From the UHGV virus genome UHGV-1333064: a stretch of DNA of 40,697 nucleotides. One strand, written 5' to 3'. Of this stretch, positions 1 to 40,697 are shown piece after piece. The notes below the pieces were generated by a model. The model worked only from the letters and a program-made list of their open reading frames with translations, was not told the DNA's origin and ran no database searches. The stretch's first letter is position 1; the number at the start of each line of letters is the position of its first letter. Position numbers and translations under genes: made by a program. This DNA is from a virus.

Positions 1-121
1 GTAGCGGCAGGAGTCTATGAACACGTTTCAGTGAAACCATTTAAGAAAGTGTTCTAATTTATTAGAAATTTGCACTTAAATCAAAAAGTTACGGACAATT
101 CAACCACCAATCAATAAATTA

Positions 122-156
122 AAGGGCACATTAAAGTACACAATATTTGTGCCCTT
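122..156 (-). terminator. candidate stem-loop downstream of the invertase gene
   Basis: 9-bp inverted repeat AAGGGCACA (122-130) / TGTGCCCTT (148-156) with a 17-nt loop, about 20 nt past the invertase stop; flanks are T-rich on both strands. The large loop makes it weak. Confidence 0.3.
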
Positions 157-175
157 CTCTGTTTCTTTCCCGTTA

Positions 176-724
176 TCAGCTAGCTGGAAACTTTTTATAC
201 AGAGTTGAGAGCCCTACTCCATACGTTTTTGATACGCTTTGTCGTGATTCACCGGTTGCCATCCGCTCCCCCATTTCCCTCCATTGCTCATCCGTGAACT
301 TAGGCCTGCGACCACCAACTCGCCCTTTTGCCCTGGCTACGGCCAGCCCTGCTAAGGTACGTTCGCTATTAAGATCAGATTCATATTGTGCTGCGGAAAG
401 GATGTTACGAAAGTTATAGCGGCCGCTGGCTGTTTTGAGATCCACGCCATCGGTAATACTGCGGAAGTTGATACCCTTTTCCTGTAACTGCTGGAACATC
501 AACAGCGCATGCAGAACGTTGCGGCCTATCCTGTCCAGCTTCCAGACCACCAGTTCATCCCCCGGCTGCATAGTGGCGATCAGCCGTTTTAGAACCGGCC
601 GATTCGATTTCCTCCCGCTGGCATGCTCTTCAAAAATTTTCTCACAACCCGCTGACTTGAGCGCCGTTAGTTGCAATTCAGTGTCCTGGTGGTTTGTTGA
701 TACTCGGGCATAACCGTAAATCAT
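176..724 (-). CDS. serine recombinase, DNA invertase (Hin/Gin/Cin/Pin family)
   Basis: Track ORF 176..883, trimmed to the internal Met of MIYGYARVSTNHQ (ATG 722-724) with AGGAG 7 nt upstream. Resolvase-type N-terminal catalytic Ser motif (YARVST), VWKLDRIGR, and a C-terminal HTH (LSTLYKK), as in DNA invertases. Confidence 0.9.
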   Translation of the reverse strand: MIYGYARVSTNHQDTELQLTALKSAGCEKIFEEHASGRKSNRPVLKRLIATMQPGDELVVWKLDRIGRNVLHALLMFQQLQEKGINFRSITDGVDLKTASGRYNFRNILSAAQYESDLNSERTLAGLAVARAKGRVGGRRPKFTDEQWREMGERMATGESRQSVSKTYGVGLSTLYKKFPAS

Positions 725-728
725 GGGA

Positions 729-755
729 TTTCTCCTGTTATGAAAACAGGAGAAA
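729..755 (-). promoter_or_regulatory. perfect 11-bp palindrome with 5-nt loop that contains the invertase Shine-Dalgarno
   Basis: TTTCTCCTGTT (729-739) / AACAGGAGAAA (745-755), loop ATGAA. On the minus-strand mRNA the 3' arm carries AGGAG, 7 nt before the invertase ATG. Confidence 0.35.
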
Positions 756-776
756 CGGCGAAGCATCACCAGATTT

Positions 777-1211
777 TTGATGGTTATAAAAAAGGTTGGT
801 TTGGGAGAAGGTTCGGCATTACCCGTTGGCGTGCCTGTTCCGTGGCCTTCCGCCACTCCGCCAACAGGCTGGCTGAAATGCAACGGTGCCGCTTTTTCTG
901 CTGAAGAATACCCGGAACTGGCGAAGGCTTATCCGACAAATAAAGTGCCTGATTTACGCGGTGAATTTATTCGTGGCTGGGATGATGGTCGAGGGATAGA
1001 TAGTGGCCGTGCATTGCTATCTGCGCAGGGAGGAGCAATCCAATCTCATACGCATTTATTAGCTGTCCGAGTTAGCGGGGCAACATCAGCTACCAGCGCA
1101 GATGATGTATTAAAAACCGGAGGCACCTCCAGTAGGGAAACTAATGCGACGGGTGGGACTGAAACAAGGCCGCGCAACATTGCATTTAACTACATTGTAA
1201 GGGCAGCATGA
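777..1211 (+). CDS. alternative tail-fibre C-terminal segment (silent orientation; expressed only after inversion)
   Basis: Track ORF begins at TTG. Protein has a tail-collar-like motif (PTGWLKCNGAAFSAEEYPELAKAY ... VPDLRGEFIRGWD). The frame is open across crossover site 784-809 and both junctions encode GLGE, so inversion would fuse it in frame to the constant N-terminus of the fibre gene. Confidence 0.55.
   Translation: MMVIKKVGLGEGSALPVGVPVPWPSATPPTGWLKCNGAAFSAEEYPELAKAYPTNKVPDLRGEFIRGWDDGRGIDSGRALLSAQGGAIQSHTHLLAVRVSGATSATSADDVLKTGGTSSRETNATGGTETRPRNIAFNYIVRAA
784..809. repeat. invertase crossover site, hix/gix-like (copy next to the invertase gene)
   Basis: TTATAAAAAAGG TT GGTTTGGGAGAA: 26 bp with 12-bp half-sites around a 2-bp core. 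The reverse complement of the right half (TTCTCCCAAACC) closely matches the left half of the site at 2581-2606, in inverted orientation. Same architecture as gix/hix/cix sites. Confidence 0.6.
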
Positions 1212-1819
1212 TGACCACAAAAAAAATCACTTTGGATGAAAACGGTTTTGCCACTGAGGCTGGATTTATTACCGTTTACAACTACAATGGCGAAACGCGT
1301 GAATATATTGGTTCATCCGTTGAATATCTGCCGGTTGGCGCTGGCGTTCCAGCTAATTCCTGCGTTGATGCGCCGGGCAGCAAAAAAGAAGGTTTCGCAA
1401 TCTGCCGCAAGGCTGATTTAACCAGTTGGGAATACGTTGCTGACCATCGTGGCGAAACTGTTTACAACACTGAAAACGGCGATGAAATCACCATCACCGA
1501 AATTGGCGAATATCCTGAAAATACAACCACTATCGCCCCGTTAACTCCATACGATGAATGGGATGGTGAGAAATGGGTGACAGATACTGAGGCACAGCAT
1601 AGCGCCGCAGTAGAAGCGGCAGAAGCACAGCGCCAGTCACTGATTGATGCTGCAATGGCTTCGATCAGTCTGATTCAGCTGAAATTACAGGCCGGGCGGA
1701 AGCTGACGCAGGCAGAAACCACCCGGCTTAACGCCGTGCTTGATTACATTGACGCGGTGACGGCAACAGATACGAGCACCGCGCCGGATGTCATCTGGCC
1801 TGAACTGCCGGAGGCGTAG
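1208..1819 (+). CDS. tail fibre assembly protein (Tfa-like), partner of the alternative fibre segment
   Basis: 203-aa ORF directly downstream of and overlapping (ATGA) the alternative fibre segment. C-terminal region resembles phage Tfa chaperones and the C-terminus of the convergent Tfa at 1791..2234 (both end ...APD(V/I)(I/E)WP..P..). Confidence 0.7.
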   Translation: MMTTKKITLDENGFATEAGFITVYNYNGETREYIGSSVEYLPVGAGVPANSCVDAPGSKKEGFAICRKADLTSWEYVADHRGETVYNTENGDEITITEIGEYPENTTTIAPLTPYDEWDGEKWVTDTEAQHSAAVEAAEAQRQSLIDAAMASISLIQLKLQAGRKLTQAETTRLNAVLDYIDAVTATDTSTAPDVIWPELPEA

Positions 1820-2234
1820 GCCATTCAATATCTGGAGCACTGGAGGTATCAACCAGTTCCAGTGCGTCCAGATAATCCAGCCACAAATTATATTGCGCCA
1901 GTTCCTCACCTTTCAGGCGACCAATCGCTGCTTTACCAGGCCATTGCTTACTGTATATGTATTCGTTGACCTGATTAATCAATTGCTGCTTTTCCAGTTC
2001 GGCTGCGGCAATTTGTTCCTCATGAGTTGGCGGTGGAATTTCCCCCCAGGTGGGAAGGCCATCATCACCCGCGATGCGTACTTTCCCTTGCAACGTTCTG
2101 TCTTCAATAAATTCCAGGTAAGTGTCATATGTCACTTCGACAATATCAGCAAGTTCCCATCCGGCCTGTTCATATTTCGCCACATCATTTTTAGCGAAAA
2201 AACTATTATTTGAGGCGCTATAAACCATTTCCAT
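1791..2234 (-). CDS. tail fibre assembly protein (Tfa-like), currently in expressed orientation
   Basis: 147-aa ORF immediately downstream of the fibre gene on the minus strand; Tfa-like C-terminus (LVDTSSAPDIEWPTPP). Confidence 0.75.
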   Translation of the reverse strand: MEMVYSASNNSFFAKNDVAKYEQAGWELADIVEVTYDTYLEFIEDRTLQGKVRIAGDDGLPTWGEIPPPTHEEQIAAAELEKQQLINQVNEYIYSKQWPGKAAIGRLKGEELAQYNLWLDYLDALELVDTSSAPDIEWPTPPAVQAR

Positions 2235-2235
2235 A

Positions 2236-2880
2236 TTAATACCCTACTGCAATATAAAAAACTGATTCACCAGCGTCCTGAGAACCTACCCCCGGAACGC
2301 CAGACCAGGCTTTGTTAATGAATGCAAAACCGGTATTACTCAGATCAGATGCTCTGTACATCGGGCTGAACATCCAGTAGTTGGCTCCATATGTTTGTCC
2401 GAAAACAATGCCATAGCACTGATTTGTAAATGGCGTAGAAAATAATTTTCCACCAGTACCAGCGATAGTCCCGAATCGCATCTGGAACCCATTCGGGAAA
2501 TTAATTCCGCCTGCCGGTGAAGACCAGTAAGACATATCAGGTATCTGATTATCTCCTGTGCCCACATCCCTTTTCGCCGCTTCTCCTAAACCAAGGTTTG
2601 TGGTAATCGCTGTCGCCAGCTTTGCCACCAGTCCATCAACGTCACCATCATCGAGCGCGTCCAGTTCGGCGTTCGCGATAAACTGCCCCAGTACAGCCGC
2701 CATCGTCGACGGTTGGCGCAGCGCTTTACTGACCTGTGCGCTGGATGCTTTACCCGAGGAGAATCCTTTCTTCAGTGCGGTTAGCGTCTCCCATTCCTCC
2801 TGCGAGGTAACATTTGCATTAGCATCTGTCGCAAACGCTTTAAAATCATTAGTTCCAGCCATTAAAGTAATCTCCCCCAT
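2236..2880 (-). CDS. tail fibre protein (constant N-terminus of about 95 aa joined to the current variable C-terminus)
   Basis: 214-aa ORF after the I-like gene. Crossover site 2581-2606 lies inside it and encodes ...AITTNLGLGE...; downstream sequence is Gly-rich, typical of a fibre tip. Confidence 0.75.
   Translation of the reverse strand: MGEITLMAGTNDFKAFATDANANVTSQEEWETLTALKKGFSSGKASSAQVSKALRQPSTMAAVLGQFIANAELDALDDGDVDGLVAKLATAITTNLGLGEAAKRDVGTGDNQIPDMSYWSSPAGGINFPNGFQMRFGTIAGTGGKLFSTPFTNQCYGIVFGQTYGANYWMFSPMYRASDLSNTGFAFINKAWSGVPGVGSQDAGESVFYIAVGY
2581..2606. repeat. invertase crossover site, hix/gix-like (copy inside the tail-fibre gene)
   Basis: TTCTCCTAAACC AA GGTTTGTGGTAA; resembles the invertase-family consensus (TTCTC..AAACC..GGTTT) and is inverted relative to the 784-809 copy. 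Confidence 0.6.
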
Positions 2881-3578
2881 GCGCCGTCATCAAAACCGGC
2901 GATGTATTCGTTATCCATGTCAAATCCAAAGAATTTTGTTCCTTCGGACGGTGTTTCGACCGAGGGTGTTTCAACGCCGCCAGCCCATACACCAGCAGCT
3001 TTAACGGTGAGATAACCCTGTTTGATAGCGGCTATCAGTTCGAGTGACACATCAGAAATATCAGTCTCGGGAAAAACCCAGACCGATATCGTCATGTCCT
3101 GGTTATCGACGATCTGCATCTTCAGTCCAGAGCCTGCGGTAGCAGCGTCAAGGATGGGAGGCAGAGAGTCGTTCCGACCATCCCAGTTGTTGATAGCGAT
3201 TTTCGCTTTCAGAATGATGCGGTACGTCTCATCACTCAGCGTCGTATAGCCAGAATCAGGATCATATGGCCCTTGCCAGATGCCCTGGTCATATCCGAGC
3301 CCGTCAGTGTCCCAGCTGAAATAAACGCCGCTAATTGGCTGGCTGACTATACGACTACGCCCAATCCACAGGCCGAGGATATCGAGTTGCACGCCAACCG
3401 CCGTATCGATATCGAAGGCTGTTACAAGCCCTGACATAGTGCTGGACACATCAATCAGCGGGCGGGTGCTCAGATCTATATGGTCAAAAAAGAGTGGCTT
3501 GGTAGCGTGGTAGTTAGTGATCAGTTCGGTGTATTTGCTCATGAGGTCACCGTGATAGTGACGTGACTCGCAACGCAT
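2862..3578 (-). CDS. tail/baseplate protein, P2 gpI / Mu gp48-like
   Basis: 238-aa ORF between the J-like gene and the fibre gene, overlapping both; position and size fit the I-like baseplate wedge partner. Assignment is by synteny and recalled similarity only. Confidence 0.55.
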   Translation of the reverse strand: MRCESRHYHGDLMSKYTELITNYHATKPLFFDHIDLSTRPLIDVSSTMSGLVTAFDIDTAVGVQLDILGLWIGRSRIVSQPISGVYFSWDTDGLGYDQGIWQGPYDPDSGYTTLSDETYRIILKAKIAINNWDGRNDSLPPILDAATAGSGLKMQIVDNQDMTISVWVFPETDISDVSLELIAAIKQGYLTVKAAGVWAGGVETPSVETPSEGTKFFGFDMDNEYIAGFDDGAWGRLL

Positions 3579-4738
3579 GACGCAGATTCGTCATAAGCAA
3601 TATCGATATTTCCGCTTGCGACTGAGTCAGAGGATTTGCCGATGAGCAGCTCCTGAATGTCGTAATAGCGAGCACTGCCTCCGCTTACCACGCCAAGGTT
3701 TGCCGGGGAATAAATACGACTCAGCAGAACGTCGTCGCCAATTGTCAGGCCATTAATATAGCCGGCAACAGCCTGTTTGATCTGCTCGCCGATTTGAGAG
3801 GTATACCCGGTAAAAACTTTCAGGGTAATGGCTACGAAAATTGGCACATCGGTAGAGCGTGAAAAACTGATGACGTGAGGATTACCGTAAGTATCCGGCA
3901 CCGTGACAGAAGTTGTCCCGTAGGTTGCCGTTCCCTGTCCTTTATTCCCCCTGATGGTCTGGGCTATTTCGGTAACATCCCCACCATCGACGATGGCGGA
4001 AATTGAGTGCGGCGGCAGCCCGTTGCTGTCTGTTGTTCCTGTGTCGTTCTCATACAACTTGTGACGTGTCACGCCAGCAACGTTAGCTATTGCACCGTCG
4101 ACACCTTCAAACGGTGTGATCGATGGTAGCGCGACGCTTTGCCCCTGCCGAATGCGCAGCTCTGCGTCGGTTTCGGCTGGTGAACCGACAGTAGCCGAAG
4201 CTGGGTTGGTTACCGACACCCAGCCGCGAGTCGGTGTGTTAATGGTGGTAATAGTCCCGGCCATCGCCGCAACCGAACCGCTATTCGCACATGTGGCCGT
4301 CACCAGCACAGTACCATCAACGCCGATCGCTACACTTGCGGGAAAATTCCAGATAATGCCGTTTTTATCCCGTGCGGAGCCATTCGTGATAGTCGTGCCT
4401 GCCGTACCGGTTAACAGAAGGTCAGCAGTAGAGTTTGTCGCTACTTTTCGCGTGATCCCGTTAATTTTCACATTGCTGCTAAGCGCTGCGGCCTGCGCTG
4501 TCGTCGGTGAAAAAGAGTTGTAGATCCCGATAGCGGTGTTGTTAGCGTCATGCACCGCAAGAGCCACCAGCGCGACCATCTGCCCGTCTTTGCTGTCTGG
4601 TTCGAGGTAGGCATCACTACCGTAAATCTGCCTGAAATAGCTGGTCAGTGTATCTAGGATTGTCTGGTAATCAGGCGCACTAATCCCCTGGGCGGTTACC
4701 GTTGCCGATAGCCCCAGCGTGTCGAGGTTCAAAGCCAT
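3539..4738 (-). CDS. baseplate J-like protein (P2 gpJ / Mu gp47 family)
   Basis: 399-aa ORF directly downstream of the W-like gene in a W-J-I-fibre order. Confidence 0.65.
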   Translation of the reverse strand: MALNLDTLGLSATVTAQGISAPDYQTILDTLTSYFRQIYGSDAYLEPDSKDGQMVALVALAVHDANNTAIGIYNSFSPTTAQAAALSSNVKINGITRKVATNSTADLLLTGTAGTTITNGSARDKNGIIWNFPASVAIGVDGTVLVTATCANSGSVAAMAGTITTINTPTRGWVSVTNPASATVGSPAETDAELRIRQGQSVALPSITPFEGVDGAIANVAGVTRHKLYENDTGTTDSNGLPPHSISAIVDGGDVTEIAQTIRGNKGQGTATYGTTSVTVPDTYGNPHVISFSRSTDVPIFVAITLKVFTGYTSQIGEQIKQAVAGYINGLTIGDDVLLSRIYSPANLGVVSGGSARYYDIQELLIGKSSDSVASGNIDIAYDESASCVASHVTITVTS

Positions 4739-5092
4739 TTATGCCTCGCTTGTTACAGTCGTCTGGCCGTAGATTGTGTCAATGGAGGAAGTGAAGGTGA
4801 CGCGACGGCTGGTGCCGTCATAATTGGTATCGAAGGAAAGAATCGACAGAACGCCCGGTGTATCCTGTATGCGTTCGCGTATAGCCAGGATGTAGACATC
4901 TGATCGCTGCTTCCCAAGCACTGACTGAACATACGGCGTGCCTTCCGTCAGATCGAGAAACCACTGACCGCGCCACAGCTCGAAACGGGTTTTTACGGCC
5001 TGGGCGACACATTCCGGACTGTCGATAAGGAAAGTATCGTCACCCTGGCCGAAAGTGTAATCGCCTTCAGTATCTTCGCGACGGTATCGCAT
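4739..5092 (-). CDS. baseplate protein, GPW/gp25-like
   Basis: 117-aa ORF, ATGA-coupled to the upstream spike-like gene; size and position typical of gpW/gp25 baseplate wedge proteins. Confidence 0.6.
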   Translation of the reverse strand: MRYRREDTEGDYTFGQGDDTFLIDSPECVAQAVKTRFELWRGQWFLDLTEGTPYVQSVLGKQRSDVYILAIRERIQDTPGVLSILSFDTNYDGTSRRVTFTSSIDTIYGQTTVTSEA

Positions 5093-5832
5093 TATTGCGG
5101 CCCTCCGGTAGTTCCCCCGCCAGTCTGTACTCCGCCATGTTTATGCGTGGCGACACTGATACCAGAAGCTGTTACGTCATTCGTTACCGTCACCGGCCCA
5201 AGCATCGTCGCAGTACCGCCGCTTTCTCCCATTCCCTGAGACAGGTTACCGTTAATCGTTACGTTGCCGTTCAGCGTGATAGTCGGGGATGTGATTGTCG
5301 TTCCACCCTCAGCCGTAGCCGTAAGCTTGCCCGGCGTTTTAACGGTGATGTTATGCCCTGCTGCGACCTCTACGAACGCCGAGCCATCATCGGTTCGCAG
5401 CTGCGCGGCGCTGGTACTGATACCGCTGATTTTCTGCGCTTGCGACTGCGGGCCAACGATGGCGAACGCATCAGATAAGTCATGCTGGCGCGGGTCGACG
5501 GTCTCCTGAACGCCGCCGCTCTGCCACCAGAAATCGATGCAACGGTCGGCAAAGATCAGCAGGCACTCGTCGCCTTCTTTTACCGGAAAGGTCAGCGTGC
5601 AACCGCCGCCGCGCGGGAAGATAACCGGCACATCCACCAGCGGTTTTAATTCGGTGGAGCCATCGCCAACAATACCGCGAAGCGCTACCTCTACTGTGCA
5701 GGTAACAGTGTCAGGATCGAACGACTGAATGATGCCGGGCATCGCTACGCGCATCTGGGTAGACACCGAATCGGCAATGGCCTGCGCGGTCTGCTGCTCA
5801 CCGCCGATCTGTGATTGAGTTGGAATTGGCAT
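5092..5832 (-). CDS. baseplate central spike / assembly protein V-like (Mu gp45-like)
   Basis: 246-aa ORF with a Gly/Thr-rich C-terminal repeat region (GGTTITSPTITLNGNVTINGN...HKHGG) typical of spike proteins; ATG 5830-5832. Confidence 0.6.
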   Translation of the reverse strand: MPIPTQSQIGGEQQTAQAIADSVSTQMRVAMPGIIQSFDPDTVTCTVEVALRGIVGDGSTELKPLVDVPVIFPRGGGCTLTFPVKEGDECLLIFADRCIDFWWQSGGVQETVDPRQHDLSDAFAIVGPQSQAQKISGISTSAAQLRTDDGSAFVEVAAGHNITVKTPGKLTATAEGGTTITSPTITLNGNVTINGNLSQGMGESGGTATMLGPVTVTNDVTASGISVATHKHGGVQTGGGTTGGPQ

Positions 5833-5843
5833 AAAAACCCCAT

Positions 5844-5867
5844 AAAAAAACCAGCCGAAGCTGGTTT
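5844..5867 (-). terminator. intrinsic terminator-like hairpin on the minus strand, just upstream of the spike gene
   Basis: Minus-strand RNA reads CCAGC-UUCG-GCUGG followed by UUUUUUU (UUCG tetraloop, 5-bp GC-rich stem extendable by A-U pairs). It sits between the AT-rich insertion and the spike ATG. Confidence 0.4.
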
Positions 5868-6043
5868 GGTATCAATTACTAAGCTACATCAGTGTGAAGT
5901 AAGGCTTTTCCGCTGCAATGGCACACATTCACAAGGTGTATTAGGATATGTTTGCAACAAGTAAGCATTAAAAATCAATTTCAGCCATGAAGCCGCCATA
6001 GAGTGGACCTGCACCATCGCATTCTTGACTACAGGAGTAACAA

Positions 6044-6334
6044 ATGGGATTTAGATTTCGCAAAAGAATCCGGATTGCGCCCGGACTCGCGATCAACATT
6101 AGTAAAAGCGGAGTAAGCACTTCAATTGGTGGTAAAGGTTCCACCATTAACATCGGGAAAAAAGGCGTAAAGATGACAAATGGCCTTCCCGGCACGGGGC
6201 TGTCGCATACCACTAACCTTTACTCTCCCGGGAAATCGACAGAAAAAAAACAACTTACTCATAAGCAAAAAATAATTAGAAACATCCTGTTCGTAATTAT
6301 TGTGTTTATTATAATTAAAGCTCAATATTTTTGA
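6044..6334 (+). CDS. DUF4236-like small protein with C-terminal transmembrane anchor
   Basis: 96-aa ORF on the strand opposite the tail operon, AGGAG 8 nt before the ATG. N-terminus MGFRFRKRIRIAPG..NISKSGVSTSIGGKG recalls DUF4236; C-terminal hydrophobic ILFVIIVFIII. Coding DNA is visibly AT-rich. Confidence 0.6.
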   Translation: MGFRFRKRIRIAPGLAINISKSGVSTSIGGKGSTINIGKKGVKMTNGLPGTGLSHTTNLYSPGKSTEKKQLTHKQKIIRNILFVIIVFIIIKAQYF

Positions 6335-6339
6335 CGCAT

Positions 6340-6366
6340 GCCCGCCTATCTGGCGGGCTATTTTAC
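6340..6366 (+). terminator. intrinsic terminator after the DUF4236 gene
   Basis: GCCCGCC-TATCT-GGCGGGC followed by TATTTTACTTTT, beginning 6 nt after the stop codon; the hairpin overlaps the 3' end of the convergent lipoprotein gene. Confidence 0.5.
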
Positions 6367-7248
6367 TTTTCGGCAGTCGTATGTTGCATACTGACGCGGC
6401 GAATCCATGCTGGCTTGCAACCACTGTGCGTTGAGAATGGCTTTGCCGTTTCGATTGATGTACTCAAGACCAACCCAGCGGCCAGGCTGGTCAGTATCAA
6501 CCATCCACTCCATTTTGACGTTATCCGGCTCACGGTTTGTACTGCCACCTGTACCAATTGGAGTAATTTTTTGCGTCTCTGGTTTCACGCCATTAATTCT
6601 GGCCCAACCATCAGCAGACGACAGGTCTATCGTATAAGGCCCACAAGTAGTCTTGTAGTTCACACCAAGTTTTTCGTTGCTGTGTGCTTTTTTGCTTTTT
6701 TCGTAATCGGCCTTCGCTACATCATTCATCTTTTGATAGATAGCAGGCTGCTGCAAAGAAAAATCATTTAGCCTCTTAACAAAAACCTCACGTGAAACCT
6801 CTGCAAGGCCCATTGGTTTTCTGTCAATGGTGTAGTCATCATATATCTTTGATATTACAGTTAATGATGAAAGATTTTTAGCTAAGTTATTTTCAAAGTT
6901 AAGGTAATTTAGCGGAGAATTATCTCTTACATCAATAGCCCCAACGCCACCGGTACCGTACTCATGATATGCAGCATAAAAAACAGGGATCATCTCTGGC
7001 TTTTTATTAATCGCCTTAATCAACCCTTCGGGACCGCAAGATTCCCCACTCCAGTCGATAAGCGACTTACCTTTCGATTGCCATGTTTGGCAATCGTCTG
7101 CCGATAAGATTAAAATTGGCTGCCACCCCGGGCGTTTTTTGTAACTAACATTCTTATCAGAATTGAAGCCTGCATTTGCGCATCCAGAAACGAGCAGCAC
7201 CGACAGGAAAAGCACACTGTATCGAAGTCCATTCATGTTCTTATACAC
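6358..7248 (-). CDS. lipoprotein of unknown function, inserted in the baseplate gene cluster
   Basis: Track ORF starts at GTG 7246-7248, preceded by GGAGGAGG; an ATG lies 4 codons in. Signal peptide with lipobox (VLFLSVLLVSGC). Stop of the upstream hub-like gene abuts the start. Coding DNA is AT-rich relative to flanking tail genes. Confidence 0.65.
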   Translation of the reverse strand: MYKNMNGLRYSVLFLSVLLVSGCANAGFNSDKNVSYKKRPGWQPILILSADDCQTWQSKGKSLIDWSGESCGPEGLIKAINKKPEMIPVFYAAYHEYGTGGVGAIDVRDNSPLNYLNFENNLAKNLSSLTVISKIYDDYTIDRKPMGLAEVSREVFVKRLNDFSLQQPAIYQKMNDVAKADYEKSKKAHSNEKLGVNYKTTCGPYTIDLSSADGWARINGVKPETQKITPIGTGGSTNREPDNVKMEWMVDTDQPGRWVGLEYINRNGKAILNAQWLQASMDSPRQYATYDCRKVK

Positions 7249-8316
7249 TCAACCTCCTCCTGAACGAGCTATAGTCGCCTGGCTAATCAGATCACGAGCA
7301 CCACGCGCAAAACACATTAAATCCATGTACCACGCCTGACCTCTAGTGTCGCCAGTATAGTCGATAGCTTTGACGATATAAACGCCATCCGTCGCAATGC
7401 TGGCTGCCTGTGACGTCGTGCCGGTCAGCACGCGGTTGCCGTTCTCTTCTGTTTCGGTGATACGCCCGGGCGACTGTGCTATTTCGCTATTGCCGAGCGT
7501 GGCGCGGTACACCGAAGCCTGATCGAGCTGGATAAGGCCATTGATGCGGATGTTCGGGTTTATCAGGCACCGCACGTTTACGCCGCCGCCCATCGTCTGC
7601 TGCGGCATACCGATCAGGCCAGTATCTGCATTCAACACAATGGCTTCGTGAATATATTTATCCTCCGGCACCATCTGGACCTGACCATCCACCAGCTGCC
7701 ATGTCGCTTTGCACTGCGCAGCAATATTATCCATCACGTTACGGGTGGATGAGTAAATCGCGCGGCCACGAGGAAAGACGGTATCTGGAAAGTCTCCGGT
7801 AATGCCCTGCGTTACGCCGAACGCGTTGAAATCCTGCATAGTCGCCCGGTGCAGGTCCGCAACGGTATAACCAGCGGCAAGCGTGGTGATGGTGGTCGCA
7901 TAGAGAAACGCTTCGTGATCACCAATGGCCTGAATCAACACCCAGGAATCCGTAATGTTGTCCTTCCCGGTGACGGTGAAGCGAATATCACCGTCAAATA
8001 TCAGGCCGTAGTTCTGACCGTTCACCTGCCCTACCTGGTCTGGTGAAATCTCCAGGGCGACACCAACCTGGCTCGCATCAACATCCGGCGCTATACCGTC
8101 ATACCCGGCAATGATGCGAATTTTGGCAAACTCCTGCCCAAGTATCTTGTTCGTGGTATCGGTCGAAAGGTTGTAAATTTTCACGTTCGCCACGCGCGGC
8201 CAGCGTGTGTCTGCCCACTCGATCTGGAACGTGACCTTAAAGTTAGACAGGGAAACGCCCTGCCCGTTCTGGTCCAACAGTTGCAGCTCAAAATGGCGCA
8301 TCCAGTTAAGAGACAT
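7249..8316 (-). CDS. baseplate hub-like tail protein (Mu gp44 / P-like)
   Basis: 355-aa ORF between the tape-measure-proximal genes and the spike; assignment by synteny with Mu/SfV-type tail modules. Confidence 0.45.
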   Translation of the reverse strand: MSLNWMRHFELQLLDQNGQGVSLSNFKVTFQIEWADTRWPRVANVKIYNLSTDTTNKILGQEFAKIRIIAGYDGIAPDVDASQVGVALEISPDQVGQVNGQNYGLIFDGDIRFTVTGKDNITDSWVLIQAIGDHEAFLYATTITTLAAGYTVADLHRATMQDFNAFGVTQGITGDFPDTVFPRGRAIYSSTRNVMDNIAAQCKATWQLVDGQVQMVPEDKYIHEAIVLNADTGLIGMPQQTMGGGVNVRCLINPNIRINGLIQLDQASVYRATLGNSEIAQSPGRITETEENGNRVLTGTTSQAASIATDGVYIVKAIDYTGDTRGQAWYMDLMCFARGARDLISQATIARSGGG

Positions 8317-8318
8317 TT

Positions 8319-8624
8319 CTACTCCTGTACGAAAATGAGGTGGCTGTATGTGCCGAGGTTGGTTTTGGTGGGCTCGTCTGGTGCGCCCTTATCGGTCGCC
8401 ACCACCAGCGCGCCATCAATGCCAAGCTGTGGATATTGTCGTAAAAGGTTTACGCCGGTCAGTAGAGGTACGCCAGAGAGAAGCGCGGCACCGCCGCTAT
8501 CCATCACGTCCATAATCCAGCCAGCCGCATCACGCCAGATGATCCTGAGTGTATACGTGGTATTGCCCAGCAAAACGCGGAACTGCTGATTGTCAGGAGA
8601 AAGCGGTATTTCGTTAAACTGCAT
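8319..8624 (-). CDS. tail protein, hypothetical
   Basis: 101-aa ORF tightly packed (2-nt gaps) between tail genes on the same strand. Confidence 0.4.
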   Translation of the reverse strand: MQFNEIPLSPDNQQFRVLLGNTTYTLRIIWRDAAGWIMDVMDSGGAALLSGVPLLTGVNLLRQYPQLGIDGALVVATDKGAPDEPTKTNLGTYSHLIFVQE

Positions 8625-8625
8625 A

Positions 8626-9228
8626 TCATCCCCCGAATGCTGATGTAACGCTTCCGCCCAGCTGGCTCAGCAAGGATTCGTTTGGCGGTGTAGTGGATTT
8701 CATCCCGGAATTCTGCACCGCCGATGTGCTGACGCCATCCTGCATATCTGATTTATCTGCAACGCTAACGCTCTGCGTCTGCGACATGATCACTTCACGC
8801 AGGGTAAGCGTGCAGTTCAGCACGTTCTCGCTGGTTTTATCCGTTGTCACCTCGATGGCTCGCACCAGCATATTGCTGTAAACCCGCTTTCCGGTCACTA
8901 CATCGAACGGCACCCGAGAGGACTGGAGATCCAGTAGTTGCTGATAGGTCTCTTTCGGGCTAAGTCCGGCGCTGAGGCCGATTGACGATGTATCAATGAA
9001 GTCCAGCAACGAACCGCCACCAGCGAAGCCGCATTCCATTGTGACTTCGCTGGGGCGCTTATACGCATGATCGGCGATGAAGCCCGAAGCGCTATTCGTT
9101 GTTGGCTTCTCCACCGGGTGCTCAGTAATTTCGAGCGCATCAGAATGCTTTTCGGAGACGACCACGCTGGGGATCAGCAGGCCAATTCGCCGGGATTGCT
9201 GGCGAAAAATCGCTGATAAAATATCCAT
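8626..9228 (-). CDS. tail protein, hypothetical (tape-measure-proximal)
   Basis: 200-aa ORF whose start abuts the tape-measure stop (ATGA overlap at 9228). Confidence 0.4.
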   Translation of the reverse strand: MDILSAIFRQQSRRIGLLIPSVVVSEKHSDALEITEHPVEKPTTNSASGFIADHAYKRPSEVTMECGFAGGGSLLDFIDTSSIGLSAGLSPKETYQQLLDLQSSRVPFDVVTGKRVYSNMLVRAIEVTTDKTSENVLNCTLTLREVIMSQTQSVSVADKSDMQDGVSTSAVQNSGMKSTTPPNESLLSQLGGSVTSAFGG

Positions 9229-11243
9229 TATCTCGGTCCTGCGGGGAGTTGCTGGGTTAACTGTGAATTCACGCCCTTTTGACGATCAACAGTCAAACGG
9301 GCAGCCTCGCGCGGATCGGAAACGCCGTGGATGTTAATATTCGTTTCCTGCTGAATCACCGGGGCGCTGGTGGGCATGTTGCTCATTACTTTCGGAATGT
9401 AGTTACGCGTTTCCTGCGGCATTAACCCCATGCCATAGCGCTTAACATTCCCGATCCCCCAGTTATATGATGCCAGTGCTTTGCTAAGGTCTCCGCCGTT
9501 CTGCCGCAACAGCTGGCTGAGGTACTTAGCTGCGGCCTGAGCTGACTTTTGCGGGTCGAATACATCGTTTCCGCGAAGGCCCATGTCGCGCGCCGTACCA
9601 TCCATAAACTGAAACAGACCTTTAGCGCCAGCGCCTGAAACGGCGAACTGATTACCGCCAGATTCCGTTATGGCCACACTGCGCAATAACCCCTCCGGAA
9701 GCCGGTAGAGCTGTTCCAGGTTGGTAAGCATCGGCTGCATCCATCCCAGCAGTTCAGAGCCTGCTTTGGTTGGCTGTGGCCGCTTAACTGACTGGCCGAG
9801 CTGTTCAGGCTCATCATCACCGAACCAGCCGCGCACCGTTCGGCCCACGCTGCGAGGATCGAATCCCCAGTGCTCTTTAATCCAGTCGGCGGTACCGTTG
9901 GCGCTGTCTGTTACCATCGGCATCGCTGACGGATTTTCGCTGCCCTGATTTAGCAGCTGTTTGCCTATACTAGCGGCCTGCGCCCAGTTTCCATCTTTTA
10001 TGGCATTCAGCAAATCAGCGATCATGTTCAGCATCTTGCCGAACTCACCCATTTGCGAAATGAAGTTGCTAAAATCCCACTTTAGGGACCATGACTTGGG
10101 GTCAATACCGAGCAACTTAGCCAGCGCTTTTGTCAGGTCCGTAACAGTCTTTTTCAGGTCACCAATCATTTTGACGGCCTGATCAATTTCAGTCTTCCAT
10201 TTCCCCCAGTCAATCAGGCTTTTGCCACCTTCTTTCCACGTCTGGTAATCATCCAAGAGCAGACCAAGTGCAATAATAAGCGTCGTTATCATGCCCAAGG
10301 GTGATGACATGAAAGCGGTATTTAGCAGCCGCCATGCAACCAACAGCCCACTGAACAATGCGATAAGCTGCTGCGTGGCTGGGTTCAGCTTTTTGAACCA
10401 GGCGATCACACCCTCAACAGCTTGCCCAGTTCGCCATAACACGCGGGTAATCGCGTCACCTGCCCAGAGAATTCCTTTGATGATCTTCGTGATGACCGCT
10501 TCAATCTTCGGCCAGTTGTCGAGTATCTGCCTGCGGAAGTTATCAATACTGCCAGCAAGGCCACCAGCTAGGTTAGAGCCAATCTTGTCTTTCGCCTGTC
10601 CAAGCGTCATCGTCAGATTACGCATGGAGGTCATGAAAATATTGGACTGTTTAGCCGCTGACTCAGCATTAAAACCAATACGCTTTGCCGTCAACGCGTA
10701 CTCAGAACTGAGCTGCCCCATCCCTCTGCGCATCGCCATCAGCGTGTTTTCATCGATGCCAAGCATCTGCGCGTATTGTTTCGCGCGGTAATACGGCATG
10801 TTGTTGAGCTTTTGCCCAACGCCAGTAAAGATGGCCGCAGTATCACGCATCTTTCCGCTGGCATCGCGGGTCTGTACGCCCAGACGGTTCAGGAACCCTT
10901 CCGCCCCCGGATTGCTACGCATGAAACCAGCCAACCCTTCAAGAGAGGACATGGCCGACTCGGCGCTGGCACCGGTTTGCGATGCGGCATAGCCCAGCGC
11001 TTTGATGCCCTGGACGCTGGCCCCCGTCCGCTGGGATGCCCAGTAAATTTTATCCAGACCATTCGCGATCTGGGTGGTAAATCCGACAATGCTAAGCGCT
11101 GAGCCTTTCACCACCGCGCCGACCTTCAGAACGTTCGCGGTAACGCCTTTCAGCACGGCTTCAAACTTATTAGCGCCAGCCTGATCGATATCGAATCCCA
11201 GCGAAACAAGGAAATCTTTAATCGTATCTGCGTTACCGCTCAT
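9228..11243 (-). CDS. tail tape measure protein with C-terminal lytic transglycosylase (SLT) domain
   Basis: 671-aa ORF with a hydrophobic/alpha-helical central region; C-terminal ...VAITESGGNQFAVSGAGAKGLFQFMDGTARDMGL...YNWGIGN matches the SLT catalytic region (E-S...GLMQ-like). ATG 11241-11243. Confidence 0.8.
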   Translation of the reverse strand: MSGNADTIKDFLVSLGFDIDQAGANKFEAVLKGVTANVLKVGAVVKGSALSIVGFTTQIANGLDKIYWASQRTGASVQGIKALGYAASQTGASAESAMSSLEGLAGFMRSNPGAEGFLNRLGVQTRDASGKMRDTAAIFTGVGQKLNNMPYYRAKQYAQMLGIDENTLMAMRRGMGQLSSEYALTAKRIGFNAESAAKQSNIFMTSMRNLTMTLGQAKDKIGSNLAGGLAGSIDNFRRQILDNWPKIEAVITKIIKGILWAGDAITRVLWRTGQAVEGVIAWFKKLNPATQQLIALFSGLLVAWRLLNTAFMSSPLGMITTLIIALGLLLDDYQTWKEGGKSLIDWGKWKTEIDQAVKMIGDLKKTVTDLTKALAKLLGIDPKSWSLKWDFSNFISQMGEFGKMLNMIADLLNAIKDGNWAQAASIGKQLLNQGSENPSAMPMVTDSANGTADWIKEHWGFDPRSVGRTVRGWFGDDEPEQLGQSVKRPQPTKAGSELLGWMQPMLTNLEQLYRLPEGLLRSVAITESGGNQFAVSGAGAKGLFQFMDGTARDMGLRGNDVFDPQKSAQAAAKYLSQLLRQNGGDLSKALASYNWGIGNVKRYGMGLMPQETRNYIPKVMSNMPTSAPVIQQETNINIHGVSDPREAARLTVDRQKGVNSQLTQQLPAGPR

Positions 11244-11478
11244 TGGCCGCTCTCCATTTATCTACCCGGGCGTCGTTATCCTCGCGCATGTCGAGGTAGT
11301 CATTGAGAAGCGCGATACGGCAGAGGTCTACCGCACCGCTGTTAAGGTCTTTCTGGTCAATATGGAAGGCAAGCGCCGGACGAAGAATAAAGTCTTCACC
11401 GCCCGGCAGGCTGTTGAAGGTTATTCCGCTGGCGGGGTGGGCGTCTCGCTGGTAGGGAGTCCTTGCAAAAAATTTCCC
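11244..11478 (-). other. candidate -1 programmed frameshift extension of the tail assembly chaperone (lambda G-T analogue)
   Basis: The -1 frame is open from the slippery-like run GGGAAATTTTTTG (plus coordinates 11466-11478, inside the chaperone gene) through the whole 177-nt gap and ends at a TAA overlapping the tape-measure ATG. Heptamers G_GGA_AAU and A_AAU_UUU fit X_XXY_YYZ. Confidence 0.4.
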
Positions 11479-11846
11479 AGAGAGTCGGCGACCACCCGCG
11501 CCACCAGTTGCAGCATGGTCAGCAGGTCGATATCGTCAAACGCCATTTCGCCATGCTGGCAGACCGGCACCCAGCCTTTCATGTGCTCGCGTGAAACAAC
11601 GGAAAGGCAGGGGAACAGGATAGCGTCCACGTCGCCATCGCTCAGATCGGACACAGCATTGGCAATCTTTGGCAGGATGGTAGCCATCGCGCCTTCGGTG
11701 TCTTTGCTGCTGATCTTCTCCTGAACGCTCCGGAAGTCAGAAACCATCCCGGCCAGCACCGGCAACAGCTTGCGGGACACCTTCAGCTGTTCGAAAACGC
11801 TGAGCTTTGCGGTGCGATATTTCACGCCTTTAATTTCGAATTCCAT
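11421..11846 (-). CDS. tail assembly chaperone (gpG-like)
   Basis: 141-aa acidic ORF between the tube and tape-measure genes; canonical position for the chaperone. Confidence 0.6.
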   Translation of the reverse strand: MEFEIKGVKYRTAKLSVFEQLKVSRKLLPVLAGMVSDFRSVQEKISSKDTEGAMATILPKIANAVSDLSDGDVDAILFPCLSVVSREHMKGWVPVCQHGEMAFDDIDLLTMLQLVARVVADSLGNFLQGLPTSETPTPPAE

Positions 11847-11849
11847 GCG

Positions 11850-12290
11850 TTAAAACTCCCCGAGAAGCTGGTCAATCTTGCCGCAGTCGAATACCCAGGC
11901 GACGGTTCCACCCTCTTCAGCGTTATTGAAATCAGGCTGTTTCTGGAATGCACACGAACGCGCAGTAGAAATATCACCCGATGCCGTGTTGCGAATGACG
12001 ATCACGTTATTGCCCCAGGTGGCAGAGGACTGGCTTTGCGCGTTATACGCCAGAGACAGCTTTTTATTCACCGGGGAGGTTTTGAGTAGCGTCACCGTAA
12101 TGGTGCCTGACTTATCGGCGTGCAGGCTGTGCATCACCTCGCCATCGGCACCGATGGTCATGGTGTTTTTGTTGCCGCCCATGGTCTGGGTGATACCTTC
12201 CTCAGAGTTCGCAGAACCCTGACCAAGATCGATAACGCCGGTCGGCCCGGTGAGCGACGCGGTTACATCGAGAAAAGAATAAGTTGCCAT
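11850..12290 (-). CDS. tail tube protein
   Basis: 146-aa ORF immediately downstream of the sheath gene. Confidence 0.6.
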   Translation of the reverse strand: MATYSFLDVTASLTGPTGVIDLGQGSANSEEGITQTMGGNKNTMTIGADGEVMHSLHADKSGTITVTLLKTSPVNKKLSLAYNAQSQSSATWGNNVIVIRNTASGDISTARSCAFQKQPDFNNAEEGGTVAWVFDCGKIDQLLGEF

Positions 12291-12300
12291 TTATCGCTCC

Positions 12301-13461
12301 TTAGCGAACCACGTTGATCTGCACATCGGCATAATGAACTGCGCCAGCCAGCTTACAGGCCACCTGGATTAACGGTGCTTTGCGCGCTTCGCGGTCGGCC
12401 TGCGCCTGTTCGGACAGCGGTTGCGCATACACGTAATAGCCTTTGGTCAGCGTATCGCCGGAATTCAGTTGCCCGATAGGGCCACCATTCCACACGCCAG
12501 CCGCTACCAGACCGTTCGTGACGGACTGATCCATAGACTGTTCAACGTTGGAAAGCAGACGGGTCACACCGGCATCAGTCTGCGGAATTTTGGTGGTGCT
12601 GGTGTAAAGCAGGTTATAGAGGTTGGTCTGAACGTAGTTCTGCAACCAGTCGAGCCCGTGGCGCTCGTCGAAGAAGTCACCGTTCGCCATGACACCCTGT
12701 TGCAGGATCGCCGTGTCGTTGGCGTAGTACACGAACACGTTCGCATTCTTCGTATCCACCGCAGCCGCCTGGCCTACCGTCAACGTTTCGTAGGTTACGC
12801 TCGGTTCCTGTTTGAATTTCAGGGTAATGGTGGTATTGCTGCCGTTGAAATTGACAGTAAACGCGCGACCGAAAGCTGAAACCGCCGCATAAGGGCTGCT
12901 GGTGGAATATTGAATAAAGGTACGGGAATACTTACCGGCCTTTAATTTAGACGCAACATCGGTCGTCGAAGTCGTGCTGATGATCTCAGCGTCGGCTGAC
13001 GTTACCCCGAAAATGCGGCTCAGGCTGGACGCTTCGATGAGTTTAGCAACCTCAATCACGTCGTCAGCATCAAGCACATCATCGCCATCAGCAACATCAT
13101 CAGCGACAACCAGCCCATACCAGTTGGTATACTGCAGGCAGGCATTAACAGCTTGCACGATGGTTTCCACGCTTCCACCTTCGGAAGAGGTCAGCGTCTT
13201 CGCCCAGCGGCCAACATAAACCTGCGTCGGCTTCGGCGACTGGCTGAAGAAAACCTGCGCCGCTTCATATTCCGGGCTGTCGACTCCGAAGTCCTCGCCA
13301 ATGTCCTCAACGGACGCATAAAGGCGGACGCGTTCCTGCACTGGAATGACAGTGGAAGAACCGAGGATCAGCAGCGCGCCGAAGTTACGACCAGTAGCCG
13401 CTTTCGGCGAGATGATCACATCAACGTTTACAACGTTGGATACAGGTAAGCCCTGCGTCAT
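12301..13461 (-). CDS. tail sheath protein (contractile tail)
   Basis: 386-aa ORF followed by tube and chaperone genes; size and order consistent with sheath proteins. Confidence 0.7.
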
Positions 13462-13464
13462 AGT

Positions 13465-14091
13465 TTATTCTCCAAAAAAGGTGACTGGCGCTTCCACCAG
13501 CGATTTAATACCGTACTCGCGCACAACCTTCCGGCGCAGGCGCACCGTCATGTCGTAGCGGCGAACCCATTGCTGGTTGATAAGTTCGGGGAAAGGGGTC
13601 AGACCGGTATAGTCGCCCAGAGACAAACCAAGCGCGTTCAGCTCAGCATTGTTTTGCGGGACAGATATGCCATCGCGAAAACGGGACGCATAAGACATAC
13701 CAGCCGGGCCATAGAACGACGCCATGCACTCGAACGTTTCATGCCGCCAGAGCTGAGCGCCCTCGTCGGTCTGATTGGTGAATGCAGGGTTGTTATCAAT
13801 GAGCAACCCGGTAACGCCAAACGCGCACCAGTTCGTTTCAACGGGTGGCAGTGGCGGCTGATTTTTCTGCCAGCGCGGACGAACCATTCCAGACGGCAAG
13901 CCGGAAACATTGCGCATCCACTGGCTTAACAGCCTGTCTAGCGCTTCGTCATAATCCGGATCGCCGCTGGTGGGTGTCAGCCAGCCGCGCTCTGTGCTGG
14001 TGTTATTGCTCAACGGGAGTTCCCCCATCAAACGGCAGTAATTCGCAATGTGCCTGGACGAAGCCAGCACCGTAAGCCGTGTACGGGTCAA
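13465..14091 (-). CDS. hypothetical virion/tail-completion protein
   Basis: Track ORF begins at TTG; the first in-frame ATG would be 14026-14028. Lies between head-tail genes and the sheath. Confidence 0.4.
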   Translation of the reverse strand: MTRTRLTVLASSRHIANYCRLMGELPLSNNTSTERGWLTPTSGDPDYDEALDRLLSQWMRNVSGLPSGMVRPRWQKNQPPLPPVETNWCAFGVTGLLIDNNPAFTNQTDEGAQLWRHETFECMASFYGPAGMSYASRFRDGISVPQNNAELNALGLSLGDYTGLTPFPELINQQWVRRYDMTVRLRRKVVREYGIKSLVEAPVTFFGE

Positions 14092-14392
14092 CGAATGTCA
14101 CACGATAATCACGGTTCTGGTACGTCACGATATCGGCGTCACGGCCAGTCTGCCCCTGCGTCAGCCGCTCAGTTGTCACGATGAGAATCGCGCCACTGAT
14201 AACCTGGCCGGACTGCATACGTCGGTTTTCGAGAGAGCGGTCAACGGTAACAACTCCGGCAAACTGCGTTTTAACTTCGCTGTCGCTGCCGATCCCGTCC
14301 TCGTCCACCGTTTGCGCGCGACGCGTTACCCACAGGTTGAAGTCGCAAAAATCGGGGTCAAAAAGTACGTCCGTCACATCAAGATTCGGCAT
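14003..14392 (-). CDS. hypothetical head-tail joining protein
   Basis: 129-aa ORF in the head-to-tail transition block, same strand, overlapping its neighbours. Confidence 0.4.
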   Translation of the reverse strand: MPNLDVTDVLFDPDFCDFNLWVTRRAQTVDEDGIGSDSEVKTQFAGVVTVDRSLENRRMQSGQVISGAILIVTTERLTQGQTGRDADIVTYQNRDYRVTFVDPYTAYGAGFVQAHCELLPFDGGTPVEQ

Positions 14393-14966
14393 CTTTATCC
14401 CTCACAATATGGGTAATGGCTCTGCGGTACTGTCCGGTATCAATCAACGGCCTTACATTCTCATTGCTTATCAATTGACCAGAATCTGGGTTGATAGCAT
14501 TAAGCTTTCCGTCTGCCGATCTGCGTGCTAACTCAGCTTTCGCCCCTTTGCGCCCTCGACGCGCGCGGGCTTCAACGGTGCTATCAGCAAGCGGTGTAAA
14601 GCCGGTAATGGTCATGTAACGCCTGACGCCATTCGCGGCCAGCGTTCCGGCGCGGTTAAGCGCTCTTTCCGCACCCGCCGCATTTCCATCAAGCGCAGCC
14701 TGCGCCGCTGCTTTGAGCTGCGGCACCGTCTGTTCCTCTACGGATTTAACGCCGGGGATCAGGTGCGGGCGTGGGGGGATGTTTTGCGCTGGTGAGCCGT
14801 ATTCGTTGACGTAACCGATCCCGGCATTACCAAACGGAACATCCTCACGCTCGCTGTCTTCTTCCGGGATGCCCACCAGCACATCCTTTTTGGTTAGCGA
14901 CCGGAGCGCATCCAGAATGGCCTGAGCGTTATCAACCCTCGTTGTTACACCACTTTTGAAACTCAT
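14379..14966 (-). CDS. hypothetical virion protein
   Basis: 195-aa ORF overlapping both neighbours by a few nt (translational coupling). Confidence 0.4.
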
Positions 14967-15382
14967 AGCTGGCGACCGCCCGCACCGAACATCGTGATCA
15001 GCTGATAAAATTCAGCGCCATATCGGGTGTTATTCCAGAAGCCTGCGTCAGGGTTTAGCGTCGCGCTGGTGTCATAGCTGACGCTTACCTTGTCAACGGA
15101 CTTGGAGGACTGAACACCATTGGTTGAGCCACCCGGGCCGCCGACGAGCATTGCCCGGCTATCTGCCGCCCAGAGCGTCATGTAGTGAGCCACGAACAAC
15201 TCGACAAAGTACGGAAACAACTCTTTGCCGGTGACGTTTTCGCTCAGCAGCACATCAGCCAGATTCAGACGAAACTGGATTTGTGCTTCGGGATATTTGG
15301 CAGGGTCAGCAAACTGTGGAAAGTCGCGCCGAAAATCACTTACTGTTGGCAGGCTTTGATTCTTTGGCATCTTTCGCCCCAT
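14963..15382 (-). CDS. hypothetical head-tail connector-region protein
   Basis: Track ORF 14963..15469 trimmed to the internal Met of MGRKMPKN; the longer N-terminus would overlap the upstream gene extensively. Start uncertain. Confidence 0.35.
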
Positions 15383-15725
15383 TACCGCCAGTCTGGGCGG
15401 CAGCAATCTGCGCTTGCAGGCTGTCGTTCTGCTCTTGCAGCTTGAGCAGCGCTTCTCGCAGATCGGCAATCAACTGATCTTTATCGATAATCTGCTTATC
15501 TTTGTCGGCAATCTGAGCTTGCAGGCTGTCGATAATGGGTTGCAGATCATCGGTGTCGCTAATCACGCTTTCGGAAAGCTCGGAGTGCGCCTGGGTGAAC
15601 CAGTGCGACGCGACCTCTTCCGGTACGTTATGCCGTCCCCGGCCAAACTCCCTTTTTGACTGATCGCCGAGCGTCAGCGTAAACGGGGTGTGAACATGGA
15701 TGGTAACCAGCTTTTCTTTCGCCAT
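15336..15725 (-). CDS. hypothetical head-associated protein with coiled-coil C-terminus
   Basis: 129-aa ORF directly downstream of the capsid gene; C-terminal heptad-like [39 protein letters not shown]. Confidence 0.4.
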
Positions 15726-15766
15726 TTTCAGTTCCCTTCTGGCCCCTTTCGGGGCCGTTCTGGTTA

Positions 15767-16708
15767 TCAGATACCGTCCACGTAGGACAGGGTTTCTTTG
15801 TACACTGGCTCAACCGCACCGAGCTTGCCGTAGTAGGTCGCAATCTGATACAGACCGCGATACTGGACAGGAACGCTCTGCAACGGCACCAGCGGATAGC
15901 GCACGTATTTCTTGTCGTTGGTGTAGGCGATCATACGGTCTTTACCGCCAACCCCACGCCCTTTCAGCCATTTGACCGCTTTGATTTCAAGCGGAACGCC
16001 GTTCTGGTGGAAAGCGATAGTGTTCACAGCCAGATAGGTCAGCAGTGACTGGTTACCCGCTTCGGAAACCTTACGGCTCGCCAGCAGTGAATACTGCTCT
16101 GGCGGAATGCGCAGATCAGAAGGCACGATGGAATAACCGGATGCTGCCCAGGCATTAGACAGAATGCTGTTCACGCTATCGAGGATCTCGTCGTTGGTTG
16201 AGTTCGCCCAGGTCTTCGGCGCGTTGTTCAGCGTCACACCGACGAGGTTTGCCAGACCTTTCAGGCCGAGTGCGTCATCACCGATGTAAACCTGCTCGTC
16301 GTTGTCCATCTGCCATTTGAGCTGCATCCCGTCGTACTTCTGGGTATCAATCGGGCGGCCTACCTGCTGAGCAGCTGCCAGCTCTACAACGGTCCAGCCC
16401 AGTTCCATACCCCAGAGGTTCAGTGGATTGCCGTCTTTGCTGATATCCACGTTCACGCCAGCAATAGCGGTGGAGTCTTTGCCTACCCAGTTTTTACCAT
16501 TCGGATTTGCACCAGTACCCGCAGCGGCGAAGCTGGTATTCGTCCAGCTGGAAATGTCATCTGCGATAGACACGTCTTCACGCAGTTGAATATCTCGGGT
16601 CCAGGTGTACCCCACCAGAGGCAGGTTCAGCGTCTGGTCGAGTCGCTCCAGCTCCCCGATGAGAAAGGCACCGGAGCTATCTACGGTTGCCTGATCAAAA
16701 GTAATCAT
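15767..16708 (-). CDS. major capsid protein
   Basis: 313-aa ORF downstream of the protease/scaffold and a small head gene, upstream of head-tail genes; size and position typical of a major capsid protein. Confidence 0.65.
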   Translation of the reverse strand: MITFDQATVDSSGAFLIGELERLDQTLNLPLVGYTWTRDIQLREDVSIADDISSWTNTSFAAAGTGANPNGKNWVGKDSTAIAGVNVDISKDGNPLNLWGMELGWTVVELAAAQQVGRPIDTQKYDGMQLKWQMDNDEQVYIGDDALGLKGLANLVGVTLNNAPKTWANSTNDEILDSVNSILSNAWAASGYSIVPSDLRIPPEQYSLLASRKVSEAGNQSLLTYLAVNTIAFHQNGVPLEIKAVKWLKGRGVGGKDRMIAYTNDKKYVRYPLVPLQSVPVQYRGLYQIATYYGKLGAVEPVYKETLSYVDGI

Positions 16709-16719
16709 TTGTCTGTTCC

Positions 16720-17223
16720 TTAAATCTTCCAGGAGATTTCTGCATTACCGTTAGCGTCACCGGCACCTGTGAATTCGGCGTTGGTCAGCGCCACGTTTTT
16801 GCCACTGACGGACGTGGACATGAAGCCGCCCAGCGGCACTTTGATGGATTCATCAGTGGAGACGACAACGTATACCGGGTCGCCTTTTTTGATGGTGCTG
16901 GCATCAAAATCAGAACCGAGATTAACGGTCATGTAGCCACGCTTCATGGCGTCACCCGGGAAGTTCTTATCCGTCCCCACCTGGCGAACCATGTCTGGCT
17001 GCGATGTGGTCGGATACGGACGAACGTAGATCCCCTTCACCTTGTCGGCGGTGTCACCGTCCGCCAGCGGCACGAAAAAGCCGTCAGCGTCATATTTGCC
17101 AGCCAGACCATAGGCAGCGAAGGCGTTAGCGGATTTAAGGATCACCGGTTCGACGGTTAAGTCCTGCGGGCGAGAGATAGCCCCGGCAATGCCAACAGGC
17201 ATCCGGTACAGATATGCAGTCAT
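16720..17223 (-). CDS. hypothetical head protein (decoration/cement-like candidate)
   Basis: 167-aa ORF between the protease/scaffold and the major capsid gene. Confidence 0.4.
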   Translation of the reverse strand: MTAYLYRMPVGIAGAISRPQDLTVEPVILKSANAFAAYGLAGKYDADGFFVPLADGDTADKVKGIYVRPYPTTSQPDMVRQVGTDKNFPGDAMKRGYMTVNLGSDFDASTIKKGDPVYVVVSTDESIKVPLGGFMSTSVSGKNVALTNAEFTGAGDANGNAEISWKI

Positions 17224-17227
17224 TGGA

Positions 17228-18460
17228 TTATCCTTTGCGGTTAGACCAGAAGTCGGCGTTTTGTTTGTTCAGGGAAGCGATGCTGGTCATGCCCATATTT
17301 GGACGTTGTGCATCGCCCGTGGTGCTGCGGGTGTTTCGCCCTTTGGCAATCTCAGACACGGCGTTAAACGCCATATCGACCGATTGCTTGGGCAATTTGC
17401 GGATATCTGCATCACCGACAACCTGGCGAACCAGTGTTTTGTCAGCGGCGGACAGCACATCACGTTTGAACGCGGTCGGTTTCACCTTACGGCTCAGATC
17501 GATACCCGGAACGATAACTTCGGCACGATAAGCAGCGTCACCGGTAATCGTGGTTTCCTCTTCGTCGTCCTCACCGTCGCCGGTAGGGTCTTTGTTATCT
17601 TTGCCGTCAGGCTTATCGTCGTTATCGCCCGTTGCAGTACCTTCCAGCTTAGCCAGCAGGGCTTTGAGCAAGGTTTTGATATCGTCCTCGCCGTCGCCGG
17701 TTGGCTCTCCGCCCATTTCCGGCTTTTTGTCCGGCAATGGTTGCTGCGGTGAAAGGTTAATGTTGAGGTTAACGCCGCTCGGCAGATCCCCTTCGTCACC
17801 CGTTACCGCCGCTGGCGCAGAGTCCAGCAGTTCGTTCATGGTGTCAGCGTCACCCGTTTTGATGGCCGTGCGCATGCGGGTCCACCAGCTTTTCTTTTGA
17901 TTTGCCATTGTGTCTCTGTCTCCAATTGCACAACGATTTCCGGCTCTGCCTTTAGGGACAAGAGCCACATGGTTTCCGGTAATATCGACCTGCTCGGCTT
18001 TACCTGGCTCGGTCTGCTCGTACTCCGCGTCATAGCCGCACGACACTTCGCGCAGACCATCTTCGATAAGCTGAATGGCGCTTTCGTCTTTGACGATAAG
18101 GTCTGCCAGCATCAAATCAGACTGATCACCAGTCCCGCGCCGAACGTTCTGAAGATGCCCGACCGCAAGCTCTTTCCAGTTCTCGGGGTTGACCAGCCGC
18201 ACATTCCCGTTTTCATCTTCAGGATGCAGGATCGTGATGCTCATCCCTTCGAATGAGGCGAGCGTGGCCGGATGGAATACCTGATCAGGAGAGCGCGTTA
18301 CGACTATCTCGCCGAGCTTGTCGGGTTTGAGGTTTGGCAGATCGGCAGCGCCGTAAAGCTGCTTACCCGTTCGACCTATCGGCACGTCTTTGCACAGCAG
18401 CGAGCCGTCAGCCAGCTGATAACGGGTTTCCCCCAGCCGGGTATTGAAAAAATATTTCAT
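17228..18460 (-). CDS. prohead protease/scaffold-like protein
   Basis: 410-aa ORF after the head-morphogenesis gene, with a very acidic Gly/Asp/Glu-rich low-complexity centre (TGDGEDDEEETT...) typical of scaffold-type proteins. Confidence 0.5.
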   Translation of the reverse strand: MKYFFNTRLGETRYQLADGSLLCKDVPIGRTGKQLYGAADLPNLKPDKLGEIVVTRSPDQVFHPATLASFEGMSITILHPEDENGNVRLVNPENWKELAVGHLQNVRRGTGDQSDLMLADLIVKDESAIQLIEDGLREVSCGYDAEYEQTEPGKAEQVDITGNHVALVPKGRAGNRCAIGDRDTMANQKKSWWTRMRTAIKTGDADTMNELLDSAPAAVTGDEGDLPSGVNLNINLSPQQPLPDKKPEMGGEPTGDGEDDIKTLLKALLAKLEGTATGDNDDKPDGKDNKDPTGDGEDDEEETTITGDAAYRAEVIVPGIDLSRKVKPTAFKRDVLSAADKTLVRQVVGDADIRKLPKQSVDMAFNAVSEIAKGRNTRSTTGDAQRPNMGMTSIASLNKQNADFWSNRKG

Positions 18461-18474
18461 GGTTTACCTGCGAT

Positions 18475-19248
18475 TCAGGCGAGATAAGAATGAGGGTTGG
18501 GGAAGACGATTTCTTTGTAACAGCGGCAGTTCGGGAGCTCGCCAGCGTGACCGGTCATGCCGTCAAGCGTTGGAGGTCGGCCCCATTCGACAAACTTCCC
18601 TTCCATCTCTCGATGAGAATGCCGGACGTCGCCATCTTCGGCTGTACGCCAGATATAACCATTCGAGCCGATTGACAGCGCACGCGCCTGATCCAATGCA
18701 CCGGTTGCGCGCCCAAGCTCAGTCCGGGAGATAAGGTTCGCTCGTGAGCGTGACACGTCACCGGAAGCAGCTATCTCTTTCGCGAATGGCTCAGCGCGGC
18801 CACCAGTTACTACAGCCTCGATGGCCTTGTTCTGAATGTCATACACCCGATCGGCGGCCTCAAGAGGCAGAGATTTGATGTACTTAATTTGCTCGGCGAC
18901 GATGGATTTCATCACCTGGCCTACCGGGGCGCGGTCGACCATGTTGCGTAGTTCTGCGCTGATGTTCCGACTGTGCTGACGCCACTGCTTTTCATTCTGG
19001 CGCGCAATGTCGGCGGTGAAGCTCTCAGCAACCTTAGTCGCCCAGGGGGTGATGATTTCGCTGTAGCGCTCCAGCGCATCCATTATTTCGGTGACGCTAT
19101 CGTTTGAACCATCGTAGCGACCATTTACGATATCCCCGACTGCCCGCGCTATCTGCCGTAGGCTCGTTCGATATCGGATCTCCGCCTGGCGGCTCTGGCG
19201 GTTTGTCGCCAAGTTCGCCGATGCCTGGCGGCGCTTCGTCTTCGGCAT
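18475..19248 (-). CDS. phage head morphogenesis protein (minor head protein, Mu F / SPP1 gp7 family)
   Basis: 257-aa ORF directly downstream of the portal gene with a basic N-terminus. Overlaps the portal 3' end by about 150 nt in the track, so the true start may be internal. Confidence 0.6.
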   Translation of the reverse strand: MPKTKRRQASANLATNRQSRQAEIRYRTSLRQIARAVGDIVNGRYDGSNDSVTEIMDALERYSEIITPWATKVAESFTADIARQNEKQWRQHSRNISAELRNMVDRAPVGQVMKSIVAEQIKYIKSLPLEAADRVYDIQNKAIEAVVTGGRAEPFAKEIAASGDVSRSRANLISRTELGRATGALDQARALSIGSNGYIWRTAEDGDVRHSHREMEGKFVEWGRPPTLDGMTGHAGELPNCRCYKEIVFPNPHSYLA

Positions 19249-20566
19249 TCTCTATGTCCTCGTCGGTAATGGATGCCCCGATGCCGGTGACGTCAGAGTT
19301 TTCGCGCAGGTCGGTCATCGCCGCCTTACGCGTCATCAATCCGTCGCCCAGCGCGGTACTGATCGCGTTGGTGGTGTTTACGGCCACCGTTGATCGGTCA
19401 ACGTCTGACATTTGCCATAGCGGGTTAAACTCAAACGTGAAATCGTCCGGCAGCGGCTTTCCGAGTTCCGAGCGGTGCATAATGTCCAGTATCCGGCGCA
19501 TCGGCAGCCGTAAGCGGCGCTCCTGCAATGAGCTCACCCGGTCGTAATAGTTGGCGAGGTCTGCATCACCAGTAGAGAAGCCTTTCGGGGATTGACCGAA
19601 CAGGCGTACCAGCGGGATACCAACGGCACCGCTGATCTGCTCAGCAAACTGCGAAAGAATGTCATCCAGACCACTAAAGCTGTACTGGTGGGTTTCGAAC
19701 TTATCCCGCGAGTCCATGAGCGTCATACCTTCATTGCTCTGGAACTGGCGGATCAGGTCGATGTTCTTCAGCAACGCTTCGAACGCCGGGCCTCCAAGCG
19801 CGATAAGCTCGCGCAACTTCTCCACGCTATAGGTACGCAGATGCGCTTTATATACCAGCTGCGCCGCGCCGACAGTAGCGCTATCGAACGCAGTAAGCCG
19901 ATCCCAGATACGCTCTACAACCGACATTCCCCATTCGTTTTCGGTCATCTTCTGCTGGAATGGCAGCGTGACGCCATCAAAGCGGATCAGGCGGCTGTGA
20001 TGGATGCGCCAGGCCGGAATGCCCGTTGCGGTGGTCACCACGTCGTAAAACTCAGGCTTGCCGAGGTCCGGCCCCATCTCTTTAATGCGGCGTGTCAGCA
20101 CCGGGTTAATCATCCAGCGGTCGAGCGGGAGAATGCCCTTAAACTTGCCCTCGCCAATGGTTTCGAGTCGCAGCGGGGTCATTGGTGCTTGCCCCTCGAT
20201 CATGATGAAGCCGACCGCGCCGCCGTAGAGGCGCGACCATTTCAGCACGTCGTTCAGCGCATCCCAGATCTGCAACTCATCCAGTTGCGCTTCGAGGGTG
20301 CCACGGTCTTTGGCGTCAATCTCCGAAGTGATGCGAATGCCCTTTCGGGTCATATCGTCCGGGATAGCGTCGACCGCTTCACCGATAACCCACGAACCGC
20401 GATATGACCATTCCACCAGCATGCGGTTGCGGCTGGTGAAGTTCGCCCGGTAGGTCGATGCAGAGTGCTGATTAGGCGTCTGCATCCCCACGCGGGCGAC
20501 AAAGTTCTCATAGCCATCAGCGGTGGCCTGCGCCGTTCGCTGAGAGGCTTGCTTGTTTCGTGCCAT
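19097..20566 (-). CDS. portal protein
   Basis: Track ORF 19097..20593 starts at TTG; the ATG at 20564-20566 (MARNKQ) has GGGAGG 9 nt upstream and overlaps the TerL stop (TGATG). About 490 aa, directly after TerL. Confidence 0.75.
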   Translation of the reverse strand: MARNKQASQRTAQATADGYENFVARVGMQTPNQHSASTYRANFTSRNRMLVEWSYRGSWVIGEAVDAIPDDMTRKGIRITSEIDAKDRGTLEAQLDELQIWDALNDVLKWSRLYGGAVGFIMIEGQAPMTPLRLETIGEGKFKGILPLDRWMINPVLTRRIKEMGPDLGKPEFYDVVTTATGIPAWRIHHSRLIRFDGVTLPFQQKMTENEWGMSVVERIWDRLTAFDSATVGAAQLVYKAHLRTYSVEKLRELIALGGPAFEALLKNIDLIRQFQSNEGMTLMDSRDKFETHQYSFSGLDDILSQFAEQISGAVGIPLVRLFGQSPKGFSTGDADLANYYDRVSSLQERRLRLPMRRILDIMHRSELGKPLPDDFTFEFNPLWQMSDVDRSTVAVNTTNAISTALGDGLMTRKAAMTDLRENSDVTGIGASITDEDIENAEDEAPPGIGELGDKPPEPPGGDPISNEPTADSAGSRGYRKWSLRWFKR

Positions 20567-22011
20567 CAGGCTTGCCTCCCGAGCAATTCCCAAATATCCA
20601 TTGTTGTATCGGTCGGCGCGAACGCCATTATGAAAGCGTCGGCAATGTTAGGTGAGGGGATATCGCGCTTAGCCAAATCTTTCTTGCTTTCAACCATAAC
20701 CCTACCGTTACGATCAAAGTCTCGGTGCGGGGTCGTCAGCTCAAGCTTTAGTTTCTCCAGGTGCGGGCACGATGAATCGATACTTATCAACTCATCAACA
20801 GGATATTCCTCTCCATTTTTCACCGCGTTGAACGTATTACGAAAGCGATCAGCTACCAGCCACCATGCCTGGGCTTTCAGATTGGCAAAGAAGTCTTTAT
20901 TCGGAATGCCGTTATATTCAGAATCTGGCTCGTTCACACCAGCGCCAGCATTGAAGCGTTGATAATTAACTGGTCGTGAATAAGGATTTTCACGTCGTCT
21001 GTCTTCGTTAATTTCCGAGAATTTAGCACCAGCAGAAGCGCCAACACCAATGGAGTCATAAACGATATCAGCACTTCTCTCTGTGGCTGCCTGATATGCC
21101 CGCTGGCAGCTTTTAAGAAGCTCGTCTTCTTTTGCCTTCCATTCATCAGCCCAATACACAACGGAGCCATGACGATAAACATTGGAGCACTTATCCGCAC
21201 CGCTATCGGCAACGTCGAAGCCTATTCGCTTTCGTCCGTTTGGCTCAAAACCAAGCACCTTATGGGCATCTATTGCAGCCTCAATCCACGAAAGTTTAAT
21301 AATTGCCGCGTCATCATCAGATTCGGGAACCCCCATATAAACGTGGTCAAACCCCTCCGGATCACGACGCTTTGCAGCCGAGATAACCTTAAGCATGGTG
21401 TCTGAGAGGAATGGGTTTTCGTCGTAATTGATTTTTCTCACCAACGTATCTTCTGGTGGATCAACAACGAAATTACGCCATACAAAGTCAGTCACCAGAC
21501 CAGGGTTAAAAATAAACCAGCATTCAGATCCGCTTTTACGAATGGTTGGTTCCAGTATCTTCCACTGGTATTCCGTTAGTGCATGGGCTTCTTCAAGCCA
21601 CAAAACGCTGATACCTTCCAGGGATTTAATTTCTTCGATATTGCGCCATAAACCGTAAAACACGAATTCTGAGCCAGTGACCCGGTTGATAATTTTATTA
21701 TTCAGAATTCGGAAGCGATGCCGCAGCCCAAACCGTTCAATCTGTATTTTGAGCAGGGTATAAACCGACTCTTCGATTTTGTTCTGAATTTGACGTGCGC
21801 AACAGAAACGCAGGTTGTATTTATTTGCCAGAAAGACAGCAAACCCAGCAGCATCCCATGACTTTGACGATGAGCGCCCACCAAAAAGTACTTTATTTCG
21901 AGCCTGTGTCGTCCAGAAGTTCCTTAGAGCCGGATTCAGGGTCGGTTTGGATGTCAGAGTAGAAGTCATTAAGGTCACGATCTCCATTACCGTCATCAAC
22001 GCCAGCATCAC
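20566..22011 (-). CDS. terminase large subunit
   Basis: ATPase Walker A (VLFGGRSSSKS) near the N-terminus plus a C-terminal nuclease-type region. Track ORF starts at GTG; the true start may be an internal Met (for example MTSTL at 21969). Overlaps the TerS gene 3' end. Confidence 0.85.
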   Translation of the reverse strand: MMLALMTVMEIVTLMTSTLTSKPTLNPALRNFWTTQARNKVLFGGRSSSKSWDAAGFAVFLANKYNLRFCCARQIQNKIEESVYTLLKIQIERFGLRHRFRILNNKIINRVTGSEFVFYGLWRNIEEIKSLEGISVLWLEEAHALTEYQWKILEPTIRKSGSECWFIFNPGLVTDFVWRNFVVDPPEDTLVRKINYDENPFLSDTMLKVISAAKRRDPEGFDHVYMGVPESDDDAAIIKLSWIEAAIDAHKVLGFEPNGRKRIGFDVADSGADKCSNVYRHGSVVYWADEWKAKEDELLKSCQRAYQAATERSADIVYDSIGVGASAGAKFSEINEDRRRENPYSRPVNYQRFNAGAGVNEPDSEYNGIPNKDFFANLKAQAWWLVADRFRNTFNAVKNGEEYPVDELISIDSSCPHLEKLKLELTTPHRDFDRNGRVMVESKKDLAKRDIPSPNIADAFIMAFAPTDTTMDIWELLGRQA

Positions 22012-22675
22012 GACGAAGGCGATCCGCTTCCAGAGACACTTTGTCAGTGGAGGCGAGCCGATGCTCTATAGATGCCTTTGTGAATTCCAGCGACTCAATG
22101 CGGGCCGTGTTACGGTGCATGGCTTTTTGCGCAGATGAAATTAGCTCGTGAAGATTATTGGCGGTATCGCCATCAGCTATTTCAAGCTCAGTCTGCCAGC
22201 GGCCAATATTTTCAGCAGCGGTAAGGTTCGCCGCACGCAACCAGAAAAGCTCATCGTCGAGCGTGAGCAGCTTCGCATCTTCGGTGATTGCATCAGAGAG
22301 CAGCATCCTGCGACCGTAGCCGCCGTGCTTAAGGGCATTCTGGTTGCCAGGCTGGAAAGGAGGGTGGTTGGTGACTACGTTCCTGCGCACACGTTCGGGT
22401 TTCGTATCTGGAGGATTCGCAGCATTGGAGGATTCGCAATCACCATCAGATGGCTTGCTACCTCTGGCCTTATCGCCTTTTTTTGCCTGCGAATTCGCAG
22501 TTTTATTCGCACTTTTCTTTTGCGAATTCGCACTACCATTCGCAATTTTGATATAGCGCTTTGCAGTCGAGTAATTCAGTCCCTGCGCTTCGCACCATTC
22601 TTTGGGGGAAATGCCGGTTTTGGCATGTTCGGACAGGAACCGTTGCTGAAGCTCGCCCCAGTCCGGCTTTGCCAT
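21893..22675 (-). CDS. terminase small subunit
   Basis: 260-aa ORF immediately upstream of TerL. N-terminal HTH-like region, an NALKHGGY motif that I recall from phage small terminases, and a low-complexity linker (SANSQKKSANKTANSQAKKG). Confidence 0.65.
   Translation of the reverse strand: MAKPDWGELQQRFLSEHAKTGISPKEWCEAQGLNYSTAKRYIKIANGSANSQKKSANKTANSQAKKGDKARGSKPSDGDCESSNAANPPDTKPERVRRNVVTNHPPFQPGNQNALKHGGYGRRMLLSDAITEDAKLLTLDDELFWLRAANLTAAENIGRWQTELEIADGDTANNLHELISSAQKAMHRNTARIESLEFTKASIEHRLASTDKVSLEADRLRRDAGVDDGNGDRDLNDFYSDIQTDPESGSKELLDDTGSK
22410..22544. repeat. cluster of ATTCGCA repeats and 12-14-bp palindromes inside the TerS gene (candidate pac region)
   Basis: Six copies of ATTCGCA at 22415, 22432, 22493, 22505, 22526 and 22538; tandem GGAGGATTCGCA x2 (22410-22438); palindromes CTGCGAATTCGCAG (22487-22500) and TGCGAATTCGCA (22521-22532). 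Confidence 0.5.
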
Positions 22676-22687
22676 TGGTCACTCCAT

Positions 22688-22867
22688 TCAAACGAGTTCA
22701 GTCTCGATGGATACTTTCTTCATGAGAGCGTTGGTAAGCTCATCAAGAATGTATGCCTGTAGTTGCGGGGTAAGGCGTCGTCCGGCTAGTGCCGTTTTGA
22801 GCCTTTCAAACTCATCGAGCATATCCTGCTCGGTCGGTAAGCCAACAACGGTTACTTTCAGTTCCAT
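22688..22867 (-). CDS. small hypothetical protein (59 aa)
   Basis: Track ORF 22688..23035 trimmed to the Met of MELKV (ATG 22865-22867) with GGGAGAAGAG upstream; the longer form overlaps the upstream ORF. Confidence 0.3.
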   Translation of the reverse strand: MELKVTVVGLPTEQDMLDEFERLKTALAGRRLTPQLQAYILDELTNALMKKVSIETELV

Positions 22868-22985
22868 AGTCTCTTCTCCCATCCCCTGCAGGGGATATTT
22901 GATATTTATCTGCTCAAGGGGATACCCATTATCAAGCCCACCCGTAGATGAGCTTTGTAATGGAAAGCCGTTGTGAAAGTGGCTC

Positions 22986-23366
22986 TCAGTGTGCAGGTAG
23001 TTCCCCATCAGCAACTTTCTGGGCGTAGTAATCAAGGATGTCTTCGATGACCGCTATTCCTGACGGTTTGAGCCCCTCATACTTCCCTATTGATGCGAAA
23101 TACGAAGGGCGCTCAGGATTGTAGATATCGAGCATCCGAAAGAACTTCATCTCCACTGCGTCAGCATCCATATTGTCGGCCATAAAATATGACGTGAACA
23201 TCGACGCCAGGCAGTCAGCATCTATCAGAATGTCGCCAAATTCAGAACGGTATATGGGTTGCCGGTGTTTCGCAGTTTGCATGATGACGAACTCCTCACA
23301 GACCTGCCTGGCCATGGGGAATTTTTCTGGTGAGTATGGATTCACGGCCACCTCACGCAGCAGCAT
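22986..23366 (-). CDS. hypothetical protein
   Basis: 126-aa ORF between the KilA-N gene and TerS on the late strand; start uncertain. Confidence 0.35.
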   Translation of the reverse strand: MLLREVAVNPYSPEKFPMARQVCEEFVIMQTAKHRQPIYRSEFGDILIDADCLASMFTSYFMADNMDADAVEMKFFRMLDIYNPERPSYFASIGKYEGLKPSGIAVIEDILDYYAQKVADGELPAH

Positions 23367-24081
23367 AGAGCAATTTCATCTGCCCTTTTACCGGGAATGC
23401 CGACATGCAGCGCGCTTCGAAATCACGATAATCAGAGCACCCATTGGCAATGCTGGTAACGGCAATGATCTGTCGCTCAACCAATGTCAGCGCGTCAGGT
23501 TTAAGGTGCTGATGGATTTTATCTCCCGCAGCCAGGCGTCTTTTAACCTCTGCATACACTTCTGGTGGTAATACCGGGCCATATACCCACTTTGCGCTGA
23601 TCATCCCAAAAAGTGCGGGGCGACGACCTGGCCTATGACGAGGCAGTCCTGACATTTTGAACATTGCAGAATAAAACGGATCGCTAAACCTCTTTTCCCA
23701 TGGCTGAGATTTATCCAGAAGGAAAATAGCCTTTATTCTTTCATCGTCGATATGATGAACGGAACCCTGAATGATTGCGTCAATTTGCTCATCACACCAG
23801 ATCTCAAAATCTACAGAAAGCCATCGAGCAAATCTGACCGCCAGTTTTGGGTGAAGCCATGTTCCGCCGCCACGGTCTTTGCGAGCGCGGCTGGTTTTTA
23901 CATATGTGATATTCCCATATCTACTCTTTAGCGCCTCGATGTAACGAACAGTCTCAGGAAGCCTAAGCCACTGAGCTGGCTCCTTGTTGAACTTGTCAGC
24001 CGCCGCAGTCGCGTCAAACCAGCCATCGTCAGAAAAACGCATTGGATGGCCTTCGAAATCAATCGGGATGATATTAGACAT
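23353..24081 (-). CDS. KilA-N domain protein
   Basis: Track ORF trimmed to MSNIIPIDFEGHPMRF...; the N-terminal region has the fold-typical motifs I associate with KilA-N DNA-binding domains, followed by a C-terminal extension. Confidence 0.6.
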   Translation of the reverse strand: MSNIIPIDFEGHPMRFSDDGWFDATAAADKFNKEPAQWLRLPETVRYIEALKSRYGNITYVKTSRARKDRGGGTWLHPKLAVRFARWLSVDFEIWCDEQIDAIIQGSVHHIDDERIKAIFLLDKSQPWEKRFSDPFYSAMFKMSGLPRHRPGRRPALFGMISAKWVYGPVLPPEVYAEVKRRLAAGDKIHQHLKPDALTLVERQIIAVTSIANGCSDYRDFEARCMSAFPVKGQMKLLYAAA

Positions 24082-24245
24082 CGTATTTACCTTTTTGGTG
24101 ATATGAGCCAGTTCTCGCAGACATGGACAGCCCAAGAGCGGCACGATGTAAGCCACCGTCCTGTCTCTGTCTCATACCCCGAAAAGCTCTTGGTTGATAT
24201 GCGCACGAGAATGCGCGGGTTTACTGCAGGCGTAAAAAAGCCCCG

Positions 24246-24569
24246 CTATTGCGAGGCTCTTGATGATTCGATTTTCCTGATTGCTGCCTTATCCAGATTG
24301 CACTGCCCCAGCGCCGTGTAGAGCTGAGCGTTTAACTCCAGACTTGCCTGCCACGTGAACGGAACCTCCATTCCGGGGATCGGTGTGTCTGCAGTAAGGT
24401 CAGCGCTTATCAGTACCACGGGCGCCGGCACGTAAACCGTCCGCGTATTCCCGCAAGCTGTCAGCAGCGGCAGCAGGAACAAGCTGCTTAGCACACTGAT
24501 CCCCTTCAAGCGCCTGCCTGATGTAGATAACACGCTGCTCACCTGCCTGGGAAAGTTCGGTCTTTGCAT
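24246..24569 (-). CDS. o-spanin (Rz1-like outer-membrane lipoprotein)
   Basis: ORF in an alternate frame overlapping the 3' half of Rz; signal peptide with lipobox LLPLLTACG. Start codon uncertain. Confidence 0.5.
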
Positions 24570-24777
24570 TCTGGGTTACCCGGGAAATGTCATTGATGAG
24601 GTTCATTGCGGTGACTACGCTATTGCTAACGGTCTCGGCGGTTTCCGCCCTGGCCGTTGCTTTATCACGCTGCTCTTTGAAGGTGATAGCGTTGTCGTGG
24701 TAGTGGCTAGCCAGCCATCCGAGGCTAACTATCAGGCAGATCACTACGGCGCTGATAATAGCGGTTAACCGGTTCAT
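24400..24777 (-). CDS. Rz: i-spanin (Rz-like)
   Basis: 125-aa ORF; N-terminus [39 protein letters not shown] closely parallels lambda Rz (transmembrane helix then coiled coil). Starts with a 4-nt overlap on the endolysin stop. Confidence 0.7.
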
Positions 24778-25259
24778 GGTTGTACTTCGGCTACAACGCC
24801 GCCAGCGGCTTTGAATTTTGCGATCAGGTTGTCTGCCTTATGCTCAAACTGGCCATAGCCTGCCCCGGGCAATGACGCCCAGATATTGCTGCAACGATCG
24901 ATAGCTTGCCGAATCTGCCCGTTATCGATGAGCGGAAGCGCGCCACGTTCTTTGATTTGCTGCAGTGCCACCTGGTCCTGTGAGGCTGGAGAGAAGTCTT
25001 TCAGTCCAAGCTGTTTCCGGTACGCATCCCACCATTTTGAAAGCAACTGGTAACGCCCAGCCGCGGTAGATTTGATGCCCAACTTGGGGAGGTTGACCAG
25101 TTTTCGTGGGTGGTCGCTGTAGTCAGAGAAAAGCGATCCGCCGACAATGACATCATAACCCCTGTTTTTGGTGTTCTGCCTTGGCTTGTCAGTACCCTCT
25201 GACCAGGCGAGCATATCCAGAAATGCCCTGCGCTGCTTATTGAGTTCCAGCATCATCAA
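24774..25259 (-). CDS. R: endolysin, lambda R-type lytic transglycosylase
   Basis: 161-aa protein near-identical, from memory, to lambda R along most of its length ([65 protein letters not shown]). Confidence 0.9.
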
Positions 25260-25560
25260 CCCCTGCTTTTCTGGCGGCGAACTTCTTAATCAGGTTGCCG
25301 ATCGAGTCTGTACCGATGTAGCCAATGAAGACACTGGCGATATACGCGAGATTGCTGCTCAGGCCAATGAAGTCGAGAAGGTCACGGACGAACCAGGCGA
25401 TCATCGCGCACATGACCGCATCGATCAGCGTCTTCGCCATAGCGCCACCGTTATAGCGACCCCGCAAATACGCCATGATGAAAGCCAGTATTGCGCCGAT
25501 ACCCTGCTCCTTAGCTGCCAGCAGAGCGGCGATGAAATCTTGTTTGTAGGGCATTCGCAT
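25237..25560 (-). CDS. S: holin, lambda S-type (dual-start motif)
   Basis: Track ORF starts at GTG; ATGs at 25558-25560 and 25552-25554 give M-R-M, like the lambda S107/S105 dual start. Protein closely matches lambda S ([28 protein letters not shown]..., [18 protein letters not shown]). Confidence 0.85.
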
Positions 25561-25669
25561 AAGCCTCACCTCCGTTAATGACGGATGGCGCTGTGTGTGT
25601 TTGTAGGGGAAAGGCCGTCAGACTCTGATTGCTACATGGCATCTGAAAATGATATCTGCGGCCTGCAAT

Positions 25670-25693
25670 AAAAAAGCCCACGGCGCGGTGGGC
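25670..25693 (-). terminator. intrinsic terminator upstream of the holin gene (tR'-like)
   Basis: Minus-strand RNA GCCCAC-CGCGCC-GUGGGC followed by UUUUUU, about 110 nt upstream of the holin start. Confidence 0.5.
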
Positions 25694-25947
25694 AATAGAG
25701 GGTAGTGCGTTGAGCTTTTGCTCTTATGGTCCTGGTAGGTATTTGGTGTGTGGTGACCGGTGCTGTGTTTTCCGGCATGTAAATGAACTACCCGTCGTCG
25801 CCATGGTGAGCCTTTACCTCACCATCTAGCTGATAAGTTAGCGCATCAGCCTGCGCATTCACCACAACGATAATTGCACTGCGCCTGTTTCGGTTAGCGT
25901 AACGGGATTAACCGGTCACCCCAATGCAATTATCTGTTGTGCAGATA

Positions 25948-25977
25948 CAAAAAAGCCCCGAGCTATTAACTCAGGGC
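25948..25977 (-). terminator. intrinsic terminator about 105 nt downstream of the Q gene
   Basis: Minus-strand RNA GCCCUGAG-UUAAUAG-CUCGGGGC (8-bp stem with one G-U pair) followed by UUUUUU. Confidence 0.5.
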
Positions 25978-26082
25978 CATCGAATGAATGCACTACTCCA
26001 TCATTGATTTCAGATTAAACAAAAATCGCCACTTTGTAAAGTGTAGTTTTCTAGATAAATCCTATTTCATAGAAAACATTCA

Positions 26083-26847
26083 CTATCGCGTGACTTTGTT
26101 CAACATCTGGTTTGCGTACTCTTCCTGCTTGATGCACTCACCTACCAGACTTTCGAAAAAATCCTTGTAAGACCTGCGCCACGTGGTTTCAGGTATATCC
26201 ATCACCGTTACGCAGATGTATTTACGGACGCTATCAGGTAGCAATCTGGCATAACCACGCCCATTGCAGCGCGTACAGGTTTTATATGCAGGAACGCCGC
26301 GCTGTAGAATAGTTTTCTCTTTGTCTAATACTGTTCCTTTGCCATTGCACTGGCATGCGTTGGTCAGAGCACCCTTCCCTTTGCATTTGTGGCAAAGCAC
26401 CTTAACCATCTCTCTTTTTTCGCTAAGGTGTGGCTGTCCGATATGCTTCATCGTCATTACTTCAGCTTCGACAAACTTATTTCCATTGCAGCAGTCGCAC
26501 GTTCTGGTACTGGCGGCGCTCCGGGAGTAATCAGCAAAGGCGAAAGTTGCGAGAACTTGCATTACCTTTGGCTTAACATCGCTCTCAAGCTTGCGTAAGG
26601 CGGCAACCTTATCGCAGTGCTCAATTGCATATTTGGTCAGCAGGTCAATTGCTCGCTCGCGATCGTAATCGCTGATATCCATCTTACCGAGGAATGCACT
26701 GAACCCGAGATCAGCCCGGCTCTGTGTCATTCCGATCGCCGCCATAATGTCAGTGCCGGTTAATGAGTCAGATGCGGTTGCACGTGGAGCGTCGCTAATC
26801 ATCGTTGACTTCGCGAAGTGGTATTTCACTGTGTTTTCGAGATTCAT
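26083..26847 (-). CDS. late-gene antitermination protein Q-like
   Basis: 254-aa ORF immediately upstream of the lysis cassette, with Cys-rich zinc-binding motifs (CDCCNGNK, CHKCKGKG, CQCNGKG, CTRCNGRG). Confidence 0.65.
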   Translation of the reverse strand: MNLENTVKYHFAKSTMISDAPRATASDSLTGTDIMAAIGMTQSRADLGFSAFLGKMDISDYDRERAIDLLTKYAIEHCDKVAALRKLESDVKPKVMQVLATFAFADYSRSAASTRTCDCCNGNKFVEAEVMTMKHIGQPHLSEKREMVKVLCHKCKGKGALTNACQCNGKGTVLDKEKTILQRGVPAYKTCTRCNGRGYARLLPDSVRKYICVTVMDIPETTWRRSYKDFFESLVGECIKQEEYANQMLNKVTR

Positions 26848-26986
26848 GCTTCTGCTCCTGATGGTTTATAGCGGCTGATGTAATTGCGTAAAATTCGGTA
26901 GTCCGTAGCAAATGAACCCGGGTGACGATAGATGCGTAACCGAGTCCATCGCAGACGAAGATGATCAGCAAAGTAGGATTCGAATG

Positions 26987-27349
26987 TCATGCGGACTCCA
27001 GTTCAGTAATGGTCAGTTCAAGTCTGCCGCCTTTGACGACCGGCATTCTCTTCACGCTGTAGTAGTCGACTTGTTGGTCATCGAGCCAGAACCCGGATTT
27101 CGTCAGGGCGTCGAACGCGGCCTTTTGCAGATTGTCCAGGTCGCGGCGGCGGCGATCCGGCATATGGCACTCAATGCGTATTTTCACGGGTGTAGCCAGG
27201 CCGATATCCAGCATTGAGTCTTTGATGATTCTGGCGACACTGTCGCGGTACGCCTGCCCATCTGTGCTGATGTGCGTGCGCCCGCGATTATGGCGGTAGT
27301 AGCGGTTATTGCTCGGCGGCCAGGGCAATGTGATGTTGTAAGTATTCAT
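26987..27349 (-). CDS. rusA: Holliday junction resolvase RusA
   Basis: Track ORF trimmed to [18 protein letters not shown] (ATG overlapping the upstream stop, ATGA); N-terminus and the DxDN region match RusA-family resolvases. Confidence 0.8.
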
Positions 27350-27636
27350 GCCTTGATTACCCCCTCTTTCAGCCAGATAACCTGCGTTCTCGCCATACCT
27401 TCCAGCGCGCATTCTTTAGCATACTCAGCATCGACAAAATGTGTACGGCGGTCGATCTCGTCGTGACAGGCAGAGCATGCAATGGTGGCAATAAGGTCTG
27501 GCGGTTTAATACCGGTGCCGCACAATCCAGCCAGCCGGATATGTGCCAGTACAGACGTTTCAGGATTGCCATTACATACGCCAGGGATTCTTACCTGGCA
27601 TTCCCGACCACGCGCTGCTTTTCTCAAATCAGCCAT
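27346..27636 (-). CDS. Nin-region Cys-rich protein (DUF1364-like)
   Basis: 96-aa ORF with motifs [11 protein letters not shown] and [11 protein letters not shown]; ATGA-coupled to RusA downstream and to the small ORF upstream. Confidence 0.55.
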
Positions 27637-27798
27637 GTGACCTCCGCGCTTTCAGGCGATCCCATTTCACCTGGGTCAGTCGCGCGGTGTAGCCGAGCAG
27701 TGATGGGATTTCGGATGGCTTGAGTTCAGGCTTGCGCTTAGTGCGTGTCCGGACCCGGTAGATTTCGTTGGTGATGATGCGAGCGAGAGGGCTAGCCA
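27628..27798 (-). CDS. small hypothetical protein (56 aa), not in the supplied ORF track
   Basis: ATG 27796-27798 overlaps the NinB stop (TAATG) and its TGA overlaps the DUF1364 ATG (ATGGCTGA). Read by eye as [56 protein letters not shown]. Below the track's length cut-off. Confidence 0.4.
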
Positions 27799-28236
27799 TT
27801 ACGCAACCCTCCCGAAGTAATCACCTGAGTAGCGAACTTCACGGAGTTGCACGCCGTTTTGCACAGCAAATGCCTGGCTGTATTCGATGAGACTGGTCAT
27901 GCGACGGATGCCCATCTTCGCAGTGCTTTCCCGGATGGCGCAGAACTCCCCTTCCAGACCCGGCACCACTTCACCAGGCTTACCGGTGGCAATGGCATGG
28001 CCTGAGACATACAGGACTTTCCATGAAGCGAGGTCGCGCGACTTGCCAGCCCATTGCAATTGCTTCGCTGTATCGCCACAGAGAGCGTGGAAGAGGTCGT
28101 TTTGGGCGAGAGTGCGGTCAGCCTCAGAAAACTTCACCACGAGCGGCAGAGCGTCGTTAACAGGCAGCTTCCTGATGTAGTCGATGAGGTTATCGCGAAC
28201 GCGTTCGTCGCGGAGGTAGAAAACAGGCTGTTTCAT
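27799..28236 (-). CDS. ninB: recombination protein NinB
   Basis: Track ORF trimmed to MKQPVFYLRDERVRDNLIDYIRKLP...; strong recalled similarity to lambda NinB (Orf). Confidence 0.8.
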   Translation of the reverse strand: MKQPVFYLRDERVRDNLIDYIRKLPVNDALPLVVKFSEADRTLAQNDLFHALCGDTAKQLQWAGKSRDLASWKVLYVSGHAIATGKPGEVVPGLEGEFCAIRESTAKMGIRRMTSLIEYSQAFAVQNGVQLREVRYSGDYFGRVA

Positions 28237-28449
28237 ACGCCACCTCCGAGAGGTAACGCAGAATACAGAAAATCGCAGGTGCATTTCTGCATCTGTGACA
28301 AGGTGAGGAGTTCAGATTGTGGTCGCATTTAAGTCCCCTTAAATGCGAAGAAGTCTGCCAGGGTTGTTCAGGCCGCTGGCAGATTTATTATGGCTCGTTG
28401 ATAGTGTTTTATCAAACGTTGCTTGACGTTTAGTTATGCGTCGAATGGG

Positions 28450-28785
28450 TTAGGCATCATCCACCTCTGGCTTTTTGAAATTAGCCTCGATGGACTCTCC
28501 TAGGCGCTTTAACCAATCAGCCAGTTTGAGCGCCGCGTCTTCCGGAGTTTTCTGTCCCGGAAAATCAGTGATGATGATGCTGGCTTGATGATTACCAAAC
28601 CCATCTCTGTTTATCACCATTCCCTGCTCAAGCACCGTCTGTTGGTTGCTGTGCTTAACGTAGTAACGAGCCTCAGAGCTTCCAGTGCTGCGCTCTTTGA
28701 CGTAAGAGACAAGCTCCACCTCAGTGGTGATGGTCTTACCACGCTCCGCCTCAAGACGCTGAATTAGCTTAACGAAATCGTTCAT
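28450..28785 (-). CDS. hypothetical protein
   Basis: 111-aa ORF, last gene of a translationally coupled operon (overlaps the upstream gene by 4 nt). Confidence 0.4.
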   Translation of the reverse strand: MNDFVKLIQRLEAERGKTITTEVELVSYVKERSTGSSEARYYVKHSNQQTVLEQGMVINRDGFGNHQASIIITDFPGQKTPEDAALKLADWLKRLGESIEANFKKPEVDDA

Positions 28786-29564
28786 TCGGCCTCCTGCTGC
28801 GGTGCAGCTGCCTGCTCAGCTGCCATAGCCGCATCGATTTGCTCGCGTAATTTAGTCGCGTGATAATCATCCTCTTCATCCGTGATGGTCTGCGACCAGA
28901 AAAGGCTATGGCTTCCGTAAACCATAGGCTCACGAACATCAACGGTTTTCGATACCAGCCAGTCCATGCGGCGTACGTCATCTGGAATCACCGGAGAGTT
29001 GCCACCCTGAACAGTAGGCATATCCGGACCTTTGCGAATCGCCATGGCAAGATCGATTTGGTCGTCGTACAACCAGTCACCTGTTTGCGGATGATTGGCT
29101 TCTGCCAATTGTGCAGCCCACTCCAGGCCGTCTTTGTGTCCTTGCAGATAGTCCAGCGGTAACTCATCACTATTACTTACAGGTTCGGCCTGAAGCATGG
29201 CGGCGCGATAGGCGTTCCAGCCGACAGCTTTTCCGTGTTCAAACGCGCTGTCAAAGTCATCATCAATTTCCATCGCAGCGGGCACAGATACCGGCGCTGG
29301 CGGGGCGGTATAAAACTTCGTCCCCAGCGGAAACAACTTCATCGCTTTTTCTCCCTTAATGATGCGATAAGTTGATTTCCCGCCAAGGTCTACCGTTCCA
29401 TCCATAATAAGGCCGTATCGCTTCTCTGAAACTTCACCAATAGGATCTGCTTCCAGTGATGCCAAAGCAATCCGTGCCACTTCCATTTGTTCGCTACGAG
29501 TAAGCCCGTTTTCAAGCGGATTTTTAATGAACAATTCAATACGTTCTTTGGTAATAGTGCTCAT
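28782..29564 (-). CDS. hypothetical protein (acidic, 260 aa)
   Basis: Long ORF in the coupled operon; no recognisable motif by eye. Confidence 0.45.
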   Translation of the reverse strand: MSTITKERIELFIKNPLENGLTRSEQMEVARIALASLEADPIGEVSEKRYGLIMDGTVDLGGKSTYRIIKGEKAMKLFPLGTKFYTAPPAPVSVPAAMEIDDDFDSAFEHGKAVGWNAYRAAMLQAEPVSNSDELPLDYLQGHKDGLEWAAQLAEANHPQTGDWLYDDQIDLAMAIRKGPDMPTVQGGNSPVIPDDVRRMDWLVSKTVDVREPMVYGSHSLFWSQTITDEEDDYHATKLREQIDAAMAAEQAAAPQQEAE

Positions 29565-29567
29565 GGG

Positions 29568-30002
29568 TTAGTCCTCACCTTTCTGTTGCACTACCGGAAC
29601 CGATAAATCGACGCACCAGGAGATAACGCCGAATTGATCATCGTTCTGCGCTTCACCCCAAACGTAATATTTTGATCCTGGCCGACCCATTGCCGGGTCA
29701 AATACTTCTATGCCGCGTTCTGCCGTTAACGACATCAGAATCTGATGCAGGCCGCCTTTGATGTTCAGTGACGGAACGGTCAGGAAGTAAATAAACCCGT
29801 AAAGCAATTCGGCCTTGCGCTGGCTTCCGTAAAAATACGGGATTTTGTAATAATCCAGCGCGTCGTCGAGCCAGTCTGTTTTGTCGTGGAATTTCTGATG
29901 CCAGCGTTCCACTACCTCATCGACAGGTTGACCGGCAACCATTGCAACGCAGGTAGCCATGCAGGTGTTAAATGTTGGCTGCATTTGATGTTGAAGCATC
30001 AC
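29568..30002 (-). CDS. hypothetical protein with papain/C39-like cysteine peptidase signature (tentative)
   Basis: N-terminal Q..NTCMATCVAMV resembles the catalytic Cys region of C39-type peptidases (Q...CG.AC.AM) and a later GGLHQI could supply the His. By-eye assignment only. Confidence 0.35.
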   Translation of the reverse strand: MMLQHQMQPTFNTCMATCVAMVAGQPVDEVVERWHQKFHDKTDWLDDALDYYKIPYFYGSQRKAELLYGFIYFLTVPSLNIKGGLHQILMSLTAERGIEVFDPAMGRPGSKYYVWGEAQNDDQFGVISWCVDLSVPVVQQKGED

Positions 30003-30712
30003 TCCCCCTTACCGATGCCAGCGGCGCGGTCTATGCGTTCGATTTCAGCCAGAATTAAAGCCCATGCTTTTACCAGGTTGCGACGGCGGGCATTTGGCTT
30101 CCACCATGAAGCATCCCAAGGCCACCCCCACGGCTTGCCACCATTGCGGTTAACAGTTCCTGTTTCGTTTATGTAACAAACCGCCGCCATTGCCAGTTCG
30201 CCGTTGCAGTGCTCGTCATCATGCTCAGGCGTCCATCCCTCAACTGATTGATGGCGTTGACGCTCTGCAATTACTGACTGAACGGCATTGGATAGCGATT
30301 TCACACCCTGCGCACGCACTTCAGCCAGGAAAGCGTCGGTGGCTGGGGTTTTGGCATTCTCCAATAATGCTATTGAATCCTGAGCGTCACAAAGACGTAA
30401 TAGTGCGTCCATTTGCTCGCCATCAGCGTCATAGCTGAATAGACCATGATCATCATGATGTGCTTCCATATTTTCTGAGGCCTGCAGTATTCCAGACTTC
30501 AGCCCAGCATTCTCCACAGCCAGCGCCGCGCACTTGGCCTCAAGGTTATCAATCGTGATTCCAGCAGAACGACACTCCCGCAACGCCGTTTCTAGTTTTG
30601 ATTCAAGTTCACCGAACTTACGGACAAGATATTCAGCGTTTGTTTCGTTAACCTTTAAATCTCGTGGAATGCACTTGCCACGCAGAAAACCTTCCATCTC
30701 AAATAATTTCAT
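29999..30712 (-). CDS. hypothetical protein, Ea22-like (coiled-coil N-terminus, DUF550-like C-terminus)
   Basis: Track ORF trimmed to MKLFEMEGFL (ATGA overlap with the wHTH gene). C-terminal W.PEHDDEHCNGELAMAAVCYI...WPWDASWWKP recalls the Ea22-family C-terminal domain. Confidence 0.45.
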   Translation of the reverse strand: MKLFEMEGFLRGKCIPRDLKVNETNAEYLVRKFGELESKLETALRECRSAGITIDNLEAKCAALAVENAGLKSGILQASENMEAHHDDHGLFSYDADGEQMDALLRLCDAQDSIALLENAKTPATDAFLAEVRAQGVKSLSNAVQSVIAERQRHQSVEGWTPEHDDEHCNGELAMAAVCYINETGTVNRNGGKPWGWPWDASWWKPNARRRNLVKAWALILAEIERIDRAAGIGKGE

Positions 30713-31053
30713 ACCCCTGCCCTCCCCCAAACCATCAATACTCGCTTCATCGCCGCGCTGTTGCGGCACTCCTGGCAGATCACGTTTGCCTCTGTACGCT
30801 GCACCAGCTTCGAATTTCCCTTCGGCATAGCCGGGATTGTTTCTGGTGCGTATTTCATGCCGTAATCGGTCAGCCGATAAAGCCGCTGTCCGTGCTTGCC
30901 TTCGAACTCGATCAAGCCGTCTGCCAGCAGCGTGCTCACCGTTCCGGATATCTTTTTGGTGGTCATGCCGATAAGCCCTGCCAGTTTGGCGTTGTTCAAC
31001 CCTGGGTTGTTGCGCAGGGCTGCCAGCAGTTGCTCACGAATTGTTATGGTCAT
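30709..31053 (-). CDS. winged-helix DNA-binding protein, hypothetical
   Basis: Track ORF trimmed to MTITIREQLLAALRNNPGLNNAKLAGLIGMTTKKISGTV (HTH-like); ATG overlaps the DnaB stop (ATGA). Confidence 0.45.
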   Translation of the reverse strand: MTITIREQLLAALRNNPGLNNAKLAGLIGMTTKKISGTVSTLLADGLIEFEGKHGQRLYRLTDYGMKYAPETIPAMPKGNSKLVQRTEANVICQECRNSAAMKRVLMVWGRAGV

Positions 31054-32489
31054 CAGAACCCCCCTTTCTTTTTCGGCTGCTGCTCGCGCCCGCGGCGTTC
31101 TGCGGCGGCGGCCTGCTGGTCTGTGTCGTAAATTGCCCCGTTGATCTGATTGCAATAAACCGTTCCGGTACTGCCGTGGCGGTTGAGTCGCAGGATTAAC
31201 TCGGTTTCTCCAGGCGGCACGCTGTCATCGAAAGCACCTTCCCGGTGGATGCCAACCCAGTAGTCGCAGTCCTGCTCAATCTGTCCTGTGTCGCGGGAAT
31301 CGCTCGGCAACGGGCGTTTATTCACTCGCTTCTCCAGTTCGCGGTTGAGCTGGGTCAGCAGCACGACGACGCAGGCAAGCTCTTTGGCGAGGTTCTTCAA
31401 CCCTTTGGTGATCATCCCGTAGGCCAGGTCATTACGGTCGGCTTTTTCGGCTGTCATCAGCGTCAGGTAGTCAACCAGGATCATGCCTACGCAGCCCTTC
31501 TCGCGTTTGATTCGGCGGCTTTCGCTAACGATGTGCGCCAGTGACAGTCCCGGAGTGTCGTCGATGTACAGCATGTCGATTTCACTCAGCCGGCCAGCTG
31601 TAGCGATCGCCTTCTTAAAGTCTCCGTCGTAGTCGCCCTGGTACTGGTCATCGGCGTCATCCGTGGCGGGCATGTAAAAAATGCTCGGATTTACGCCGGA
31701 CTTCTGACCAACCAGTTTTTCGAGGATCTGGTAGCCCGGCATTTCAAGGCTGAACATCAGCGCTGGCTTTTTCTCACGAACCGCGCAGTTGATCGCCATC
31801 TGACCGTACAGGGTTGTCTTGCCCATCTTTGGCCTTGCGCCAATCACGAACAGAGAGCCTTTAACCAGACCTTTCGGCGCCAGCAGCCGGTCGAGTGACG
31901 GGATGCCGGTGCTCATGCCGCGCTGTTCGCCTGAAGGGTCAAAGCGTTTCTCCAGATCTGCTACCCAGTCATCCATAACCTCGCCGAACGACCGCAACCC
32001 ACGGCGACTACCGGTTTTTGAATGGTCTGCGAGCTGGGTGAAAATACCCTGAATGGCCTCGTACTTCTGCGTGGCGCTCATGCCATTGCGGGAATACAGC
32101 AGCTCAGTAGCTTCGGTCAGGCGGCTGATACCGTAGCGCTCCATTGCGGCTTCCCGGACTGACGCAGCGTATGCCACGATGTTTGCAGCGCTGGGAGTGT
32201 TCTTGGCTATCTCCGCCAGGTAAGCAAAGCCACCTACCTGCTCAGCGAGTCCTTTTCCTTCAAGCGCGTCGAACAATGTCAGGCCATCGACTGGCTTGTT
32301 GTCGCGGAACATCTGGCGCATCTCGGCAAAGATCAGCTGGTGAGGTCGGCTGTAAAACGACTCAGGCTTGAGCATCGCCAGAACCTTCTGGACTCGCTCG
32401 CTGTTGTCATCATCCAGCAGCAGGCCACCGATAACGCTCTGCTCTGCTTCGAGGTTTTGTGGTACGGCCATGAAATCAGCGGTCATCAC
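31053..32489 (-). CDS. dnaB: replicative DNA helicase, DnaB family
   Basis: 478-aa protein with Walker A (GARPKMGKTT), DnaB-type motifs (LFSLEMP, IDDTPG, LVDYLTLM) and an N-terminal DnaB-like domain (SVIGGLLLD). Confidence 0.9.
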   Translation of the reverse strand: MMTADFMAVPQNLEAEQSVIGGLLLDDDNSERVQKVLAMLKPESFYSRPHQLIFAEMRQMFRDNKPVDGLTLFDALEGKGLAEQVGGFAYLAEIAKNTPSAANIVAYAASVREAAMERYGISRLTEATELLYSRNGMSATQKYEAIQGIFTQLADHSKTGSRRGLRSFGEVMDDWVADLEKRFDPSGEQRGMSTGIPSLDRLLAPKGLVKGSLFVIGARPKMGKTTLYGQMAINCAVREKKPALMFSLEMPGYQILEKLVGQKSGVNPSIFYMPATDDADDQYQGDYDGDFKKAIATAGRLSEIDMLYIDDTPGLSLAHIVSESRRIKREKGCVGMILVDYLTLMTAEKADRNDLAYGMITKGLKNLAKELACVVVLLTQLNRELEKRVNKRPLPSDSRDTGQIEQDCDYWVGIHREGAFDDSVPPGETELILRLNRHGSTGTVYCNQINGAIYDTDQQAAAAERRGREQQPKKKGGF

Positions 32490-33381
32490 GATCCCCCTCG
32501 CGCACTTCGATGTAGAGCTTTTCGGTCAGGAACTTATCGAATTTCATGCGGCGCCAGGTCTTCCCGGATTTCTGGTCTGGTCGGTCTTCAAGCATCCATC
32601 GGCAGTTCTGAGCGATGTAACGCAGATAACTTCTGAAACCGTCCATGTCCATCGGCTTGCCGTCCAGGTTGCGGGCAATTTTGTTAGCCTTACCCCAGAA
32701 TGTGCGGATCAGATTGCGTCGCTCATCAGTGAGGCATCTCCATCCCCTGGCTTCAGGCAGTTCGTCTTTCAGGCATTGCCACACTTCATCGCATGACAAA
32801 CGAGACTTTTTCTCTTCAGCGGGTTTCTGGTCATTTGCGACATACTTACTACCGTTAGGTAGTAAGTTATTTAATATATTGTTATCTGTGGACACTGGCT
32901 GGACATCGGCTGGACACTCCACCTCCACAGGCATTGATATAACTGCGTTTGCGCTGGACACCGGCTGGACATCGGCTGGACAAAAATTTGACTGATATTC
33001 GTCATATTTGACCACTTTTAGAACAGTAAAACGGTTGTTCGATTTGGTGGTGATCATGCCCAGGTTCTGGAATTTACGGAGCAGTGATTTAACGCGATCA
33101 GCGGTCAAACCCGTTTCCATTGCCAGCGTGTTTCGCCCGGTAATGAACTCTCCGCGCTCGCAGATCACATCGCCGACATCAGTAGATACCAGTGTCTGTT
33201 CGTGATTAGCACGCAGGAGCATGTGAACCCATAAATGAGCCGCCTCAGCGTCCTTGTAGAACGGCACATCCATAATTTTACGGTGCAGCAAGGCAAACCC
33301 CTTACCGTCATTCGTGCGCGGTTTCTGGAGCCTTCTGGCCTCTCTGGCTTCGGCTAAATTGGATACGTTACCCACGGCCAC
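32476..33381 (-). CDS. replication initiator, lambda O-like, with internal origin repeats
   Basis: 301-aa ORF immediately upstream of DnaB; contains iteron DNA that produces the repeated peptide PADVQPVS, as lambda O contains ori-lambda. Confidence 0.6.
   Translation of the reverse strand: MAVGNVSNLAEAREARRLQKPRTNDGKGFALLHRKIMDVPFYKDAEAAHLWVHMLLRANHEQTLVSTDVGDVICERGEFITGRNTLAMETGLTADRVKSLLRKFQNLGMITTKSNNRFTVLKVVKYDEYQSNFCPADVQPVSSANAVISMPVEVECPADVQPVSTDNNILNNLLPNGSKYVANDQKPAEEKKSRLSCDEVWQCLKDELPEARGWRCLTDERRNLIRTFWGKANKIARNLDGKPMDMDGFRSYLRYIAQNCRWMLEDRPDQKSGKTWRRMKFDKFLTEKLYIEVREGDRDDR
32886..33030. repeat. candidate origin of replication: six GGCTGGACA iterons in two triplets plus an AT-rich tract
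   Basis: TGGACA repeats at 32889, 32900, 32911 and 32955, 32966, 32977 (11-bp spacing within each triplet), followed by AAAAATTTGACTGATATTCGTCATATTTGACCACTTTTAGAACAGTAAAA. Confidence 0.6.
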
Positions 33382-33607
33382 TCTCCTTACGTTTCAGTTC
33401 TTCCAGGATGGCGCGCATCTTCTCTGCCACAATCGGGTTAACCGAGCGGATGAAGCGGTCGCGGGTTATGTTTTTATGTACAGCGGTATGGTAATAGCGT
33501 GGATTTTTTGCCATTATTCCTCCTGCAATGAGTGCACACGATTTGCATCTGAAGGCCAGTTCTGTTCGCGCAGACTGGCTTTCGCCATTTTTGAAACTTC
33601 CCATCAC
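33368..33607 (-). CDS. small hypothetical protein
   Basis: 79-aa ORF, ATGA-coupled to the upstream CII/YdaT-like gene and overlapping the O-like gene start. Confidence 0.35.
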   Translation of the reverse strand: MMGSFKNGESQSARTELAFRCKSCALIAGGIMAKNPRYYHTAVHKNITRDRFIRSVNPIVAEKMRAILEELKRKESGRG

Positions 33608-34146
33608 ATAACCCCCAACATCGAAGTGACCATAGCCATCAGCGGCGCGGTCAGATCCGGGTCGACACGGAACATCTCTACAATCCCCTCACTGAGTTCC
33701 TTGAGCTTCTGGTGACGCGGGGCGTTCATCGCAACGGCCACTTTCGCCTCGCTCGTTTCTTTCTCAAGTCGAGCTAAGCGGGACATAAAACTGTCCTCTG
33801 GAAGAAGTCGATGGCGATACTCCAGCGGCAAAACGGCCATGATTGCGGGCGTCAGCTGGCGCACGTTCTCGCGGTACTGCTCAGAGTCGAAGCGGTTATC
33901 CAGGAAGCGGAACAGCTTCTGGCGCGCCCGGCTGATGTCGTCCGGAAAGCTGATGGCGGTCCCGCCCTGCTCCCGGTATTCGTTGATGATCAGCGCTGAC
34001 ACCACGTCCTGATTATCCAGCGCCGATGACCAGGCACGGACCGCATCGCGGATCTTTTCGTGGTCCGGCGTCGCTTTAGCTTGAGCGCGGTTTATCATCG
34101 CTCCCGGGTGTATTCCGGTATTGTGTTGATACGCAAGTGAATGCAT
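33604..34146 (-). CDS. CII-like / YdaT-family early regulator candidate
   Basis: 180-aa ORF directly downstream of the Cro-like gene on the early-right strand; position matches lambda cII / Rac ydaT. Family assignment is from memory. Confidence 0.45.
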   Translation of the reverse strand: MHSLAYQHNTGIHPGAMINRAQAKATPDHEKIRDAVRAWSSALDNQDVVSALIINEYREQGGTAISFPDDISRARQKLFRFLDNRFDSEQYRENVRQLTPAIMAVLPLEYRHRLLPEDSFMSRLARLEKETSEAKVAVAMNAPRHQKLKELSEGIVEMFRVDPDLTAPLMAMVTSMLGVM

Positions 34147-34163
34147 TGCTTTCCCTTTCGTGG

Positions 34164-34397
34164 TTAGGCCGCAGTATCACGCGGCGATGCGAATACCAGG
34201 CTTTCTTTTAGGACCGGAGCCTGGCGGTGAAAATTCTTCGTGCCTTTCTCGATAGCAGATGCCATTTCTGGAGATGCCCGGCGATTTCCGTAGGCGATCT
34301 GGTCCAGGTAACCTGGCGTCGTGTTAGCCAACTTTGCGAGCTGCGCCCATTCGTCGGTAGTGGCGGCCTTGCGCCAGCGGTGTAGTTCAGTGCTCAT
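34164..34397 (-). CDS. Cro/YdaS-like HTH regulator
   Basis: 77-aa ORF divergent from the repressor gene across the operator region; HTH-like segment EWAQLAKLANTTPGYLDQIAYGNRRASPEMASAIEKGT. Confidence 0.6.
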   Translation of the reverse strand: MSTELHRWRKAATTDEWAQLAKLANTTPGYLDQIAYGNRRASPEMASAIEKGTKNFHRQAPVLKESLVFASPRDTAA

Positions 34398-34429
34398 TGG
34401 TGTCTCCGGGTGAGTCGTTTGATTTGGAG

Positions 34430-34495
34430 TTTAGCGTTATGCTAAATACTACGCAAGCATCATTTAGCAATTTGCACATTTATCATTTTGCTAAA
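34430..34495. promoter_or_regulatory. right operator region: three 17-bp operators (6-5-6, half-site TTTAGC) between the divergent cro-like and cI-like genes
   Basis: O1 TTTAGCGTTATGCTAAA (34430-34446, perfect palindrome), O2 TTTAGCAATTTGCACAT (34463-34479), O3 TTTATCATTTTGCTAAA (34479-34495). Confidence 0.6.
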
Positions 34496-34513
34496 AGCAG
34501 TAACAATGCAGGT

Positions 34514-35191
34514 ATGGAAAATAAAGAAATCAGAAAAGCCAACCTGGAAGCGCTGTACGAGAAGCGTCAGCACGAGTCTGGAATGACCAAAGCGCAGTTT
34601 GCCGAGCTCATCGAGACAAGTCCGGCTGCGCTTAGCCAGCTACTGGGACCAAACCCTCATCGCAATATCGGCGATAAGATGGCTCGCAAAATTGAAACTG
34701 CGCTTGATCTGCCTTTTGGCTGGATGGATGTTTTACACGCCAGTGAAGAACCTTCGAACGTTGCATTTCGAGGACTGAACGAGACAAAAGGAAGTTATCC
34801 TGTAATCAGCTGGGTAAGCGCGGGGCAATGGATGGAAGCTGTAGAACCTTATCACCGAAGAGCGATAGATCGCTGGTATGACACGACTGTTGACTGCTCA
34901 GAAGATTCATTCTGGCTGGACGTTAAAGGGGATTCTATGACCTCCCCGGCTGGACTAAGCATACCCGAGGGAGCAGCGATACTTGTTGATCCTGAAGTCG
35001 AGCCGCGCAACGGAAAGCTGGTTGTCGCGAAGCTAGAAGGCGATAACGAAGCGACCTTTAAGAAGCTTGTAATCGATGCCGGCAGACGCTTCCTAAAGCC
35101 CCTTAACCCCGCATATCCAATGCTAGAAATTAATGGAAACTGCAAAATCATCGGCGTTGTGGTTGATGCCAAAATACTAAACATCCCATAA
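34514..35191 (+). CDS. CI-like repressor (N-terminal HTH, C-terminal LexA/S24 autopeptidase domain)
   Basis: Track ORF 34397 (TTG) trimmed to ATG 34514 (MENKEIRKANLEAL). C-terminal region parallels lambda cI (GDSMTSP, ILVDPEVEP, ATFKKLVIDAGRRFLKPLNPAYPM), so the S24 Ser/Lys dyad is likely present. Confidence 0.8.
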   Translation: MENKEIRKANLEALYEKRQHESGMTKAQFAELIETSPAALSQLLGPNPHRNIGDKMARKIETALDLPFGWMDVLHASEEPSNVAFRGLNETKGSYPVISWVSAGQWMEAVEPYHRRAIDRWYDTTVDCSEDSFWLDVKGDSMTSPAGLSIPEGAAILVDPEVEPRNGKLVVAKLEGDNEATFKKLVIDAGRRFLKPLNPAYPMLEINGNCKIIGVVVDAKILNIP

Positions 35192-35210
35192 CCTCACGCA
35201 AAACCCCTCA

Positions 35211-35236
35211 AGCCCGCCATCGCGCGGGCTTTTTTA
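35211..35236 (+). terminator. intrinsic terminator after the repressor gene
   Basis: AGCCCGC-CATCGC-GCGGGCT followed by TTTTT, 20 nt after the repressor stop. Confidence 0.55.
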
Positions 35237-35274
35237 CGTCCCGAATTACTTCGCTGTAAATTTTTAATCGCTTA

Positions 35275-35349
35275 TTAATCAATACGCTAAATAAAACCAT
35301 TCAATAATTTAGCATTTTGCTATTGCGCATAATTTAGCATCACGCTAAA
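35275..35349. promoter_or_regulatory. second operator cluster (left-operator-like): three 17-bp sites with TTTAGC/GCTAAA half-sites
   Basis: TTAATCAATACGCTAAA (35275-35291), TTTAGCATTTTGCTATT (35308-35324), TTTAGCATCACGCTAAA (35333-35349); same 6-5-6 architecture as the 34430-34495 cluster. Confidence 0.5.
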
Positions 35350-35649
35350 TTTACCCCATCGAAACGAAACATCGACAGCTGAGCGAAGTTAGCCAGCGGC
35401 GGACAGCAAGTCGCCTGCTCATTAAGAATTCAGTCAAGCAGCAAATCACCCGGAGCGCTCCTGGCAAATTGAAATGGCGCCCAATGGGATTGAGGCAGGT
35501 GTGTAACGCGTGGCGGGTATAGCACACGAAGAGGACTCCGCACCGGAATGGTTTGCTGCTCAGTTCCCGAACATCGGGGAAGCTTTACCAGCAGCTCTTT
35601 GCGAGGGGCTGACGGCAAATCTACTCCACTTATTTAAAAGAGACGGTAT

Positions 35650-35823
35650 ATGGATAATCAGGATAATGAGTTAAGAAAGGTTGTTCAGGAACTTGCTGAT
35701 GAAGAAGGCATCAGCTTTTCCGATGCCCTAGATGTTTCGATTAAAGCGCTGCGTTATGAGGTAGAGCGCAGAAAATCGTTTAACGGTGAAGCTGCTTGTG
35801 ATGGCTCTGCAATTACTTCTTAG
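35650..35823 (+). CDS. small acidic hypothetical ORF (57 aa), not in the supplied ORF track
   Basis: ATG 35650-35652 to TAG 35821-35823, read by eye; its 3' end overlaps the convergent 92-aa gene by 11 nt. Weak Shine-Dalgarno, so coding status is uncertain. Confidence 0.25.
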   Translation: MDNQDNELRKVVQELADEEGISFSDALDVSIKALRYEVERRKSFNGEAACDGSAITS

Positions 35824-36091
35824 CCAAGTACCAAGAGGTGTCTGCGGCTTCGGAAACCAGTACGTAATAGCTTTGCTTTACACTACTAGCTATACCTCTG
35901 ACTTCCTCTCTAACGTTATATGCAGTTGATGTTTTTACGGTTGTATATTCAGCTGTTGGGAGGTTAAACCAAGTGCCATTACCATCCTGTATCTCACGCG
36001 AATAACCCTTTGCTTTCATCTTTTCATGAAGATTTTCATAGTCTTCAGAATCAGCGCCGCGCAACTCAACTCGAACAATATATCTTGCCAT
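35813..36091 (-). CDS. hypothetical protein (92 aa) at the rexAB-equivalent position
   Basis: Track ORF 35813..36232 trimmed to MARYIVRVELRGADSEDYENLHEKMKAKGY... (ATG 36089-36091) with AGGAA 7 nt upstream. Opposite strand to both cI and the early-left operon. Confidence 0.5.
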   Translation of the reverse strand: MARYIVRVELRGADSEDYENLHEKMKAKGYSREIQDGNGTWFNLPTAEYTTVKTSTAYNVREEVRGIASSVKQSYYVLVSEAADTSWYLAKK

Positions 36092-36106
36092 AAGAAGATT
36101 CCTATA

Positions 36107-36151
36107 TTGACTGTGGAATGAGCAACATATCAGTTTCCTTTGACTGTGGAA
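36107..36151. repeat. two direct 12-bp repeats TTGACTGTGGAA upstream of the 92-aa gene
   Basis: Copies at 36107-36118 and 36140-36151 (33-bp period), 16 nt upstream of the 92-aa gene start; each contains TTGACT. Confidence 0.3.
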
Positions 36152-36205
36152 AGCAAAGGGACACGGGCCGGGCGTGGATAAAAATCCCGGCACCAACCAT
36201 CGCAA

Positions 36206-36231
36206 AGCCGCCACCTGAGCGGCTTTTTTCA
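36206..36231 (+). terminator. intrinsic terminator between the immunity region and the early-left operon
   Basis: AGCCGC-CACCTGA-GCGGCT followed by TTTTTT. Confidence 0.5.
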
Positions 36232-36362
36232 TACCTAAGAAACTTCGCAGAGGTTTCTAAGTTATGAGACGGCGGCCATCCACCGCCCATTGAAACACTG
36301 AATAAATGCGTTGAAGTCTTGTATTAACCGTTCCGTTCGCCGCGATAAGGCCAAGAGGATTT

Positions 36363-36572
36363 ATGAGTGATTTGGAGTTGGGCTTAAAGATATACGCATT
36401 ATGGTTTGTCGGGACGTTTCTGCTCGGCATAGCAATCAACTCGCTGACGAAAAAAGAACATCGCCAGCCAATTTCAAAACTAGCCATTGACCATGTACGC
36501 ATGTCTTCCGCAATAACCATTGTGGGCCTGATTGTGTGCGGTATGGTCTGGTTCTTATTCAAGGTGGTGTGA
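36363..36572 (+). CDS. small membrane protein (two predicted transmembrane helices), first gene of the early-left operon
   Basis: 69-aa ORF with hydrophobic segments IYALWFVGTFLLGIAI and ITIVGLIVCGMVWFLF. Confidence 0.45.
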   Translation: MSDLELGLKIYALWFVGTFLLGIAINSLTKKEHRQPISKLAIDHVRMSSAITIVGLIVCGMVWFLFKVV

Positions 36573-36573
36573 G

Positions 36574-36732
36574 ATGACAGTCACCCACAACGGCAAGCAG
36601 TACACCGACAAAAAGCTCAACGATAACGAGTGGCAGCTGACGTCGGTATCGGCACCGCGCGACAAGCTGACGCTGAACCGCCAACAGATGAATATCGCTG
36701 GCCTCCTGGAACAGGTTGAGGTGAAGGTATGA
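36574..36732 (+). CDS. small hypothetical protein (52 aa)
   Basis: Track ORF 36532..36732 trimmed to MTVTHNGKQY (ATG 36574-36576, 1 nt after the upstream stop). Confidence 0.35.
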   Translation: MTVTHNGKQYTDKKLNDNEWQLTSVSAPRDKLTLNRQQMNIAGLLEQVEVKV

Positions 36733-36869
36733 TCAATCATCACCTGCTGCGCGCCGCGCAGAGCAAAGCAGCCATTGCCCTGTTTATCGGTGATGGCGCC
36801 ATGTGGATGGCAGCCTACGACGAAATGAAGGTTGCCATCGGTTATCCGTGGCATAGAAAAACAGCCTAA
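36729..36869 (+). CDS. small hypothetical protein (46 aa), not in the supplied ORF track
   Basis: ATG 36729-36731 overlaps the upstream stop (ATGA); read by eye as MINHHLLRAAQSKAAIALFIGDGAMWMAAYDEMKVAIGYPWHRKTA. Confidence 0.3.
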   Translation: MINHHLLRAAQSKAAIALFIGDGAMWMAAYDEMKVAIGYPWHRKTA

Positions 36870-36939
36870 TTCCCCTATTCAACCGATCGGCCTGGCTAAA
36901 AGCGGGCGGGATCTGCACATCCAAATTTCAGGAGAAACC

Positions 36940-37911
36940 ATGAGCGAAGTAATGGACTTAACTGTCATCGAAATCACGCCGGAGCAGGCGCCAGCGCTTT
37001 ACGTAGCGGGCGGCCTTGACGCTTACCTCGAGCAAATCCGCCAGGCAGTAAACGAAGTGCCGGACCTGTCAACGAAGAAAGGCCGTGACCGTGTCGCCTC
37101 TCTGGCGGCGCAGGTGTCGCGCAGCAAGACGGCAATCGAAAAGCCGGGGCGTGAGTACCTGAAGCGCCTGAAAGAGGCTGTGCGCCCCGCTGAGGCGGAA
37201 ATTAAGCGTTTCGTTGATGCCTGCGACGAGCTACGTGATGCCACCCGCCGCCCACTCACCGAATGGGAAGCCGAGCAGGAGCGCATTAAGGCTGAAGAAG
37301 CCATGAACGCGTTGCACGCCGAAGCGCTGGAAATGAACATCAAGTTCGATCAGGAGTTGGCGGCCAAGTTCGAAGCAGACCACGAAATGGCTCTGCTGAT
37401 GAACAAGGATTTCGACCGTGACCGCGAAGAGCAGCGCCGCCAGGCGGAACAGGCTCAACGTGAGCATGAAGAGCGCATTAAGAGTGAAGCGGCAGAGCAA
37501 GCCCGACGCGATGCCGAAGCGAAGCACAAAGCAGAGATTGAAGCCGCAGCGCGCCGTGAAGCTGAAGAGAAAGCTCGCGCTGAACTGGCGGAGCGCCAGC
37601 GCATTGAAGCGGAACAGCGTGCGGCACGCGAGAAGCAGGAAGCAGAAGCCCGGGCAGAACGCGAAAAAGCCGCGGCAGTGGAAGCTGAGCGCCTGAAGGC
37701 AAAACAGGCCGAAGATGCTCGCCTGGCCGAAGAGAAGCGCCTCGCCGATGAACAGGCAAAGCGCGAAGCTGACGTGAAGCACCGCAAGACGGTCGGCACC
37801 AACATCGTTAACGCGCTCACCAGCCACACCAGCTTAACCCGCGAACAGGCTATCGAAGTGCTCACCGCACTTAAAGACGACCTAATCCCCTGCGCAAAAA
37901 TTCATTACTGA
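36940..37911 (+). CDS. highly charged coiled-coil protein (Ala/Glu/Arg/Lys-rich)
   Basis: Track ORF 36832..37911 trimmed to MSEVMDL (ATG 36940) with AGGAGAAACC upstream. A roughly 170-aa stretch is almost pure A/E/R/K/Q repeats (REAEEKARAELAERQRIEAEQRAAREKQEAEARAEREKAAA). Confidence 0.5.
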   Translation: MSEVMDLTVIEITPEQAPALYVAGGLDAYLEQIRQAVNEVPDLSTKKGRDRVASLAAQVSRSKTAIEKPGREYLKRLKEAVRPAEAEIKRFVDACDELRDATRRPLTEWEAEQERIKAEEAMNALHAEALEMNIKFDQELAAKFEADHEMALLMNKDFDRDREEQRRQAEQAQREHEERIKSEAAEQARRDAEAKHKAEIEAAARREAEEKARAELAERQRIEAEQRAAREKQEAEARAEREKAAAVEAERLKAKQAEDARLAEEKRLADEQAKREADVKHRKTVGTNIVNALTSHTSLTREQAIEVLTALKDDLIPCAKIHY

Positions 37912-37918
37912 GGCAACC

Positions 37919-38200
37919 ATGAACGCATACCTCACTTACGACCGCATCGAAGATCGGCGCTGGGTTGAGCAGCAGCTCACCGACGAGAAGGAGAAGTGGA
38001 TCGACGACCGGGCGAAAGAACTGATCGCCATGTTCCCGAAATATGCTTTGCAAATGAGTAGCCTGTTTCTCCCAAAAGAAGCGCAAATGGCACTAGTCGG
38101 TGAAAAGGCAGAGGAAGCCTATAACGACTATGTCACACGCATCTGTTACGACCGCGCCGAAGAAGAGTGGGATCGCCTTCATCCAACCTGCCCGTTTTAA
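37919..38200 (+). CDS. Gam-like host-nuclease inhibitor (tentative)
   Basis: 93-aa ORF immediately upstream of bet; N-terminus MNAYLTYDRIEDRRWVEQQL resembles the lambda GamS start ([22 protein letters not shown]). Confidence 0.5.
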   Translation: MNAYLTYDRIEDRRWVEQQLTDEKEKWIDDRAKELIAMFPKYALQMSSLFLPKEAQMALVGEKAEEAYNDYVTRICYDRAEEEWDRLHPTCPF

Positions 38201-38217
38201 CTTTGAGGGATTTAACA

Positions 38218-38964
38218 ATGAGTACTGCACTTTCCACCATGGCCGGGAAACTGGCCGCTCGCCTCGGCATGGATGCCGGTACAGACCTGATGAATACGCT
38301 GAAGAACACAGCATTTAAAGGTGGCAACGTCACGGACGAGCAATTTACAGCCCTGCTAATCGTCGCCAACCAGTACGGCCTGAACCCATGGACAAAAGAG
38401 ATTTATGCCTTCCCAGATAAAGGCGGGATTGTCCCGGTCGTCGGCGTTGATGGATGGGCTCGCATTATCAACGAGCATCCTCAGTTTGACGGCATGGAGT
38501 TCTCTTACGACAAGGAGGAAGGCGCGTGTACCTGCAAGATTTACCGCAAAGACCGTAAGCACCCGACCATCGTCACCGAGTACATGGGAGAGTGCAAACG
38601 CAACACTCAGCCATGGCAGTCCCACCCTACCCGCATGCTTCGCCACAAGACGCTGATCCAGTGCGCGCGTCTGGCCTTTGGTTTCGCTGGCATCTTCGAC
38701 CAGGATGAGGCAGAGCGAGTAATTGAAGGAACAACGGCAGAGGTTCATGCGGGCCATGAATCAGATAGCCGCCGCCCGGAACTGATCGCAAAAGGTGAGT
38801 CCGCCGCGCGCCTTGGAACCGTTAAGTATCAGGAGTTCTGGGTGGCGCTGAGCGCCGAAGAGAAACAGGTGATCGGCGCAGTTGAGAAACGACGCATGTA
38901 TGACATGAGTCTTGCTGTCGACAACGCCGAACCTGTCAATGTCGCAGAGACGGAGGCTGAATGA
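38218..38964 (+). CDS. bet: single-strand annealing protein, lambda Bet (Red-beta) family
   Basis: Track ORF trimmed to MSTALSTMAGKLAARLGMD; long stretches parallel lambda Bet (LLIVANQYGLNPWTKEIYAFPDK, GIVPVVGVDGW, QPWQSHPTRMLRHKTLIQCARLAFGFAGI). Confidence 0.9.
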   Translation: MSTALSTMAGKLAARLGMDAGTDLMNTLKNTAFKGGNVTDEQFTALLIVANQYGLNPWTKEIYAFPDKGGIVPVVGVDGWARIINEHPQFDGMEFSYDKEEGACTCKIYRKDRKHPTIVTEYMGECKRNTQPWQSHPTRMLRHKTLIQCARLAFGFAGIFDQDEAERVIEGTTAEVHAGHESDSRRPELIAKGESAARLGTVKYQEFWVALSAEEKQVIGAVEKRRMYDMSLAVDNAEPVNVAETEAE

Positions 38965-39578
38965 TAGAGCAACGCACCCCTGAATGGTTTGCTGCGCGCT
39001 GCGGCAAGGTCACAGCCAGTCGCCTGGCTGATGTCATGGCCCGGACTAAGTCGGGCTACTCCACCAGCCGCCAGAACTACATGGCCGAGCTGATTTGCCA
39101 ACGGCTAACCGGGAAGCTGGAGGAAGGGTTTTCGAATGCCGCGATGATGCGCGGCACTGAACTTGAGCCAGTGGCACGCGAAATGTACGCGCTGAATGAG
39201 TTCAATGCGGCAATCACTGAAGTTGGGCTCATCGATCACCCAACCATACCCGGATTCGCAGCCAGCCCGGACGGACTTGTCAACGACGACGGGCTTATCG
39301 AAATCAAATGCCCCAACACCTGGACCCATCTTGAAACGCTGAAAACTGGTGAGCCAAAGCGCCAGTACATGCTGCAAATGCATGCACAGATGATGTGCAC
39401 CGGGCGGAAATGGTGTGATTTCGTTAGTTTCGATGATCGCCTGCCGCCTGACCTCGCCTATTTCAAGAAGCGGATTCATTTCGATGAAGAGCTGGCGCGC
39501 GAAATCGAATCTGAGGTTAAGAGCTTCCTTGCAGATCTGGAATCGGAAATTCAGAAAATCACAGAGCGTGCAGCATGA
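38961..39578 (+). CDS. phage recombination exonuclease (YqaJ / lambda-exonuclease PD-(D/E)XK family)
   Basis: 205-aa ORF ATGA-coupled to bet; motifs TPEWFAARCGKVTASRLADVM and ASPDGLVNDDGLIEIKCP fit YqaJ-type exonucleases. Confidence 0.8.
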   Translation: MIEQRTPEWFAARCGKVTASRLADVMARTKSGYSTSRQNYMAELICQRLTGKLEEGFSNAAMMRGTELEPVAREMYALNEFNAAITEVGLIDHPTIPGFAASPDGLVNDDGLIEIKCPNTWTHLETLKTGEPKRQYMLQMHAQMMCTGRKWCDFVSFDDRLPPDLAYFKKRIHFDEELAREIESEVKSFLADLESEIQKITERAA

Positions 39579-40003
39579 AACGCACACCATTTTACCGCAG
39601 GCCAGGGCGCACCGGGCAATTCTCCGGCCTTCGTGAGCGCGTTATCTGGATGATTCAGACGCGCGGCCGCCCGGTAACCGGCAGCGAAATCGCTGAGAAG
39701 TTTGGCGTAACGCTCATCGAGTTTAACCGGGTAGCCAACGGTATTACCCGCGGCTCCGGACAGATAGCGCATATCGTTGAGTCGGAAAAGTGGATCAACG
39801 GGGACGGCATCTGCGACCGGACTTTCGACCTGGTCACGAAGCCGAAGGTTGTGACGCCGCAGGGCAAATCGCGCCTGTTCACCCGGCGCGCCATTGAGCA
39901 ATCGCAGGAAGGTAGACGGCAGGAGTGCATAGCCCGTGCCGCCCGCCGTAGCCGCCTGATTGCTCAGGGCCTCTACATCGACGAAATGGAGTCCATCCTA
40001 TGA
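39575..40003 (+). CDS. hypothetical protein
   Basis: 142-aa basic ORF, ATGA-coupled to the exonuclease gene. Confidence 0.45.
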   Translation: MKRTPFYRRPGRTGQFSGLRERVIWMIQTRGRPVTGSEIAEKFGVTLIEFNRVANGITRGSGQIAHIVESEKWINGDGICDRTFDLVTKPKVVTPQGKSRLFTRRAIEQSQEGRRQECIARAARRSRLIAQGLYIDEMESIL

Positions 40004-40158
40004 CTCACGCTCACGACGACATCAGGGTTGGCACACTGCGCCTTCCCTGGCTCAAAGAGAAAAACGGATGGTTGCTGCCGTGGGGTGATGTCGTTACCAA
40101 CCCACTGAAGGCGCAACGACTGGCTGAAGAACTTAACGAAAAGCAGGTGGCAGCATGA
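40000..40158 (+). CDS. small hypothetical protein (52 aa), not in the supplied ORF track
   Basis: ATG 40000-40002 overlaps the upstream stop and its TGA overlaps the methylase ATG (ATGA coupling at both ends). Confidence 0.3.
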   Translation: MTHAHDDIRVGTLRLPWLKEKNGWLLPWGDVVTNPLKAQRLAEELNEKQVAA

Positions 40159-40697
40159 ATTACGGATTTGTAAGTGTTTGCGTTGAGCAATTCAATGAAG
40201 CGGTTAAGCTGCCACCCGCACACAATCCAGCATCACGAATTTGGCAGCGCCCGTTCCTTAAATGGGCTGGCGGCAAATATTCGCTGCTGCCGGAACTGGA
40301 TCGCCTGATCCCCGCAGGGAAACGCCTTATTGAGCCTTTTGTGGGTGGCGGCTCGGTGTTCCTTAACTCAGACAAGCACGAACGCNNNNNNNNNNNNNNN
40401 NNNNNNNNNNNNNNNNNNNNNNATCAGATGCTGGCGGTGGTCCCCGACTCGGTGATCTATGAGGCAATGAAGGCATTCAGGCATCTGAATGATGCCGAAA
40501 ACTACACGGTAATTCGTGAAGCATTCAACGCGCAGCGGCTGGATGCGGTCGAGCGCGCAGCAGCGTTCCTTTACCTCAACCGGCACTGCTTCAACGGGCT
40601 GATCCGTTATAACCTGGACGGTTTTTTTAACGTCGGCTTTGGGAAATATAAAGCGCCATATTTCCCGGAAGAAGAGATCAGGGCATTTAAGCGGAAG
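40155..40697 (+). CDS. dam: DNA adenine methyltransferase, Dam family (interrupted by the N gap, 3' end outside the window)
   Basis: Read by eye: N-terminus ...RPFLKWAGGKYSLLPELDRLIPAGKRLIEPFVGGGSVFLN (KWAGGK and FxGxGS SAM motifs); after the gap FLYLNRHCFNGLIRYNLDGFFNVGFGKYKAPYFPEEE, closely parallel to E. coli Dam. Frame is continuous if the gap is truly 37 nt. Confidence 0.8.
   Translation, partial: MNYGFVSVCVEQFNEAVKLPPAHNPASRIWQRPFLKWAGGKYSLLPELDRLIPAGKRLIEPFVGGGSVFLNSDKHERXXXXXXXXXXXXXQMLAVVPDSVIYEAMKAFRHLNDAENYTVIREAFNAQRLDAVERAAAFLYLNRHCFNGLIRYNLDGFFNVGFGKYKAPYFPEEEIRAFKRK
40386..40422. other. run of 37 N (assembly gap or masked bases) inside the methylase gene
   Basis: Literal n characters in the sequence. 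Confidence 0.98.

Follow-up and report, generated by a model that had tools for sequence, protein, structure and literature searches.

The window, the whole 40,697-nt stretch of DNA that was analysed, carries terminase, portal, capsid, DUF3383 (sheath-like), tape-measure and baseplate genes, and apparently represents a whole temperate, myovirus-like prophage of the Omnitron/SEN34 type. It resembles Citrobacter phage Omnitron, which is deposited as a circular 41.9-kb phage genome. The prophage integrates at yciI, where E. coli genomes carry the same prophage, and the genes described here sit at its yciI-proximal end. A search of the 40,697-nt window for a second copy of the att core found none, Rfam and tRNA scans of the window returned zero matches, and promoter and terminator counts for positions 1–3700 were no higher than in shuffled sequence. 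The locus contains the following features.

176–724, minus strand: serine DNA invertase, 182 aa, catalytic Ser9 (Pfam Resolvase 3.6e-39, HTH_7 1.5e-9).
728–756, minus strand: leader hairpin with a 12-bp stem, its 3' arm holding the Shine-Dalgarno AGGAG (-22.7 kcal/mol, z = -5.1).
757–770: smaller leader hairpin.
784–809: crossover site 1, TTATAAAAAAGGTTGGTTTGGGAGAA, core TT at 796–797, adjoining the invertase gene.
797–1211, plus strand: silent alternative fibre C-terminus of tail-collar type (Pfam Collar), StfE-like, 137 aa after crossover.
1208–1819, plus strand: Tfa chaperone for the collar-type end, TfaE-like, 203 aa (Caudo_TAP 8.2e-31).
1791–2234, minus strand: Tfa chaperone for the expressed end, TfaP-like, 147 aa (Caudo_TAP 3.5e-30).
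2236–2593, minus strand: expressed variable fibre C-terminus, gp53-like, 118 aa (PHROG 1396 tail fiber 6.8e-45, residues 95–208).
2581–2606: crossover site 2, TTCTCCTAAACCAAGGTTTGTGGTAA, core AA at 2593–2594, inside the fibre gene at the boundary of its constant and variable parts.
2594–2862, minus strand: constant N-terminal fibre part, the baseplate-attachment end (PHROG 11303 tail fiber 1.4e-36, residues 3–89).

The invertase consists of an N-terminal catalytic domain with the nucleophilic serine and a C-terminal helix-turn-helix, as in Hin, Gin, Cin and Pin (~185 aa), and Ser9, Arg42, Asp64/Arg65 and Arg68 are invariant in an alignment with Gin, Cin, Pin and Fin. Identity to Gin, Cin and Pin is only 52–55%, with a gapless alignment to Mu Gin (PDB 3uj3, 4m6f) at 52% and 55% identity to PinE. 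An annotated DNA invertase with 100% identity to this protein is encoded by phage mEp237, for which a literature search found no relevant paper, only unrelated DOI strings.

The preliminary description read the two sites as inverted copies carrying the invertase consensus, and this was borne out. Reverse-complemented, site 2 agrees with site 1 in 20 of its 26 positions, both consist of 12-bp half-sites flanking a common 2-bp core, and both match verified gix, e14 and P1 cix sites. Within positions 1–3000 no other inverted pair reached 20/26 matches (mean of 0.03 such pairs per shuffle, 30 shuffles). The longest exact run in the pair is 7 nt, hence a repeat search with a 9-nt seed missed it, and a direct match count and a consensus search replaced the default-seed search. 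The hix/gix-type consensus, TTCTCNNAAACCAAGGTTTNNGRTAA, matched only twice in 40,697 bases, at site 2 with 0 mismatches and at site 1 with 3, and in none of 100 shuffles (0 expected). The invertase-side half of site 1 is degenerate (CCTTTTTTATAA, read outwards from the core), and site 1 agrees with the pinE-proximal e14 site TTCTCCCAAACCAACGTTTATGAAAA at 22/26 positions by manual count.

Site 2 codes for ITTNLGLGE, and both sites encode the GLGE junction in the fibre frame, in line with the placing of site 2 at the constant/variable boundary in the preliminary description. The invertible segment between the cores spans 797–2593 (1797 bp, ~1.8 kb), with the invertase gene outside it. When this segment is flipped in silico the frame is kept; the silent cassette joins the constant part and a single continuous 233-aa open reading frame replaces the 214-aa one. 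Each fibre end is followed by its own Tfa gene, and the two tfa genes, both with Caudo_TAP domains, overlap by 29 bp tail to tail. The proposed exchange of the C-terminus together with its cognate Tfa is supported, while the figure of about 118 swapped residues describes the gp53-like end that leaves, the incoming tail-collar end having 137. Domain searches of both ends identified the silent one as a Phage Tail Collar (Pfam, E = 2e-15; PHROG tail collar fiber, 1.2e-74); on the expressed end Pfam Gp53-like_C was only sub-threshold (E = 0.0019), the PHROG tail fiber hit being the strong one.

The constant part lies outside the segment, is transcribed from the late operon and is 99–100% identical among E. 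coli prophages with different C-termini. Its start was previously placed at 2880, but ATG 2862 appears more likely from the sequence because it has GGGGAG 9 nt upstream, overlaps the DUF2612 gene as TAATG and is the start annotated for G3/10, LR-33 and TOK-001, while the fourth relative examined, PSJ-22, uses the upstream ATG. The alternative C-terminus had been called start-less; it does lack a Shine-Dalgarno sequence, but an in-frame ATG is present at 780–782, and relatives have this reading frame annotated as a CDS.

The arrangement is that of known fibre switches, as had been proposed by reference to Mu G, P1 C and e14 P. Among the closest is the e14 P segment with PinE in E. coli K-12 (stfP-tfaP / tfaE-stfE / pinE), whose gene order is identical and which shares the short fibre (~210 aa), the crossover at NLGLGE and the 29-bp convergent tfa overlap. 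The collar cassette is 62% identical to StfE, its chaperone 79% to TfaE, and the 147-aa chaperone is 56% identical to the C-terminal part of TfaP. We rejected the possibility that the window is e14 itself, given the 55% identity of the invertases, different baseplate genes and integration at yciI. Unlike in e14, which is defective and lies at icd, the prophage is apparently complete, neither the constant fibre part nor the expressed variable end is related to StfP, and the baseplate neighbour is DUF2612 rather than YmfQ/DUF2313. Mu G/Gin and P1 C/Cin have the same layout: the segment holds two C-termini and a chaperone for each, the constant fibre N-terminus is encoded outside it, the invertase gene lies just beyond, and the 26-bp sites follow the same consensus; the Mu gene order is identical, although Mu and P1 fibres and segments (~3 kb) are larger. 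Salmonella Hin/hix, the best-studied mechanism (PMC3798978, PMC4513852), shares the recombinase family and site architecture, but Hin flips a promoter whereas a coding end would be flipped here. Furthermore, P2-like prophages such as that of E. coli SF-468 carry a cassette ~90% identical to 796–2599, with homology ending within the two sites, but on a long P2 H-type fibre and with a different invertase protein (WP_000905071.1).

Both orientations were sought, and they occur between strains at the same locus. The segment is flipped relative to the window in E. coli LR-33, PSJ-22 and TOK-001, with flanks 97–99.9% identical, and has the window orientation in G3/10 and Omnitron. Strand changes against the relatives fall at 796–810 and 2580–2594, within both sites. 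The closest case of the same sequence in two orientations comes from a second prophage type at yciI (NCTC_13148 versus KMi029), where a 1417-bp gapless block is flipped at 95% identity between flanks that are 99.8% identical. The cassette pair of the window, searched as 3 kb in native or in-silico-flipped form, reached at least 80% coverage in none of 5,426 complete E. coli genomes. Cassettes differ by 5–23% between strains with near-identical flanks, so cassette replacement is confounded with orientation in these comparisons.

Very probably, then, the locus switches its tail fibre by means of the invertase, in the manner of e14 P, Mu G and P1 C. Reading of the fibre gene would begin at ATG 2862 on the minus strand, within the late baseplate operon, with the first ~90 fibre residues fixed and everything from the GLGE junction onwards supplied by the 1797-bp segment. 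Invertase dimers would bind both sites, cut the central 2 bp, rotate and religate, flipping the segment. In the present orientation the 118-aa gp53-like end would be made, followed by the TfaP-like chaperone gene, and in the flipped one the 137-aa tail-collar end, followed by the TfaE-like chaperone gene, so a lysogen population would release virions with two receptor specificities. The parts, the kept frame and both orientations among strains are directly observed; from them we infer catalysis by this invertase, inversion at some present rate and a change of host range.

A frozen relic, in which the module was inherited but no longer flips here and strain differences reflect old inversions or replacement of whole cassettes through recombination with other phages, seems unlikely. 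Such a history would fit the cassettes being a diversity hotspot (77–95% identity inside versus 99.5–100% outside), the frameshifted or stop-containing tfa genes of several relatives, and mEp237, where all that is left is the invertase, a single site and a 66-bp remnant of the cassette; no enhancer is recognisable either. However, the five reading frames and both sites of the window are intact with matching core dinucleotides, the invertase protein is 100% identical across prophages in either orientation, and the points at which the strand switches lie precisely inside the 26-bp sites, a pattern that replacement by itself would not yield. The preliminary description's word "complete" is too strong in one respect, as every named element is present and intact but a canonical Fis enhancer is not recognisable. 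Less probable still is that the main benefit is the host's, as suggested by analogy with the homologous e14 P segment, where inversion by PinQ makes a chimeric fibre, StfE2, that blocks adsorption of phage T2 (PMC12529663). The 62% identity of the collar cassette to StfE points that way, but e14 is a defective prophage. Here the fibre belongs to a full late operon in a prophage that is apparently complete, so a role in virion host range is the simpler interpretation, and both roles could be combined.

Where the invertase does depart from the classical systems is in features linked to activation by Fis. The classical enhancer comprises two Fis sites ~47 bp apart, ~100 bp from one crossover site, in the 5' end of the invertase gene (PMC3798978). 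No canonical Fis enhancer was recognisable in the invertase gene of the window. A G-N13-C 15-mer is kept at gene nt 22–36, but overlaps the catalytic-serine codons. At gene nt 71–85, the G-N13-C pattern of gin, cin, pinE and fin gives way to CAGCGGGTTGTGAGA in the window, and the 5' G is found in no clade member. A search with the degenerate Fis motif G..YR..W..YR..C was too loose to decide, and the level of synonymous-codon conservation did not clearly mark an enhancer anywhere along the gene, whether in the clade or among the classical invertases.

Judged by its sequence, the invertase is a member of a widespread clade with a different helix E, which adjoins fibre/Tfa/Tfa/fibre-fragment modules with two such sites in Salmonella, Serratia and Morganella, site-1-type sites also lying upstream of the invertase genes there. 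The helix-E segment FFFHVM..LAEME is conserved in classical invertases and keeps the dimer inactive until Fis activation (PMC4513852); in the window it reads YNFRNILSAAQYES, and all 120 of 120 clade representatives have Y103, N104, R106, I108, A111 and Y114. Residues uniquely conserved in Fis-dependent invertases are Hin K47, R/K48, K/R51, Q151, R154 and L155 (PMC3798978). At these positions the window invertase keeps K46 and R47 but differs at A50, E150, E153 and R154; counting helix E, Hin F105, H107, M115, K51, Q151, R154 and L155 are replaced by N, R, Y, A, E, E and R. Position 50 is basic in 3/120 clade representatives, while residues of the Hin R154 and L155 type occur at positions 153 and 154 in 44/120 and 55/120, the window having E and R. 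Gin and Cin retain the residues linked to Fis activation. Because the equivalents of Hin K51, Q151, R154 and L155 are missing, activity is not to be assumed from Hin and Gin biochemistry.

Every clade locus examined has the leader hairpin, whereas the regions upstream of gin, cin, pinE and fin lack it. Ten of its 12 pairs are invariant and one is compensatory, and with that single pair the covariation is not significant. Its burial of the ribosome-binding site suggests that it may limit translation of the invertase. One tentative, and on balance doubtful, reading is that this widespread enterobacterial fibre-switch clade might dispense with classical Fis/enhancer activation and be checked by low translation instead. 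Pointing to Fis-independence are the invariant helix E unlike that of Hin and Gin, with Asn at Hin Phe105 (Hin F105N inverts without Fis; PMC4513852), the missing equivalent of Hin K51, one of three basic residues of helix B, the missing Fis-contact pair R154/L155 in the window member and the lost signature of the second Fis site; the clade-only conserved hairpin points to the check on translation.

The switch of the window is an ordinary, well-bounded example of an already known phage mechanism, and its divergent invertase clade is the sole point of wider interest; should the clade not need Fis, it would parallel in nature the hyperactive Hin and Gin mutants obtained by engineering. Large surveys had flagged DUF2612 neighbours as inversion targets (PMC9881135), and the Omnitron/SEN34-like group with its DUF2612 baseplate, which had no published description of such a switch, now has one example. 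Both orientations have to be considered when the fibres of such prophages are annotated or their hosts predicted, and the segment between the sites is a sharply bounded exchange cassette, which P2-like phages share.

The tail-fibre inversion switch reported at this end of the window in the preliminary description is correct and well bounded, and its class is textbook. Its features are as follows.

176–724, minus strand: serine recombinase (invertase), 182 aa, with Resolvase and HTH_7 domains
728–756, minus strand: larger hairpin of the invertase leader, 12-bp stem, −22.7 kcal/mol, z = −5.1
784–809: crossover site 1, on the invertase side, TTATAAAAAAGGTTGGTTTGGGAGAA
Site 1 to 1211, plus strand: silent fibre C-terminus with a Phage Tail Collar domain, 62% identity to e14 StfE
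1208–1819: Tfa, 203 aa, following the silent collar end, 79% identity to TfaE
1791–2234: Tfa, 147 aa, TfaP-like, convergent with the 203-aa Tfa
2236 to 2862/2880: expressed fibre gene, upstream of the 147-aa Tfa
2581–2606: crossover site 2, inside the fibre gene, TTCTCCTAAACCAAGGTTTGTGGTAA

The invertase gives gapless alignments with Mu Gin (52%) and e14 PinE (55%), and also with crystallised Gin (3uj3, 4m6f); site 1 is placed ~60 bp upstream of its start codon. PHROG matches divide the expressed fibre exactly at the crossover, residues 3–89 falling in one tail-fibre family and 95–208 in another, and the expressed end matches Pfam Gp53-like_C below threshold only. When 797–2593 (1797 bp) was inverted in silico, the 214-aa open reading frame (ORF) was replaced by an uninterrupted one of 233 aa that carries the collar end; the earlier figure of about 118 exchanged residues holds for the outgoing end, while the incoming end has 137. 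Two details of the preliminary description needed revision. Position 2880 is a poorer fibre start than the ATG at 2862, which is preceded by GGGGAG at a distance of 9 nt, overlaps the DUF2612 gene in a TAATG and is the annotated start in three of the four relatives examined (E. coli G3/10, LR-33 and TOK-001; in PSJ-22 it is the upstream ATG). The silent cassette, described as start-less, has an in-frame ATG at 780 that lacks a ribosome-binding site; in relatives this ORF carries a CDS annotation. The convergent tfa genes share 29 bp at their 3′ ends (1791–1819), exactly as in tfaP/tfaE of e14, hence a single stretch of DNA encodes both C-termini (…PD[VI].WP…), one on each strand.

The claim of two inverted crossover sites was borne out. 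The reverse complement of site 2 is identical to site 1 at 20 of 26 positions, and the central dinucleotides, TT at 796–797 and AA at 2593–2594, represent the same core in inverted orientation. The pair escaped a seed-based repeat search of the window, having no exact run longer than 7 nt, but it is the sole inverted pair with at least 20/26 identity in the first 3 kb (mean of 0.03 in 30 shuffles). Scanning all 40.7 kb of the window with the consensus of hix/gix/cix/pix sites gave matches at sites 1 and 2 only, with 0 and 3 mismatches, and 100 shuffles gave no match. The consensus was compared with real sites, namely Mu gixL and gixR, both e14 sites in K-12 and one P1 cix; counted position by position, the invertase-proximal site agrees with its e14 counterpart at 22/26.

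The window begins within the 3′ end of yciI, and the tonB–yciI–invertase junction is common to many complete E. coli genomes. Four genomes covered at least 90% of the junction flipped in silico (collar end plus constant part), whereas none covered 80% or more of the native junction, and no complete genome had a near-complete match to the 3-kb sequence in either its native or its flipped form. In LR-33, PSJ-22 and TOK-001, the flanks (window 1–810 and 2580 to ~3600) align on the same strand at 97–99.9% identity, while all of 796–2594 aligns on the opposite strand. The orientation of the window also occurs in E. coli G3/10 and Citrobacter phage Omnitron, hence both orientations, which the preliminary description had proposed to look for in a lysogen population, are seen between strains. 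Prophages of a second type in yciI, with a YmfQ-type baseplate, likewise show the flip: between E. coli NCTC_13148 and KMi029 the flanks are 99.8% identical, while a gapless block of 1417 bp, 95% identical, is inverted and has its ends at the site centres. Flipped blocks between same-strand flanks in two prophage types provide strong comparative evidence for sites 1 and 2 as the predicted inversion breakpoints.

The comparison is limited in that cassettes of the yciI prophages differ in sequence as well as orientation (77–95% identity inside vs 99.5–100% outside); the two sites therefore bound a hotspot of recombination and diversity. In E. coli SF-468, a P2-like prophage served by another invertase has a cassette ~90% identical to the whole of 796–2599, hence what lies between the sites acts as a module that can be exchanged.

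This high cassette turnover, together with the existence of decayed relatives, would fit a frozen relic, yet the parts of the switch seen in the window are intact and an identical invertase protein is found in prophages of both orientations, and we consider a relic quite improbable. A host-defence role resembling that of e14 StfE2 (PMC12529663) is conceivable and compatible with inversion, but would be less economical for an apparently complete prophage and is highly improbable. We regard a working or recently working serine-invertase switch as very probable. The invertase would exchange the receptor-binding fibre end together with its chaperone, and this exchange would give phage progeny of mixed specificity.

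The prophage encodes terminase, portal, major capsid, DUF3383 (sheath-like), tape measure with SLT domain and spike proteins, baseplate J and DUF2612 wedge proteins, as well as Q antiterminator, CI/Cro-like, RecT and exonuclease genes. "DUF2612 domain-containing protein" is strongly enriched beside programmed-inversion targets (Milman et al. 2023, PMC9881135). The tail region is 93% identical to Omnitron over 76% of the first 12 kb, with Salmonella phage SEN34 a more distant relative. The attachment core at 39–57 (window 36–57) comprises the last yciI codons and stop (ATTTAAGAAAGTGTTCTAA); no second copy occurs within the window, which places the other end of the prophage past 40,697. Window 36–810 (attachment core, invertase and site 1) is 97% identical to lambdoid phage mEp237, the homology starting at the attachment core, and the mEp237 invertase lies directly before an annotated phi80-like attP at the same place. 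In mEp237, the identical invertase and one crossover site are accompanied by a gp53-like cassette stub of only 66 bp (region 4364–4440); a second site or invertible segment is not evident in mEp237, hence its invertase appears orphaned.

Elsewhere in the window, 37 N (40387–40423), presumably masked sequence in the source record, interrupt the gene for a Dam-like DNA methyltransferase at the window's far end. The immunity region and the recombination genes are separated by a 139-aa ORF (35813–36232, minus) that matches Pfam GhoS, an antitoxin endoribonuclease, weakly (E = 2e-4, 21.6 bits vs cutoff 21). A 359-aa ORF (36832–37911, plus) upstream of the RecT and exonuclease genes gave no Pfam match and is coiled-coil-like, being very rich in Glu, Ala, Lys and Arg. 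A GGGCACA...TGTGCCC hairpin (123–155) with T-rich runs on either strand, located between yciI and the stop codon of the invertase, looks, by eye, like a two-way terminator; it was not among the terminator-scan predictions.

The window's invertase stands apart from Gin, Cin, Pin and phage Fin (52–55% identity), within a large clade whose 120 cluster representatives (at least 79% identity) come from Escherichia, Citrobacter, Salmonella, Serratia, Morganella and others. In every case examined, clade invertases adjoin a fibre/Tfa/Tfa/fibre-fragment module with two such sites. Helix E reads YNFRNILSAAQYES in the clade vs FFFHVMGALAEME in the classical enzymes, and Y103, N104, R106, I108, A111 and Y114, invariant in 120/120 representatives, correspond to F104, F105, H107, M109, L112 and M115 of Hin, the Salmonella flagellar invertase. 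In Hin, the dimer is kept locked in its inactive state by F105 and M109, and inversion no longer needs Fis when F105 is replaced by any of several residues, Asn among them (PMC4513852). Residues uniquely conserved in Fis-dependent invertases are Hin K47, R48 and K51 (helix B) and Q151, R154 and L155 (Fis contact) (PMC3798978); the corresponding residues in the window's invertase are K, R, A and E, E, R, respectively. Clade position 50 is basic in 3/120, and the R154 and L155 equivalents occur in 44/120 (position 153) and 55/120 (position 154), hence this feature is variable in the clade rather than absent. A G-N13-C 15-mer is present at gene nt 71–85 in gin, cin, pinE and fin, ~48 bp from a first at nt 22–36, where the two Fis sites of the Hin enhancer lie; the 5′ G at nt 71–85 is missing in the window and its clade.

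The invertase leader contains two adjacent hairpins (728–770, minus strand). The larger one buries the Shine-Dalgarno sequence AGGAG, which forms its 3′ arm; this hairpin was found in all clade loci examined, across genera, but the leaders of gin, cin, pinE and fin do not have it. Within the clade it is conserved largely as unchanged sequence, one pair being compensatory, and a palindromic site bound by a protein would be an equally good reading of it. Helix E, the Fis-linked residues, the enhancer signature and the leader hairpin together would allow a different mode of control, a tentative reading that we hold to be rather unlikely. Most of the interest of the finding lies in this divergent invertase clade and its leader hairpin.

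Follow-up and report, generated by a model that had tools for sequence, protein, structure and literature searches.

A conserved leader hairpin that may sequester the ribosome-binding site of a PinL-type phage DNA invertase gene

We report that the gene of a PinL-type DNA invertase, carried by the virus genome UHGV-1333064 (40,697 nt, referred to below as the window, i.e. the whole stretch of DNA that was analysed), is immediately preceded on the minus strand by a perfect 11-bp inverted repeat with 100 % complementary arms, as established by an exact check of coordinates and sequence. We propose, with a probability of roughly 0.6, that in the invertase leader this palindrome folds into an RNA hairpin on the sense strand, sequestering the Shine-Dalgarno sequence (SD) and throttling translation. 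Switching of phage tail fibres by DNA invertases is a very infrequent event, and little has been documented on what keeps the level of these enzymes low. A conserved anti-SD hairpin would explain a low invertase level post-transcriptionally in one widespread enterobacterial prophage lineage, that of PinL, which about 9 % of complete E. coli genomes carry. The type of control is a textbook one and only its presence in this invertase gene family is new; the mechanism itself is not new and the conceptual gain is therefore modest.

The invertase locus and the stability of its leader hairpin

The features discussed below are the following, with the means of identification in brackets where appropriate.

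176-724, minus strand: DNA invertase gene of PinL type, 182 aa, with Resolvase and HTH_7 domains of Pfam (ORF and domain search)
724-722, minus strand: invertase start codon ATG (sequence); the N-terminus MIYGYARVST is typical of serine recombinases
731-725, minus strand: SD-ATG spacer, 7 nt (sequence)
736-732, minus strand: Shine-Dalgarno AGGAG, wholly inside the 3' arm (sequence)
739-729, minus strand: 3' arm of the hairpin, AACAGGAGAAA, which holds the Shine-Dalgarno AGGAG (sequence, folding, alignment)
744-740, minus strand: hairpin loop UUCAU (DNA TTCAT), 5 nt (sequence)
755-745, minus strand: 5' arm of the hairpin, i.e. the anti-Shine-Dalgarno strand, UUUCUCCUGUU (also written TTTCTCCTGTT), non-coding (sequence, folding)
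771-756, minus strand: small hairpin upstream of the main one, GGUGA-UGCU-UCGCC, dG -6.7, which leads into the U-rich 5' arm (folding)
785-790, minus strand: candidate -35 TTTATA, placed 17 nt ahead of GATGCT and lying in the crossover site's outer half (PWM scan)
784-809, minus strand: invertase-proximal crossover site, TTCTCCCAAACC-AA-CCTTTTTTATAA (repeat search)
2581-2606, plus strand: distal crossover site, TTCTCCTAAACC-AA-GGTTTGTGGTAA, in inverted orientation (repeat search)

The invertase of the window is 100 % identical to that of mEp237 and, judging from its sequence, the locus is an invertible tail-fibre system of the Gin/Cin/Pin type. An invertible segment of about 1.8 kb (797-2593) lies between the crossover sites and carries alternative tail-fibre C-termini and assembly genes, with a pair of Caudo_TAP genes in opposite orientations and an ORF with a Collar domain beginning at the site. 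Homology with the relic loci of phi80 and HK225 stops at the invertase-proximal crossover site (784-809). The PinL lineage includes the relic pinL of phi80, HK225 and mEp237.

The perfect 11-bp stem with its 5-nt loop and the AGGAG of the 3' arm placed 7 nt before the ATG, as described in the initial annotation, were reproduced exactly from the sequence, and in the MFE fold a 12th pair, G756.U728, extends the main stem. RNA folding of the 5' UTR, which had been suggested as a check, bore out the structure: the isolated hairpin has a dG of -15.4 kcal/mol, and the 91-nt leader folds at -28 kcal/mol (z -4.6), a stability equalled by none of 200 shuffles. For perfect hairpins (stem of 11 bp or more, loop of 3-10 nt), 300 first-order Markov simulations of the window gave an expectation of 0.06 per window, whereas two were observed. 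Opening of the ribosome site (-15 to +3) costs 16.5 kcal/mol, versus 6.9 +/- 1.7 kcal/mol when shuffling is restricted to the 45 nt upstream of this site (z 5.5, 0/200). Because these upstream-only shuffles drop the cost to about 7 kcal/mol, the high opening cost depends specifically on the upstream sequence. Among the 116 candidate starts of the window, the invertase ranks third for ribosome-site opening energy (17.2 kcal/mol, for a median of 8.4). A chance palindrome is ruled out by the simulated expectation, the upstream-only shuffles and the conservation of the arms described below; the hairpin is not a chance product.

Two features expected of an attenuator, i.e. a stem more stable than its shuffles and an SD lying within this stem, were found, the SD costing 12-13.6 kcal/mol to open. 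In the mechanism that we propose, the 3' arm would serve as SD and the 5' arm as a dedicated anti-SD; the SD being paired in this way, the 30S subunit would bind only during the rare opening of a stem of about -15 kcal/mol, and with its SD buried the invertase would be translated at a throttled rate. Under strict thermodynamics, such a stem would abolish translation altogether. A rough estimate using the empirical RBS-calculator scaling (a reported beta of about 0.45 mol/kcal), applied to an SD-accessibility difference of about 12 kcal/mol, would give a 10^2-10^3-fold lower invertase translation, leading to infrequent inversion of the tail-fibre segment. We infer this effect size, the low invertase translation and, as its consequence, a low inversion frequency. 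The hairpin would also offer an easily mutated handle on inversion frequency and a testable hypothesis for the Gin, Cin and Pin systems.

Conservation of the arms and the possibility of a DNA site

Comparisons were made among 48 distinct relatives, selected by coding sequence alone and sharing 68-100 % amino acid identity. The 5' and 3' arms show a diversity of 0.037 and 0.036, respectively, compared with 0.18 for the loop, 0.25 for the SD-ATG spacer, 0.32 for the upstream flank and 0.51 for four-fold sites (0/30 invariant); 10 of the 11 positions of the 5' arm are essentially invariant. As judged from these alignments, the non-coding anti-SD arm is under strong purifying selection. Coding constraint on this arm was rejected: the ATG of the loop at which the plus-strand ORF 740-904 begins is lost in many relatives, positions 740 and 742 being variable. 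Likewise, the in-frame upstream ATG766 is confined to the sub-lineage of the window and the spacer is variable in length, leaving no conserved uORF or N-terminal extension.

Nine of the 12 pairs never vary (8 of 12 with the relative L245 and the L208 pseudogene included), and unguided RNAalifold finds the same helix. The basal pair is U-A in 18 sequences, C-G in 3 and U.G in 1. Covariation is minimal, i.e. one compensatory pair, probably reflecting one evolutionary event, with a whole-structure score matched by 4 of 500 shuffles; sequence-level constraints could also account for the invariance of the rest of the stem. Wider scans for covariation (viral contigs by DNA pattern, L245 relatives, metagenome contigs) added only L245 and L208, and the changes in the latter are uninformative since its invertase is a truncated pseudogene. 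L245 (68 % amino acid identity) has kept the large hairpin, with a U.G basal pair and a 6-nt loop, in a leader that is otherwise unrelated and devoid of the small hairpin. The small upstream element (771-756) is kept in most relatives, positions 761-757 being invariant. Loop variants are TTCAT, TTCAC, TTTAC and TTTAT, together with one 6-nt TTCACT; U744, U743 and A741 are invariant and positions 742 and 740 variable, forming a YUNR-like pattern.

A perfect palindrome is just as much a feature of DNA, and this one could instead be a DNA site for a dimeric protein, namely the invertase itself (in an accessory or autoregulatory role), a phage repressor, or an HU- or cruciform-assisted bend between the crossover site and the enhancer, a reading that we consider unlikely. 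In its invertase-bound version, it would be comparable to the accessory res sites II and III of Tn3/gamma-delta. A DNA site would fit a perfect inverted repeat located 28 bp from the crossover site, whose arms both open with TTCTCC, a hexamer also found in the inner crossover half-sites TTCTCCCAAACC and TTCTCCTAAACC, with a spacing of 13 bp in the palindrome versus 14 bp in the crossover site; it would also fit the symmetric T-A to C-G change, which preserves the palindrome, and a stem that is invariant in sequence rather than covarying. However, TTCTCC is simply the complement of the SD, the arms part from the half-sites after 7 nt and have no 2-bp core, and the leader stem of P1 cin is unlike the cix half-sites. 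The loop varies in both sequence and length (5 or 6 nt), which a site with fixed dimer spacing would tolerate poorly. Moreover, the U.G intermediate and the G756.U728 extension break the DNA symmetry but keep RNA pairing; G756.U728 in the main stem and U768.G759 in the small hairpin pair on the invertase-sense strand only, as does the U.G basal pair. We therefore favour a sense-strand RNA hairpin over a DNA binding site, because the loop, spacer and flanks vary, the basal pair is found as U-A, U.G or C-G, and one loop has 6 nt.

Two more specific sites were also rejected. Crossover sites of the Din family are 26 bp long, with a 2-bp core flanked by inverted half-sites of 12 bp each, whereas the palindrome spans 25-27 bp around a 5-nt centre, with a half-site likeness restricted to TTCTCC(T), and a 26-mer crossover-site search allowing up to 3 mismatches gave no match at the palindrome. 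As for a LexA (SOS) box, the sequence reads CTG-N9-CAG (CTGTTTTCATAACAG) instead of the required CTG-N10-CAG.

Transcription start and dependence on the 5' end

The PWM scan revealed a sole promoter-like site conserved in position, the sigma-70-like TTTATA-17-GATGCT (790-762), with a predicted start at 756/755; 8 of 10 representatives of the PinL lineage have this arrangement at the same place, and its candidate -10 (GATGCT, 767-762) doubles as the loop of the small hairpin. With the promoter and transcription start that we infer here, transcription would begin at the base of the stem, and the invertase's own mRNA is thus predicted to open with the whole hairpin, which in this terminal position could also shield this mRNA from 5'-end-dependent decay.

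In modelled transcripts, exposure of the SD costs 9-13.6 kcal/mol when the 5' end is at or above 752, and about 1.5-3 kcal/mol when it is at or below 749. Occlusion of the SD persists for modelled 5' ends from 900 down to 752, and the ribosome site still costs 16-17 kcal/mol to open wherever the 5' end is placed between 900 and 755, so that read-through transcripts fold occluded. The earlier claim that transcripts started upstream have an occluded ribosome-binding site thus holds in the model for 5' ends at or above 752, but the limit below which the hairpin was thought to be lost, formerly set at about 745, moves to about 749. The emphasis laid by the initial annotation on late read-through captures half of the story: such transcripts are indeed modelled as occluded, but the invertase's own mRNA is predicted to bear the hairpin too. 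Since it is present whenever the 5' end is at or above 752, the hairpin would act both on this mRNA and on late-operon read-through in lytic growth. Late genes run in the same direction as the invertase, on the minus strand, and no convincing terminator separates them from it; the hairpin would protect the recombinase from strong late transcription running toward its gene during lytic growth. Because the predicted native start includes the hairpin, our modelling points to a constitutive translational attenuator as the most likely function, rather than an IS10-style filter of foreign transcripts only.

Fold-back inhibition was described for the IS10 transposase (Davis, Simons and Kleckner 1985) and, as cited in PMC13181058, is established for IS10 and IS3, with similar structures in other IS elements. 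The likeness lies in a DNA-rearranging enzyme that has to stay rare, an upstream segment that pairs with the ribosome-binding site and makes the transcripts containing it poor templates for translation, and a guard against outside transcription. Applied to PinL, this reading would have the invertase's own promoter fire inside the hairpin (at or below 749), such that the native mRNA would lack the anti-SD and be translated and only late read-through would be silenced; we give it little credence. It is consistent with the co-orientation and lack of terminator mentioned above, with the SD being freed in models whose 5' end lies at or below 749, and with the arrangement in e14 pinE, Cartapus, Fels-2 and D108 gin, where a conserved extended -10-like TGGCAT[C/G/T]AT overlaps the anti-SD/anti-start arm and the predicted start lies downstream. 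In the PinL lineage, however, no -10-like hexamer is in place for a start at or below 749, the needed position (about 761-754) being occupied by TCGCCGTT, which is invariant and GC-rich, and the best conserved candidate starts at 756/755. IS10's own promoter starts downstream of the inhibitory segment, which restricts inhibition to foreign transcripts, whereas the predicted PinL start, judged by promoter prediction only, lies upstream and includes the whole hairpin. In addition, the PinL enzyme is a serine invertase and not a transposase, and its stem is a compact, perfect local hairpin of 11-12 bp. In the published K-12 TSS table (Kim 2012), pinE has only two starts, both weak, located 340 and 536 nt upstream, and none proximal.

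Related elements and remaining alternatives

In the GenBank record of phi80 (JX871397), the same element is annotated as repeat_region 'IR3' upstream of pinL. It is an 11-nt inverted repeat located 5 nt upstream of the pinL start, which differs from the window at the basal pair and loop only; the record bears this label with no function, RNA structure or link to a ribosome-binding site. Full-text literature searching on invertase translational control returned nothing relevant. Leader hairpins that sequester the SD are exemplified by the MS2 coat-gene initiation hairpin (de Smit and van Duin) and by the Mu mom inhibitory stem, which is relieved by Com. The PinL hairpin resembles these in having a local stem whose 3' arm holds the SD and an expression expected to follow stem stability, and at -15 kcal/mol it stands at the very stable end of natural examples. 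Whereas mom has its activator Com, we know of no Com-like activator for the PinL hairpin.

The structure might nevertheless be a regulated switch, in which a trans-acting RNA or protein opens or locks the hairpin and renders invertase synthesis conditional, a proposal that we hold to be very improbable. Possible actors would be an antisense RNA from the plus-strand TTGATA-16-AATCAT (697-724), which lies within the first codons of the invertase, an sRNA that recognises the 5' arm by base pairing, or an activator of translation resembling Com. In support of such control, the invariant U744, U743 and A741 with variable 742 and 740 fit the YUNR U-turn motif, which is reportedly typical of RNA-RNA recognition loops. 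A passive hairpin does not need three of its five loop bases to be invariant, a point that weighs against plain SD sequestration. It is quite doubtful that a YUNR-type loop docks a trans-acting RNA or protein and makes the frequency of tail-fibre switching conditional rather than constant. An antisense RNA made from the plus-strand promoter-like site would begin at about 731 and bear the complementary hairpin, and the codons beneath its -35 (GTA TCA ACA) show unusual synonymous-site conservation. Yet this site scores 9/12 in a scan that stays at shuffle level (5 found, 4.4 expected), and its hexamers are what the conserved Met-Ile and Val-Ser-Thr codons give when read as reverse complements. 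They are situated some 100 bp away from the crossover core, at the place expected, from Hin and Gin, for a Fis enhancer site. The arm sequence is not repeated elsewhere in the window, and Rfam 15 gave nothing over 722-771 at E <= 1, with no window match reaching the gathering score.

Termination or insulation, in which the small GC hairpin (771-757) and the U-rich 5' arm would stop late read-through before the invertase, the large stem being secondary, is extremely improbable: the terminator scan flags 771-756 plus a TTTCTCCTGT tail, and the small element is conserved in most relatives, but its stem has just 5-6 bp (dG -6.7) with an interrupted U tract, the scan is at shuffle level (3 found, 3.2 expected), and L245 retains the large hairpin without the small one. 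An intrinsic (rho-independent) terminator was rejected for the large hairpin, which lacks a U tail on either strand (the next bases are UCCCAUG on the minus and ACGGCG on the plus strand); only the small one is flagged, at background rate.

Returning to SD sequestration, its occurrence beyond the PinL lineage was also considered. Extension to all invertases was rejected, as no pairing excess was found in L006-L011, L166, L174, L175, L178, L133 and L134; the invertases at 71-74 % identity (L006-L011) and several classical lineages are without any such hairpin. A weaker pairing of the SD or start codon with an upstream pyrimidine element is found in leaders of the P1 cin and e14 pinE/Cartapus type. 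Classical Din stems (e14 pinE, the P2-like Cartapus type, P1 cin) are shorter than the PinL stem, at 6-9 bp, and imperfect, having wobbles and loops of 7-13 nt; their statistics are modest (p 0.01-0.04), and their 5' arm overlaps the conserved extended -10-like TGGCATNAT. The Cartapus/pinE element looks homologous to that of PinL ([A/T]TCTCC[T/G]G-TTTT.AT-CAGG[A/G]G), with the same CAGG-to-ATG distance of 16 nt. In a broader and rather improbable reading, an anti-SD element may have been inherited by Din-family invertase genes from a common ancestor and, in classical lineages, would now lie inside the gene's own extended -10 promoter; in such an arrangement, only self-initiated transcripts of the classical lineages would be translatable.

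Invertase leader and prophage setting

The minus-strand leader of the invertase gene (window 790-700) reads ...CUGGUGAUGCUUCGCC G UUUCUCCUGUU UUCAU AACAGGAGAAA UCCC AUG AUU UAC.... The initial annotation had described in it a perfect 11-bp stem with a 5-nt loop, whose 3' arm holds the Shine-Dalgarno (SD) sequence AGGAG (736-732), 7 nt ahead of the invertase ATG (724-722). Coordinates and sequence proved exact in the repeat finder, the spacing was correct, and the RNA folding of the 5' UTR that it had proposed gave the same stem in ViennaRNA, lengthened by an extra pair, G756.U728. The features concerned are as follows.

724..176, minus strand: invertase ORF, 182 aa (Pfam Resolvase and HTH_7)
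729-739 and 745-755, minus strand: hairpin arms, 11 nt each, 100% complementary, 5-nt gap
809..784, minus strand: invertase-proximal 26-bp crossover site, TTCTCCCAAACC-AA-CCTTTTTTATAA
2581..2606, plus strand: its inverted partner, TTCTCCTAAACC-AA-GGTTTGTGGTAA

ViennaRNA also placed a small hairpin, GGUGA-UGCU-UCGCC (770-757), directly upstream of the large stem. By themselves, the large and small hairpins have a dG of -15.4 and -6.7 kcal/mol, respectively; the 91-nt leader has a minimum free energy of -28 kcal/mol (z -4.6), equalled by none of 200 shuffles. At this size and composition, 0.06 perfect hairpins (stem of at least 11 bp, loop of 3-10 nt) are expected and two were observed in the window. 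Unpairing positions -15 to +3 of the invertase start costs 17.2 kcal/mol, i.e. rank 3 among 116 candidate starts (median 8.4), a rank that is approximate since the candidate set includes spurious ORFs. When only the upstream 45 nt were shuffled, the ribosome site and coding sequence being left intact, the opening cost fell to 6.9 +/- 1.7 kcal/mol, the observed value being 16.5 (z 5.5, 0/200). The sole other perfect 11-bp hairpin of the window lies at 28323-28348 (TCGCATTTAAG-TCCC-CTTAAATGCGA). Some 90 nt from it, there is a candidate start at 28236 (minus strand, 28236-28215) whose GGAGG is part of a short hairpin, CCTC-TCG-GAGG; by opening energy (18.0 kcal/mol), its ribosome site ranks second highest in the window.

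The invertase gene adjoins a Gin/Cin/Pin-type invertible tail-fibre segment. Between the crossover sites are two tail-fibre assembly genes in opposite orientations and a Collar-domain ORF starting at the proximal site, and baseplate genes come next on the minus strand; since these late structural genes are co-oriented with the invertase, late transcripts run toward it. At window positions 36-52, 16 of 17 bases agree with the phi80 attP core (ACACTTTCTTAAATGGT against ACACTTTCTTAAATTGT), and base 36 is where similarity to phi80 ends, which makes the invertase the terminal gene at one prophage end and places the start of the window about 35 bp outside a prophage integrated at a phi80-type attachment site. 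Relic copies of the invertase-plus-leader block lie beside attP in phi80 (pinL), HK225 and mEp237, and the block was matched in 472 of 5,426 complete E. coli genomes.

Several minor features were recorded at this locus. Upstream, the invertase frame is open to 883 (minus strand); initiation at an in-frame GTG-ATG (769-764) would lengthen the protein by 14 residues (MLRRFSCFHNRRNP). This GTG-ATG was seen in the window-type sub-lineage only, and in relatives whose spacer is 5 or 6 nt long the frame is interrupted. With TTG/ATG starts of its own at 777-785, where the crossover site has its outer edge, the silent tail-fibre C-terminal cassette (Collar domain, 777-1211, plus strand) is an ORF in its own right. 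Among otherwise identical loci (L017-L096, L185-L303), the inner half of the invertase-proximal crossover site is highly variable (CCAAACC, CGAAACG, CAAATCC, CCAAATG, TTAAAGC, CCAATTG, CATAGGA...) and the outer half-site AACCTTTTTTATAA identical; such diversity points to a large number of alternative cassettes, or to multi-site shuffling, within the prophage family. Near the right end of the window, 37 consecutive N (masked or unresolved bases) occupy 40386-40422.

Conservation of the stem and its nature as RNA or DNA

Relatives were drawn from genome contigs, IMG/VR, phage records, E. coli genomes and metagenomes, and were picked by coding region alone (i.e. MIYGY... start, at least 60% amino acid identity, intact across the first 180 codons). 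The resulting set comprised 48 distinct leader-plus-gene sequences with 68-100% amino acid identity.

Mean nucleotide diversity by region (n = 48)
5' arm: 0.037
3' arm: 0.036
Loop: 0.18
SD-ATG spacer: 0.25
Upstream flank: 0.32
Four-fold-degenerate sites (30 sites, none invariant): 0.51

Conservation of the 3' arm could be explained by the SD itself. The 5' arm is conserved though non-coding, and is therefore under strong purifying selection. Coding constraint on it was rejected, as the two ORFs crossing the arm are not conserved in relatives: the plus-strand ORF 740-904 lacks its ATG in many of them, and the in-frame upstream ATG766 is limited to the window sub-lineage, the spacer being of variable length. 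Pairing with the SD would be the obvious candidate for the selected role of the 5' arm. The hairpin is confirmed as real and is under selection.

A perfect palindrome alone does not separate RNA from DNA function, and covariation is scarce because the stem barely varies. In a 22-sequence alignment, 98.5% of large-helix cells were paired, and 8 of the 12 pairs were invariant (9 of 12 without sub-lineage L245 and the pseudogene L208). Pair 755/729 is U-A in 18 sequences, U.G in one (L245) and C-G in three. The whole-structure covariation score was equalled in 4 of 500 column shuffles, a permissive control, and unaided RNAalifold yielded the same helix. Judged from the alignment, a sense-strand RNA is favoured by this U.G intermediate, by G756.U728, which lengthens the stem in most sequences, by the small-hairpin pair 768/759 (U.G or C-G, the U.G form pairing on the invertase-sense strand only), and by L245, which keeps the stem despite a 6-nt loop and a wholly different upstream leader. 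The plus-strand sequence does not fold into the small hairpin. Counter-examples are L032, with one C.A mismatch, and L208, with an A.C mismatch, whose invertase is a truncated pseudogene.

That the palindrome is instead a binding site for a dimeric DNA-binding protein appears improbable. Both arms open with TTCTCC, a hexamer shared with the inner crossover half-sites, at a spacing of 13 bp versus 14 bp in the crossover site; however, it is the mere complement of GGAGAA, the likeness of the arms to the half-sites ends after 7 nt, and a variable loop length poorly suits a dimer site. A LexA box was rejected on spacing (CTG-N9-CAG), the large hairpin does not qualify as a crossover site, a terminator was discarded for want of a U tract at the large stem on either strand, and no Rfam family was matched by the hairpin.

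Transcript start and probable translational attenuation

Sequestering the SD in a leader hairpin is a textbook form of control. In a scan of 5' ends, exposing the SD cost 12-13.6 kcal/mol for ends from 900 down to 755, in agreement, within this model, with the earlier claim that the ribosome-binding site is occluded in transcripts starting upstream of 755. The cost was still 9 kcal/mol at 752 and at most 2.9 kcal/mol at or below 749. Transcript start position is what separates a constitutive brake from a filter of the IS10 type, in which the gene's own promoter starts downstream of the anti-SD arm and only read-through transcripts are silenced. Among DNA-rearranging enzymes, the closest precedent is the transposase of IS10 (and IS3), whose mRNA is subject to fold-back inhibition (Davis, Simons and Kleckner 1985, as cited in PMC13181058).

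Ten PinL-lineage leaders were scanned with a sigma-70 PWM. One arrangement was conserved in position in eight of them: a -35-like hexamer (TTTATA, TTCAAA, TTGATA or TTGTAA) within the crossover site's outer half, then, after 16-19 nt, GAYNYT in the small-hairpin loop.

790-785 (-35-like) and 767-762 (GAYNYT), minus strand: candidate promoter

The columns of the candidate -10 (A766 invariant, T762 in 88%, 764 and 763 free, followed by an invariant GC-rich TCGCC) fit such an element. The predicted start, G756/T755, would coincide exactly with the foot of the stem; the promoter scores are low (5-9 bits), and the scan found the motif absent from sub-lineages L004 and L245. No -10-like hexamer occurs where a start inside the hairpin would need one. 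Should the small hairpin also have been selected as an RNA element, transcripts would start further upstream; either way, the mRNA is predicted to carry the entire large hairpin.

Also noted was a plus-strand sigma-70-like site (TTGATA-16-AATCAT, 697-724), oriented across the palindrome and outward from the invertase. Codons Val8-Ser9-Thr10 and Met1-Ile2 are reverse-complementary to its two hexamers; the GTA TCA ACA codons are ~90% fixed at synonymous positions and those of Gly4, Arg7 and Thr15 vary freely. An antisense promoter could explain this fixation, as could the Fis enhancer, which would be expected at ~100 bp from the crossover core.

If the mRNA contains both arms, a 30S subunit could bind only when the stem (about -15 kcal/mol) opens spontaneously, and strict thermodynamics would then predict practically zero translation. 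The RBS-calculator scaling that Salis and colleagues reportedly calibrated empirically in 2009 (beta ~0.45 mol/kcal), applied to the ~12 kcal/mol separating leaders with and without the 5' arm, would give a ~10^2-10^3-fold reduction, suiting an enzyme wanted at a handful of copies. Flush 5'-terminal stems protect mRNAs from 5'-end-dependent decay, and a start at 756/755 would make the hairpin such a stem. During lytic growth, the stem would stop late read-through transcripts from over-producing the recombinase. In relatives, the invertase-side site is flanked either by DNA equivalent to window 797 onward or by the equivalent of the 2593 end, inverted; inversion thus seems to occur in nature despite the proposed brake, cassette mosaicism blurring the comparison.

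We consider it probable (about 0.6) that the hairpin is a cis-acting translational attenuator of the invertase, also blunting late read-through. The remaining probability is shared among an IS10-type filter, a DNA-binding palindrome, a regulated or antisense-targeted switch, and termination. As an attenuator, it would be a tidy, testable regulatory element, unsurprising to specialists and opening no long-standing question. The phi80 GenBank record already marks the inverted repeat (repeat_region 'IR3', function not stated). Our literature search found no paper tying a leader hairpin to invertase translation; the 1980s Gin/Cin/Pin work lay mostly outside this search, and an earlier mention is possible.

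Leaders of other invertase lineages

In the P1 cin, e14 pinE and P2-like (Cartapus-type) leaders, an upstream pyrimidine segment pairs with the SD and/or the start codon (e.g. ATCATCUCC...GGGGGAUGAU and GCUUGCUAU...AUAGUGAGC). These stems are of 6-9 bp, their wobble pairs function on the sense strand only, and the pairing statistics are modest (p 0.01-0.04). No such pairing was found in many of the lineages compared, including invertases 71-74% identical to that of the window. The Cartapus/pinE element and that of the window look homologous: both have TCTCCNG-TTTT.AT-CAGGNG and an equal CAGG-to-ATG distance.

For e14 pinE of E. coli K-12, the table of transcription start sites of Kim et al. 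2012 (PMC3415461, supplementary file 2) gives two weak starts only, 4 reads each, located 340 and 536 nt upstream within the invertible P segment; part of pinE transcription may depend on segment orientation. TGGCAT[C/G/T]AT, at about -36 to -27, is common to D108 gin, Fels-2, the Cartapus type and e14 pinE (L098, L099, L101, L102-L181, L184), where it overlaps the 5' arm pairing with the SD or start codon. As a lead, it may be an extended -10 with a predicted start at about -20, downstream of the anti-SD arm; such a start would give these classical lineages a true IS10 architecture.

Follow-up and report, generated by a model that had tools for sequence, protein, structure and literature searches.

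An accessory slot between the hub and spike genes of a Brunovirus-like temperate myophage, carrying a predicted exported lipoprotein and an opposing DUF4236 membrane protein

Introduction

The exclusion protein gp15 of phage HK97 is a small inner-membrane protein encoded by a moron of the tail operon, and morons are also known in host-serving roles beyond phage exclusion (PMC3594210). In phage phi80, a gene on the opposite strand inside the Q-dependent late operon is expressed in the lysogen and lowered by Q (PMC11364771). The baseplate of Pam3 is complete with six proteins, and its spike gene directly follows the hub gene with no gene between them (PMC9942802).

Here we analysed the virus genome UHGV-1333064 over a window of 40,697 nucleotides, the whole stretch under study, for which the original prediction had proposed an AT-rich accessory insertion inside the baseplate cluster. 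In a temperate myophage of the SEN34/Brunovirus type with lambdoid Q regulation, the region between the hub and spike genes is an accessory ("moron") slot. Like HK97 gp15 (Cumby et al., 2012; PMC3594210), it offers a small membrane protein encoded by an AT-rich add-on in a Q-dependent tail operon, and both the gp15 and the DUF4236 genes adjoin tape-measure or tail-tip genes. However, gp15 belongs to the YebO family, whereas the DUF4236 protein matches PF14020 alone and has no sequence relation to it; moreover, the DUF4236 helix is C-terminal and its gene lies on the opposite strand. The second product of the slot resembles Cor (phi80/N15/T1) and Llp (T5), which are likewise phage lipoproteins of the outer membrane or periplasm encoded among tail or receptor-binding genes, but it is far larger (296 aa, two domains). 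With the P2/P4 hotspots and the phi80 tai locus (PMC11364771; PMC13586616) the slot shares a fixed backbone position, conserved flanks and variable cargo, the presence of known defence genes in that cargo, and opposite-strand genes that interrupt the Q late operon. It differs from these defence hotspots in that it lies at the hub-spike junction of Brunovirus-like myophages, which is another lineage and another position, keeps one constant exported gene ahead of a free cargo position, and closes with a terminator just ahead of a structural gene that is essential. Finally, the baseplate genes are colinear with the Pam3/Mu-type minimal baseplate (PMC9942802), but while the Pam3 spike (gp20) is numbered directly after the hub (gp19), here 1.4 kb of accessory DNA intervenes.

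Results

The baseplate genes of the phage are arranged in the order tube initiator, plug, hub, spike, sheath initiator and two wedge proteins, and apart from the slot this order is colinear with Pam3 gp17-gp24. The features of the slot and its surroundings are as follows (minus, the late-operon strand).

5832, minus: spike ATG
5841-5867, minus: predicted slot-closing terminator, CCAGC-UUCG-GCUGG hairpin (5867-5848) followed by T7; -11.9 kcal/mol, z -1.9
5856-6372, no strand: variable segment 1, the DUF4236 cassette (hairpin, 5' region, gene, terminator), delimited by blastn breakpoints
5868-6043, plus: 5' region of the DUF4236 gene, with Shine-Dalgarno sequence AGGAG at 6033-6037
6044-6334, plus: DUF4236 protein, 96 aa, opposite to the late operon (Pfam, AF2, family alignment)
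6340-6368, plus: predicted intrinsic terminator of the DUF4236 gene, hairpin 6340-6358 with T-rich tail; -16.7 kcal/mol, z -3.0
6358-7248, minus: lipoprotein, 296 aa, GTG start (open reading frame, start with Shine-Dalgarno sequence, 19 homologous clusters, AF2 model)
6358-6657, minus: C-terminal phrog_3443 domain of the lipoprotein, residues 198-296, 8-stranded beta-barrel; GC 0.49
6360-6522, no strand: conserved core, the 3' half of the barrel gene (blastn against L003, L028, L001, L004 and L010)
6523-7280 (about), no strand: variable segment 2, running from the final ~10 hub codons through signal peptide and H domain into the 5' half of the barrel, delimited by blastn breakpoints
6658-7179, minus: N-terminal helical "H" domain of the lipoprotein, residues 24-197, a rare mobile module; GC 0.40
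7180-7248, minus: signal peptide with lipobox LVSGC (Cys23) and Ala at position +2, read from the translation
7249-7251, minus: hub stop codon TGA, the 3' end of the hub gene
7354-7382, minus: promoter-like TTTATA-17-TATACT inside the 3' end of the hub gene, a weak site of a kind no commoner than chance
26083-26847, minus: lambdoid Q antiterminator (Pfam PF03589, E 1.6e-43)

The interval was expected to be AT-richer than its flanks, and this was confirmed: positions 5833-7248 have a GC content of 0.429, whereas the window as a whole has 0.526 and the hub and spike genes have 0.543 and 0.580, respectively. The lowest 500-bp values of the sliding GC profile of the window fall in this interval, about 3 standard deviations under the mean. 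Over the related loci, mean GC amounts to 0.454 for barrel genes, 0.412 for cargo and 0.534 for the hub. These observations support the reading of the hub-spike interval as accessory DNA whose composition is foreign. Four further open reading frames were rejected as spurious, two of them antisense (6122-6424 and 6331-6771) and two small (5815-5964 and 5889-6017), all of which overlap the supported genes or the untranslated leader and have no family support.

The lipoprotein gene and the DUF4236 gene were both found as originally described. The GTG of the lipoprotein gene at 7248 lies immediately 3' of the hub TGA, with GGAGGAGG 4 nt upstream, and this start is supported because some homologues have that GTG as their sole possible start. 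Homologues fall into 19 clusters with 43-95% identity, and the AF2 model has a pLDDT of 76. The lipobox L-V-S-G-C (residues 19-23), read by eye, is preceded by a basic and a hydrophobic stretch, in that order, and fits the bacterial pattern [LVI][ASTVI][GAS]C, so that the protein is predicted to be a lipoprotein on sequence alone; the lipobox is kept in most homologues, with the cysteine changed to Gly or Tyr in P0003 and P0009. Cys53 and Cys71 are a conserved pair in the 175-residue H domain, which also has the motifs FYAAYHEYG and DRxxMGL; the conserved pair of the C-terminal domain is Cys202/Cys292. Membership in phrog_3443 is limited to the C-terminal third of the protein (E 1.4e-34, residues 198-296 versus profile positions 21-114 of 115). 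Its signal peptide and cysteine pair speak for export and against a structural role.

No likeness in sequence or fold to MliC/PliC, PliG, Ivy, LprI, Cor or Llp was detected, nor was there a Pfam or PHROG match to Cor or Llp, and a fold search with the helical domain returned generic matches or none. A lysozyme or transglycosylase inhibitor of the MliC/PliC/Ivy/LprI kind, which was considered because the tape measure carries an SLT domain, thus finds no support from sequence or fold and is speculation.

The 96-aa protein on the opposite strand is a member of Pfam PF14020 (DUF4236), matched over residues 3-55 with E 1.8e-20 and 73.6 bits against a cut-off of 27. Its AF2 model (pLDDT 80) folds residues 6-60 into a beta-meander of six strands, which a linker joins to a C-terminal membrane helix (73-95), and a hydrophobic C-terminal helix is kept as a feature in 61 homologues of the family alignment. 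The Pfam scan gave DUF4236 only, without YebO/gp15 homology, and the fold search gave generic matches or none. In a neighbourhood survey that covered six proteins of a family with about 190 clusters, small DUF4236 proteins adjoin tape-measure or tail-tip genes in four tail module types, three of them besides the present one. The homologue P0135 occupies the exact position of HK97 gp15, between the tail chaperone and the tape measure. In the literature, we found one incidental mention of DUF4236 only.

Neither protein shows likeness in sequence or fold to a known exclusion protein, lysozyme inhibitor or defence family; neither was matched by PADLOC 2.0 at E up to 0.1, and NCBIfam and Rfam gave nothing in the hub-spike region.

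An exported protein of some class is encoded after the hub in all of the 99 related loci, and its gene abuts or overlaps the hub stop codon. In 81 loci it consists of the barrel only, in 13 of the helical domain and the barrel, and in 5 it is another exported lipoprotein; the domain make-up is barrel, helical plus barrel, X, or helical plus X. In most relatives it is a soluble, non-lipidated form, and the gene studied here is a rare long variant of it. The phrog_3443 barrel directly follows the hub in 94 of these loci as well as in SEN34, Mulock and Klebsiella phages. The expectation that relatives go straight from hub to spike therefore held for Pam3 (PMC9942802) but not for the close relatives. 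Likewise, the lipoprotein can be regarded as foreign with respect to its H domain and lipobox, which are rare additions to the barrel (19 clusters), but not with respect to the phrog_3443 domain itself.

The distance between hub and spike ranges from 402 to 2473 bp among the related loci, the smallest of which carry the barrel gene alone. The layout of the slot is fixed, with the exported-protein gene directly after the hub, followed by a free cargo position and an intrinsic terminator before the spike. As cargo 3' of the barrel gene, relatives carry Phd/Doc, PD-Lambda-1 (E 3e-82), PDC-S42 (E 2e-36) or unknown genes. Measured by the moron criteria of Juhala and Hendrix, presence is patchy for DUF4236 (24/99 loci) and for the helical domain (13/99 by blast, plus L012 on other evidence), while the barrel core is missing from Pam3 and present in nearly all close relatives; base composition is divergent, and an own terminator is found by prediction.

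Comparison by blastn did not agree with a single insertion, as had been proposed. Homology to L028, L001 and L004 stops at 5850-5855 and restarts at 6360-6373, and homology to L003, L001 and L004 breaks across about 6523-7280, so that two independently exchangeable segments flank a conserved core of 160 bp. Amino-acid identity of the hub drops to 0.28-0.39 over residues 342-355. The conserved core, which the relatives all share, is likely to serve as a homology anchor between the variable segments. The cassettes have been swapped by recombination at three anchors, namely the hub motif, the 3' half of the barrel, and the T-run together with the 5' end of the spike gene.

Both terminator-like hairpins of the original prediction were recovered, the calls being made from sequence pattern and folding energy. 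The one at 5848-5867 belongs to the late-operon strand, with about 8 nt between the end of its T-run and the spike ATG, and has an equivalent in nearly all relatives: in 95 of the 99 loci, a hairpin with T-run precedes the spike ATG by 11-19 nt. These hairpins comprise at least 4 stem types with changes on both stem arms (99 loci); the CCAGC/GCUGG type is present in all 24 loci with DUF4236, and Klebsiella relatives have the hairpin without the T-run. The second hairpin shares sequence with the lipoprotein stop codon and, read on the minus strand, is not followed by a T-run. The DUF4236 gene is accordingly an opposite-strand unit with its own predicted terminator, in line with what had been claimed, though confined to its minority of the related loci.

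No convincing promoter for either gene emerged from a pattern search and comparison with relatives, and the 5' region of the DUF4236 gene (5868-6043), in which TTGACTACAGGAG is conserved in Klebsiella cassettes, contains no promoter-like site on the plus strand. The promoter-like motif at the 3' end of the hub gene is nearly invariant among the 99 loci, and the same DNA encodes a highly conserved peptide. Synonymous identity at this site is 0.77-0.85 versus a mean of 0.68; its -10 element is not kept in Mulock or Klebsiella relatives.

Discussion

We consider the anatomy of the locus and its reading as an accessory slot to be very probable. The presence of a Q antiterminator accounts for how late transcripts can continue past the slot terminator, and the terminator-closed slot and the antiterminator together give classic moron logic. 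Q-modified late transcription would read through this terminator and run antisense across the DUF4236 gene, while Q-independent transcripts starting in the slot would stop before the spike. Since late transcription is inferred to cross it antisense, the DUF4236 gene might be expressed mainly in the lysogen. A protective role of lysogen-expressed products is plausible because relatives carry PD-Lambda-1, PDC-S42 and Phd/Doc at the same place. Both slot products might act in the lysogen envelope, where superinfection exclusion would be their most likely role: the DUF4236 protein, seated in the inner membrane, would keep incoming tails from delivering their genomes, in the manner of HK97 gp15 and P22 SieA, and the lipoprotein would act in the periplasm or at the outer membrane against a receptor or an incoming tail-tip component, similarly to Cor and Llp. 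Superinfection exclusion is our best guess for the function of the slot products, a tentative one with somewhat less than an even chance. The reading as a whole, an accessory slot with envelope exclusion factors, blends anatomy and function and appears about evenly balanced.

The translational coupling of the exported gene to the hub and its presence in every relative fit a function in the phage cycle as well as they fit a moron. The exported protein, barrel and long form alike, might thus be a late lytic-cycle factor, for instance one that masks receptors or conditions the envelope so that progeny are spared from debris, as in T5 Llp, or that aids lysis or egress, and DUF4236 alone would then be true cargo. 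Besides lying on the late strand against the hub stop codon in all 99 loci, the exported family is limited to this tail type in every sampled context, and no promoter has been demonstrated for the gene. However, the homologous Pam3 baseplate has no such gene, the GC content of the exported gene is consistently 8 points under that of the hub, the shuffling of barrel, helical and X domains is unusual for a core function, and the slot terminator makes sense only for Q-independent transcripts; we therefore regard a lytic-cycle role as unlikely, though with an appreciable chance. A virion role is scarcely credible. The conserved position inside the baseplate cluster and the coupling to the hub would suit a structural baseplate component, and conservation in all relatives, which the original prediction had named as evidence against its own reading, is in part found for the barrel. 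But the Sec signal peptide or lipobox, as well as a conserved cysteine pair in each domain that is typical of periplasmic proteins, argue against a structural role, no counterpart occurs among the six proteins of the Pam3 baseplate, and the composition is foreign to the backbone.

The slot products could also help the bacterial host in ways unrelated to phage, through immunity to periplasm-acting bacteriocins or to type VI effectors, through resistance to serum or stress, or through adhesion, as with lambda Bor and Lom. They are exported or membrane-bound, are encoded in a moron slot, and such moron roles are known (PMC3594210), but both families are tied to tail-tip neighbourhoods rather than toxin loci, and the nameable alternative cargo of the slot is anti-phage or toxin-antitoxin, which leaves this explanation a rather small chance. 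The two proteins had further been proposed to belong together, and as convergent neighbours, one on the late strand and one opposing it as in phi80 tai/ati, they could form one two-gene system, either defence and counter-defence like Tai/Ati or a toxin with its partner. DUF4236 is indeed commoner with the long form (8/13 loci) than with the short form (16/81; Fisher p 0.003 for dereplicated loci, uncorrected for relatedness). Nevertheless, 5 loci encode the long lipoprotein but no DUF4236, and another 16 combine DUF4236 with the short barrel, an independent assortment that rules out an obligate pair; the genes lie in separately recombining segments, and lambda-like tail clusters lacking a barrel gene contain DUF4236 proteins on their own. 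A two-gene system is thus largely refuted and very improbable.

Beyond the present locus, small tail-anchored DUF4236 proteins might constitute a widespread, unrecognised exclusion family that travels with tape-measure and tail-tip genes of many temperate phages and, at the inner membrane, stops genomes from being delivered. The modules encoded after the hub for export (phrog_3443 barrel, helical H, X/Y and Z domains) might form a combinatorial periplasmic repertoire against incoming tail-tip components such as the tape-measure transglycosylase. The slot would then be an entry-blocking locus complete in itself and linked to the very type of tail that it excludes. We regard this generalization as speculative and doubtful.

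The slot belongs to a known kind, the moron or defence hotspot, and is built from uncharacterised protein families; a search of the literature for a hub-spike hotspot found none. Should the proteins turn out to be inert or to serve the lytic cycle, the finding shrinks to ordinary phage mosaicism. If exclusion is their function, the slot would represent an undescribed accessory hotspot in a common enterobacterial prophage group, which is present in about 1% of complete E. coli genomes as well as in Salmonella, Klebsiella, Citrobacter, Serratia and Pantoea. Both slot proteins are small and amenable to expression and phage challenge. The layout is a clean natural illustration of how lysogen-expressed cargo of a Q-regulated operon can be insulated by a terminator immediately in front of a late gene that is essential. 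An exclusion function would moreover be the first functional clue to the Pfam family DUF4236, on which almost nothing has been published, and to a 650-cluster family of exported phage proteins.

Gene organization of the hub-spike interval

The tail gene order is colinear with that of the minimal myophage Pam3:

9228-11243 (-), tape measure with transglycosylase domain
8626-9228 (-), Dit-like tube initiator
8319-8624 (-), Pam3-gp18 plug
7249-8316 (-), hub
6358-7248 (-), 296-aa lipoprotein ORF, between hub and spike
6044-6334 (+), 96-aa DUF4236 ORF, between hub and spike
5092-5832 (-), spike
4739-5092 (-), sheath initiator
3539-4738 (-), baseplate J
2862-3578 (-), DUF2612 wedge protein

The original prediction placed an AT-rich insertion with two convergent genes between hub and spike; the feature is real and was correctly placed, and both ORFs are found as described. 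The lipoprotein ORF has GGAGGAGG upstream of a GTG start that directly adjoins the hub TGA, and in its product a basic start gives way to a hydrophobic stretch that closes with the lipobox LVSGC. A Pfam search assigns the 96-aa protein to DUF4236 (E 1.8e-20), and the AF2 model (pLDDT 80) places a hydrophobic helix at residues 73-95, in agreement with the proposed C-terminal anchor. GC content is 0.429 over 5833-7248, compared with 0.543 in the hub, 0.580 in the spike and 0.526 in the window, whose lowest 500-bp value falls in this region. Pattern scans also recovered both predicted hairpins, a (+) strand terminator at 6340-6358 directly 3' of the DUF4236 stop (-16.7 kcal/mol) and, on the (-) strand at 5867-5848, a hairpin plus T7 (-11.9 kcal/mol). 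Further local GC minima (0.42-0.44), which may be more mosaic joints or morons, lie at 35551-36150, 25851-26500 and 21401-21900, i.e., close to the immunity region, immediately 5' of the holin beside Q, and inside the head region, respectively.

An invertible tail-fibre switch occupies 176-2880:

176-883 (-), Gin/Cin-type serine invertase (Resolvase, E 8e-39)
777-1211 (+), alternative fibre tip with Collar domain
1208-1819 (+), chaperone; like the alternative fibre tip, it faces the active chaperone and the 214-aa ORF
1791-2234 (-), active chaperone
2236-2880 (-), 214-aa ORF in tail-fibre position, no Pfam match

The lipoprotein is a composite protein

Residues 198-296 of the lipoprotein match phrog_3443 (E 1.4e-34), a family whose members measure about 115 aa. 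The gene following the hub in related E. coli prophages and in Citrobacter phage Omnitron encodes a product of 111-126 aa with a cleavable signal peptide (e.g., AFA/DQQCG), the same barrel and the same two cysteines. The AF2 model of the long form (pLDDT 76) combines a helical N-terminal domain (residues about 35-185, pLDDT 85-97) with an eight-stranded barrel; Foldseek against the PDB gave no significant match to this fold, and profile searches against PDB sequences were empty. The barrel family comprises 647 clusters, and every cluster with an organism name belongs to Enterobacterales. Few proteins have the long architecture (19 clusters among 5.8 billion proteins), and the helical-domain profile matched just 23 representatives out of 1.84 billion, in which this domain is fused to other C-terminal domains and almost always preceded by a lipobox. 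One such protein lies in a P4-like satellite context, and proteins joining the helical domain to a Y domain occur in the P4-like satellite L107.

The lipobox cysteine is replaced by Gly or Tyr (LLLSGGASAG) in some long-form homologues (P0003 and P0009; loci L030, L031 and L033). The family can therefore do without a lipid anchor, in keeping with its soluble short forms. In L002 (NZ_CP059283.1, 2859-3749) the homologous 296-aa ORF is intact, and RefSeq annotates its last 96 codons only, as a pseudogene 'missing N-terminus', likely because the short barrel form serves as the reference family. The exported proteins behind the hub are made up of shuffled modules (L012, L036, L043, L067 and L106; P0019-P0039). 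Besides the helical domain and the phrog_3443 barrel, these are an X/Y domain with the motifs IDFEHAARLAKMH and FSHWAGMARVY, and a Z domain, judged by eye alone, that resembles a separate secreted cargo protein.

Two cassettes assort independently

The single insertion originally proposed was not borne out. Compared with L003 (short barrel plus DUF4236), 97% homology extends over 4700-6518 and resumes at 7281; compared with L028 (long lipoprotein, without DUF4236), homology covers 6373-8700 and 4700-5855. These breakpoints thus define two cassettes and a core:

5856-6372, segment 1, DUF4236 cassette
6360-6522, core, common to all relatives
about 6523-7280, segment 2, barrel 5' half, helical domain, signal peptide and last hub codons

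The lipoprotein and DUF4236 genes assort independently: DUF4236 is missing beside the long form in five loci and accompanies the short form in 16. The last 10-20 hub codons (7249-7300) vary together with the downstream cassette. Just before this variable end, the stretch ASIATDGVYIVKAIDYTGDTRGQAWYMDLMC (hub residues 307-331) is almost invariant at nucleotide level across genera, and is possibly a recombination anchor.

A hotspot with a fixed gene and free cargo

We surveyed 99 loci having both hub and spike, taken from one genome per species, IMG/VR and E. coli genomes. The hub-spike gap ranges from 402 to 2473 bp, and an exported protein follows the hub in all 99 loci: barrel only in 81, helical domain plus barrel in 13, and in five a lipoprotein carrying another domain, 'X', together with the helical domain in one of them. 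Four minimal loci (L010, L023, L101 and L103) have the barrel gene alone in the gap. In more distant phages, too, the hub is followed by the barrel gene: SEN34 (Brunovirus), Klebsiella phage Mulock, vB_EcoM-683R1, Klebsiella prophages and another two distant members have this order.

Cargo varies greatly between loci. It includes DUF4236 on the opposite strand (24 loci), Phd/Doc, secreted proteins of 128 aa and 106-131 aa, a PD-Lambda-1 homologue (T5orf172, E 3e-82; L017 of Pantoea dispersa, 494-1723 of the gap), a PDC-S42 candidate (E 2e-36; L013 of Pantoea ananatis), a 79-aa DUF4282 small protein of unknown function (L127, 4387-4626) and, by eye, a gene pair with a HEPN-like motif in one member and Bro-N/KilA-like proteins. 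Composition is foreign across the whole slot, with GC means over the loci of 0.454 in short barrel genes and 0.412 in cargo against 0.534 in the hub. The slot is a hotspot of a fixed exported-protein gene and free cargo, more ordinary in kind than originally suggested and more structured in detail.

Terminator and Q context

A terminator-like element, with a perfect 6-8 bp hairpin followed by at least six T and ending 11-19 nt before the spike ATG, is present in 95 of the 99 loci; in Klebsiella relatives the hairpin occurs without the T-run. The stems fall into at least four types with differences on both arms (CCAGC/GCTGG, CCCGC/GCGGG, GCCGC/GCGGC and CCTCGC/GCGAGG). The type of the window is found in all 24 DUF4236 loci and one other, so this hairpin travels with the cassette, and a terminator at this position is universal. 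Upstream of both holin and late operon, at 26083-26847, the phage encodes an antiterminator of the lambdoid Q type (E 1.6e-43). In lambdoid late transcription, Q-modified RNA polymerase reads through such terminators and unmodified polymerase stops. Terminator and Q read-through together form the classic moron arrangement (PMC3594210). In phi80, an opposite-strand gene inside the Q operon is expressed in the lysogen and lowered once Q is made (PMC11364771). A promoter scan found none upstream of DUF4236; the 3' end of the hub contains TTTATA-17-TATACT, a candidate promoter with only modest support.

DUF4236 proteins in tail gene clusters

Most of the 192 homologues returned are 91-108 aa long and follow one plan, with a conserved domain of some 55 residues at the N-terminus, then a variable linker, and at the C-terminus a hydrophobic helix. 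Certain Vibrio and Photobacterium proteins are chromosomal and carry an extra SH3 domain. Of six small homologues examined for context, five sit within tail gene clusters, which are of four kinds: the same hub-spike slot (Klebsiella), between gpK and the tail-tip protein J (Pseudomonas syringae lambda-like prophages), on the opposite strand between tape measure and gpM (Leclercia), and between tail chaperone and tape measure (another siphophage). The last is also the position of the HK97 exclusion moron gp15.

Possible functions

Both proteins come from uncharacterised families, and neither matched known exclusion, inhibitor or defence protein families. The main rival to the proposed role in exclusion is a function of the always-present exported protein in the phage's own lytic cycle. 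The protein is unlikely to be structural; in Pam3 the hub gp19 and spike gp20 have consecutive gene numbers, and six components make up the solved baseplate (PMC9942802). Co-occurrence of DUF4236 with the long form is enriched (p 0.003, by a statistic that ignores the relatedness of loci). Given the independent assortment, we regard a two-gene system as unlikely. Signal, lipobox, cysteine-pair and membrane-helix features suggest an envelope location for both products. Both genes would be expressed in lysogens and both products may exclude incoming phages, a guess at their function that can be tested.

Follow-up and report, generated by a model that had tools for sequence, protein, structure and literature searches.

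A candidate pac site of repeated TGCGAAT words inside the small terminase gene of a lambdoid prophage

Packaging genes and repeats at the locus

The DNA analysed here, referred to as the window, is a stretch of 40,697 nucleotides from the virus genome UHGV-1333064. Its minus strand carries a lambdoid late region of a prophage. Table 1 lists the genes of this region together with the features located within terS. The start codon of terL is uncertain, because its listed ORF overlaps terS.

Table 1. Genes of the late region and features within terS, with positions in the window
Feature	Position	Strand	Remarks
Holin, lysozyme and Rz-like ORFs	24.4-25.6 kb	-	Late region
KilA-N/P63C protein	23353-24156	-	Followed by two small ORFs, then terS, terL and portal
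terS, small terminase (260 aa)	21893-22675	-	phrog_370 'terminase small subunit', E 1.9e-78
terS codons 1-43, PacA-like N-terminal helix-turn-helix (HTH) domain	22547-22675	-	phrog_1711 match
Array 1	22488-22544	-	terS nt 132-188; four TGCGAAT plus two inverted
Spacer, 49 bp	22439-22487	.	Sequence between the arrays, with an A7 tract inside
Array 2	22409-22438	-	terS nt 238-267; two copies of TGCGAATCCTCCA
terL, large terminase	20566-22011	-	Pfam Terminase_3, E 8e-38
Portal gene	19097-20593	-	Next in packaging module; Pfam Phage_portal_3, E 2.8e-105

TerS begins with a three-helix N-terminal domain, followed by a basic linker in which K, A, N, S, and Q are abundant; its conserved core contains a coiled coil, and its tail is acidic. 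The phrog_370 profile, whose family includes the Stx/933W-type small terminases, covers residues 1-252, and the protein is 33% identical to a Stx-phage TerS over 90% of its length. At residues 6-80 there is also a match to phrog_1711 (E 2.9e-7). This is the family of P1 PacA (PacA itself scores E 4e-202), and in the reverse direction PacA matches phrog_370 at E 1.9e-4. Pairwise BLASTP between TerS and PacA is weak (E 0.044) with a collinear alignment, and the homology is restricted to about 40-80 N-terminal residues. The recognition-helix region of the N-terminal domain reads ...GLNYSTAKRYIK. Pfam has no family for the whole of TerS, and an N-terminal fragment reaches HTH_23 at E 0.15, below threshold; the HTH assignment is therefore based on the PacA-family match and on a structural model. 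A sequence search against solved structures gave nothing significant, and Foldseek with the TerS model against the PDB returned generic helical hairpins only, with no E-value ≤0.001.

The model, an AlphaFold2 single-sequence prediction, was used for TerS domain boundaries only. It contains N-terminal helices at residues 6-20 and 24-30 and a third starting at residue 35 (pLDDT 75-89), followed by a region in which nearly all of residues 45-124 fall below pLDDT 50, and by a long helical hairpin at residues 130-223 (pLDDT above 95). An alignment of 21 relatives indicated a modular protein in which N-terminal domain, core, and C-terminal tail behave separately, and columns 64-95 are hypervariable. 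The repeats described below fall just after the three-helix N-terminal domain, in a linker predicted to be disordered. Since the linker is modeled with low confidence and its columns are hypervariable, the words are written where the protein imposes little constraint.

An initial annotation of the window had drawn attention to six copies of ATTCGCA in the linker-coding part of terS. All six were located on the plus strand, at 22415, 22432, 22493, 22505, 22526, and 22538, and two further copies lie on the minus strand at 22488 and 22521. The two perfect palindromes that it described as 12-14 bp long are present as the 12-bp sequence TGCGAATTCGCA (22488-22499 and 22521-22532); the first reaches 14 bp (CTGCGAATTCGCAG, 22487-22500), whereas the second stays at 12 bp. 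What had been called a tandem 17-bp repeat is a run of 13 identical bases, TGGAGGATTCGCA, at 22409-22421 and 22426-22438, and 17 bp is the distance from start to start. A 29-nt unit, absent from the earlier list, is duplicated 33 bp apart (22488-22516 vs. 22521-22549, 83% identical).

The repeat cluster lies in 22409-22544, inside the linker-coding DNA as annotated, and 8 of the 17 ATTCGCA matches on both strands of the 40.7-kb window sit within 130 bp. The statement that this density is unmatched elsewhere in the window also held: eight copies is the maximum for any 7-mer per 135-bp span, and the runner-up spans have five copies (32891-33025) and then four. First-order Markov simulations of the window (n = 200) gave maxima of three to five copies. 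The repeats are far beyond chance.

In the sense of the gene the word is TGCGAAT, with starts at terS nt 132, 144, 165, 177, 238, and 255. The repeats span codons 44-89, directly behind codon 43 (words at nt 132-261). The words of array 1 are spaced by 12, 21, and 12 bp with a super-period of 33 bp, and those at nt 144 and 177 are extended to TGCGAATTCGCA, 33 bp apart, which adds the two inverted copies. In array 2, TGCGAATCCTCCA occurs twice, 17 bp apart; the word falls in frame 0 in the copy at nt 238 but in frame 2 in the one at nt 255, so that the same 13 bases are translated C-E-S-S in one copy and A-N-P-P in the other. The overall layout is four words (plus two inverted), a 49-bp spacer, and two words.

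Constraint on the repeats as DNA among terS relatives

We gathered 118 loci encoding TerS relatives, 66 of which are distinct genes of "group A," with a helix ending …[ST]AKRYIK and about 55-94% amino-acid identity. Many relatives hold the word at nt 132, 144, 165, and 177, and both the words and the palindromes at nt 144 and 177 are still present in relatives with only about 60% amino-acid identity. The spacer is non-homologous between relatives, yet the next word is found at exactly nt 238 in several lineages, as TGCGAAT, as the full palindrome, or as a version with one mismatch. The second array is unrecognizable in some group A relatives; the bipartite form is thus common but not universal.

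Codon choice was compared at columns with a conserved amino acid having four or more codons. In the 66 group A genes the mean codon heterozygosity was 0.044 inside the array, where six of eight columns were invariant, vs. 0.503 elsewhere in terS, where this was the case for 1 of 87 columns (Mann-Whitney p = 5.7e-6). The Ala codons of the words were GCG in 57/57, 63/63, and 65/65 sequences, and the Ser codons TCG in 59/59 and 66/66. At three positions the third base is kept as T where it precedes GCG and completes the word, while the amino acid varies: at codon 48 (T in 65/65; amino acid G, S, T, V, N, or A), codon 55 (59/64; eight different amino acids), and codon 59 (65/66; five different amino acids). 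The density of TGCGAAT/ATTCGCA across the 66 group A loci was 23.3 per kb in terS nt 100-300 vs. 0.107 per kb in the ±3-kb flanks.

The initial annotation had asked whether relatives conserve the DNA repeats or only the peptide. This check, when run, came out for the DNA: the synonymous sites do not drift. The invariant degenerate codons, the kept T, the use of the word in two frames, and its local confinement together indicate that the repeats are selected as DNA, independently of the peptide. The perfect palindromes have no peptide rationale.

Words, HTH subtypes, and satellite-like islands

Every subfamily examined has a word array right behind the HTH-coding part of its gene, with a word that differs by subfamily. 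Group A (xAKRYIK) has TGCGAA(T). Group B, with the helix …ARRYIKK (xARRYIKK) mostly fused to a Terminase_2-like core, has five to seven copies of TGCGCA in up to three frames. Group C (helix …GAIRKRAKK) carries GTACGCA (GTACGC) as five direct copies and one inverted, a gap, and two more, and its word is translated as G-T-Q and as V-R-K/T. One locus with the helix …TAINKRAKD (L008) has GGAAAC, two inverted and three direct, in three frames. The Stx/P27-type, with …TARTRIK, has four copies of GATCAT exactly 12 bp apart and then TGCGCAAA twice; words containing GATC are present in a Stx-type relative (L119). In P1 itself the helix is …TARRYLR and the word TGATCA. The words of subfamilies other than group A are used in two or three frames.

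In all 215 distinct genes the word matched the HTH subtype, irrespective of the C-terminal type. Three C-terminal types occur with group A, and one C-terminal type, "NDFYSDIQ," is combined with words of groups A, C, and D. This pattern is based on only about six independent lineages, and the HTH-word link could partly reflect co-inheritance, as the array abuts the HTH-coding DNA. A tentative reading, to which we give somewhat less than an even chance, is that HTH and word array form a swappable "packaging-specificity cassette" of ∼270 bp that has spread among unrelated terminase cores, namely phrog_370, the Terminase_2-like phrog_51, and P1 PacA. Because reader and site would be encoded together and spread across cores, specificity might then be readable as an HTH-to-word code, including in Shiga-toxin phages; satellite-like islands appear to exploit this code.

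If it holds as a rule that a PacA-like HTH is followed by a word array of its own and that each HTH subtype has a different word, the start and the specificity of packaging would be predictable from sequence in many temperate enterobacterial phages, including Stx-converting ones. It would bear on the start points of generalized and lateral transduction, on the satellites a phage can mobilize, and on the design of packaging-defective or packaging-specific phage vectors, a purpose that synonymous recoding of the P1 hexamers has already served. The locus is also a clean natural example of a DNA signal that overrides codon and amino-acid choice within a gene. The value of follow-up is highest for the family-wide HTH-to-word pattern and for the composite word regions of satellite-like islands.

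These composite regions came from a scan of IMG/VR for the double palindrome, which gave 101 stretches, 80 of which were examined as loci. In 76 of the 80 the double palindrome lay directly behind a group A HTH, and in 1 of the 80 it was at a contig end. The other three (L283, L314, and L307) have stops in all six frames. Besides the double palindrome, these stretches of about 300-400 bp contain two to three group B words, of which two are 12 bp apart, and two to three group C words; the chance expectation is about 0.1-0.25 for each. The composite region has words of three specificities, TGCGAATTCGCA, TGCGCA, and GTACGCA, beside a TerS-core homolog that lacks the HTH. The satellite-like islands encode an integrase, a TOPRIM/DUF927 primase, an Icd-like protein, and PerC. 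A homologous word region occupies an unannotated 404-bp gap in a PICI-like island of E. coli STN0717-20, whose genes include the TOPRIM/DUF927 primase, the Icd-like protein, PerC, SSB, and an antirepressor. We did not find a composite region of group A, B, and C words described in the literature searched.

The adjoining ORF of 124-125 aa aligns to TerS core residues 102-206 (hhalign probability 71%, E 3.9e-5). It shares with the core the motif PF..GN.NA.KHG..RR and is without HTH and linker. Non-coding words in helper-dependent elements fit a packaging signal that is read in trans, and if HTH and array are indeed a swappable unit, the three-specificity region would let several helper types package the islands. 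As in SaPI/PICI piracy, the satellite-like islands carry the same words as the phages, in non-coding DNA that adjoins a small TerS-core-related gene. The E. coli PICIs described so far differ in that they rely on Rpp, a cos site, and cos helpers (PMC9026076; PMC6739421). We considered whether the 124-aa satellite protein is Rpp and did not equate the two, as Rpp is a winged-HTH protein working with cos helpers whereas the ORF aligns to the TerS core.

Likeness to known packaging sites and alternative explanations

To our knowledge, pac sites are experimentally known for only a handful of phages. A literature search gave nothing specific on a pac site of Stx/933W-type phages, on the sequence TGCGAATTCGCA, or on PacA-like small terminases. 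The pac site of ES18 is still not known (PMC11260489).

The closest likeness is to P1. In the P1 record, TGATCR words (TGATCA/G) lie in pacA at nt 194, 201, 213, and 228 and at nt 324, 336, and 347, with an IHF site at nt 256-268 and the pac cuts at nt 276-285, between the hexamer clusters. It was reported previously that P1 pac comprises 161 bp inside pacA with seven hexamers (HEX4 and HEX3), and that synonymous recoding of the hexamers lowers the P1 phage titre about 9-fold (PMC10028697; PMC11260489). P1-like loci served as a positive control for word conservation: 4 of 42 hexamer bases vary vs. 51 of 209 surrounding bases, and a PacA relative of 70% identity has kept six hexamers at the same positions.

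Like P1 pac, whose words lie at pacA nt 194-352, the window site is inside the gene of the recognition subunit, just downstream of the part coding for the N-terminal HTH. Both have two word clusters around a spacer (four and three words in P1, four plus two inverted and then two in the window), with words ∼12 bp apart, in more than one frame and more conserved than their surroundings, and the reader proteins have N-terminal domains that are remote homologs. The differences lie in the word itself, which is the partly palindromic TGCGAAT in the window vs. TGATCA/G in P1, and in the spacer of 49 bp vs. about 90 bp in P1. GATC, a hallmark of P1 pac, is absent from 22400-22560, so Dam control is not expected here. 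The IHF consensus WATCAANNNNTTR, a second hallmark, was not found within one mismatch on either strand of 22380-22580, which has an A7 tract only. The TerS core (phrog_370) has no relationship to PacA, and TerL, which shows no significant similarity to PacB, is not related to it either. The word is new, and the P1-type bipartite arrangement is already known.

Other packaging sites share single features with the window site. The pac site of SPP1/SF6 is multipartite (pacL, pacC, and pacR) and bound by the TerS G1P. It is similar in that short boxes recur to either side of the cut, in the many HTH domains of the TerS ring, and in that terS is partly overlapped; it differs in TerS family and box sequences and in the position of SPP1 pacL upstream of the gene. 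SPP1/SF6-type pac recognition is described in general terms in PMC4737164. P22, a lambdoid headful enterobacterial phage, also has its pac site within its small-terminase gene, gene 3 (PMC11260489), but this is a single asymmetric sequence of 17-22 bp (22-bp site) with no word array, and its TerS is unrelated. At lambda cosB, TerS binds several R sites (R1-R3) next to the cut (PMC9026076), and the likeness is that of multiple TerS-binding words adjoining a cut site. Unlike the window site, cosB is outside coding sequence, beside a fixed cosN giving cohesive ends, and combines R1-R3 with an IHF site; its reader is the winged HTH of gpNu1 and its TerL belongs to another family.

TerL of the window is of the Terminase_3 type and not of the lambda GpA type. 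It scores 143.9 bits with the PBSX family TIGR01547 (cutoff 105) and is 55% identical to the TerL of Pbunavirus, which has been reported as headful and circularly permuted (PMC12390725). A partial match of 33% to the ES18 TerL marks a distant relative. Since the TerL clade has headful relatives, headful packaging is favored, and we infer this mode from the sequence. P1 packages from pac along the direction of pacA transcription, towards lox, and other pac phages do alike; by this analogy packaging from the window site would proceed leftward, towards terL and portal. We also considered, as physical ends, the points at which related phage records begin (RothC/D, Chronis, Mulock, RCIP0034, and Stx phages). 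These were rejected, as they are at gene boundaries or 29-454 nt upstream of terS and look like annotators' choices.

The ATTCGCA repeats are very probably the place where the packaging enzyme first grips the genome, because they are real, are conserved as DNA and not as protein, and are laid out like P1 pac. The proposal of the initial annotation that a pac site lies inside terS is thus supported by the DNA-level conservation, by the P1-like layout and position, and by the PacA-like N-terminus, all of which come from sequence comparison and analogy. We consider it likely that 22409-22545 (137 bp), in the linker-coding part of terS, is the pac site of the prophage, with TerS binding, a TerL cut, and a headful run. 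It may best be described as a P1-type bipartite word-array pac site with a new, partly palindromic word and without Dam or IHF elements. We infer that the words are read by the PacA-like HTH on an otherwise unrelated small terminase, so that the N-terminal HTH of TerS is the presumed reader. Several of these domains, displayed on the TerS oligomer, would bind the TGCGAAT words: the four direct and two inverted copies of array 1 and the pair in array 2. Binding at both arrays would hold or bend the 49-bp spacer, and TerL (PBSX/Terminase_3 type), as the nuclease/ATPase, would make the first cut in or near it; by analogy with P1, 22439-22487 is most likely the zone of this first cut. Headful packaging would then proceed along the direction of terS transcription through terL and portal, to lower window coordinates.

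Some features of the locus could be read in other ways. The linker peptide (…ANGSANSQKKSANKTANSQ…) is repetitive and of low complexity, and the repeats might be its by-product, created by in-frame duplication and with no function as DNA. The 33-bp unit preserves the reading frame and gives a peptide repeat of 11 residues, and the linker is predicted to be disordered, with K, A, N, S, and Q as its abundant residues. The degenerate codons of the words show no drift, however, the base before GCG is kept while the amino acid varies, and the array 2 copies are in different frames, as are the words of other subfamilies (two or three frames); the same words also stand outside coding DNA in satellite-like islands. 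A peptide-only origin is contradicted by the tests of synonymous sites and reading frames; we rejected it and give it almost no credence. A cosB-type site, where TerS would bind the words and TerL would nick a cosN-like sequence to give cohesive ends instead of headful packaging, is unlikely. TerS-binding repeat arrays beside the cut also define lambda cosB (R sites; PMC9026076), and the annotation of a Stx phage with the same TerS family says both "circularly permutated" and "cohesive ends." Against this, TerL is Terminase_3/PBSX and not GpA, its nearest characterized relatives are reported to be headful, with ES18 as a distant relative, and the window site is inside the gene as in P1, not upstream.

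Two perfect 12-bp palindromes three helical turns apart resemble paired operators, and the words could serve a late-gene or host regulator in this way; alternatively, an mRNA structure could tune terS/terL translation, as the region folds better than shuffled sequences (z = -2.77) and has a terminator-like hairpin on the plus strand at 22487-22500. Both appear very unlikely to us. The word tracks the TerS HTH subtype and not the rest of the genome, and a promoter scan of the site region found no promoter-like site; the predicted RNA pairs link array 1 with array 2, an array that many relatives lack or have in another form. All the features are accounted for by the precedent of P1. There is at most a very slight chance that the repeats are mainly recombination junctions, that is, microhomology by which terS modules are shuffled, since this would leave the strict synonymous conservation, the orientation and spacing of the words, and their presence in non-coding DNA of satellites unexplained. 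Mosaic breakpoints coincide with array edges. In eight E. coli genomes, identity to the window is 99.5-100% across precisely 22488-22675 and breaks off where array 1 ends, and two loci (L039 and L045) carry the linker of the window with a different HTH-coding variant. A role of the words as recombination microhomology is compatible with a pac site, as a side effect and not a replacement of it.

Apparent exchange of the HTH and adjoining words among small terminases

In loci L012-L036 (L012:3001-3996 is one example), a different small-terminase core of ∼330 aa (phrog_51) is fused to the PacA-like N-terminal domain with its TGCGCA array; residues 76-280 are similar to TerS proteins from phages of Pseudomonas, Burkholderia and Bacillus. 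We concluded from this combination that the presumed reader and its site have moved as a module between unrelated TerS scaffolds. The HTH-coding part plus array 1 of the window (22488-22675) was found with 99.5-100% identity, and with exactly these bounds, in eight complete E. coli genomes (e.g., G3/10 and ABWA45); beyond these bounds the sequences diverge, and the boundary at 22488 is the edge of array 1. Two further loci (L039 and L045) carry a different HTH-coding variant, yet their spacer and array 2 are as in the window. Since the E. coli genomes match the HTH part and array 1 only and L039 and L045 show the converse, the arrays coincide with mosaic junctions.

The centres of the two array 1 palindromes, 33 bp apart, are EcoRI sites (GAATTC, at 22491 and 22524), two of the 12 in the whole window. 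Two IMG/VR contigs (L289:4131-4174 and L292:790-833) have 20 bp rather than 21 bp between the palindromes, which puts terS out of frame; the alternatives are a sequencing error and a terS pseudogene in which both palindromes persist.

Word arrays in satellite-like islands and in an Stx-type terS

In four island stretches (see the table), the group A double palindrome is accompanied by words of group B (TGCGCA) and of group C (GTACGCA), each well in excess of expectation. An adjoining ORF of 124-125 aa aligns to the TerS core and is without the HTH. Such a stretch may be a composite pac region usable by several helper types.

The TerS of Stx phage vB_EcoP_phi345 (L119) is of the type shared with EDL933-Stx/933W-like phages. 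Its gene contains four YGATCAT words (GATC inside) spaced at exactly 12 bp and coding for IDHEIDHKTDHEIDH, followed by two copies of TGCGCAAA at nt 235 and 259. No description of this array was found in the literature searched. The array, which contains Dam sites, has the appearance of a candidate pac site of the P1 kind.

Coordinates of word arrays and inverted-repeat clusters
Feature	Coordinates	Context
Composite word stretch	L283:4172-4548	Satellite/PICI-like island; gene-free
Composite word stretch	L314:10200-10580	Satellite/PICI-like island; gene-free
Composite word stretch	L307:9740-10030	Satellite/PICI-like island; gene-free
Composite word stretch	L367:7362-7765 (NZ_AP022482.1 70202-70605)	PICI-like island, E. 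coli STN0717-20; gene-free
GATC-word array	L119:1642-1766 (terS nt 142-266)	Stx phage vB_EcoP_phi345
TTTAGC…GCTAAA clusters	Window 34430-34495 and 35285-35350	e.g., TTTAGCGTTATGCTAAA, TTTAGCATCACGCTAAA

Other repeats in the window

The TTTAGC…GCTAAA inverted-repeat clusters occur on either side of a CI/LexA-like repressor ORF (34397-35191) and are presumably prophage immunity operators. At 32889-32982, within an ORF on the minus strand (32476-33381), TGGACACTGGC and GCTGGACACCG form two neighbouring arrays, each of 2.7 copies and with a period of 11 bp. Five copies of GCTGGAC in the same interval form the second densest 7-mer cluster of the window.

Follow-up and report, generated by a model that had tools for sequence, protein, structure and literature searches.

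Probable mosaic growth of the ren slot in a lambdoid prophage early-right operon, with a predicted C39-type cysteine peptidase among its products

The window analysed here is a stretch of 40,697 nt that carries five genes between positions 28450 and 31053, all on the minus strand and numbered g1 to g5 in the order of their transcription. The five open reading frames called in the original prediction were all recovered on this strand with unchanged coordinates. Because each has a PHROG family match (E 1.9e-28 to 5.8e-56) they can be taken as real genes, and a Shine-Dalgarno-like G-rich stretch is found 5′ of every one. The block is preceded on the same strand by a gene for a DnaB-like replicative helicase (31053..32489; Pfam DnaB_C 1.4e-57, DnaB 2.6e-31) and followed, also on the minus strand, by a structured spacer and by ninB (27799..28236; Pfam NinB 5.5e-39), the first gene of the nin region. 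With ninE, ybcO, rusA and Q lying 3′ of ninB (Pfam NinE; YbcO 5.1e-43; RusA 1.1e-19; Antiterm 1.6e-43), the early-right order reads divergent cI-type repressor, YdaT, small ORF, O-like protein, DnaB, g1 to g5, spacer, NinB, NinE, YbcO, RusA and Q. The proposed nin-type accessory position is therefore supported by Pfam on both flanks, through the DnaB-like helicase upstream and NinB downstream.

The genes of the block are closely packed. The dnaB/g1 junction is a TGATG with an overlap of 1 nt, the g1/g2 and g4/g5 junctions are ATGA overlaps of 4 nt, and the g2/g3 junction is either TGATG (1 nt, if g3 starts at its ATG) or GTGA (4 nt, if it starts at GTG), while g3 and g4 are separated by a 3-nt spacer in TAAcccATG. 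The expectation that every junction overlaps by 1–4 nt holds for four of the five and fails at g3/g4. Across the operon from ydaT to Q, 10 of 13 junctions overlap, by 1–14 nt, the exceptions being g3/g4 (+3), g5/ninB (+213) and rusA/Q (+139). As stop-start coupling extends operon-wide, from ydaT to rusA, it is not special to g1–g5 and gives no sign that they form one unit. A promoter scan detected no promoter-like site inside g1–g5 and a single one in the spacer, fewer than expected by chance, and an Rfam scan of positions 26000–35500 returned no credible RNA family. We infer that g1–g5 are co-transcribed with the replication genes.

The 213-nt spacer between g5 and ninB (28237..28449, minus strand) has a predicted RNA fold of −66.5 kcal/mol (z = −5.6 against shuffled sequences) that includes two strong hairpins, at 28354–28383 and 28323–28348, and it is 99% conserved in HK225, TC24 and L028. 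Neither hairpin is followed by a U-run, and the sole terminator-like pattern, at 28291–28274, is weak. In phi80 the spacer at the same position has an annotated inverted repeat, IR4, which is covered by the megablast match between the two sequences. A ‘terminator’ of HK639 was considered as a further counterpart and discarded, being located elsewhere in the HK639 block. We infer that the spacer acts as a terminator at the position of lambda tR2, which lies in the ren–ninB interval of lambda.

The gene that follows dnaB directly, g1 (30709..31053, minus strand; 114 aa), had been described as encoding a winged helix-turn-helix protein. This is confirmed by Pfam (HTH_24, 8.7e-6) and can be made more precise, as the product is a homologue of Ren: it matches phrog_142, ‘Ren-like exclusion protein’ (1.9e-28), aligns with lambda Ren over its full length by BLASTP (E 2e-10, 29% identity), and has the conserved C-terminal motif ECRxSAAMKRVLxVxG in common with it. 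The position also corresponds, the g1 start overlapping the dnaB stop by 1 nt where lambda ren overlaps P by 4 nt, and a Ren-type gene directly after the last replication gene is also seen in HK225 and HK639. The literature on Ren describes a Rex–Ren interaction and a possible role in replication. Ren is said to have been linked to Rex exclusion by Toothman and Herskowitz in 1980, and by analogy g1 probably protects the phage against Rex-type exclusion. The winged helix of g1 was the only domain recognised when Pfam and NCBIfam were searched with all five proteins. PADLOC models gave no convincing defence-family match for the block, with g1 returning weak wHTH-type matches only (best 9.4e-5, a CARF-associated HTH) and g5 a marginal match to Cmr5 (0.0023).

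The second gene, g2 (29999..30712, minus strand; 237 aa), encodes a modular protein composed of an N-terminal module (residues 1–40), a helical middle and a C-terminal domain from about residue 141, with a mosaic breakpoint close to residue 147. Its PHROG matches divide in the same manner, phrog_583 and phrog_614 covering the N-terminal region and phrog_14548, phrog_9763 and phrog_6628 the C-terminal region. The C-terminal domain, marked by the motifs ERxRQ, EGWTPEHDDxH, WPW, WWKP and AEIERxDR, occurs in no fewer than 7,947 protein clusters and 171 phage records, and so constitutes a very large phage domain family without a Pfam model or a structure. Searches of Pfam and of PDB sequences with g2 gave no match, profile searches with the C-terminal domain were likewise empty, and an AF2 model of the domain built on a 47-sequence alignment was poor (pLDDT 60, pTM 0.38). 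The description of this protein as Ea22-like is correct in one respect, as the C-terminal domain is shared with proteins that NCBI calls ‘ead/Ea22-like’; these have PF13935 elsewhere in their sequence, and g2 itself has no match to Pfam Ead_Ea22 (PF13935) at E ≤ 1 and no similarity to lambda Ea22 (BLASTP E 0.42).

The product of g4 (28782..29564, minus strand; 260 aa; phrog_60, 3.4e-28) is a mosaic protein, in which the N-terminal ~115 residues differ between phages and the C-terminal ~145 residues are nearly identical by BLASTP to HK225 gp57 and to a protein of the E. coli TC24 prophage. Internal breakpoints fall at about 29213, 29312–29314, 29443 and 29543. Relatives annotated as DUF551, in TC24 and ABWA45, differ from g4 in exactly this N-terminal region, and g4 matched nothing in Pfam (including DUF551, PF04448, and Ead_Ea22, PF13935, at E ≤ 1), NCBIfam or the PDB; its BLASTP comparison with lambda Ea22 gave E 2.1, and g2 and g4 show no similarity to each other. 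The last gene before the spacer, g5 (28450..28785, minus strand; 111 aa; phrog_1258, 5.4e-32), is 98% identical to HK225 gp58 and has relatives at 32–40% identity in the nin regions of P22-like phages and also in phiKO2, N15 and P1, with no match among PDB sequences. The initial view that two of the proteins lack recognisable features agrees with these searches, as neither g4 nor g5 gave a functional match in Pfam, NCBIfam or the PDB.

Lambda Ea22 and the ‘Ea’ proteins of the exo-xis region are early, non-essential and modular, and Ea22 has a coiled coil between a short N-terminal segment and its C-terminal domain (PMC7093339, PMC10834534), a three-part layout comparable to that of g2. Related genes are present in the exo-xis-type region of HK140. 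The Ea22 genes belong to the leftward operon, whereas g2 and g4 are in the rightward one, and neither protein matched PDB sequences, among which the Ea22 C-terminal domain is presumably included. The best explanation of g2 and g4 is that they are domain-shuffled ‘Ea-type’ proteins.

Mosaicism extends to the block as a whole. In phage records and complete E. coli genomes, at most 64% of the block is found at any single locus, and no record has all five genes. Recurrent breakpoints fall inside open reading frames, in g2 and g4, and the GC content of g2–g5 is 49–51% against 56–57% for dnaB, g1 and ninB. A mobile module of 732 bp (29543..30274, minus strand), comprising the last ~91 codons of g2, which encode the C-terminal domain, g3 in full and 7 codons from the start of g4, recurs with the same ends and 97–98% identity in at least six independent loci, and is contained in the 917-bp unit of an apparent tandem array found in E. 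coli ABWA45. Lambda has the same operon and the same slot, in which ren follows the helicase-loader gene P with a stop-start overlap and is itself followed by a spacer and ninB, but with one gene in place of five and with P where a DnaB-type helicase is found here; phi80 has one accessory gene and IR4 in the corresponding slot. HK225 (gp51–gp58) has a Ren-like gene and seven accessory genes, the last a g5 homologue, and the E. coli TC24 prophage contains a five-gene variant of the block. HK225, TC24 and L028 all follow one plan, of replication genes, a Ren-like wHTH gene, coupled Ea-type genes, a g4-type gene, the 111-aa g5, spacer and nin genes, and their spacer, g5 and g4 C-terminal part are 99% identical to those of the window, but the middle genes differ (an HNH endonuclease, an EaE-like gene and others) and g3 is absent from HK225 and TC24. 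Nor does the block represent a conserved and well-characterised set of replication genes.

Whether the five genes could nevertheless make up one co-functional system, for example for anti-defence or exclusion or as a toxin-antitoxin-like unit, in which the g3 product processes or regulates a neighbour such as g2 or g4, can be judged from the contexts in which g3 is found. In all 10 contexts of the identical g3 protein, the upstream gene carries the g2-type C-terminal domain and stops where g3 starts, and a g4-type gene follows 3 nt past the g3 stop, the 732-bp module moves the g2 C-terminal domain and g3 together, and L028 repeats most of the layout in the order Ea22-like gene, g3, 249-aa gene, 111-aa gene and NinB; the stop-start coupling at four of the five junctions would also fit such a system. 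The linkage is nevertheless confined to copies that are 97–100% identical in DNA, which points to recent common descent and not to selection. An Enterobacter homologue at 83% protein identity lies in the other early operon among unrelated genes, a homologue from E. coli G5 is likewise in the other early operon, Serratia homologues (60%) have different neighbours, and those of virulent phages (25–49%) are found among unrelated genes. Furthermore, g1, the g2 C-terminal domain and g5 are each widespread without the others, the coupling is a property of the whole operon, and PADLOC offered no convincing match. We regard a single system as quite improbable. The assumption that the five genes form a co-functional unit or conserved set gives way to a mosaic of separately mobile modules, in which the neighbours of g3 change wholly at or below 83% identity.

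The third gene, g3 (29568..30002, minus strand; phrog_4049), has two possible starts, an ATG at 29999 (143 aa, the RefSeq start) and a GTG at 30002 (144 aa), with the stop codon ending at 29568; the ATG is the more likely start. Residues are numbered on the 144-aa form, so that Cys14 is Cys13 in the ATG-start form. The structure model is confident and places Cys14 at the start of helix 14–23, His86 at the start of strand 85–93 and Asp102 just past strand 97–101, an arrangement that gives a papain-like layout. In a fold search that took in a viral structure library, the closest structural matches of the model were C39 domains, including those of the double-glycine leader peptidases PCAT1, ComA and LahT. 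Among 108 representatives of the family, which are 24–59% identical to g3, the only invariant columns are Q8, C14, H86, D102 and P103. Sequence searches reach the C39 family at one remove: g3 itself has no match to Pfam peptidase models at E ≤ 1, and 34 of the 108 members match Peptidase_C39 (PF03412; best E 2.4e-6), making the link to g3 transitive. Single-sequence and 25-sequence profile searches of PDB sequences found nothing, and a profile of all 108 sequences reached LahT at a non-significant E of 1.3, in a weak alignment that puts Q, C, H and DP in register. On its predicted fold and conserved candidate catalytic residues, g3 is assigned to the C39/papain-like (clan CA) cysteine peptidases. 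The original prediction had seen a resemblance to such peptidases in the N-terminus of the 144-aa protein, and the modelled fold, the conserved residues and the relatives matching Peptidase_C39 uphold it; a peptidase fold is what structure prediction returned.

The structural matches might suggest the classical C39 role, in which g3 would process the leader of a phage-encoded double-glycine bacteriocin or other peptide. The C39 domains of PCAT1, ComA and LahT belong to peptidase-containing ABC transporters, in contrast to g3, a free-standing protein of ~143 aa from phage early operons, and no ABC transporter, conserved small-peptide or leader-peptide gene was found beside g3 in roughly 25 contexts. 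Family members are free-standing proteins of 135–170 aa in nearly all of the best-scoring 150 clusters, and a leader-processing role is very hard to credit. An equally slight chance attaches to a peptidoglycan endopeptidase or accessory lysis enzyme of the kind represented in certain phage lysins by C39-like or C71 domains. With the catalytic cysteine 13–14 residues from the N-terminus there is no room for a signal peptide, and g3 has neither a transmembrane segment nor a wall-binding domain; here and in related prophages its gene belongs to the early operon and is well removed from those for lysis, phage CAjan encodes endolysin and holin in a cassette of their own 1 kb from its g3 homologue, and the sequence links of the family lead to PF03412 and not to lysin families. 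Instead, g3 is most likely an active, cytoplasmic peptidase made early, with a presumed catalytic activity.

The g3 family, phrog_4049, comprises at least 855 clusters at 50% identity from temperate and virulent phages of Proteobacteria, and most of the database copies encountered are annotated as hypothetical. The virulent phages with homologues at 25–49% identity include those of Kuttervirus, Certrevirus, Mydovirus, Stephanstirmvirinae, Seuratvirus, Enhodamvirus (VP5), Samunavirus and an unclassified Aeromonas phage. In the Kuttervirus SeF6a the homologue is flanked on both sides by topoisomerase II genes of the phage; a topoisomerase linkage drawn from this case was considered and rejected as a feature of the family, since it is absent from the seven other virulent-phage contexts examined and from the prophages. 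A literature search turned up no functional work on phrog_4049 or on C39 peptidases that phages encode as free-standing proteins. One characterised comparison is StbD-CT, a cytosolic C39 peptidase that serves as the toxin of a CdiA-like protein of Citrobacter rodentium and cleaves GyrB and ParE (bioRxiv 10.64898/2026.05.07.723447). The g3 spacing Q-x5-C-x3-C ... H ... D equals that of Gln177, Cys183, Cys187, His258 and Asp275 in StbD-CT, but StbD-CT, a toxin domain that is delivered, comes with both an entry domain and an immunity protein, whereas g3 has no immunity-like partner and shows no specific sequence relationship to it.

Such a comparison raises the idea of a host-takeover or counter-defence protease with a Gly-Gly target, either the ATPase subunits that StbD-CT attacks in gyrase and topoisomerase IV, or ubiquitin-like defence conjugates, on which g3 would act as a deubiquitinase-like enzyme. 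The topoisomerase linkage is, however, confined to one lineage, and g3 is no closer to StbD-CT than to the C39 domains of transporters, making this specific proposal unlikely. Extended by analogy to the family, a slightly broader conjecture, also doubtful, would have the phrog_4049 proteins as widespread early phage effectors that cut a conserved host protein or ubiquitin-like defence conjugate after Gly-Gly and so take over or disarm the cell. If that were true, the Kuttervirus copy amid topoisomerase II genes would point to a phage that supplies its own substitute for the host enzyme destroyed by it.

The explanation that we prefer, and consider reasonably probable, is that the ren slot of a lambdoid prophage early-right operon has grown by mosaic recombination into a set of independent accessory modules, with g3 as an active C39-type peptidase. 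The slot of the early-right (PR-type) operon would have expanded from one gene to five, transcribed together with the replication genes and followed by a structured spacer at the tR2 position, translated by the same stop-start coupling as the remaining operon, and acting as separate accessory functions in place of one machine. In g3, Cys14, at the N-terminus of the central helix, would serve as nucleophile and His86 as base, with Asp102 orienting the histidine and Gln8 contributing the oxyanion hole. The analogy of every characterised C39 enzyme suggests that it most likely cuts a specific protein after a Gly-Gly-type (small-residue) motif. Papain-like Cys-His-Asp folds also perform deamidation, acyl transfer, transglutamination and isopeptide cleavage, so that cleavage after Gly-Gly is proposed by analogy only. 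Since temperate and virulent phages alike have g3 as an early gene, and none of its neighbours is conserved, the substrate would most likely be either a protein of the host or one common to many phages, cleaved early in infection or induction.

Taken by itself the block is unremarkable, a textbook case of mosaicism in the ren/nin accessory slot of lambdoid phages, with domains exchanged in frame within open reading frames. What is gained is that an unstudied and widespread phage family can be placed firmly, on predicted structure and conserved residues, among the C39 cysteine peptidases and its predicted catalytic residues named. Early proteases of phages are, to our knowledge, rare, and little is understood about them. 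As a small, soluble, single-domain protein encoded in lambda-like E. coli prophages, g3 offers an easy experimental entry to finding out which host proteins phages may cleave.

The third of the five minus-strand genes lying between dnaB and ninB (g1 to g5 in order of transcription) had been predicted to encode a C39- or papain-like peptidase, and this assignment is upheld by a predicted papain-like fold, invariant candidate catalytic residues and matches to Pfam Peptidase_C39 among its relatives. The AF2 model of g3 (29999 or 30002..29568, minus strand; 143 or 144 aa, residues numbered here on the longer, GTG-start form) is confident (pLDDT 86.7, pTM 0.84) and reveals a peptidase fold. In it, helix 14-23 has Cys14 at its N-terminus, strand 85-93 opens with His86, and Asp102 directly follows strand 97-101, a papain-like placement. 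The top PDB match to the model is the peptidase domain of the transporter PCAT1 (Foldseek, E 5.9e-3, probability 1.0), and the best matches in a viral structure library are uncharacterised phage proteins at TM about 0.8, together with a Bacillus phage “Peptidase C39 domain-containing protein”.

An exhaustive profile search reveals a g3 family of 855 clusters at 50% identity, 531 with E<=1e-10, and of the 150 best-scoring clusters nearly all stand alone as proteins of 135-170 aa. Aligning 25 close relatives gives the pattern Q-x5-C-x3-C ... GGxH ... DP, and the only invariant columns across 108 of the best-scoring 150, which are 24-59% identical to g3, are Gln8, Cys14, His86, Asp102 and Pro103. 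As the whole catalytic set is invariant, the alignment argues against an inactive C39-like scaffold. Pfam Peptidase_C39 is matched by 34 of these 108 members (best E 2.4e-6), Peptidase_C39_2 by five and Peptidase_C58 by seven; g3 itself falls below Pfam's threshold and has no Pfam peptidase match. The transporter-type C39 domain LahT matches the family profile weakly, with Q, C, H and DP in register, and the catalytic spacing of g3 is that of Gln177, Cys183, Cys187, His258 and Asp275 in StbD-CT, a cytosolic C39 toxin from a CdiA-like protein of Citrobacter rodentium. With the candidate catalytic Cys 13-14 residues from the N-terminus, g3 has no signal peptide and the predicted enzyme must act in the cytoplasm; a role as a peptidoglycan peptidase is highly improbable. 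By predicted fold and catalytic residues g3 belongs with the C39/clan CA peptidases. Classical C39 peptidases are transporter domains, whereas g3 lacks this feature, and because it also falls below Pfam's threshold the most fitting description is that of a C39-like peptidase from a free-standing phage branch. This branch is already covered by phrog_4049, which carries no function label, and a few depositors have entered some members as C39 or bacteriocin-transporter peptidase domains; that g3 is a bacteriocin leader peptidase is just as improbable as the peptidoglycan role. A literature search found no functional work on these free-standing phage peptidases.

A lambdoid phage or prophage of Enterobacteriaceae makes up the window, with Enterobacter phage CobraSix (94% identity over 26% of the right half) and phi80 as its closest records. 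The genes of the region run on the minus strand. A cI-type repressor gene (Peptidase_S24 and HTH) is divergent, followed in transcription order by YdaT, a small ORF, an O-like gene, a DnaB-type helicase (32489..31053, minus), g1 to g5, a 213-nt spacer, ninB, ninE, ybcO, rusA and Q. The YdaT-family gene (33604-34146, minus; Pfam YdaT_toxin, 6.9e-27) lies downstream of the repressor gene at roughly the position of lambda cII, an arrangement also seen in the related E. coli prophages TC24, 730V1 and ABWA45.

With the helicase on one side and ninB on the other, the block (28450-31053) does occupy the accessory position proposed for it. Its products each match a PHROG family (E 1.9e-28 to 5.8e-56), so the five are real genes. 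The winged-helix protein noted earlier is g1 (31053..30709, minus, 114 aa; Pfam HTH_24, 8.7e-6), which belongs to the PHROG “Ren-like exclusion protein” family (E 1.9e-28), aligns over its full length with lambda Ren (29% identity, E 2e-10) and shares with it a C-terminal ECRxSAAMKRVLxVxG motif. The two proteins reported as featureless are g4 (29564..28782, minus, 260 aa), with no match in Pfam (DUF551 included), NCBIfam or PDB, and g5 (28785..28450, minus, 111 aa), with none there that gives a function. The latter is 98% identical to HK225 gp58, and relatives sharing 32-40% identity occur in P22-like phages, within the nin regions, and in phiKO2, N15 and P1. Residues 24-98 of g5 gave marginal matches to Cmr5, the type III-B CRISPR small subunit (NCBIfam TIGR01881, E 0.0085; PADLOC, E 0.0023), which are probably due to chance given the many searches run.

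The original prediction held that every junction in the block overlaps. This is so for four of the five: dnaB/g1 (TGATG, 1 nt), g1/g2 (ATGA, 4 nt), g2/g3 (TGATG, 1 nt, if g3 starts at the ATG chosen by RefSeq and used by most homologues) and g4/g5 (ATGA, 4 nt), but g3 and g4 are separated by a 3-nt spacer (TAAcccATG). From ydaT to rusA all junctions overlap by 1-14 nt except g3/g4 (+3) and g5/ninB (+213), and rusA and Q are 139 nt apart. Since the other junctions overlap alike, tight packing is the normal state of the whole operon and coupling does not mark a five-gene unit.

This layout has precedents in lambda, phi80, HK225 and others. Lambda carries P-ren-ninB here, its ren overlapping P; in phi80 a single accessory gene is followed by the annotated inverted repeat IR4 and then ybcN; HK639 has a Ren-like gene and three others, a terminator and two further genes before NinB; HK225 has a Ren-like gene and seven more, the last a g5 homologue; and in the TC24 prophage DnaB is followed by a wHTH gene, four more genes, a g5 homologue of 336 nt and NinB. 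As these fill the interval differently, the window holds a five-gene version of a known hypervariable slot.

The g5-ninB spacer is strongly structured (-66.5 kcal/mol, z = -5.6), with hairpins at 28354-28383 and 28323-28348, and is 99% conserved in HK225, TC24 and a further locus, L028. Lambda tR2 lies at the matching position, and we infer a terminator role; U-tracts are absent after the hairpins. A promoter scan saw no promoter-like site within the block, so that expression of its genes most likely accompanies that of the replication genes upon infection or induction and does not come from the repressed prophage. The single sigma-70-like site in 27700-34500 (28387-28415, minus; TTGATA, 17 nt, CATAAT; 10/12 matches) falls within the spacer, shortly upstream of the first hairpin, and is probably without meaning, as 4.3 such sites are expected by chance.

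Comparison across relatives does not bear out a co-functional unit, as at most 64% of the 2.9-kb block is found in one place in any phage record or complete E. coli genome. The spacer, g5 and the C-terminal part of g4 (28200/28257-29312) are common to TC24 and L028, and to HK225 as far as 29213; 28979-29312, inside g4, is in almost every locus; 29543-30274, covering the g2 C-terminal domain, g3 and the first seven g4 codons, is in many; 30497-30774, the g2 N-terminus and the 3' end of g1, is 100% identical in ABWA45; and g1 itself is 91-93% identical in three loci. Recurrent breakpoints fall inside g4 and inside g2 (about residue 147, the start of the C-terminal domain), so that both genes are in-frame chimeras. 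HK225 gp57 and a TC24 protein have near-identical counterparts of the C-terminal ~145 residues of g4, whereas the N-terminal ~115 residues are different in each. The GC content of g2-g5 (49-51%, versus 56-57% for dnaB, g1 and ninB) fits a separate origin of the inserted accessory genes.

The Ea22-like label given to g2 (30712..29999, minus, 237 aa) is only loosely apt: g2 shows no similarity to lambda Ea22 (E 0.42), although proteins closely related to its C-terminal part bear the NCBI name “ead/Ea22-like family protein” and have PF13935 in their N-terminal parts. No match to g2 was found in Pfam, NCBIfam or PDB. Its last ~95 residues are sharply conserved, and the C-terminal domain (30002-30358, minus; residues ~120-237) carries the motifs ERxRQ, EGWTPEHDDxH, WPW, WWKP and AEIERxDR, whose invariant His, Asp and Glu may mark a metal site. 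Copies turn up in at least 7,947 protein clusters and 171 phage records, in phages and prophages that range from E. coli to Pseudomonas, Rhodobacter, Nostoc and Microbacterium, and some Nostoc and Acinetobacter phages have the domain as a free-standing protein of 117-134 aa. Profile searches of Pfam and PDB found no model or solved relative, and AF2 gave an all-helical model of low reliability (pLDDT 60).

Identical copies of the g3 protein are widespread (2,533 index blocks) yet rare in complete E. coli genomes (9/5,426). They occupy the ren-nin slot in E. coli 730V1 and KCJ3K291 and at loci L026, L028, L030 and L031, and the leftward early region near the prophage end in E. coli G5 and at loci L029 and L035. 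An Enterobacter hormaechei homologue (83% identity) sits in a leftward operon with a TraR-like gene upstream and DUF4222 downstream, a Serratia homologue (60%) has a DNA methylase upstream, and homologues at 25-49% identity in virulent phages (Certrevirus, Mydovirus, Stephanstirmvirinae, Seuratvirus, Enhodamvirus VP5, Samunavirus and an unclassified Aeromonas phage) have unrelated neighbours. A single five-gene system is improbable; with the block mosaic and the neighbours of diverged homologues unrelated, the “five-gene operon” is a transcriptional neighbourhood rather than a functional system that is conserved.

In E. coli ABWA45 (CP022154.1, about 2.733-2.745 Mb; L032-L034) five 100%-identical 917-bp g3 repeats stand in tandem within one 8.4-kb locus, each unit comprising g3 and a 160-aa hybrid ORF with a g4-like start and an end like the g2 C-terminal domain. 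Overlap of the loci, with g3 counted at seven places, suggests six or seven copies; the array may be genuine amplification or else an artefact of assembly.

The best supported reading is that the ren slot has expanded and holds early accessory genes independent of one another, among which g3 would be an active cytoplasmic C39-type cysteine peptidase, with Cys14 as nucleophile, His86 as base, Asp102, and Gln8 in the oxyanion hole. Early in infection or induction it would probably cleave a specific protein after a Gly-Gly-type motif of small residues, and since no neighbour is conserved, the substrate is more likely a host or common phage protein than a neighbour. That the whole family is a general early phage effector protease cutting a host target at Gly-Gly is a speculative and rather unlikely extension. 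A sharper form of the best supported reading, in which g3 acts on a defined host-takeover or counter-defence target, is rather unlikely but ranks first among the rivals, ahead of the five-gene system and the two equally ranked peptidase roles. In the Kuttervirus Salmonella phage SeF6a (ON809764.1, 102370-102900; L012) the homologue sits directly between the phage's own topoisomerase II large and second subunit genes, which is suggestive by analogy given that StbD-CT, the only characterised cytosolic C39 toxin, cleaves host GyrB and ParE (bioRxiv 10.64898/2026.05.07.723447); however, this linkage is lineage-specific, found in Kuttervirus and in none of the other lineages examined. While the block is largely ordinary phage mosaicism, its value lies in a sound predicted structural and functional assignment for a widespread, unstudied family of early phage peptidases and, incidentally, in the very large unannotated phage domain identified at the C-terminus of g2.

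Follow-up and report, generated by a model that had tools for sequence, protein, structure and literature searches.

Six short repeats inside the replication initiator gene of an Enterobacter/Klebsiella-group lambdoid prophage probably form its vegetative (theta) replication origin; on the comparative sequence evidence described below, we put the probability of this reading at about 80%. The prophage is represented by UHGV virus genome UHGV-1333064, and we refer to the whole stretch of 40,697 nucleotides as the window. An initial annotation, made from the sequence alone, had proposed an origin in an O-like initiator gene that mirrors ori-lambda with a different repeat unit and count. The comparative evidence for the origin proved strong, but no similarity between the protein sequence and lambda O could be detected (BLASTP E = 3.4) and the implied kinship was not borne out. 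Along the direction of transcription, the elements follow one another in the order iterons, AT tract, palindrome (Table 1).

Table 1. Features of the candidate origin, its initiator and the neighbouring helicase gene (nucleotide positions are those of the window; aa, positions in the initiator protein).
Feature	Position	Strand	Sequence or basis
DnaB-type replicative helicase gene	31053-32489	minus	Pfam DnaB 2.6e-31, DnaB_C 1.4e-57
Initiator gene, 301 aa	32476-33381	minus	ORF list
Winged-helix N-domain of initiator (predicted)	aa ~27-130		AF2, pLDDT 74-90
Disordered linker of initiator (predicted)	aa ~138-193		AF2, pLDDT <50
Helical C-domain of initiator (predicted)	aa ~197-295		AF2, pLDDT 74-90
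Upstream moderately AT-rich tract	32983-33017	minus	Encodes N-domain end VVKYDEYQSNF
Iteron triplet 1, promoter-proximal	32950-32982	minus	TGTCCAGCCGA TGTCCAGCCGG TGTCCAGCGCA
Inter-triplet spacer, 33 bp	32917-32949	minus	Length kept, sequence not conserved
Iteron triplet 2, beside AT tract	32884-32916	minus	TGTCCAGCCGA TGTCCAGCCAG TGTCCAcagat
AT-rich tract, proposed DNA-unwinding element, 21 bp	32868-32888	minus	CAGATAACAATATATTAAATA, GC 0.14
Perfect palindrome, 10-bp arms, 4-nt centre	32844-32867	minus	ACTTACTACC-TAAC-GGTAGTAAGT

The iterons and their genomic setting

The six TGGACA repeats that had been described initially were all recovered on the plus strand, in two groups (32889, 32900, 32911 and 32955, 32966, 32977) with members 11 bp apart, and both the repeat search and TRF reported two period-11 arrays. 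Read on the gene (minus) strand, these are TGTCCA-centred 11-bp units in two triplets that lie 66 bp (22 codons) apart, a distance of six 11-bp steps that the length of the spacer preserves. Each unit consists of the core TGTCCAGCC followed by two variable nucleotides; the units are asymmetric, oriented head-to-tail, and contiguous within a triplet. The pattern TGTCCA-N5-TGTCCA-N5-TGTCCA occurred twice in the window and in none of 100 shuffles, and exact copies of TGTCCAGCC were confined to the two triplets within the 40.7-kb window. A search for further iteron clusters across the window returned only scattered one-mismatch matches near chance level. Resemblances to an IHF site and a DnaA box, picked out by eye in the spacer and the sixth unit, were dropped as they were partial and not conserved across the family.

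The repeats lie within the initiator coding sequence, as had been proposed, and encode the peptide CPADVQPVS twice (aa 134-142 and 156-164). Upstream of the initiator are, in order, an orf48/DUF2740-like small gene, a gene in the YdaT/CII position, a Cro-like HTH gene, and a divergent CI-like S24 repressor gene, and by this gene order the setting is that of a lambdoid early-right operon. The DnaB-type helicase gene overlaps the 3' end of the initiator gene by 14 nt. The same pair of genes is found in HK022, ST64T, ST160 and others, and the helicase is the presumed partner of the initiator C-domain. A promoter scan of 32400-34500 found no sigma-70-like site, and neither the origin nor the palindrome matched a known RNA family when 31000-36000 was scanned with Rfam. 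The nearest phage records were Enterobacter phage CobraSix (97%) and Klebsiella phage Chronis (93%), and the variant carried by the window was also present in genomes of Enterobacter pasteurii, E. soli, Pseudescherichia and Kosakonia.

The initiator protein

The initiator matched phrog_345, 'replication initiation O-like', in PHROGs (E = 1.8e-68), where its N-terminal part also matched DnaD-like loader families. It is 52% identical to HK022 O over the full length (299 aa) and 48-49% identical to ST64T and ST160 gp18. Searches of Pfam gave no family (a sub-threshold MksE match only, and no Phage_rep_O), the NCBIfam scan was empty, neither collection gave a Rep family or Rep_3-type match, and a PDB sequence search with the family profile returned nothing meaningful. 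Because sequence similarity and a Pfam or NCBIfam model are both absent, the analogy with lambda O is one of architecture, and we describe the initiator, as far as its sequence can tell, as O-like in that respect only. An exact-protein look-up of the initiator gave no record, probably owing to a different annotated start; in the current records of close relatives the gene is a 'hypothetical protein' and the origin is unmarked.

An AlphaFold2 model, built on a shallow alignment of 24 sequences, predicts two folded domains joined by a disordered linker. Its N-domain contains helices at residues 83-90 and 94-106 and a beta wing at 110-123. Foldseek comparison of this domain with the PDB returned winged-helix DNA-binding domains only (CodY, SmtB/ArsR, MarR, CRP, TubR), although the matches were weak (best E = 6e-3, none at E <= 0.001), and we treat the N-domain as a predicted winged helix. 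According to the model, the repeats sit in the DNA that encodes the flexible inter-domain linker, like ori-lambda in O.

A conserved layout with lineage-specific cores

We compared the window with 12 phage homologues, 80 IMG/VR loci, and 48 loci of GTDB genomes. Among about 130 homologous genes, nearly every Enterobacterales member showed the spacing 11,11,44,11,11 (from the best repeated 9-mer) at the same point in the gene, and the 66-bp triplet period was constant in the family. The core itself was not: at least eight lineage-specific cores were found, with the six units of any one genome sharing a single core. The core TGTCCAGCC was present in the window and about 80 loci. The L-type phages ST64T, ST160, SW-70, HK542 and Cronobacter phage ENT47670 carried TGTCCAACG, while HK022 and its E. 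coli and Enterobacter relatives carried TTACCAGCA. Klebsiella phi6.1 shared GTGCCAACA with loci from Erwinia, Yersinia, Raoultella and others; Pantoea phage PA-1 had TTACCAACA, Ewingella and Biostraticola had AATCCAANGGA, and TTCCCAGAAGA and GCCAANGAA were each found at single loci. Positions 4-6 of the unit (CCA) were invariant across cores, and in every family member the sixth unit decayed past CCA into AT-rich DNA. One core per genome, differing by lineage, bears the mark of concerted evolution, as expected for sites read by one protein.

The number of triplets also varied. Database homologues of 277, 299, 321 and 343/327 aa differed by whole 22-codon modules, and the copy number of the 66-bp module ranged from 1 to 4 among relatives. 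The 277-aa Salmonella variant, found on about 20 contigs with the helicase gene intact, had just one triplet, with the AT tract and palindrome directly adjoining it, and a 343-aa E. coli variant had four HK022-type triplets. The triplet adjoining the AT tract was the one always kept. Since natural variants with one triplet exist, two triplets are the common state rather than a requirement.

Core specificity and the N-domain

Cores and protein domains were compared for 81 non-redundant genes. In 22 pairs, the C-domains were at least 90% identical and the cores differed at two or more positions (e.g., HK022 compared with HK542 and ST160), whereas 85 pairs shared a core with C-domains less than 40% identical. 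Wherever two N-domains were at least 85% identical, the cores differed at fewer than two positions. Across these genes, the core class thus tracks the N-domain and is uncoupled from the C-domain. In Erwinia phage 59 and several genomic loci, the N-domain and 3+3 array were fused to a C-domain resembling that of lambda O, with a lambda-P-type gene after it. Together with the core-domain pairs, this led us to regard the N-domain and array as one module and the C-domain and its helicase or loader partner as another, as would be expected of a protein that contacts the units through its N-domain and brings in the helicase through its C-domain.

At residue 99, which the model puts in the recognition helix, proteins had S, A or T where unit position 3 is T and Y where this position is A, G or C. 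The correspondence is confounded by phylogeny and is a hint at most.

DNA element or protein repeat

The 66-bp module is in frame and yields a repeated peptide within a predicted disordered linker, and its variable copy number among relatives is what a slippage-prone repeat would give. The repeats could accordingly be read as a duplicated peptide-coding segment of a flexible linker, arising by tandem duplication or slippage and having no function as DNA. The reading frames speak against this: since 11 cannot be divided by 3, each unit of a triplet falls in a different codon frame (CPA / DVQ / PVS), and the identity of the units therefore cannot stem from selection on the peptide. We also evaluated silent sites in 57 distinct genes of the window's class, which are at least 93% identical. 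Third-codon entropy was 0.017 in the cores and 0.228 in the rest of the gene (permutation p = 0.0004), so that the silent positions of the cores are about 13-fold less variable than those elsewhere. What variation was present was located at positions 9-11 of the units and in the spacer of 33 bp, where third-position entropy was 0.278, like the rest of the gene. Furthermore, a linker duplication does not account for a lineage-specific core common to all units of a genome while the equally peptide-coding spacer between triplets drifts freely, or for cores that co-vary with the N-domain. We regard a purely peptide-level repeat as highly improbable. The cores are under selection at the DNA level, which makes the repeats DNA elements rather than a protein repeat.

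The AT-rich tract as the probable unwinding element

A nearest-neighbour stability scan of the whole window placed its least stable 20- and 30-bp stretch at 32855-32885 (rank 1 of ~40,670, z = 4.0), on the promoter-distal side of the iterons. An AT-rich tract beside the repeats had been part of the initial annotation, which drew the origin as 32886-33030. Such a tract does exist on the upstream side (~32980-33030, GC 0.28-0.35, top 1% for instability), but the likely unwinding element is the downstream one; the region 32840-32889 has a GC of 0.25, is more AT-rich than the tract originally chosen, and falls mostly outside the interval first drawn. The downstream tract is conserved as DNA, with 9/9 third-codon positions invariant among the 57 distinct relatives, and at silent sites none of 577 blocks of the same size from the rest of the gene was as conserved as the AT tract and palindrome taken together. 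Every family member had an AT tract of 12-24 bp (GC 0.05-0.23) at the matching place.

If the origin is accepted, the upstream region 32983-33030 could still be the element that unwinds, or both flanks could open. Besides its composition and instability (rank ~0.8%), the upstream tract has unusually conserved silent sites, with a third-position entropy of 0.029 that is below 96% of same-size blocks, and it is similar even between homologues that are just 50% identical. However, its instability is clearly below that of the downstream tract (z of 2.4-3.1 vs 4.0), and it encodes a family-invariant KYD[DE][YF]Q motif that can account for its conservation. The AT tract of lambda is on the promoter-distal side of its iterons, and the sixth unit runs directly into the downstream tract in every family member. 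Unwinding from the upstream side is on this balance unlikely. The unwinding element is probably the downstream tract, and any role of the upstream tract in the origin is uncertain.

A covarying palindrome

The AT tract and palindrome are a feature that we defined from the 81 non-redundant family members rather than from the literature. In every family member the AT tract was followed by a perfect palindrome with arms of 9-11 bp and a centre of TAAC, TGAC or TAAA, and 21 distinct versions were found in the family. In a gap-free alignment of 32 distinct sequences, anchored on the palindrome as located separately in each, 97.2% of cells paired, compared with 62% in shuffles. All ten of the palindrome pairs (10/10) changed on both sides, there were no one-sided (G-T/G-U) changes, and sliding the partner by 1-3 columns lowered pairing to 28-45%. 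Because Watson-Crick compensation is strict and wobble intermediates are missing, the palindrome is better explained by a symmetry or hairpin of the DNA than by an RNA stem. As single-stranded DNA it is predicted to fold into a hairpin of -8.6 kcal/mol (z = -4.1). On the antisense strand, the hairpin and T-rich tract were flagged as terminator-like, and an antisense terminator may be another reading of this structure.

The palindrome arms correlated more strongly with the C-domain (rho 0.58) than with the N-domain (0.26), which places the usual recombination joint in the AT tract and implies that the palindrome is not tied to iteron specificity. The arms can also be common to genes that differ in both domains. 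We tentatively suggest that the palindrome, 21 bp past the last iteron, could be a third origin element specified by its structure and not its sequence, although we consider this rather doubtful. One possibility is that a hairpin or cruciform is extruded as the AT tract opens and helps to position or stabilise the phage DnaB-type helicase as it is loaded.

Re-reading lambda (NC_001416), we found the four annotated iterons (39034-39118) followed by an AT-rich stretch and then an inverted repeat with 12-bp arms and a 4-nt centre (GTCAGAGAATTC/GAATCCTCTGAC). If the palindrome is an origin element, this matching layout would reflect either convergence or very ancient conservation of an element that has been treated as dispensable. 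The minimal ori-lambda spans 39034-39160, with the palindrome outside (PMC3349717), and this weakens any claim that the palindrome is essential.

Comparison with known origins

The closest described system is phage L, whose gene 18 contains six imprecise 11-bp repeats described as the likely origin, which is a prediction (PMC8022706); that the 18-12 module works as a unit is supported by cited genetic evidence (PMC8022706). Phages of this type (ST64T, ST160, SW-70, HK542/Sf6-type) have a homologous initiator with 3+3 11-bp repeats, a 66-bp period and the same gene position as in the window, followed likewise by an AT tract, a palindrome and then a DnaB-type helicase gene. The two differ at 2/9 core positions (TGTCCAACG vs TGTCCAGCC), their N-domains are just ~45-50% identical, and their palindrome arms are different. 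The hosts of the window type (Enterobacter, Klebsiella, Kosakonia, Pseudescherichia) also differ from those of phage L. HK022 O and VT2-Sakai O show the same arrangement of 3+3 units, 66-bp period, AT tract and palindrome with a DnaB-type 'P' partner, but HK022 has the core TTACCAGCA, the peptide PADYQQITT, and a C-domain of another subtype, and some of its E. coli relatives have three or four modules. By every sequence characteristic that marks them, the window belongs with the L/HK022-type initiator-embedded origins (phrog_345). The core TGTCCAGCC is not described in the papers that were searchable here, while the layout of six by 11 bp had already been proposed for phage L. Within the searchable literature, we found the phage L prediction but no experimental test of HK022-, L- or VT2-Sakai-type origins.

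The likeness to ori-lambda is one of design. The order of elements and their orientation relative to transcription agree, with the AT tract promoter-distal, and both initiators are two-domain proteins with the origin in the linker-coding part of a gene of ~900 nt, the iterons starting at nt ~350 in lambda and ~400 in the window. Lambda has four iterons, inverted repeats of 18-19 bp with dyad symmetry to which O dimers bind (PMC5043065), in contrast to six asymmetric, contiguous 11-bp direct repeats in the window. Lambda P loads the host DnaB, whereas the phage in the window carries a DnaB-type helicase gene of its own. By iteron type, by protein family and by partner, the window falls outside the lambda O/ori-lambda family as judged from these comparisons. 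As a candidate for the closest match we also weighed the 'six iterons' of Stx phages 933W and P27, and rejected them, since they are 19-bp iterons of lambda type that go with a lambda-type O (PMC7466680).

P22 resembles the window in its gene order (orf48, 18, 12), its DnaB-type gp12, and an origin inside gene 18 (PMC8022706, PMC3349717). According to the literature, from which alone this comparison is drawn, it differs in having four ~20-bp repeats, as lambda O does, and a gp18 that is ~25% identical to L gp18 (PMC8022706). Iteron plasmids (pPS10/pSC101 RepA, R6K pi, RK2 TrfA) have helix-phased asymmetric direct repeats, bound by winged-helix monomers and adjoining an AT-rich element (PMC5043065). 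The window shares the helically phased asymmetric direct repeats beside an AT-rich element, but plasmid iterons are 17-22 bp long and intergenic, while the units here are 11 bp long, abut one another, and lie inside the initiator coding sequence, and the initiator has no Rep_3 homology.

Plasmid iteron arrays serve copy control as well, and the units in the window could by the same token be initiator-binding sites with a regulatory role (autoregulation, titration or handcuffing, or blocking of transcription or translation), with the true origin elsewhere in the prophage. Against this, the arrays run directly into the duplex that is least stable in all 40.7 kb, in a layout that matches ori-lambda, the core forms no cluster elsewhere in the window, and phage L genetics put the origin within the 18-12 module (PMC8022706). 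We therefore give a purely regulatory role very little weight and favour an origin at the iterons.

A model for initiation

By analogy with ori-lambda and the iteron plasmids, N-domains of the initiator would bind the units head-to-tail along one face of the helix. The contiguous, asymmetric 11-bp units would imply an array of monomers, unlike the dimers of lambda O. The two arrays, together with negative supercoiling and transcription through the gene, would then stress and open the adjacent AT tract, and the C-domain would bring the phage's DnaB-type helicase, the product of the next gene, to the opened strands with no loader of the lambda P type; both steps are again modelled on the known systems. 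In what is the weakest step of the proposal, a hairpin extruded from the palindrome may mark or stabilise the region that has opened.

Implications for lambdoid prophages

The window adds a specificity variant, the core TGTCCAGCC of Enterobacter and Klebsiella prophages, to the origin design proposed for phage L, and this helps the annotation of such prophages. The fresher points are the covarying palindrome beside the unwinding element, the 66-bp module present in one to four copies, and the series of matched N-domains and cores, all of which may deserve follow-up. At least eight cores that co-vary with one small winged-helix domain make up a natural specificity series for the divergence of initiators and origins. 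Such a series would help to predict which lambdoid prophages are incompatible in replication and which exchange modules, the VT2-Sakai-type Stx phages among them.

Sequences flanking the iterons

A perfect palindrome is found 12-24 bp past the last iteron in all family members (homologous loci L002-L011 and L013-L134). Its arms are 9-11 bp long around a centre of TAAC, TGAC, or TAAA, and 21 distinct sequences of it occur within the family. Compensatory changes were found at 10 of the 10 stem positions in the family comparison, which contained no G-T intermediates. An analogous palindrome, with 12-bp arms, lies on the right-hand side of the AT tract in phage lambda. On the other side, the tract directly upstream of the iterons (see table) has nearly invariant silent sites, and its similarity at the DNA level persists between homologues that are only 50% identical.

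Coordinates of features in the window and in homologous loci
Feature	Position	Strand	Remarks
Perfect palindrome	32844-32867		Counterpart site in L002-L011 and L013-L134
Tract directly upstream of iterons	32983-33017		AAATATGACGAATATCAGTCAAATTTT; encodes KYD[DE][YF]Q
Initiator aa 93-120	33022-33105		Includes residue 99 of the predicted recognition helix
Small ORF	33368-33607	-	orf48/DUF2740 family; always between cII-position gene and initiator
cII-position gene	33604-34146	-	YdaT_toxin family (Pfam 6.9e-27); phrog_163 'CII-like transcriptional activator'
One-mismatch iteron cores	34914-34922, 34948-34956	-	34 bp apart, within CI-like repressor gene
Run of 37 N	40386-40422		Close to window end
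Module copy-number variant site, L142	2895-2925
Module copy-number variant site, L144	2893-3125
Fused initiator, Erwinia phage vB_EhrS_59 (L011)	829-1779
Initiator, Pectobacterium phage ZF40 (L012)	559-1329

Copy number of the 66-bp module

Three iterons and a 33-bp spacer make up a 66-bp module that is present in 1, 2, 3, or 4 copies among otherwise near-identical initiator genes. Length variants of the initiator measure 277 aa (homologous proteins P0002-P0008), 321 aa (P0122-P0149), 327 aa (P0159), and 343 aa (P0121). The one-triplet form occurs in about 20 Salmonella contigs, where the helicase gene is intact.

Candidate specificity residue

Residue 99 is S, A, or T in lineages whose iterons have T at unit position 3 (TGTCC, AATCC) and Y in those with A, G, or C at this position (TTACC, GTGCC, TTCCC). 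It is a candidate specificity determinant, in a correlation that is not separated from phylogeny.

Neighbouring genes and other observations

The orf48/DUF2740 ORF is named 'tail protein' by PHROGs (phrog_1913) and in many phage records, which looks like a propagated mis-annotation. The product of the cII-position gene is a YdaT_toxin-family rather than a classical Phage_CII protein. The paired core copies in the CI-like repressor gene are probably due to chance because the window holds 13 one-mismatch matches outside the origin against 9.2 expected. The run of N indicates an assembly gap or a masked stretch.

Domain swaps and a possible further origin type

In vB_EhrS_59, the initiator carries a lambda-O-like C-domain fused to an N-domain of the window type, with the same 3+3 iteron array, and the gene that follows is lambda-P-type. 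The same fusion and following gene type were found in five other loci (L128-L131 and L134). These fusions are natural domain swaps with the joint at the AT tract/palindrome. The ZF40 initiator has the C-domain of the family and an unrelated N-domain; its linker contains a 66-bp direct repeat that encodes the peptide PVPPKSTAPVPS twice, with an internal unit different from that of the family. This linker repeat may represent a further kind of origin with a shared design.
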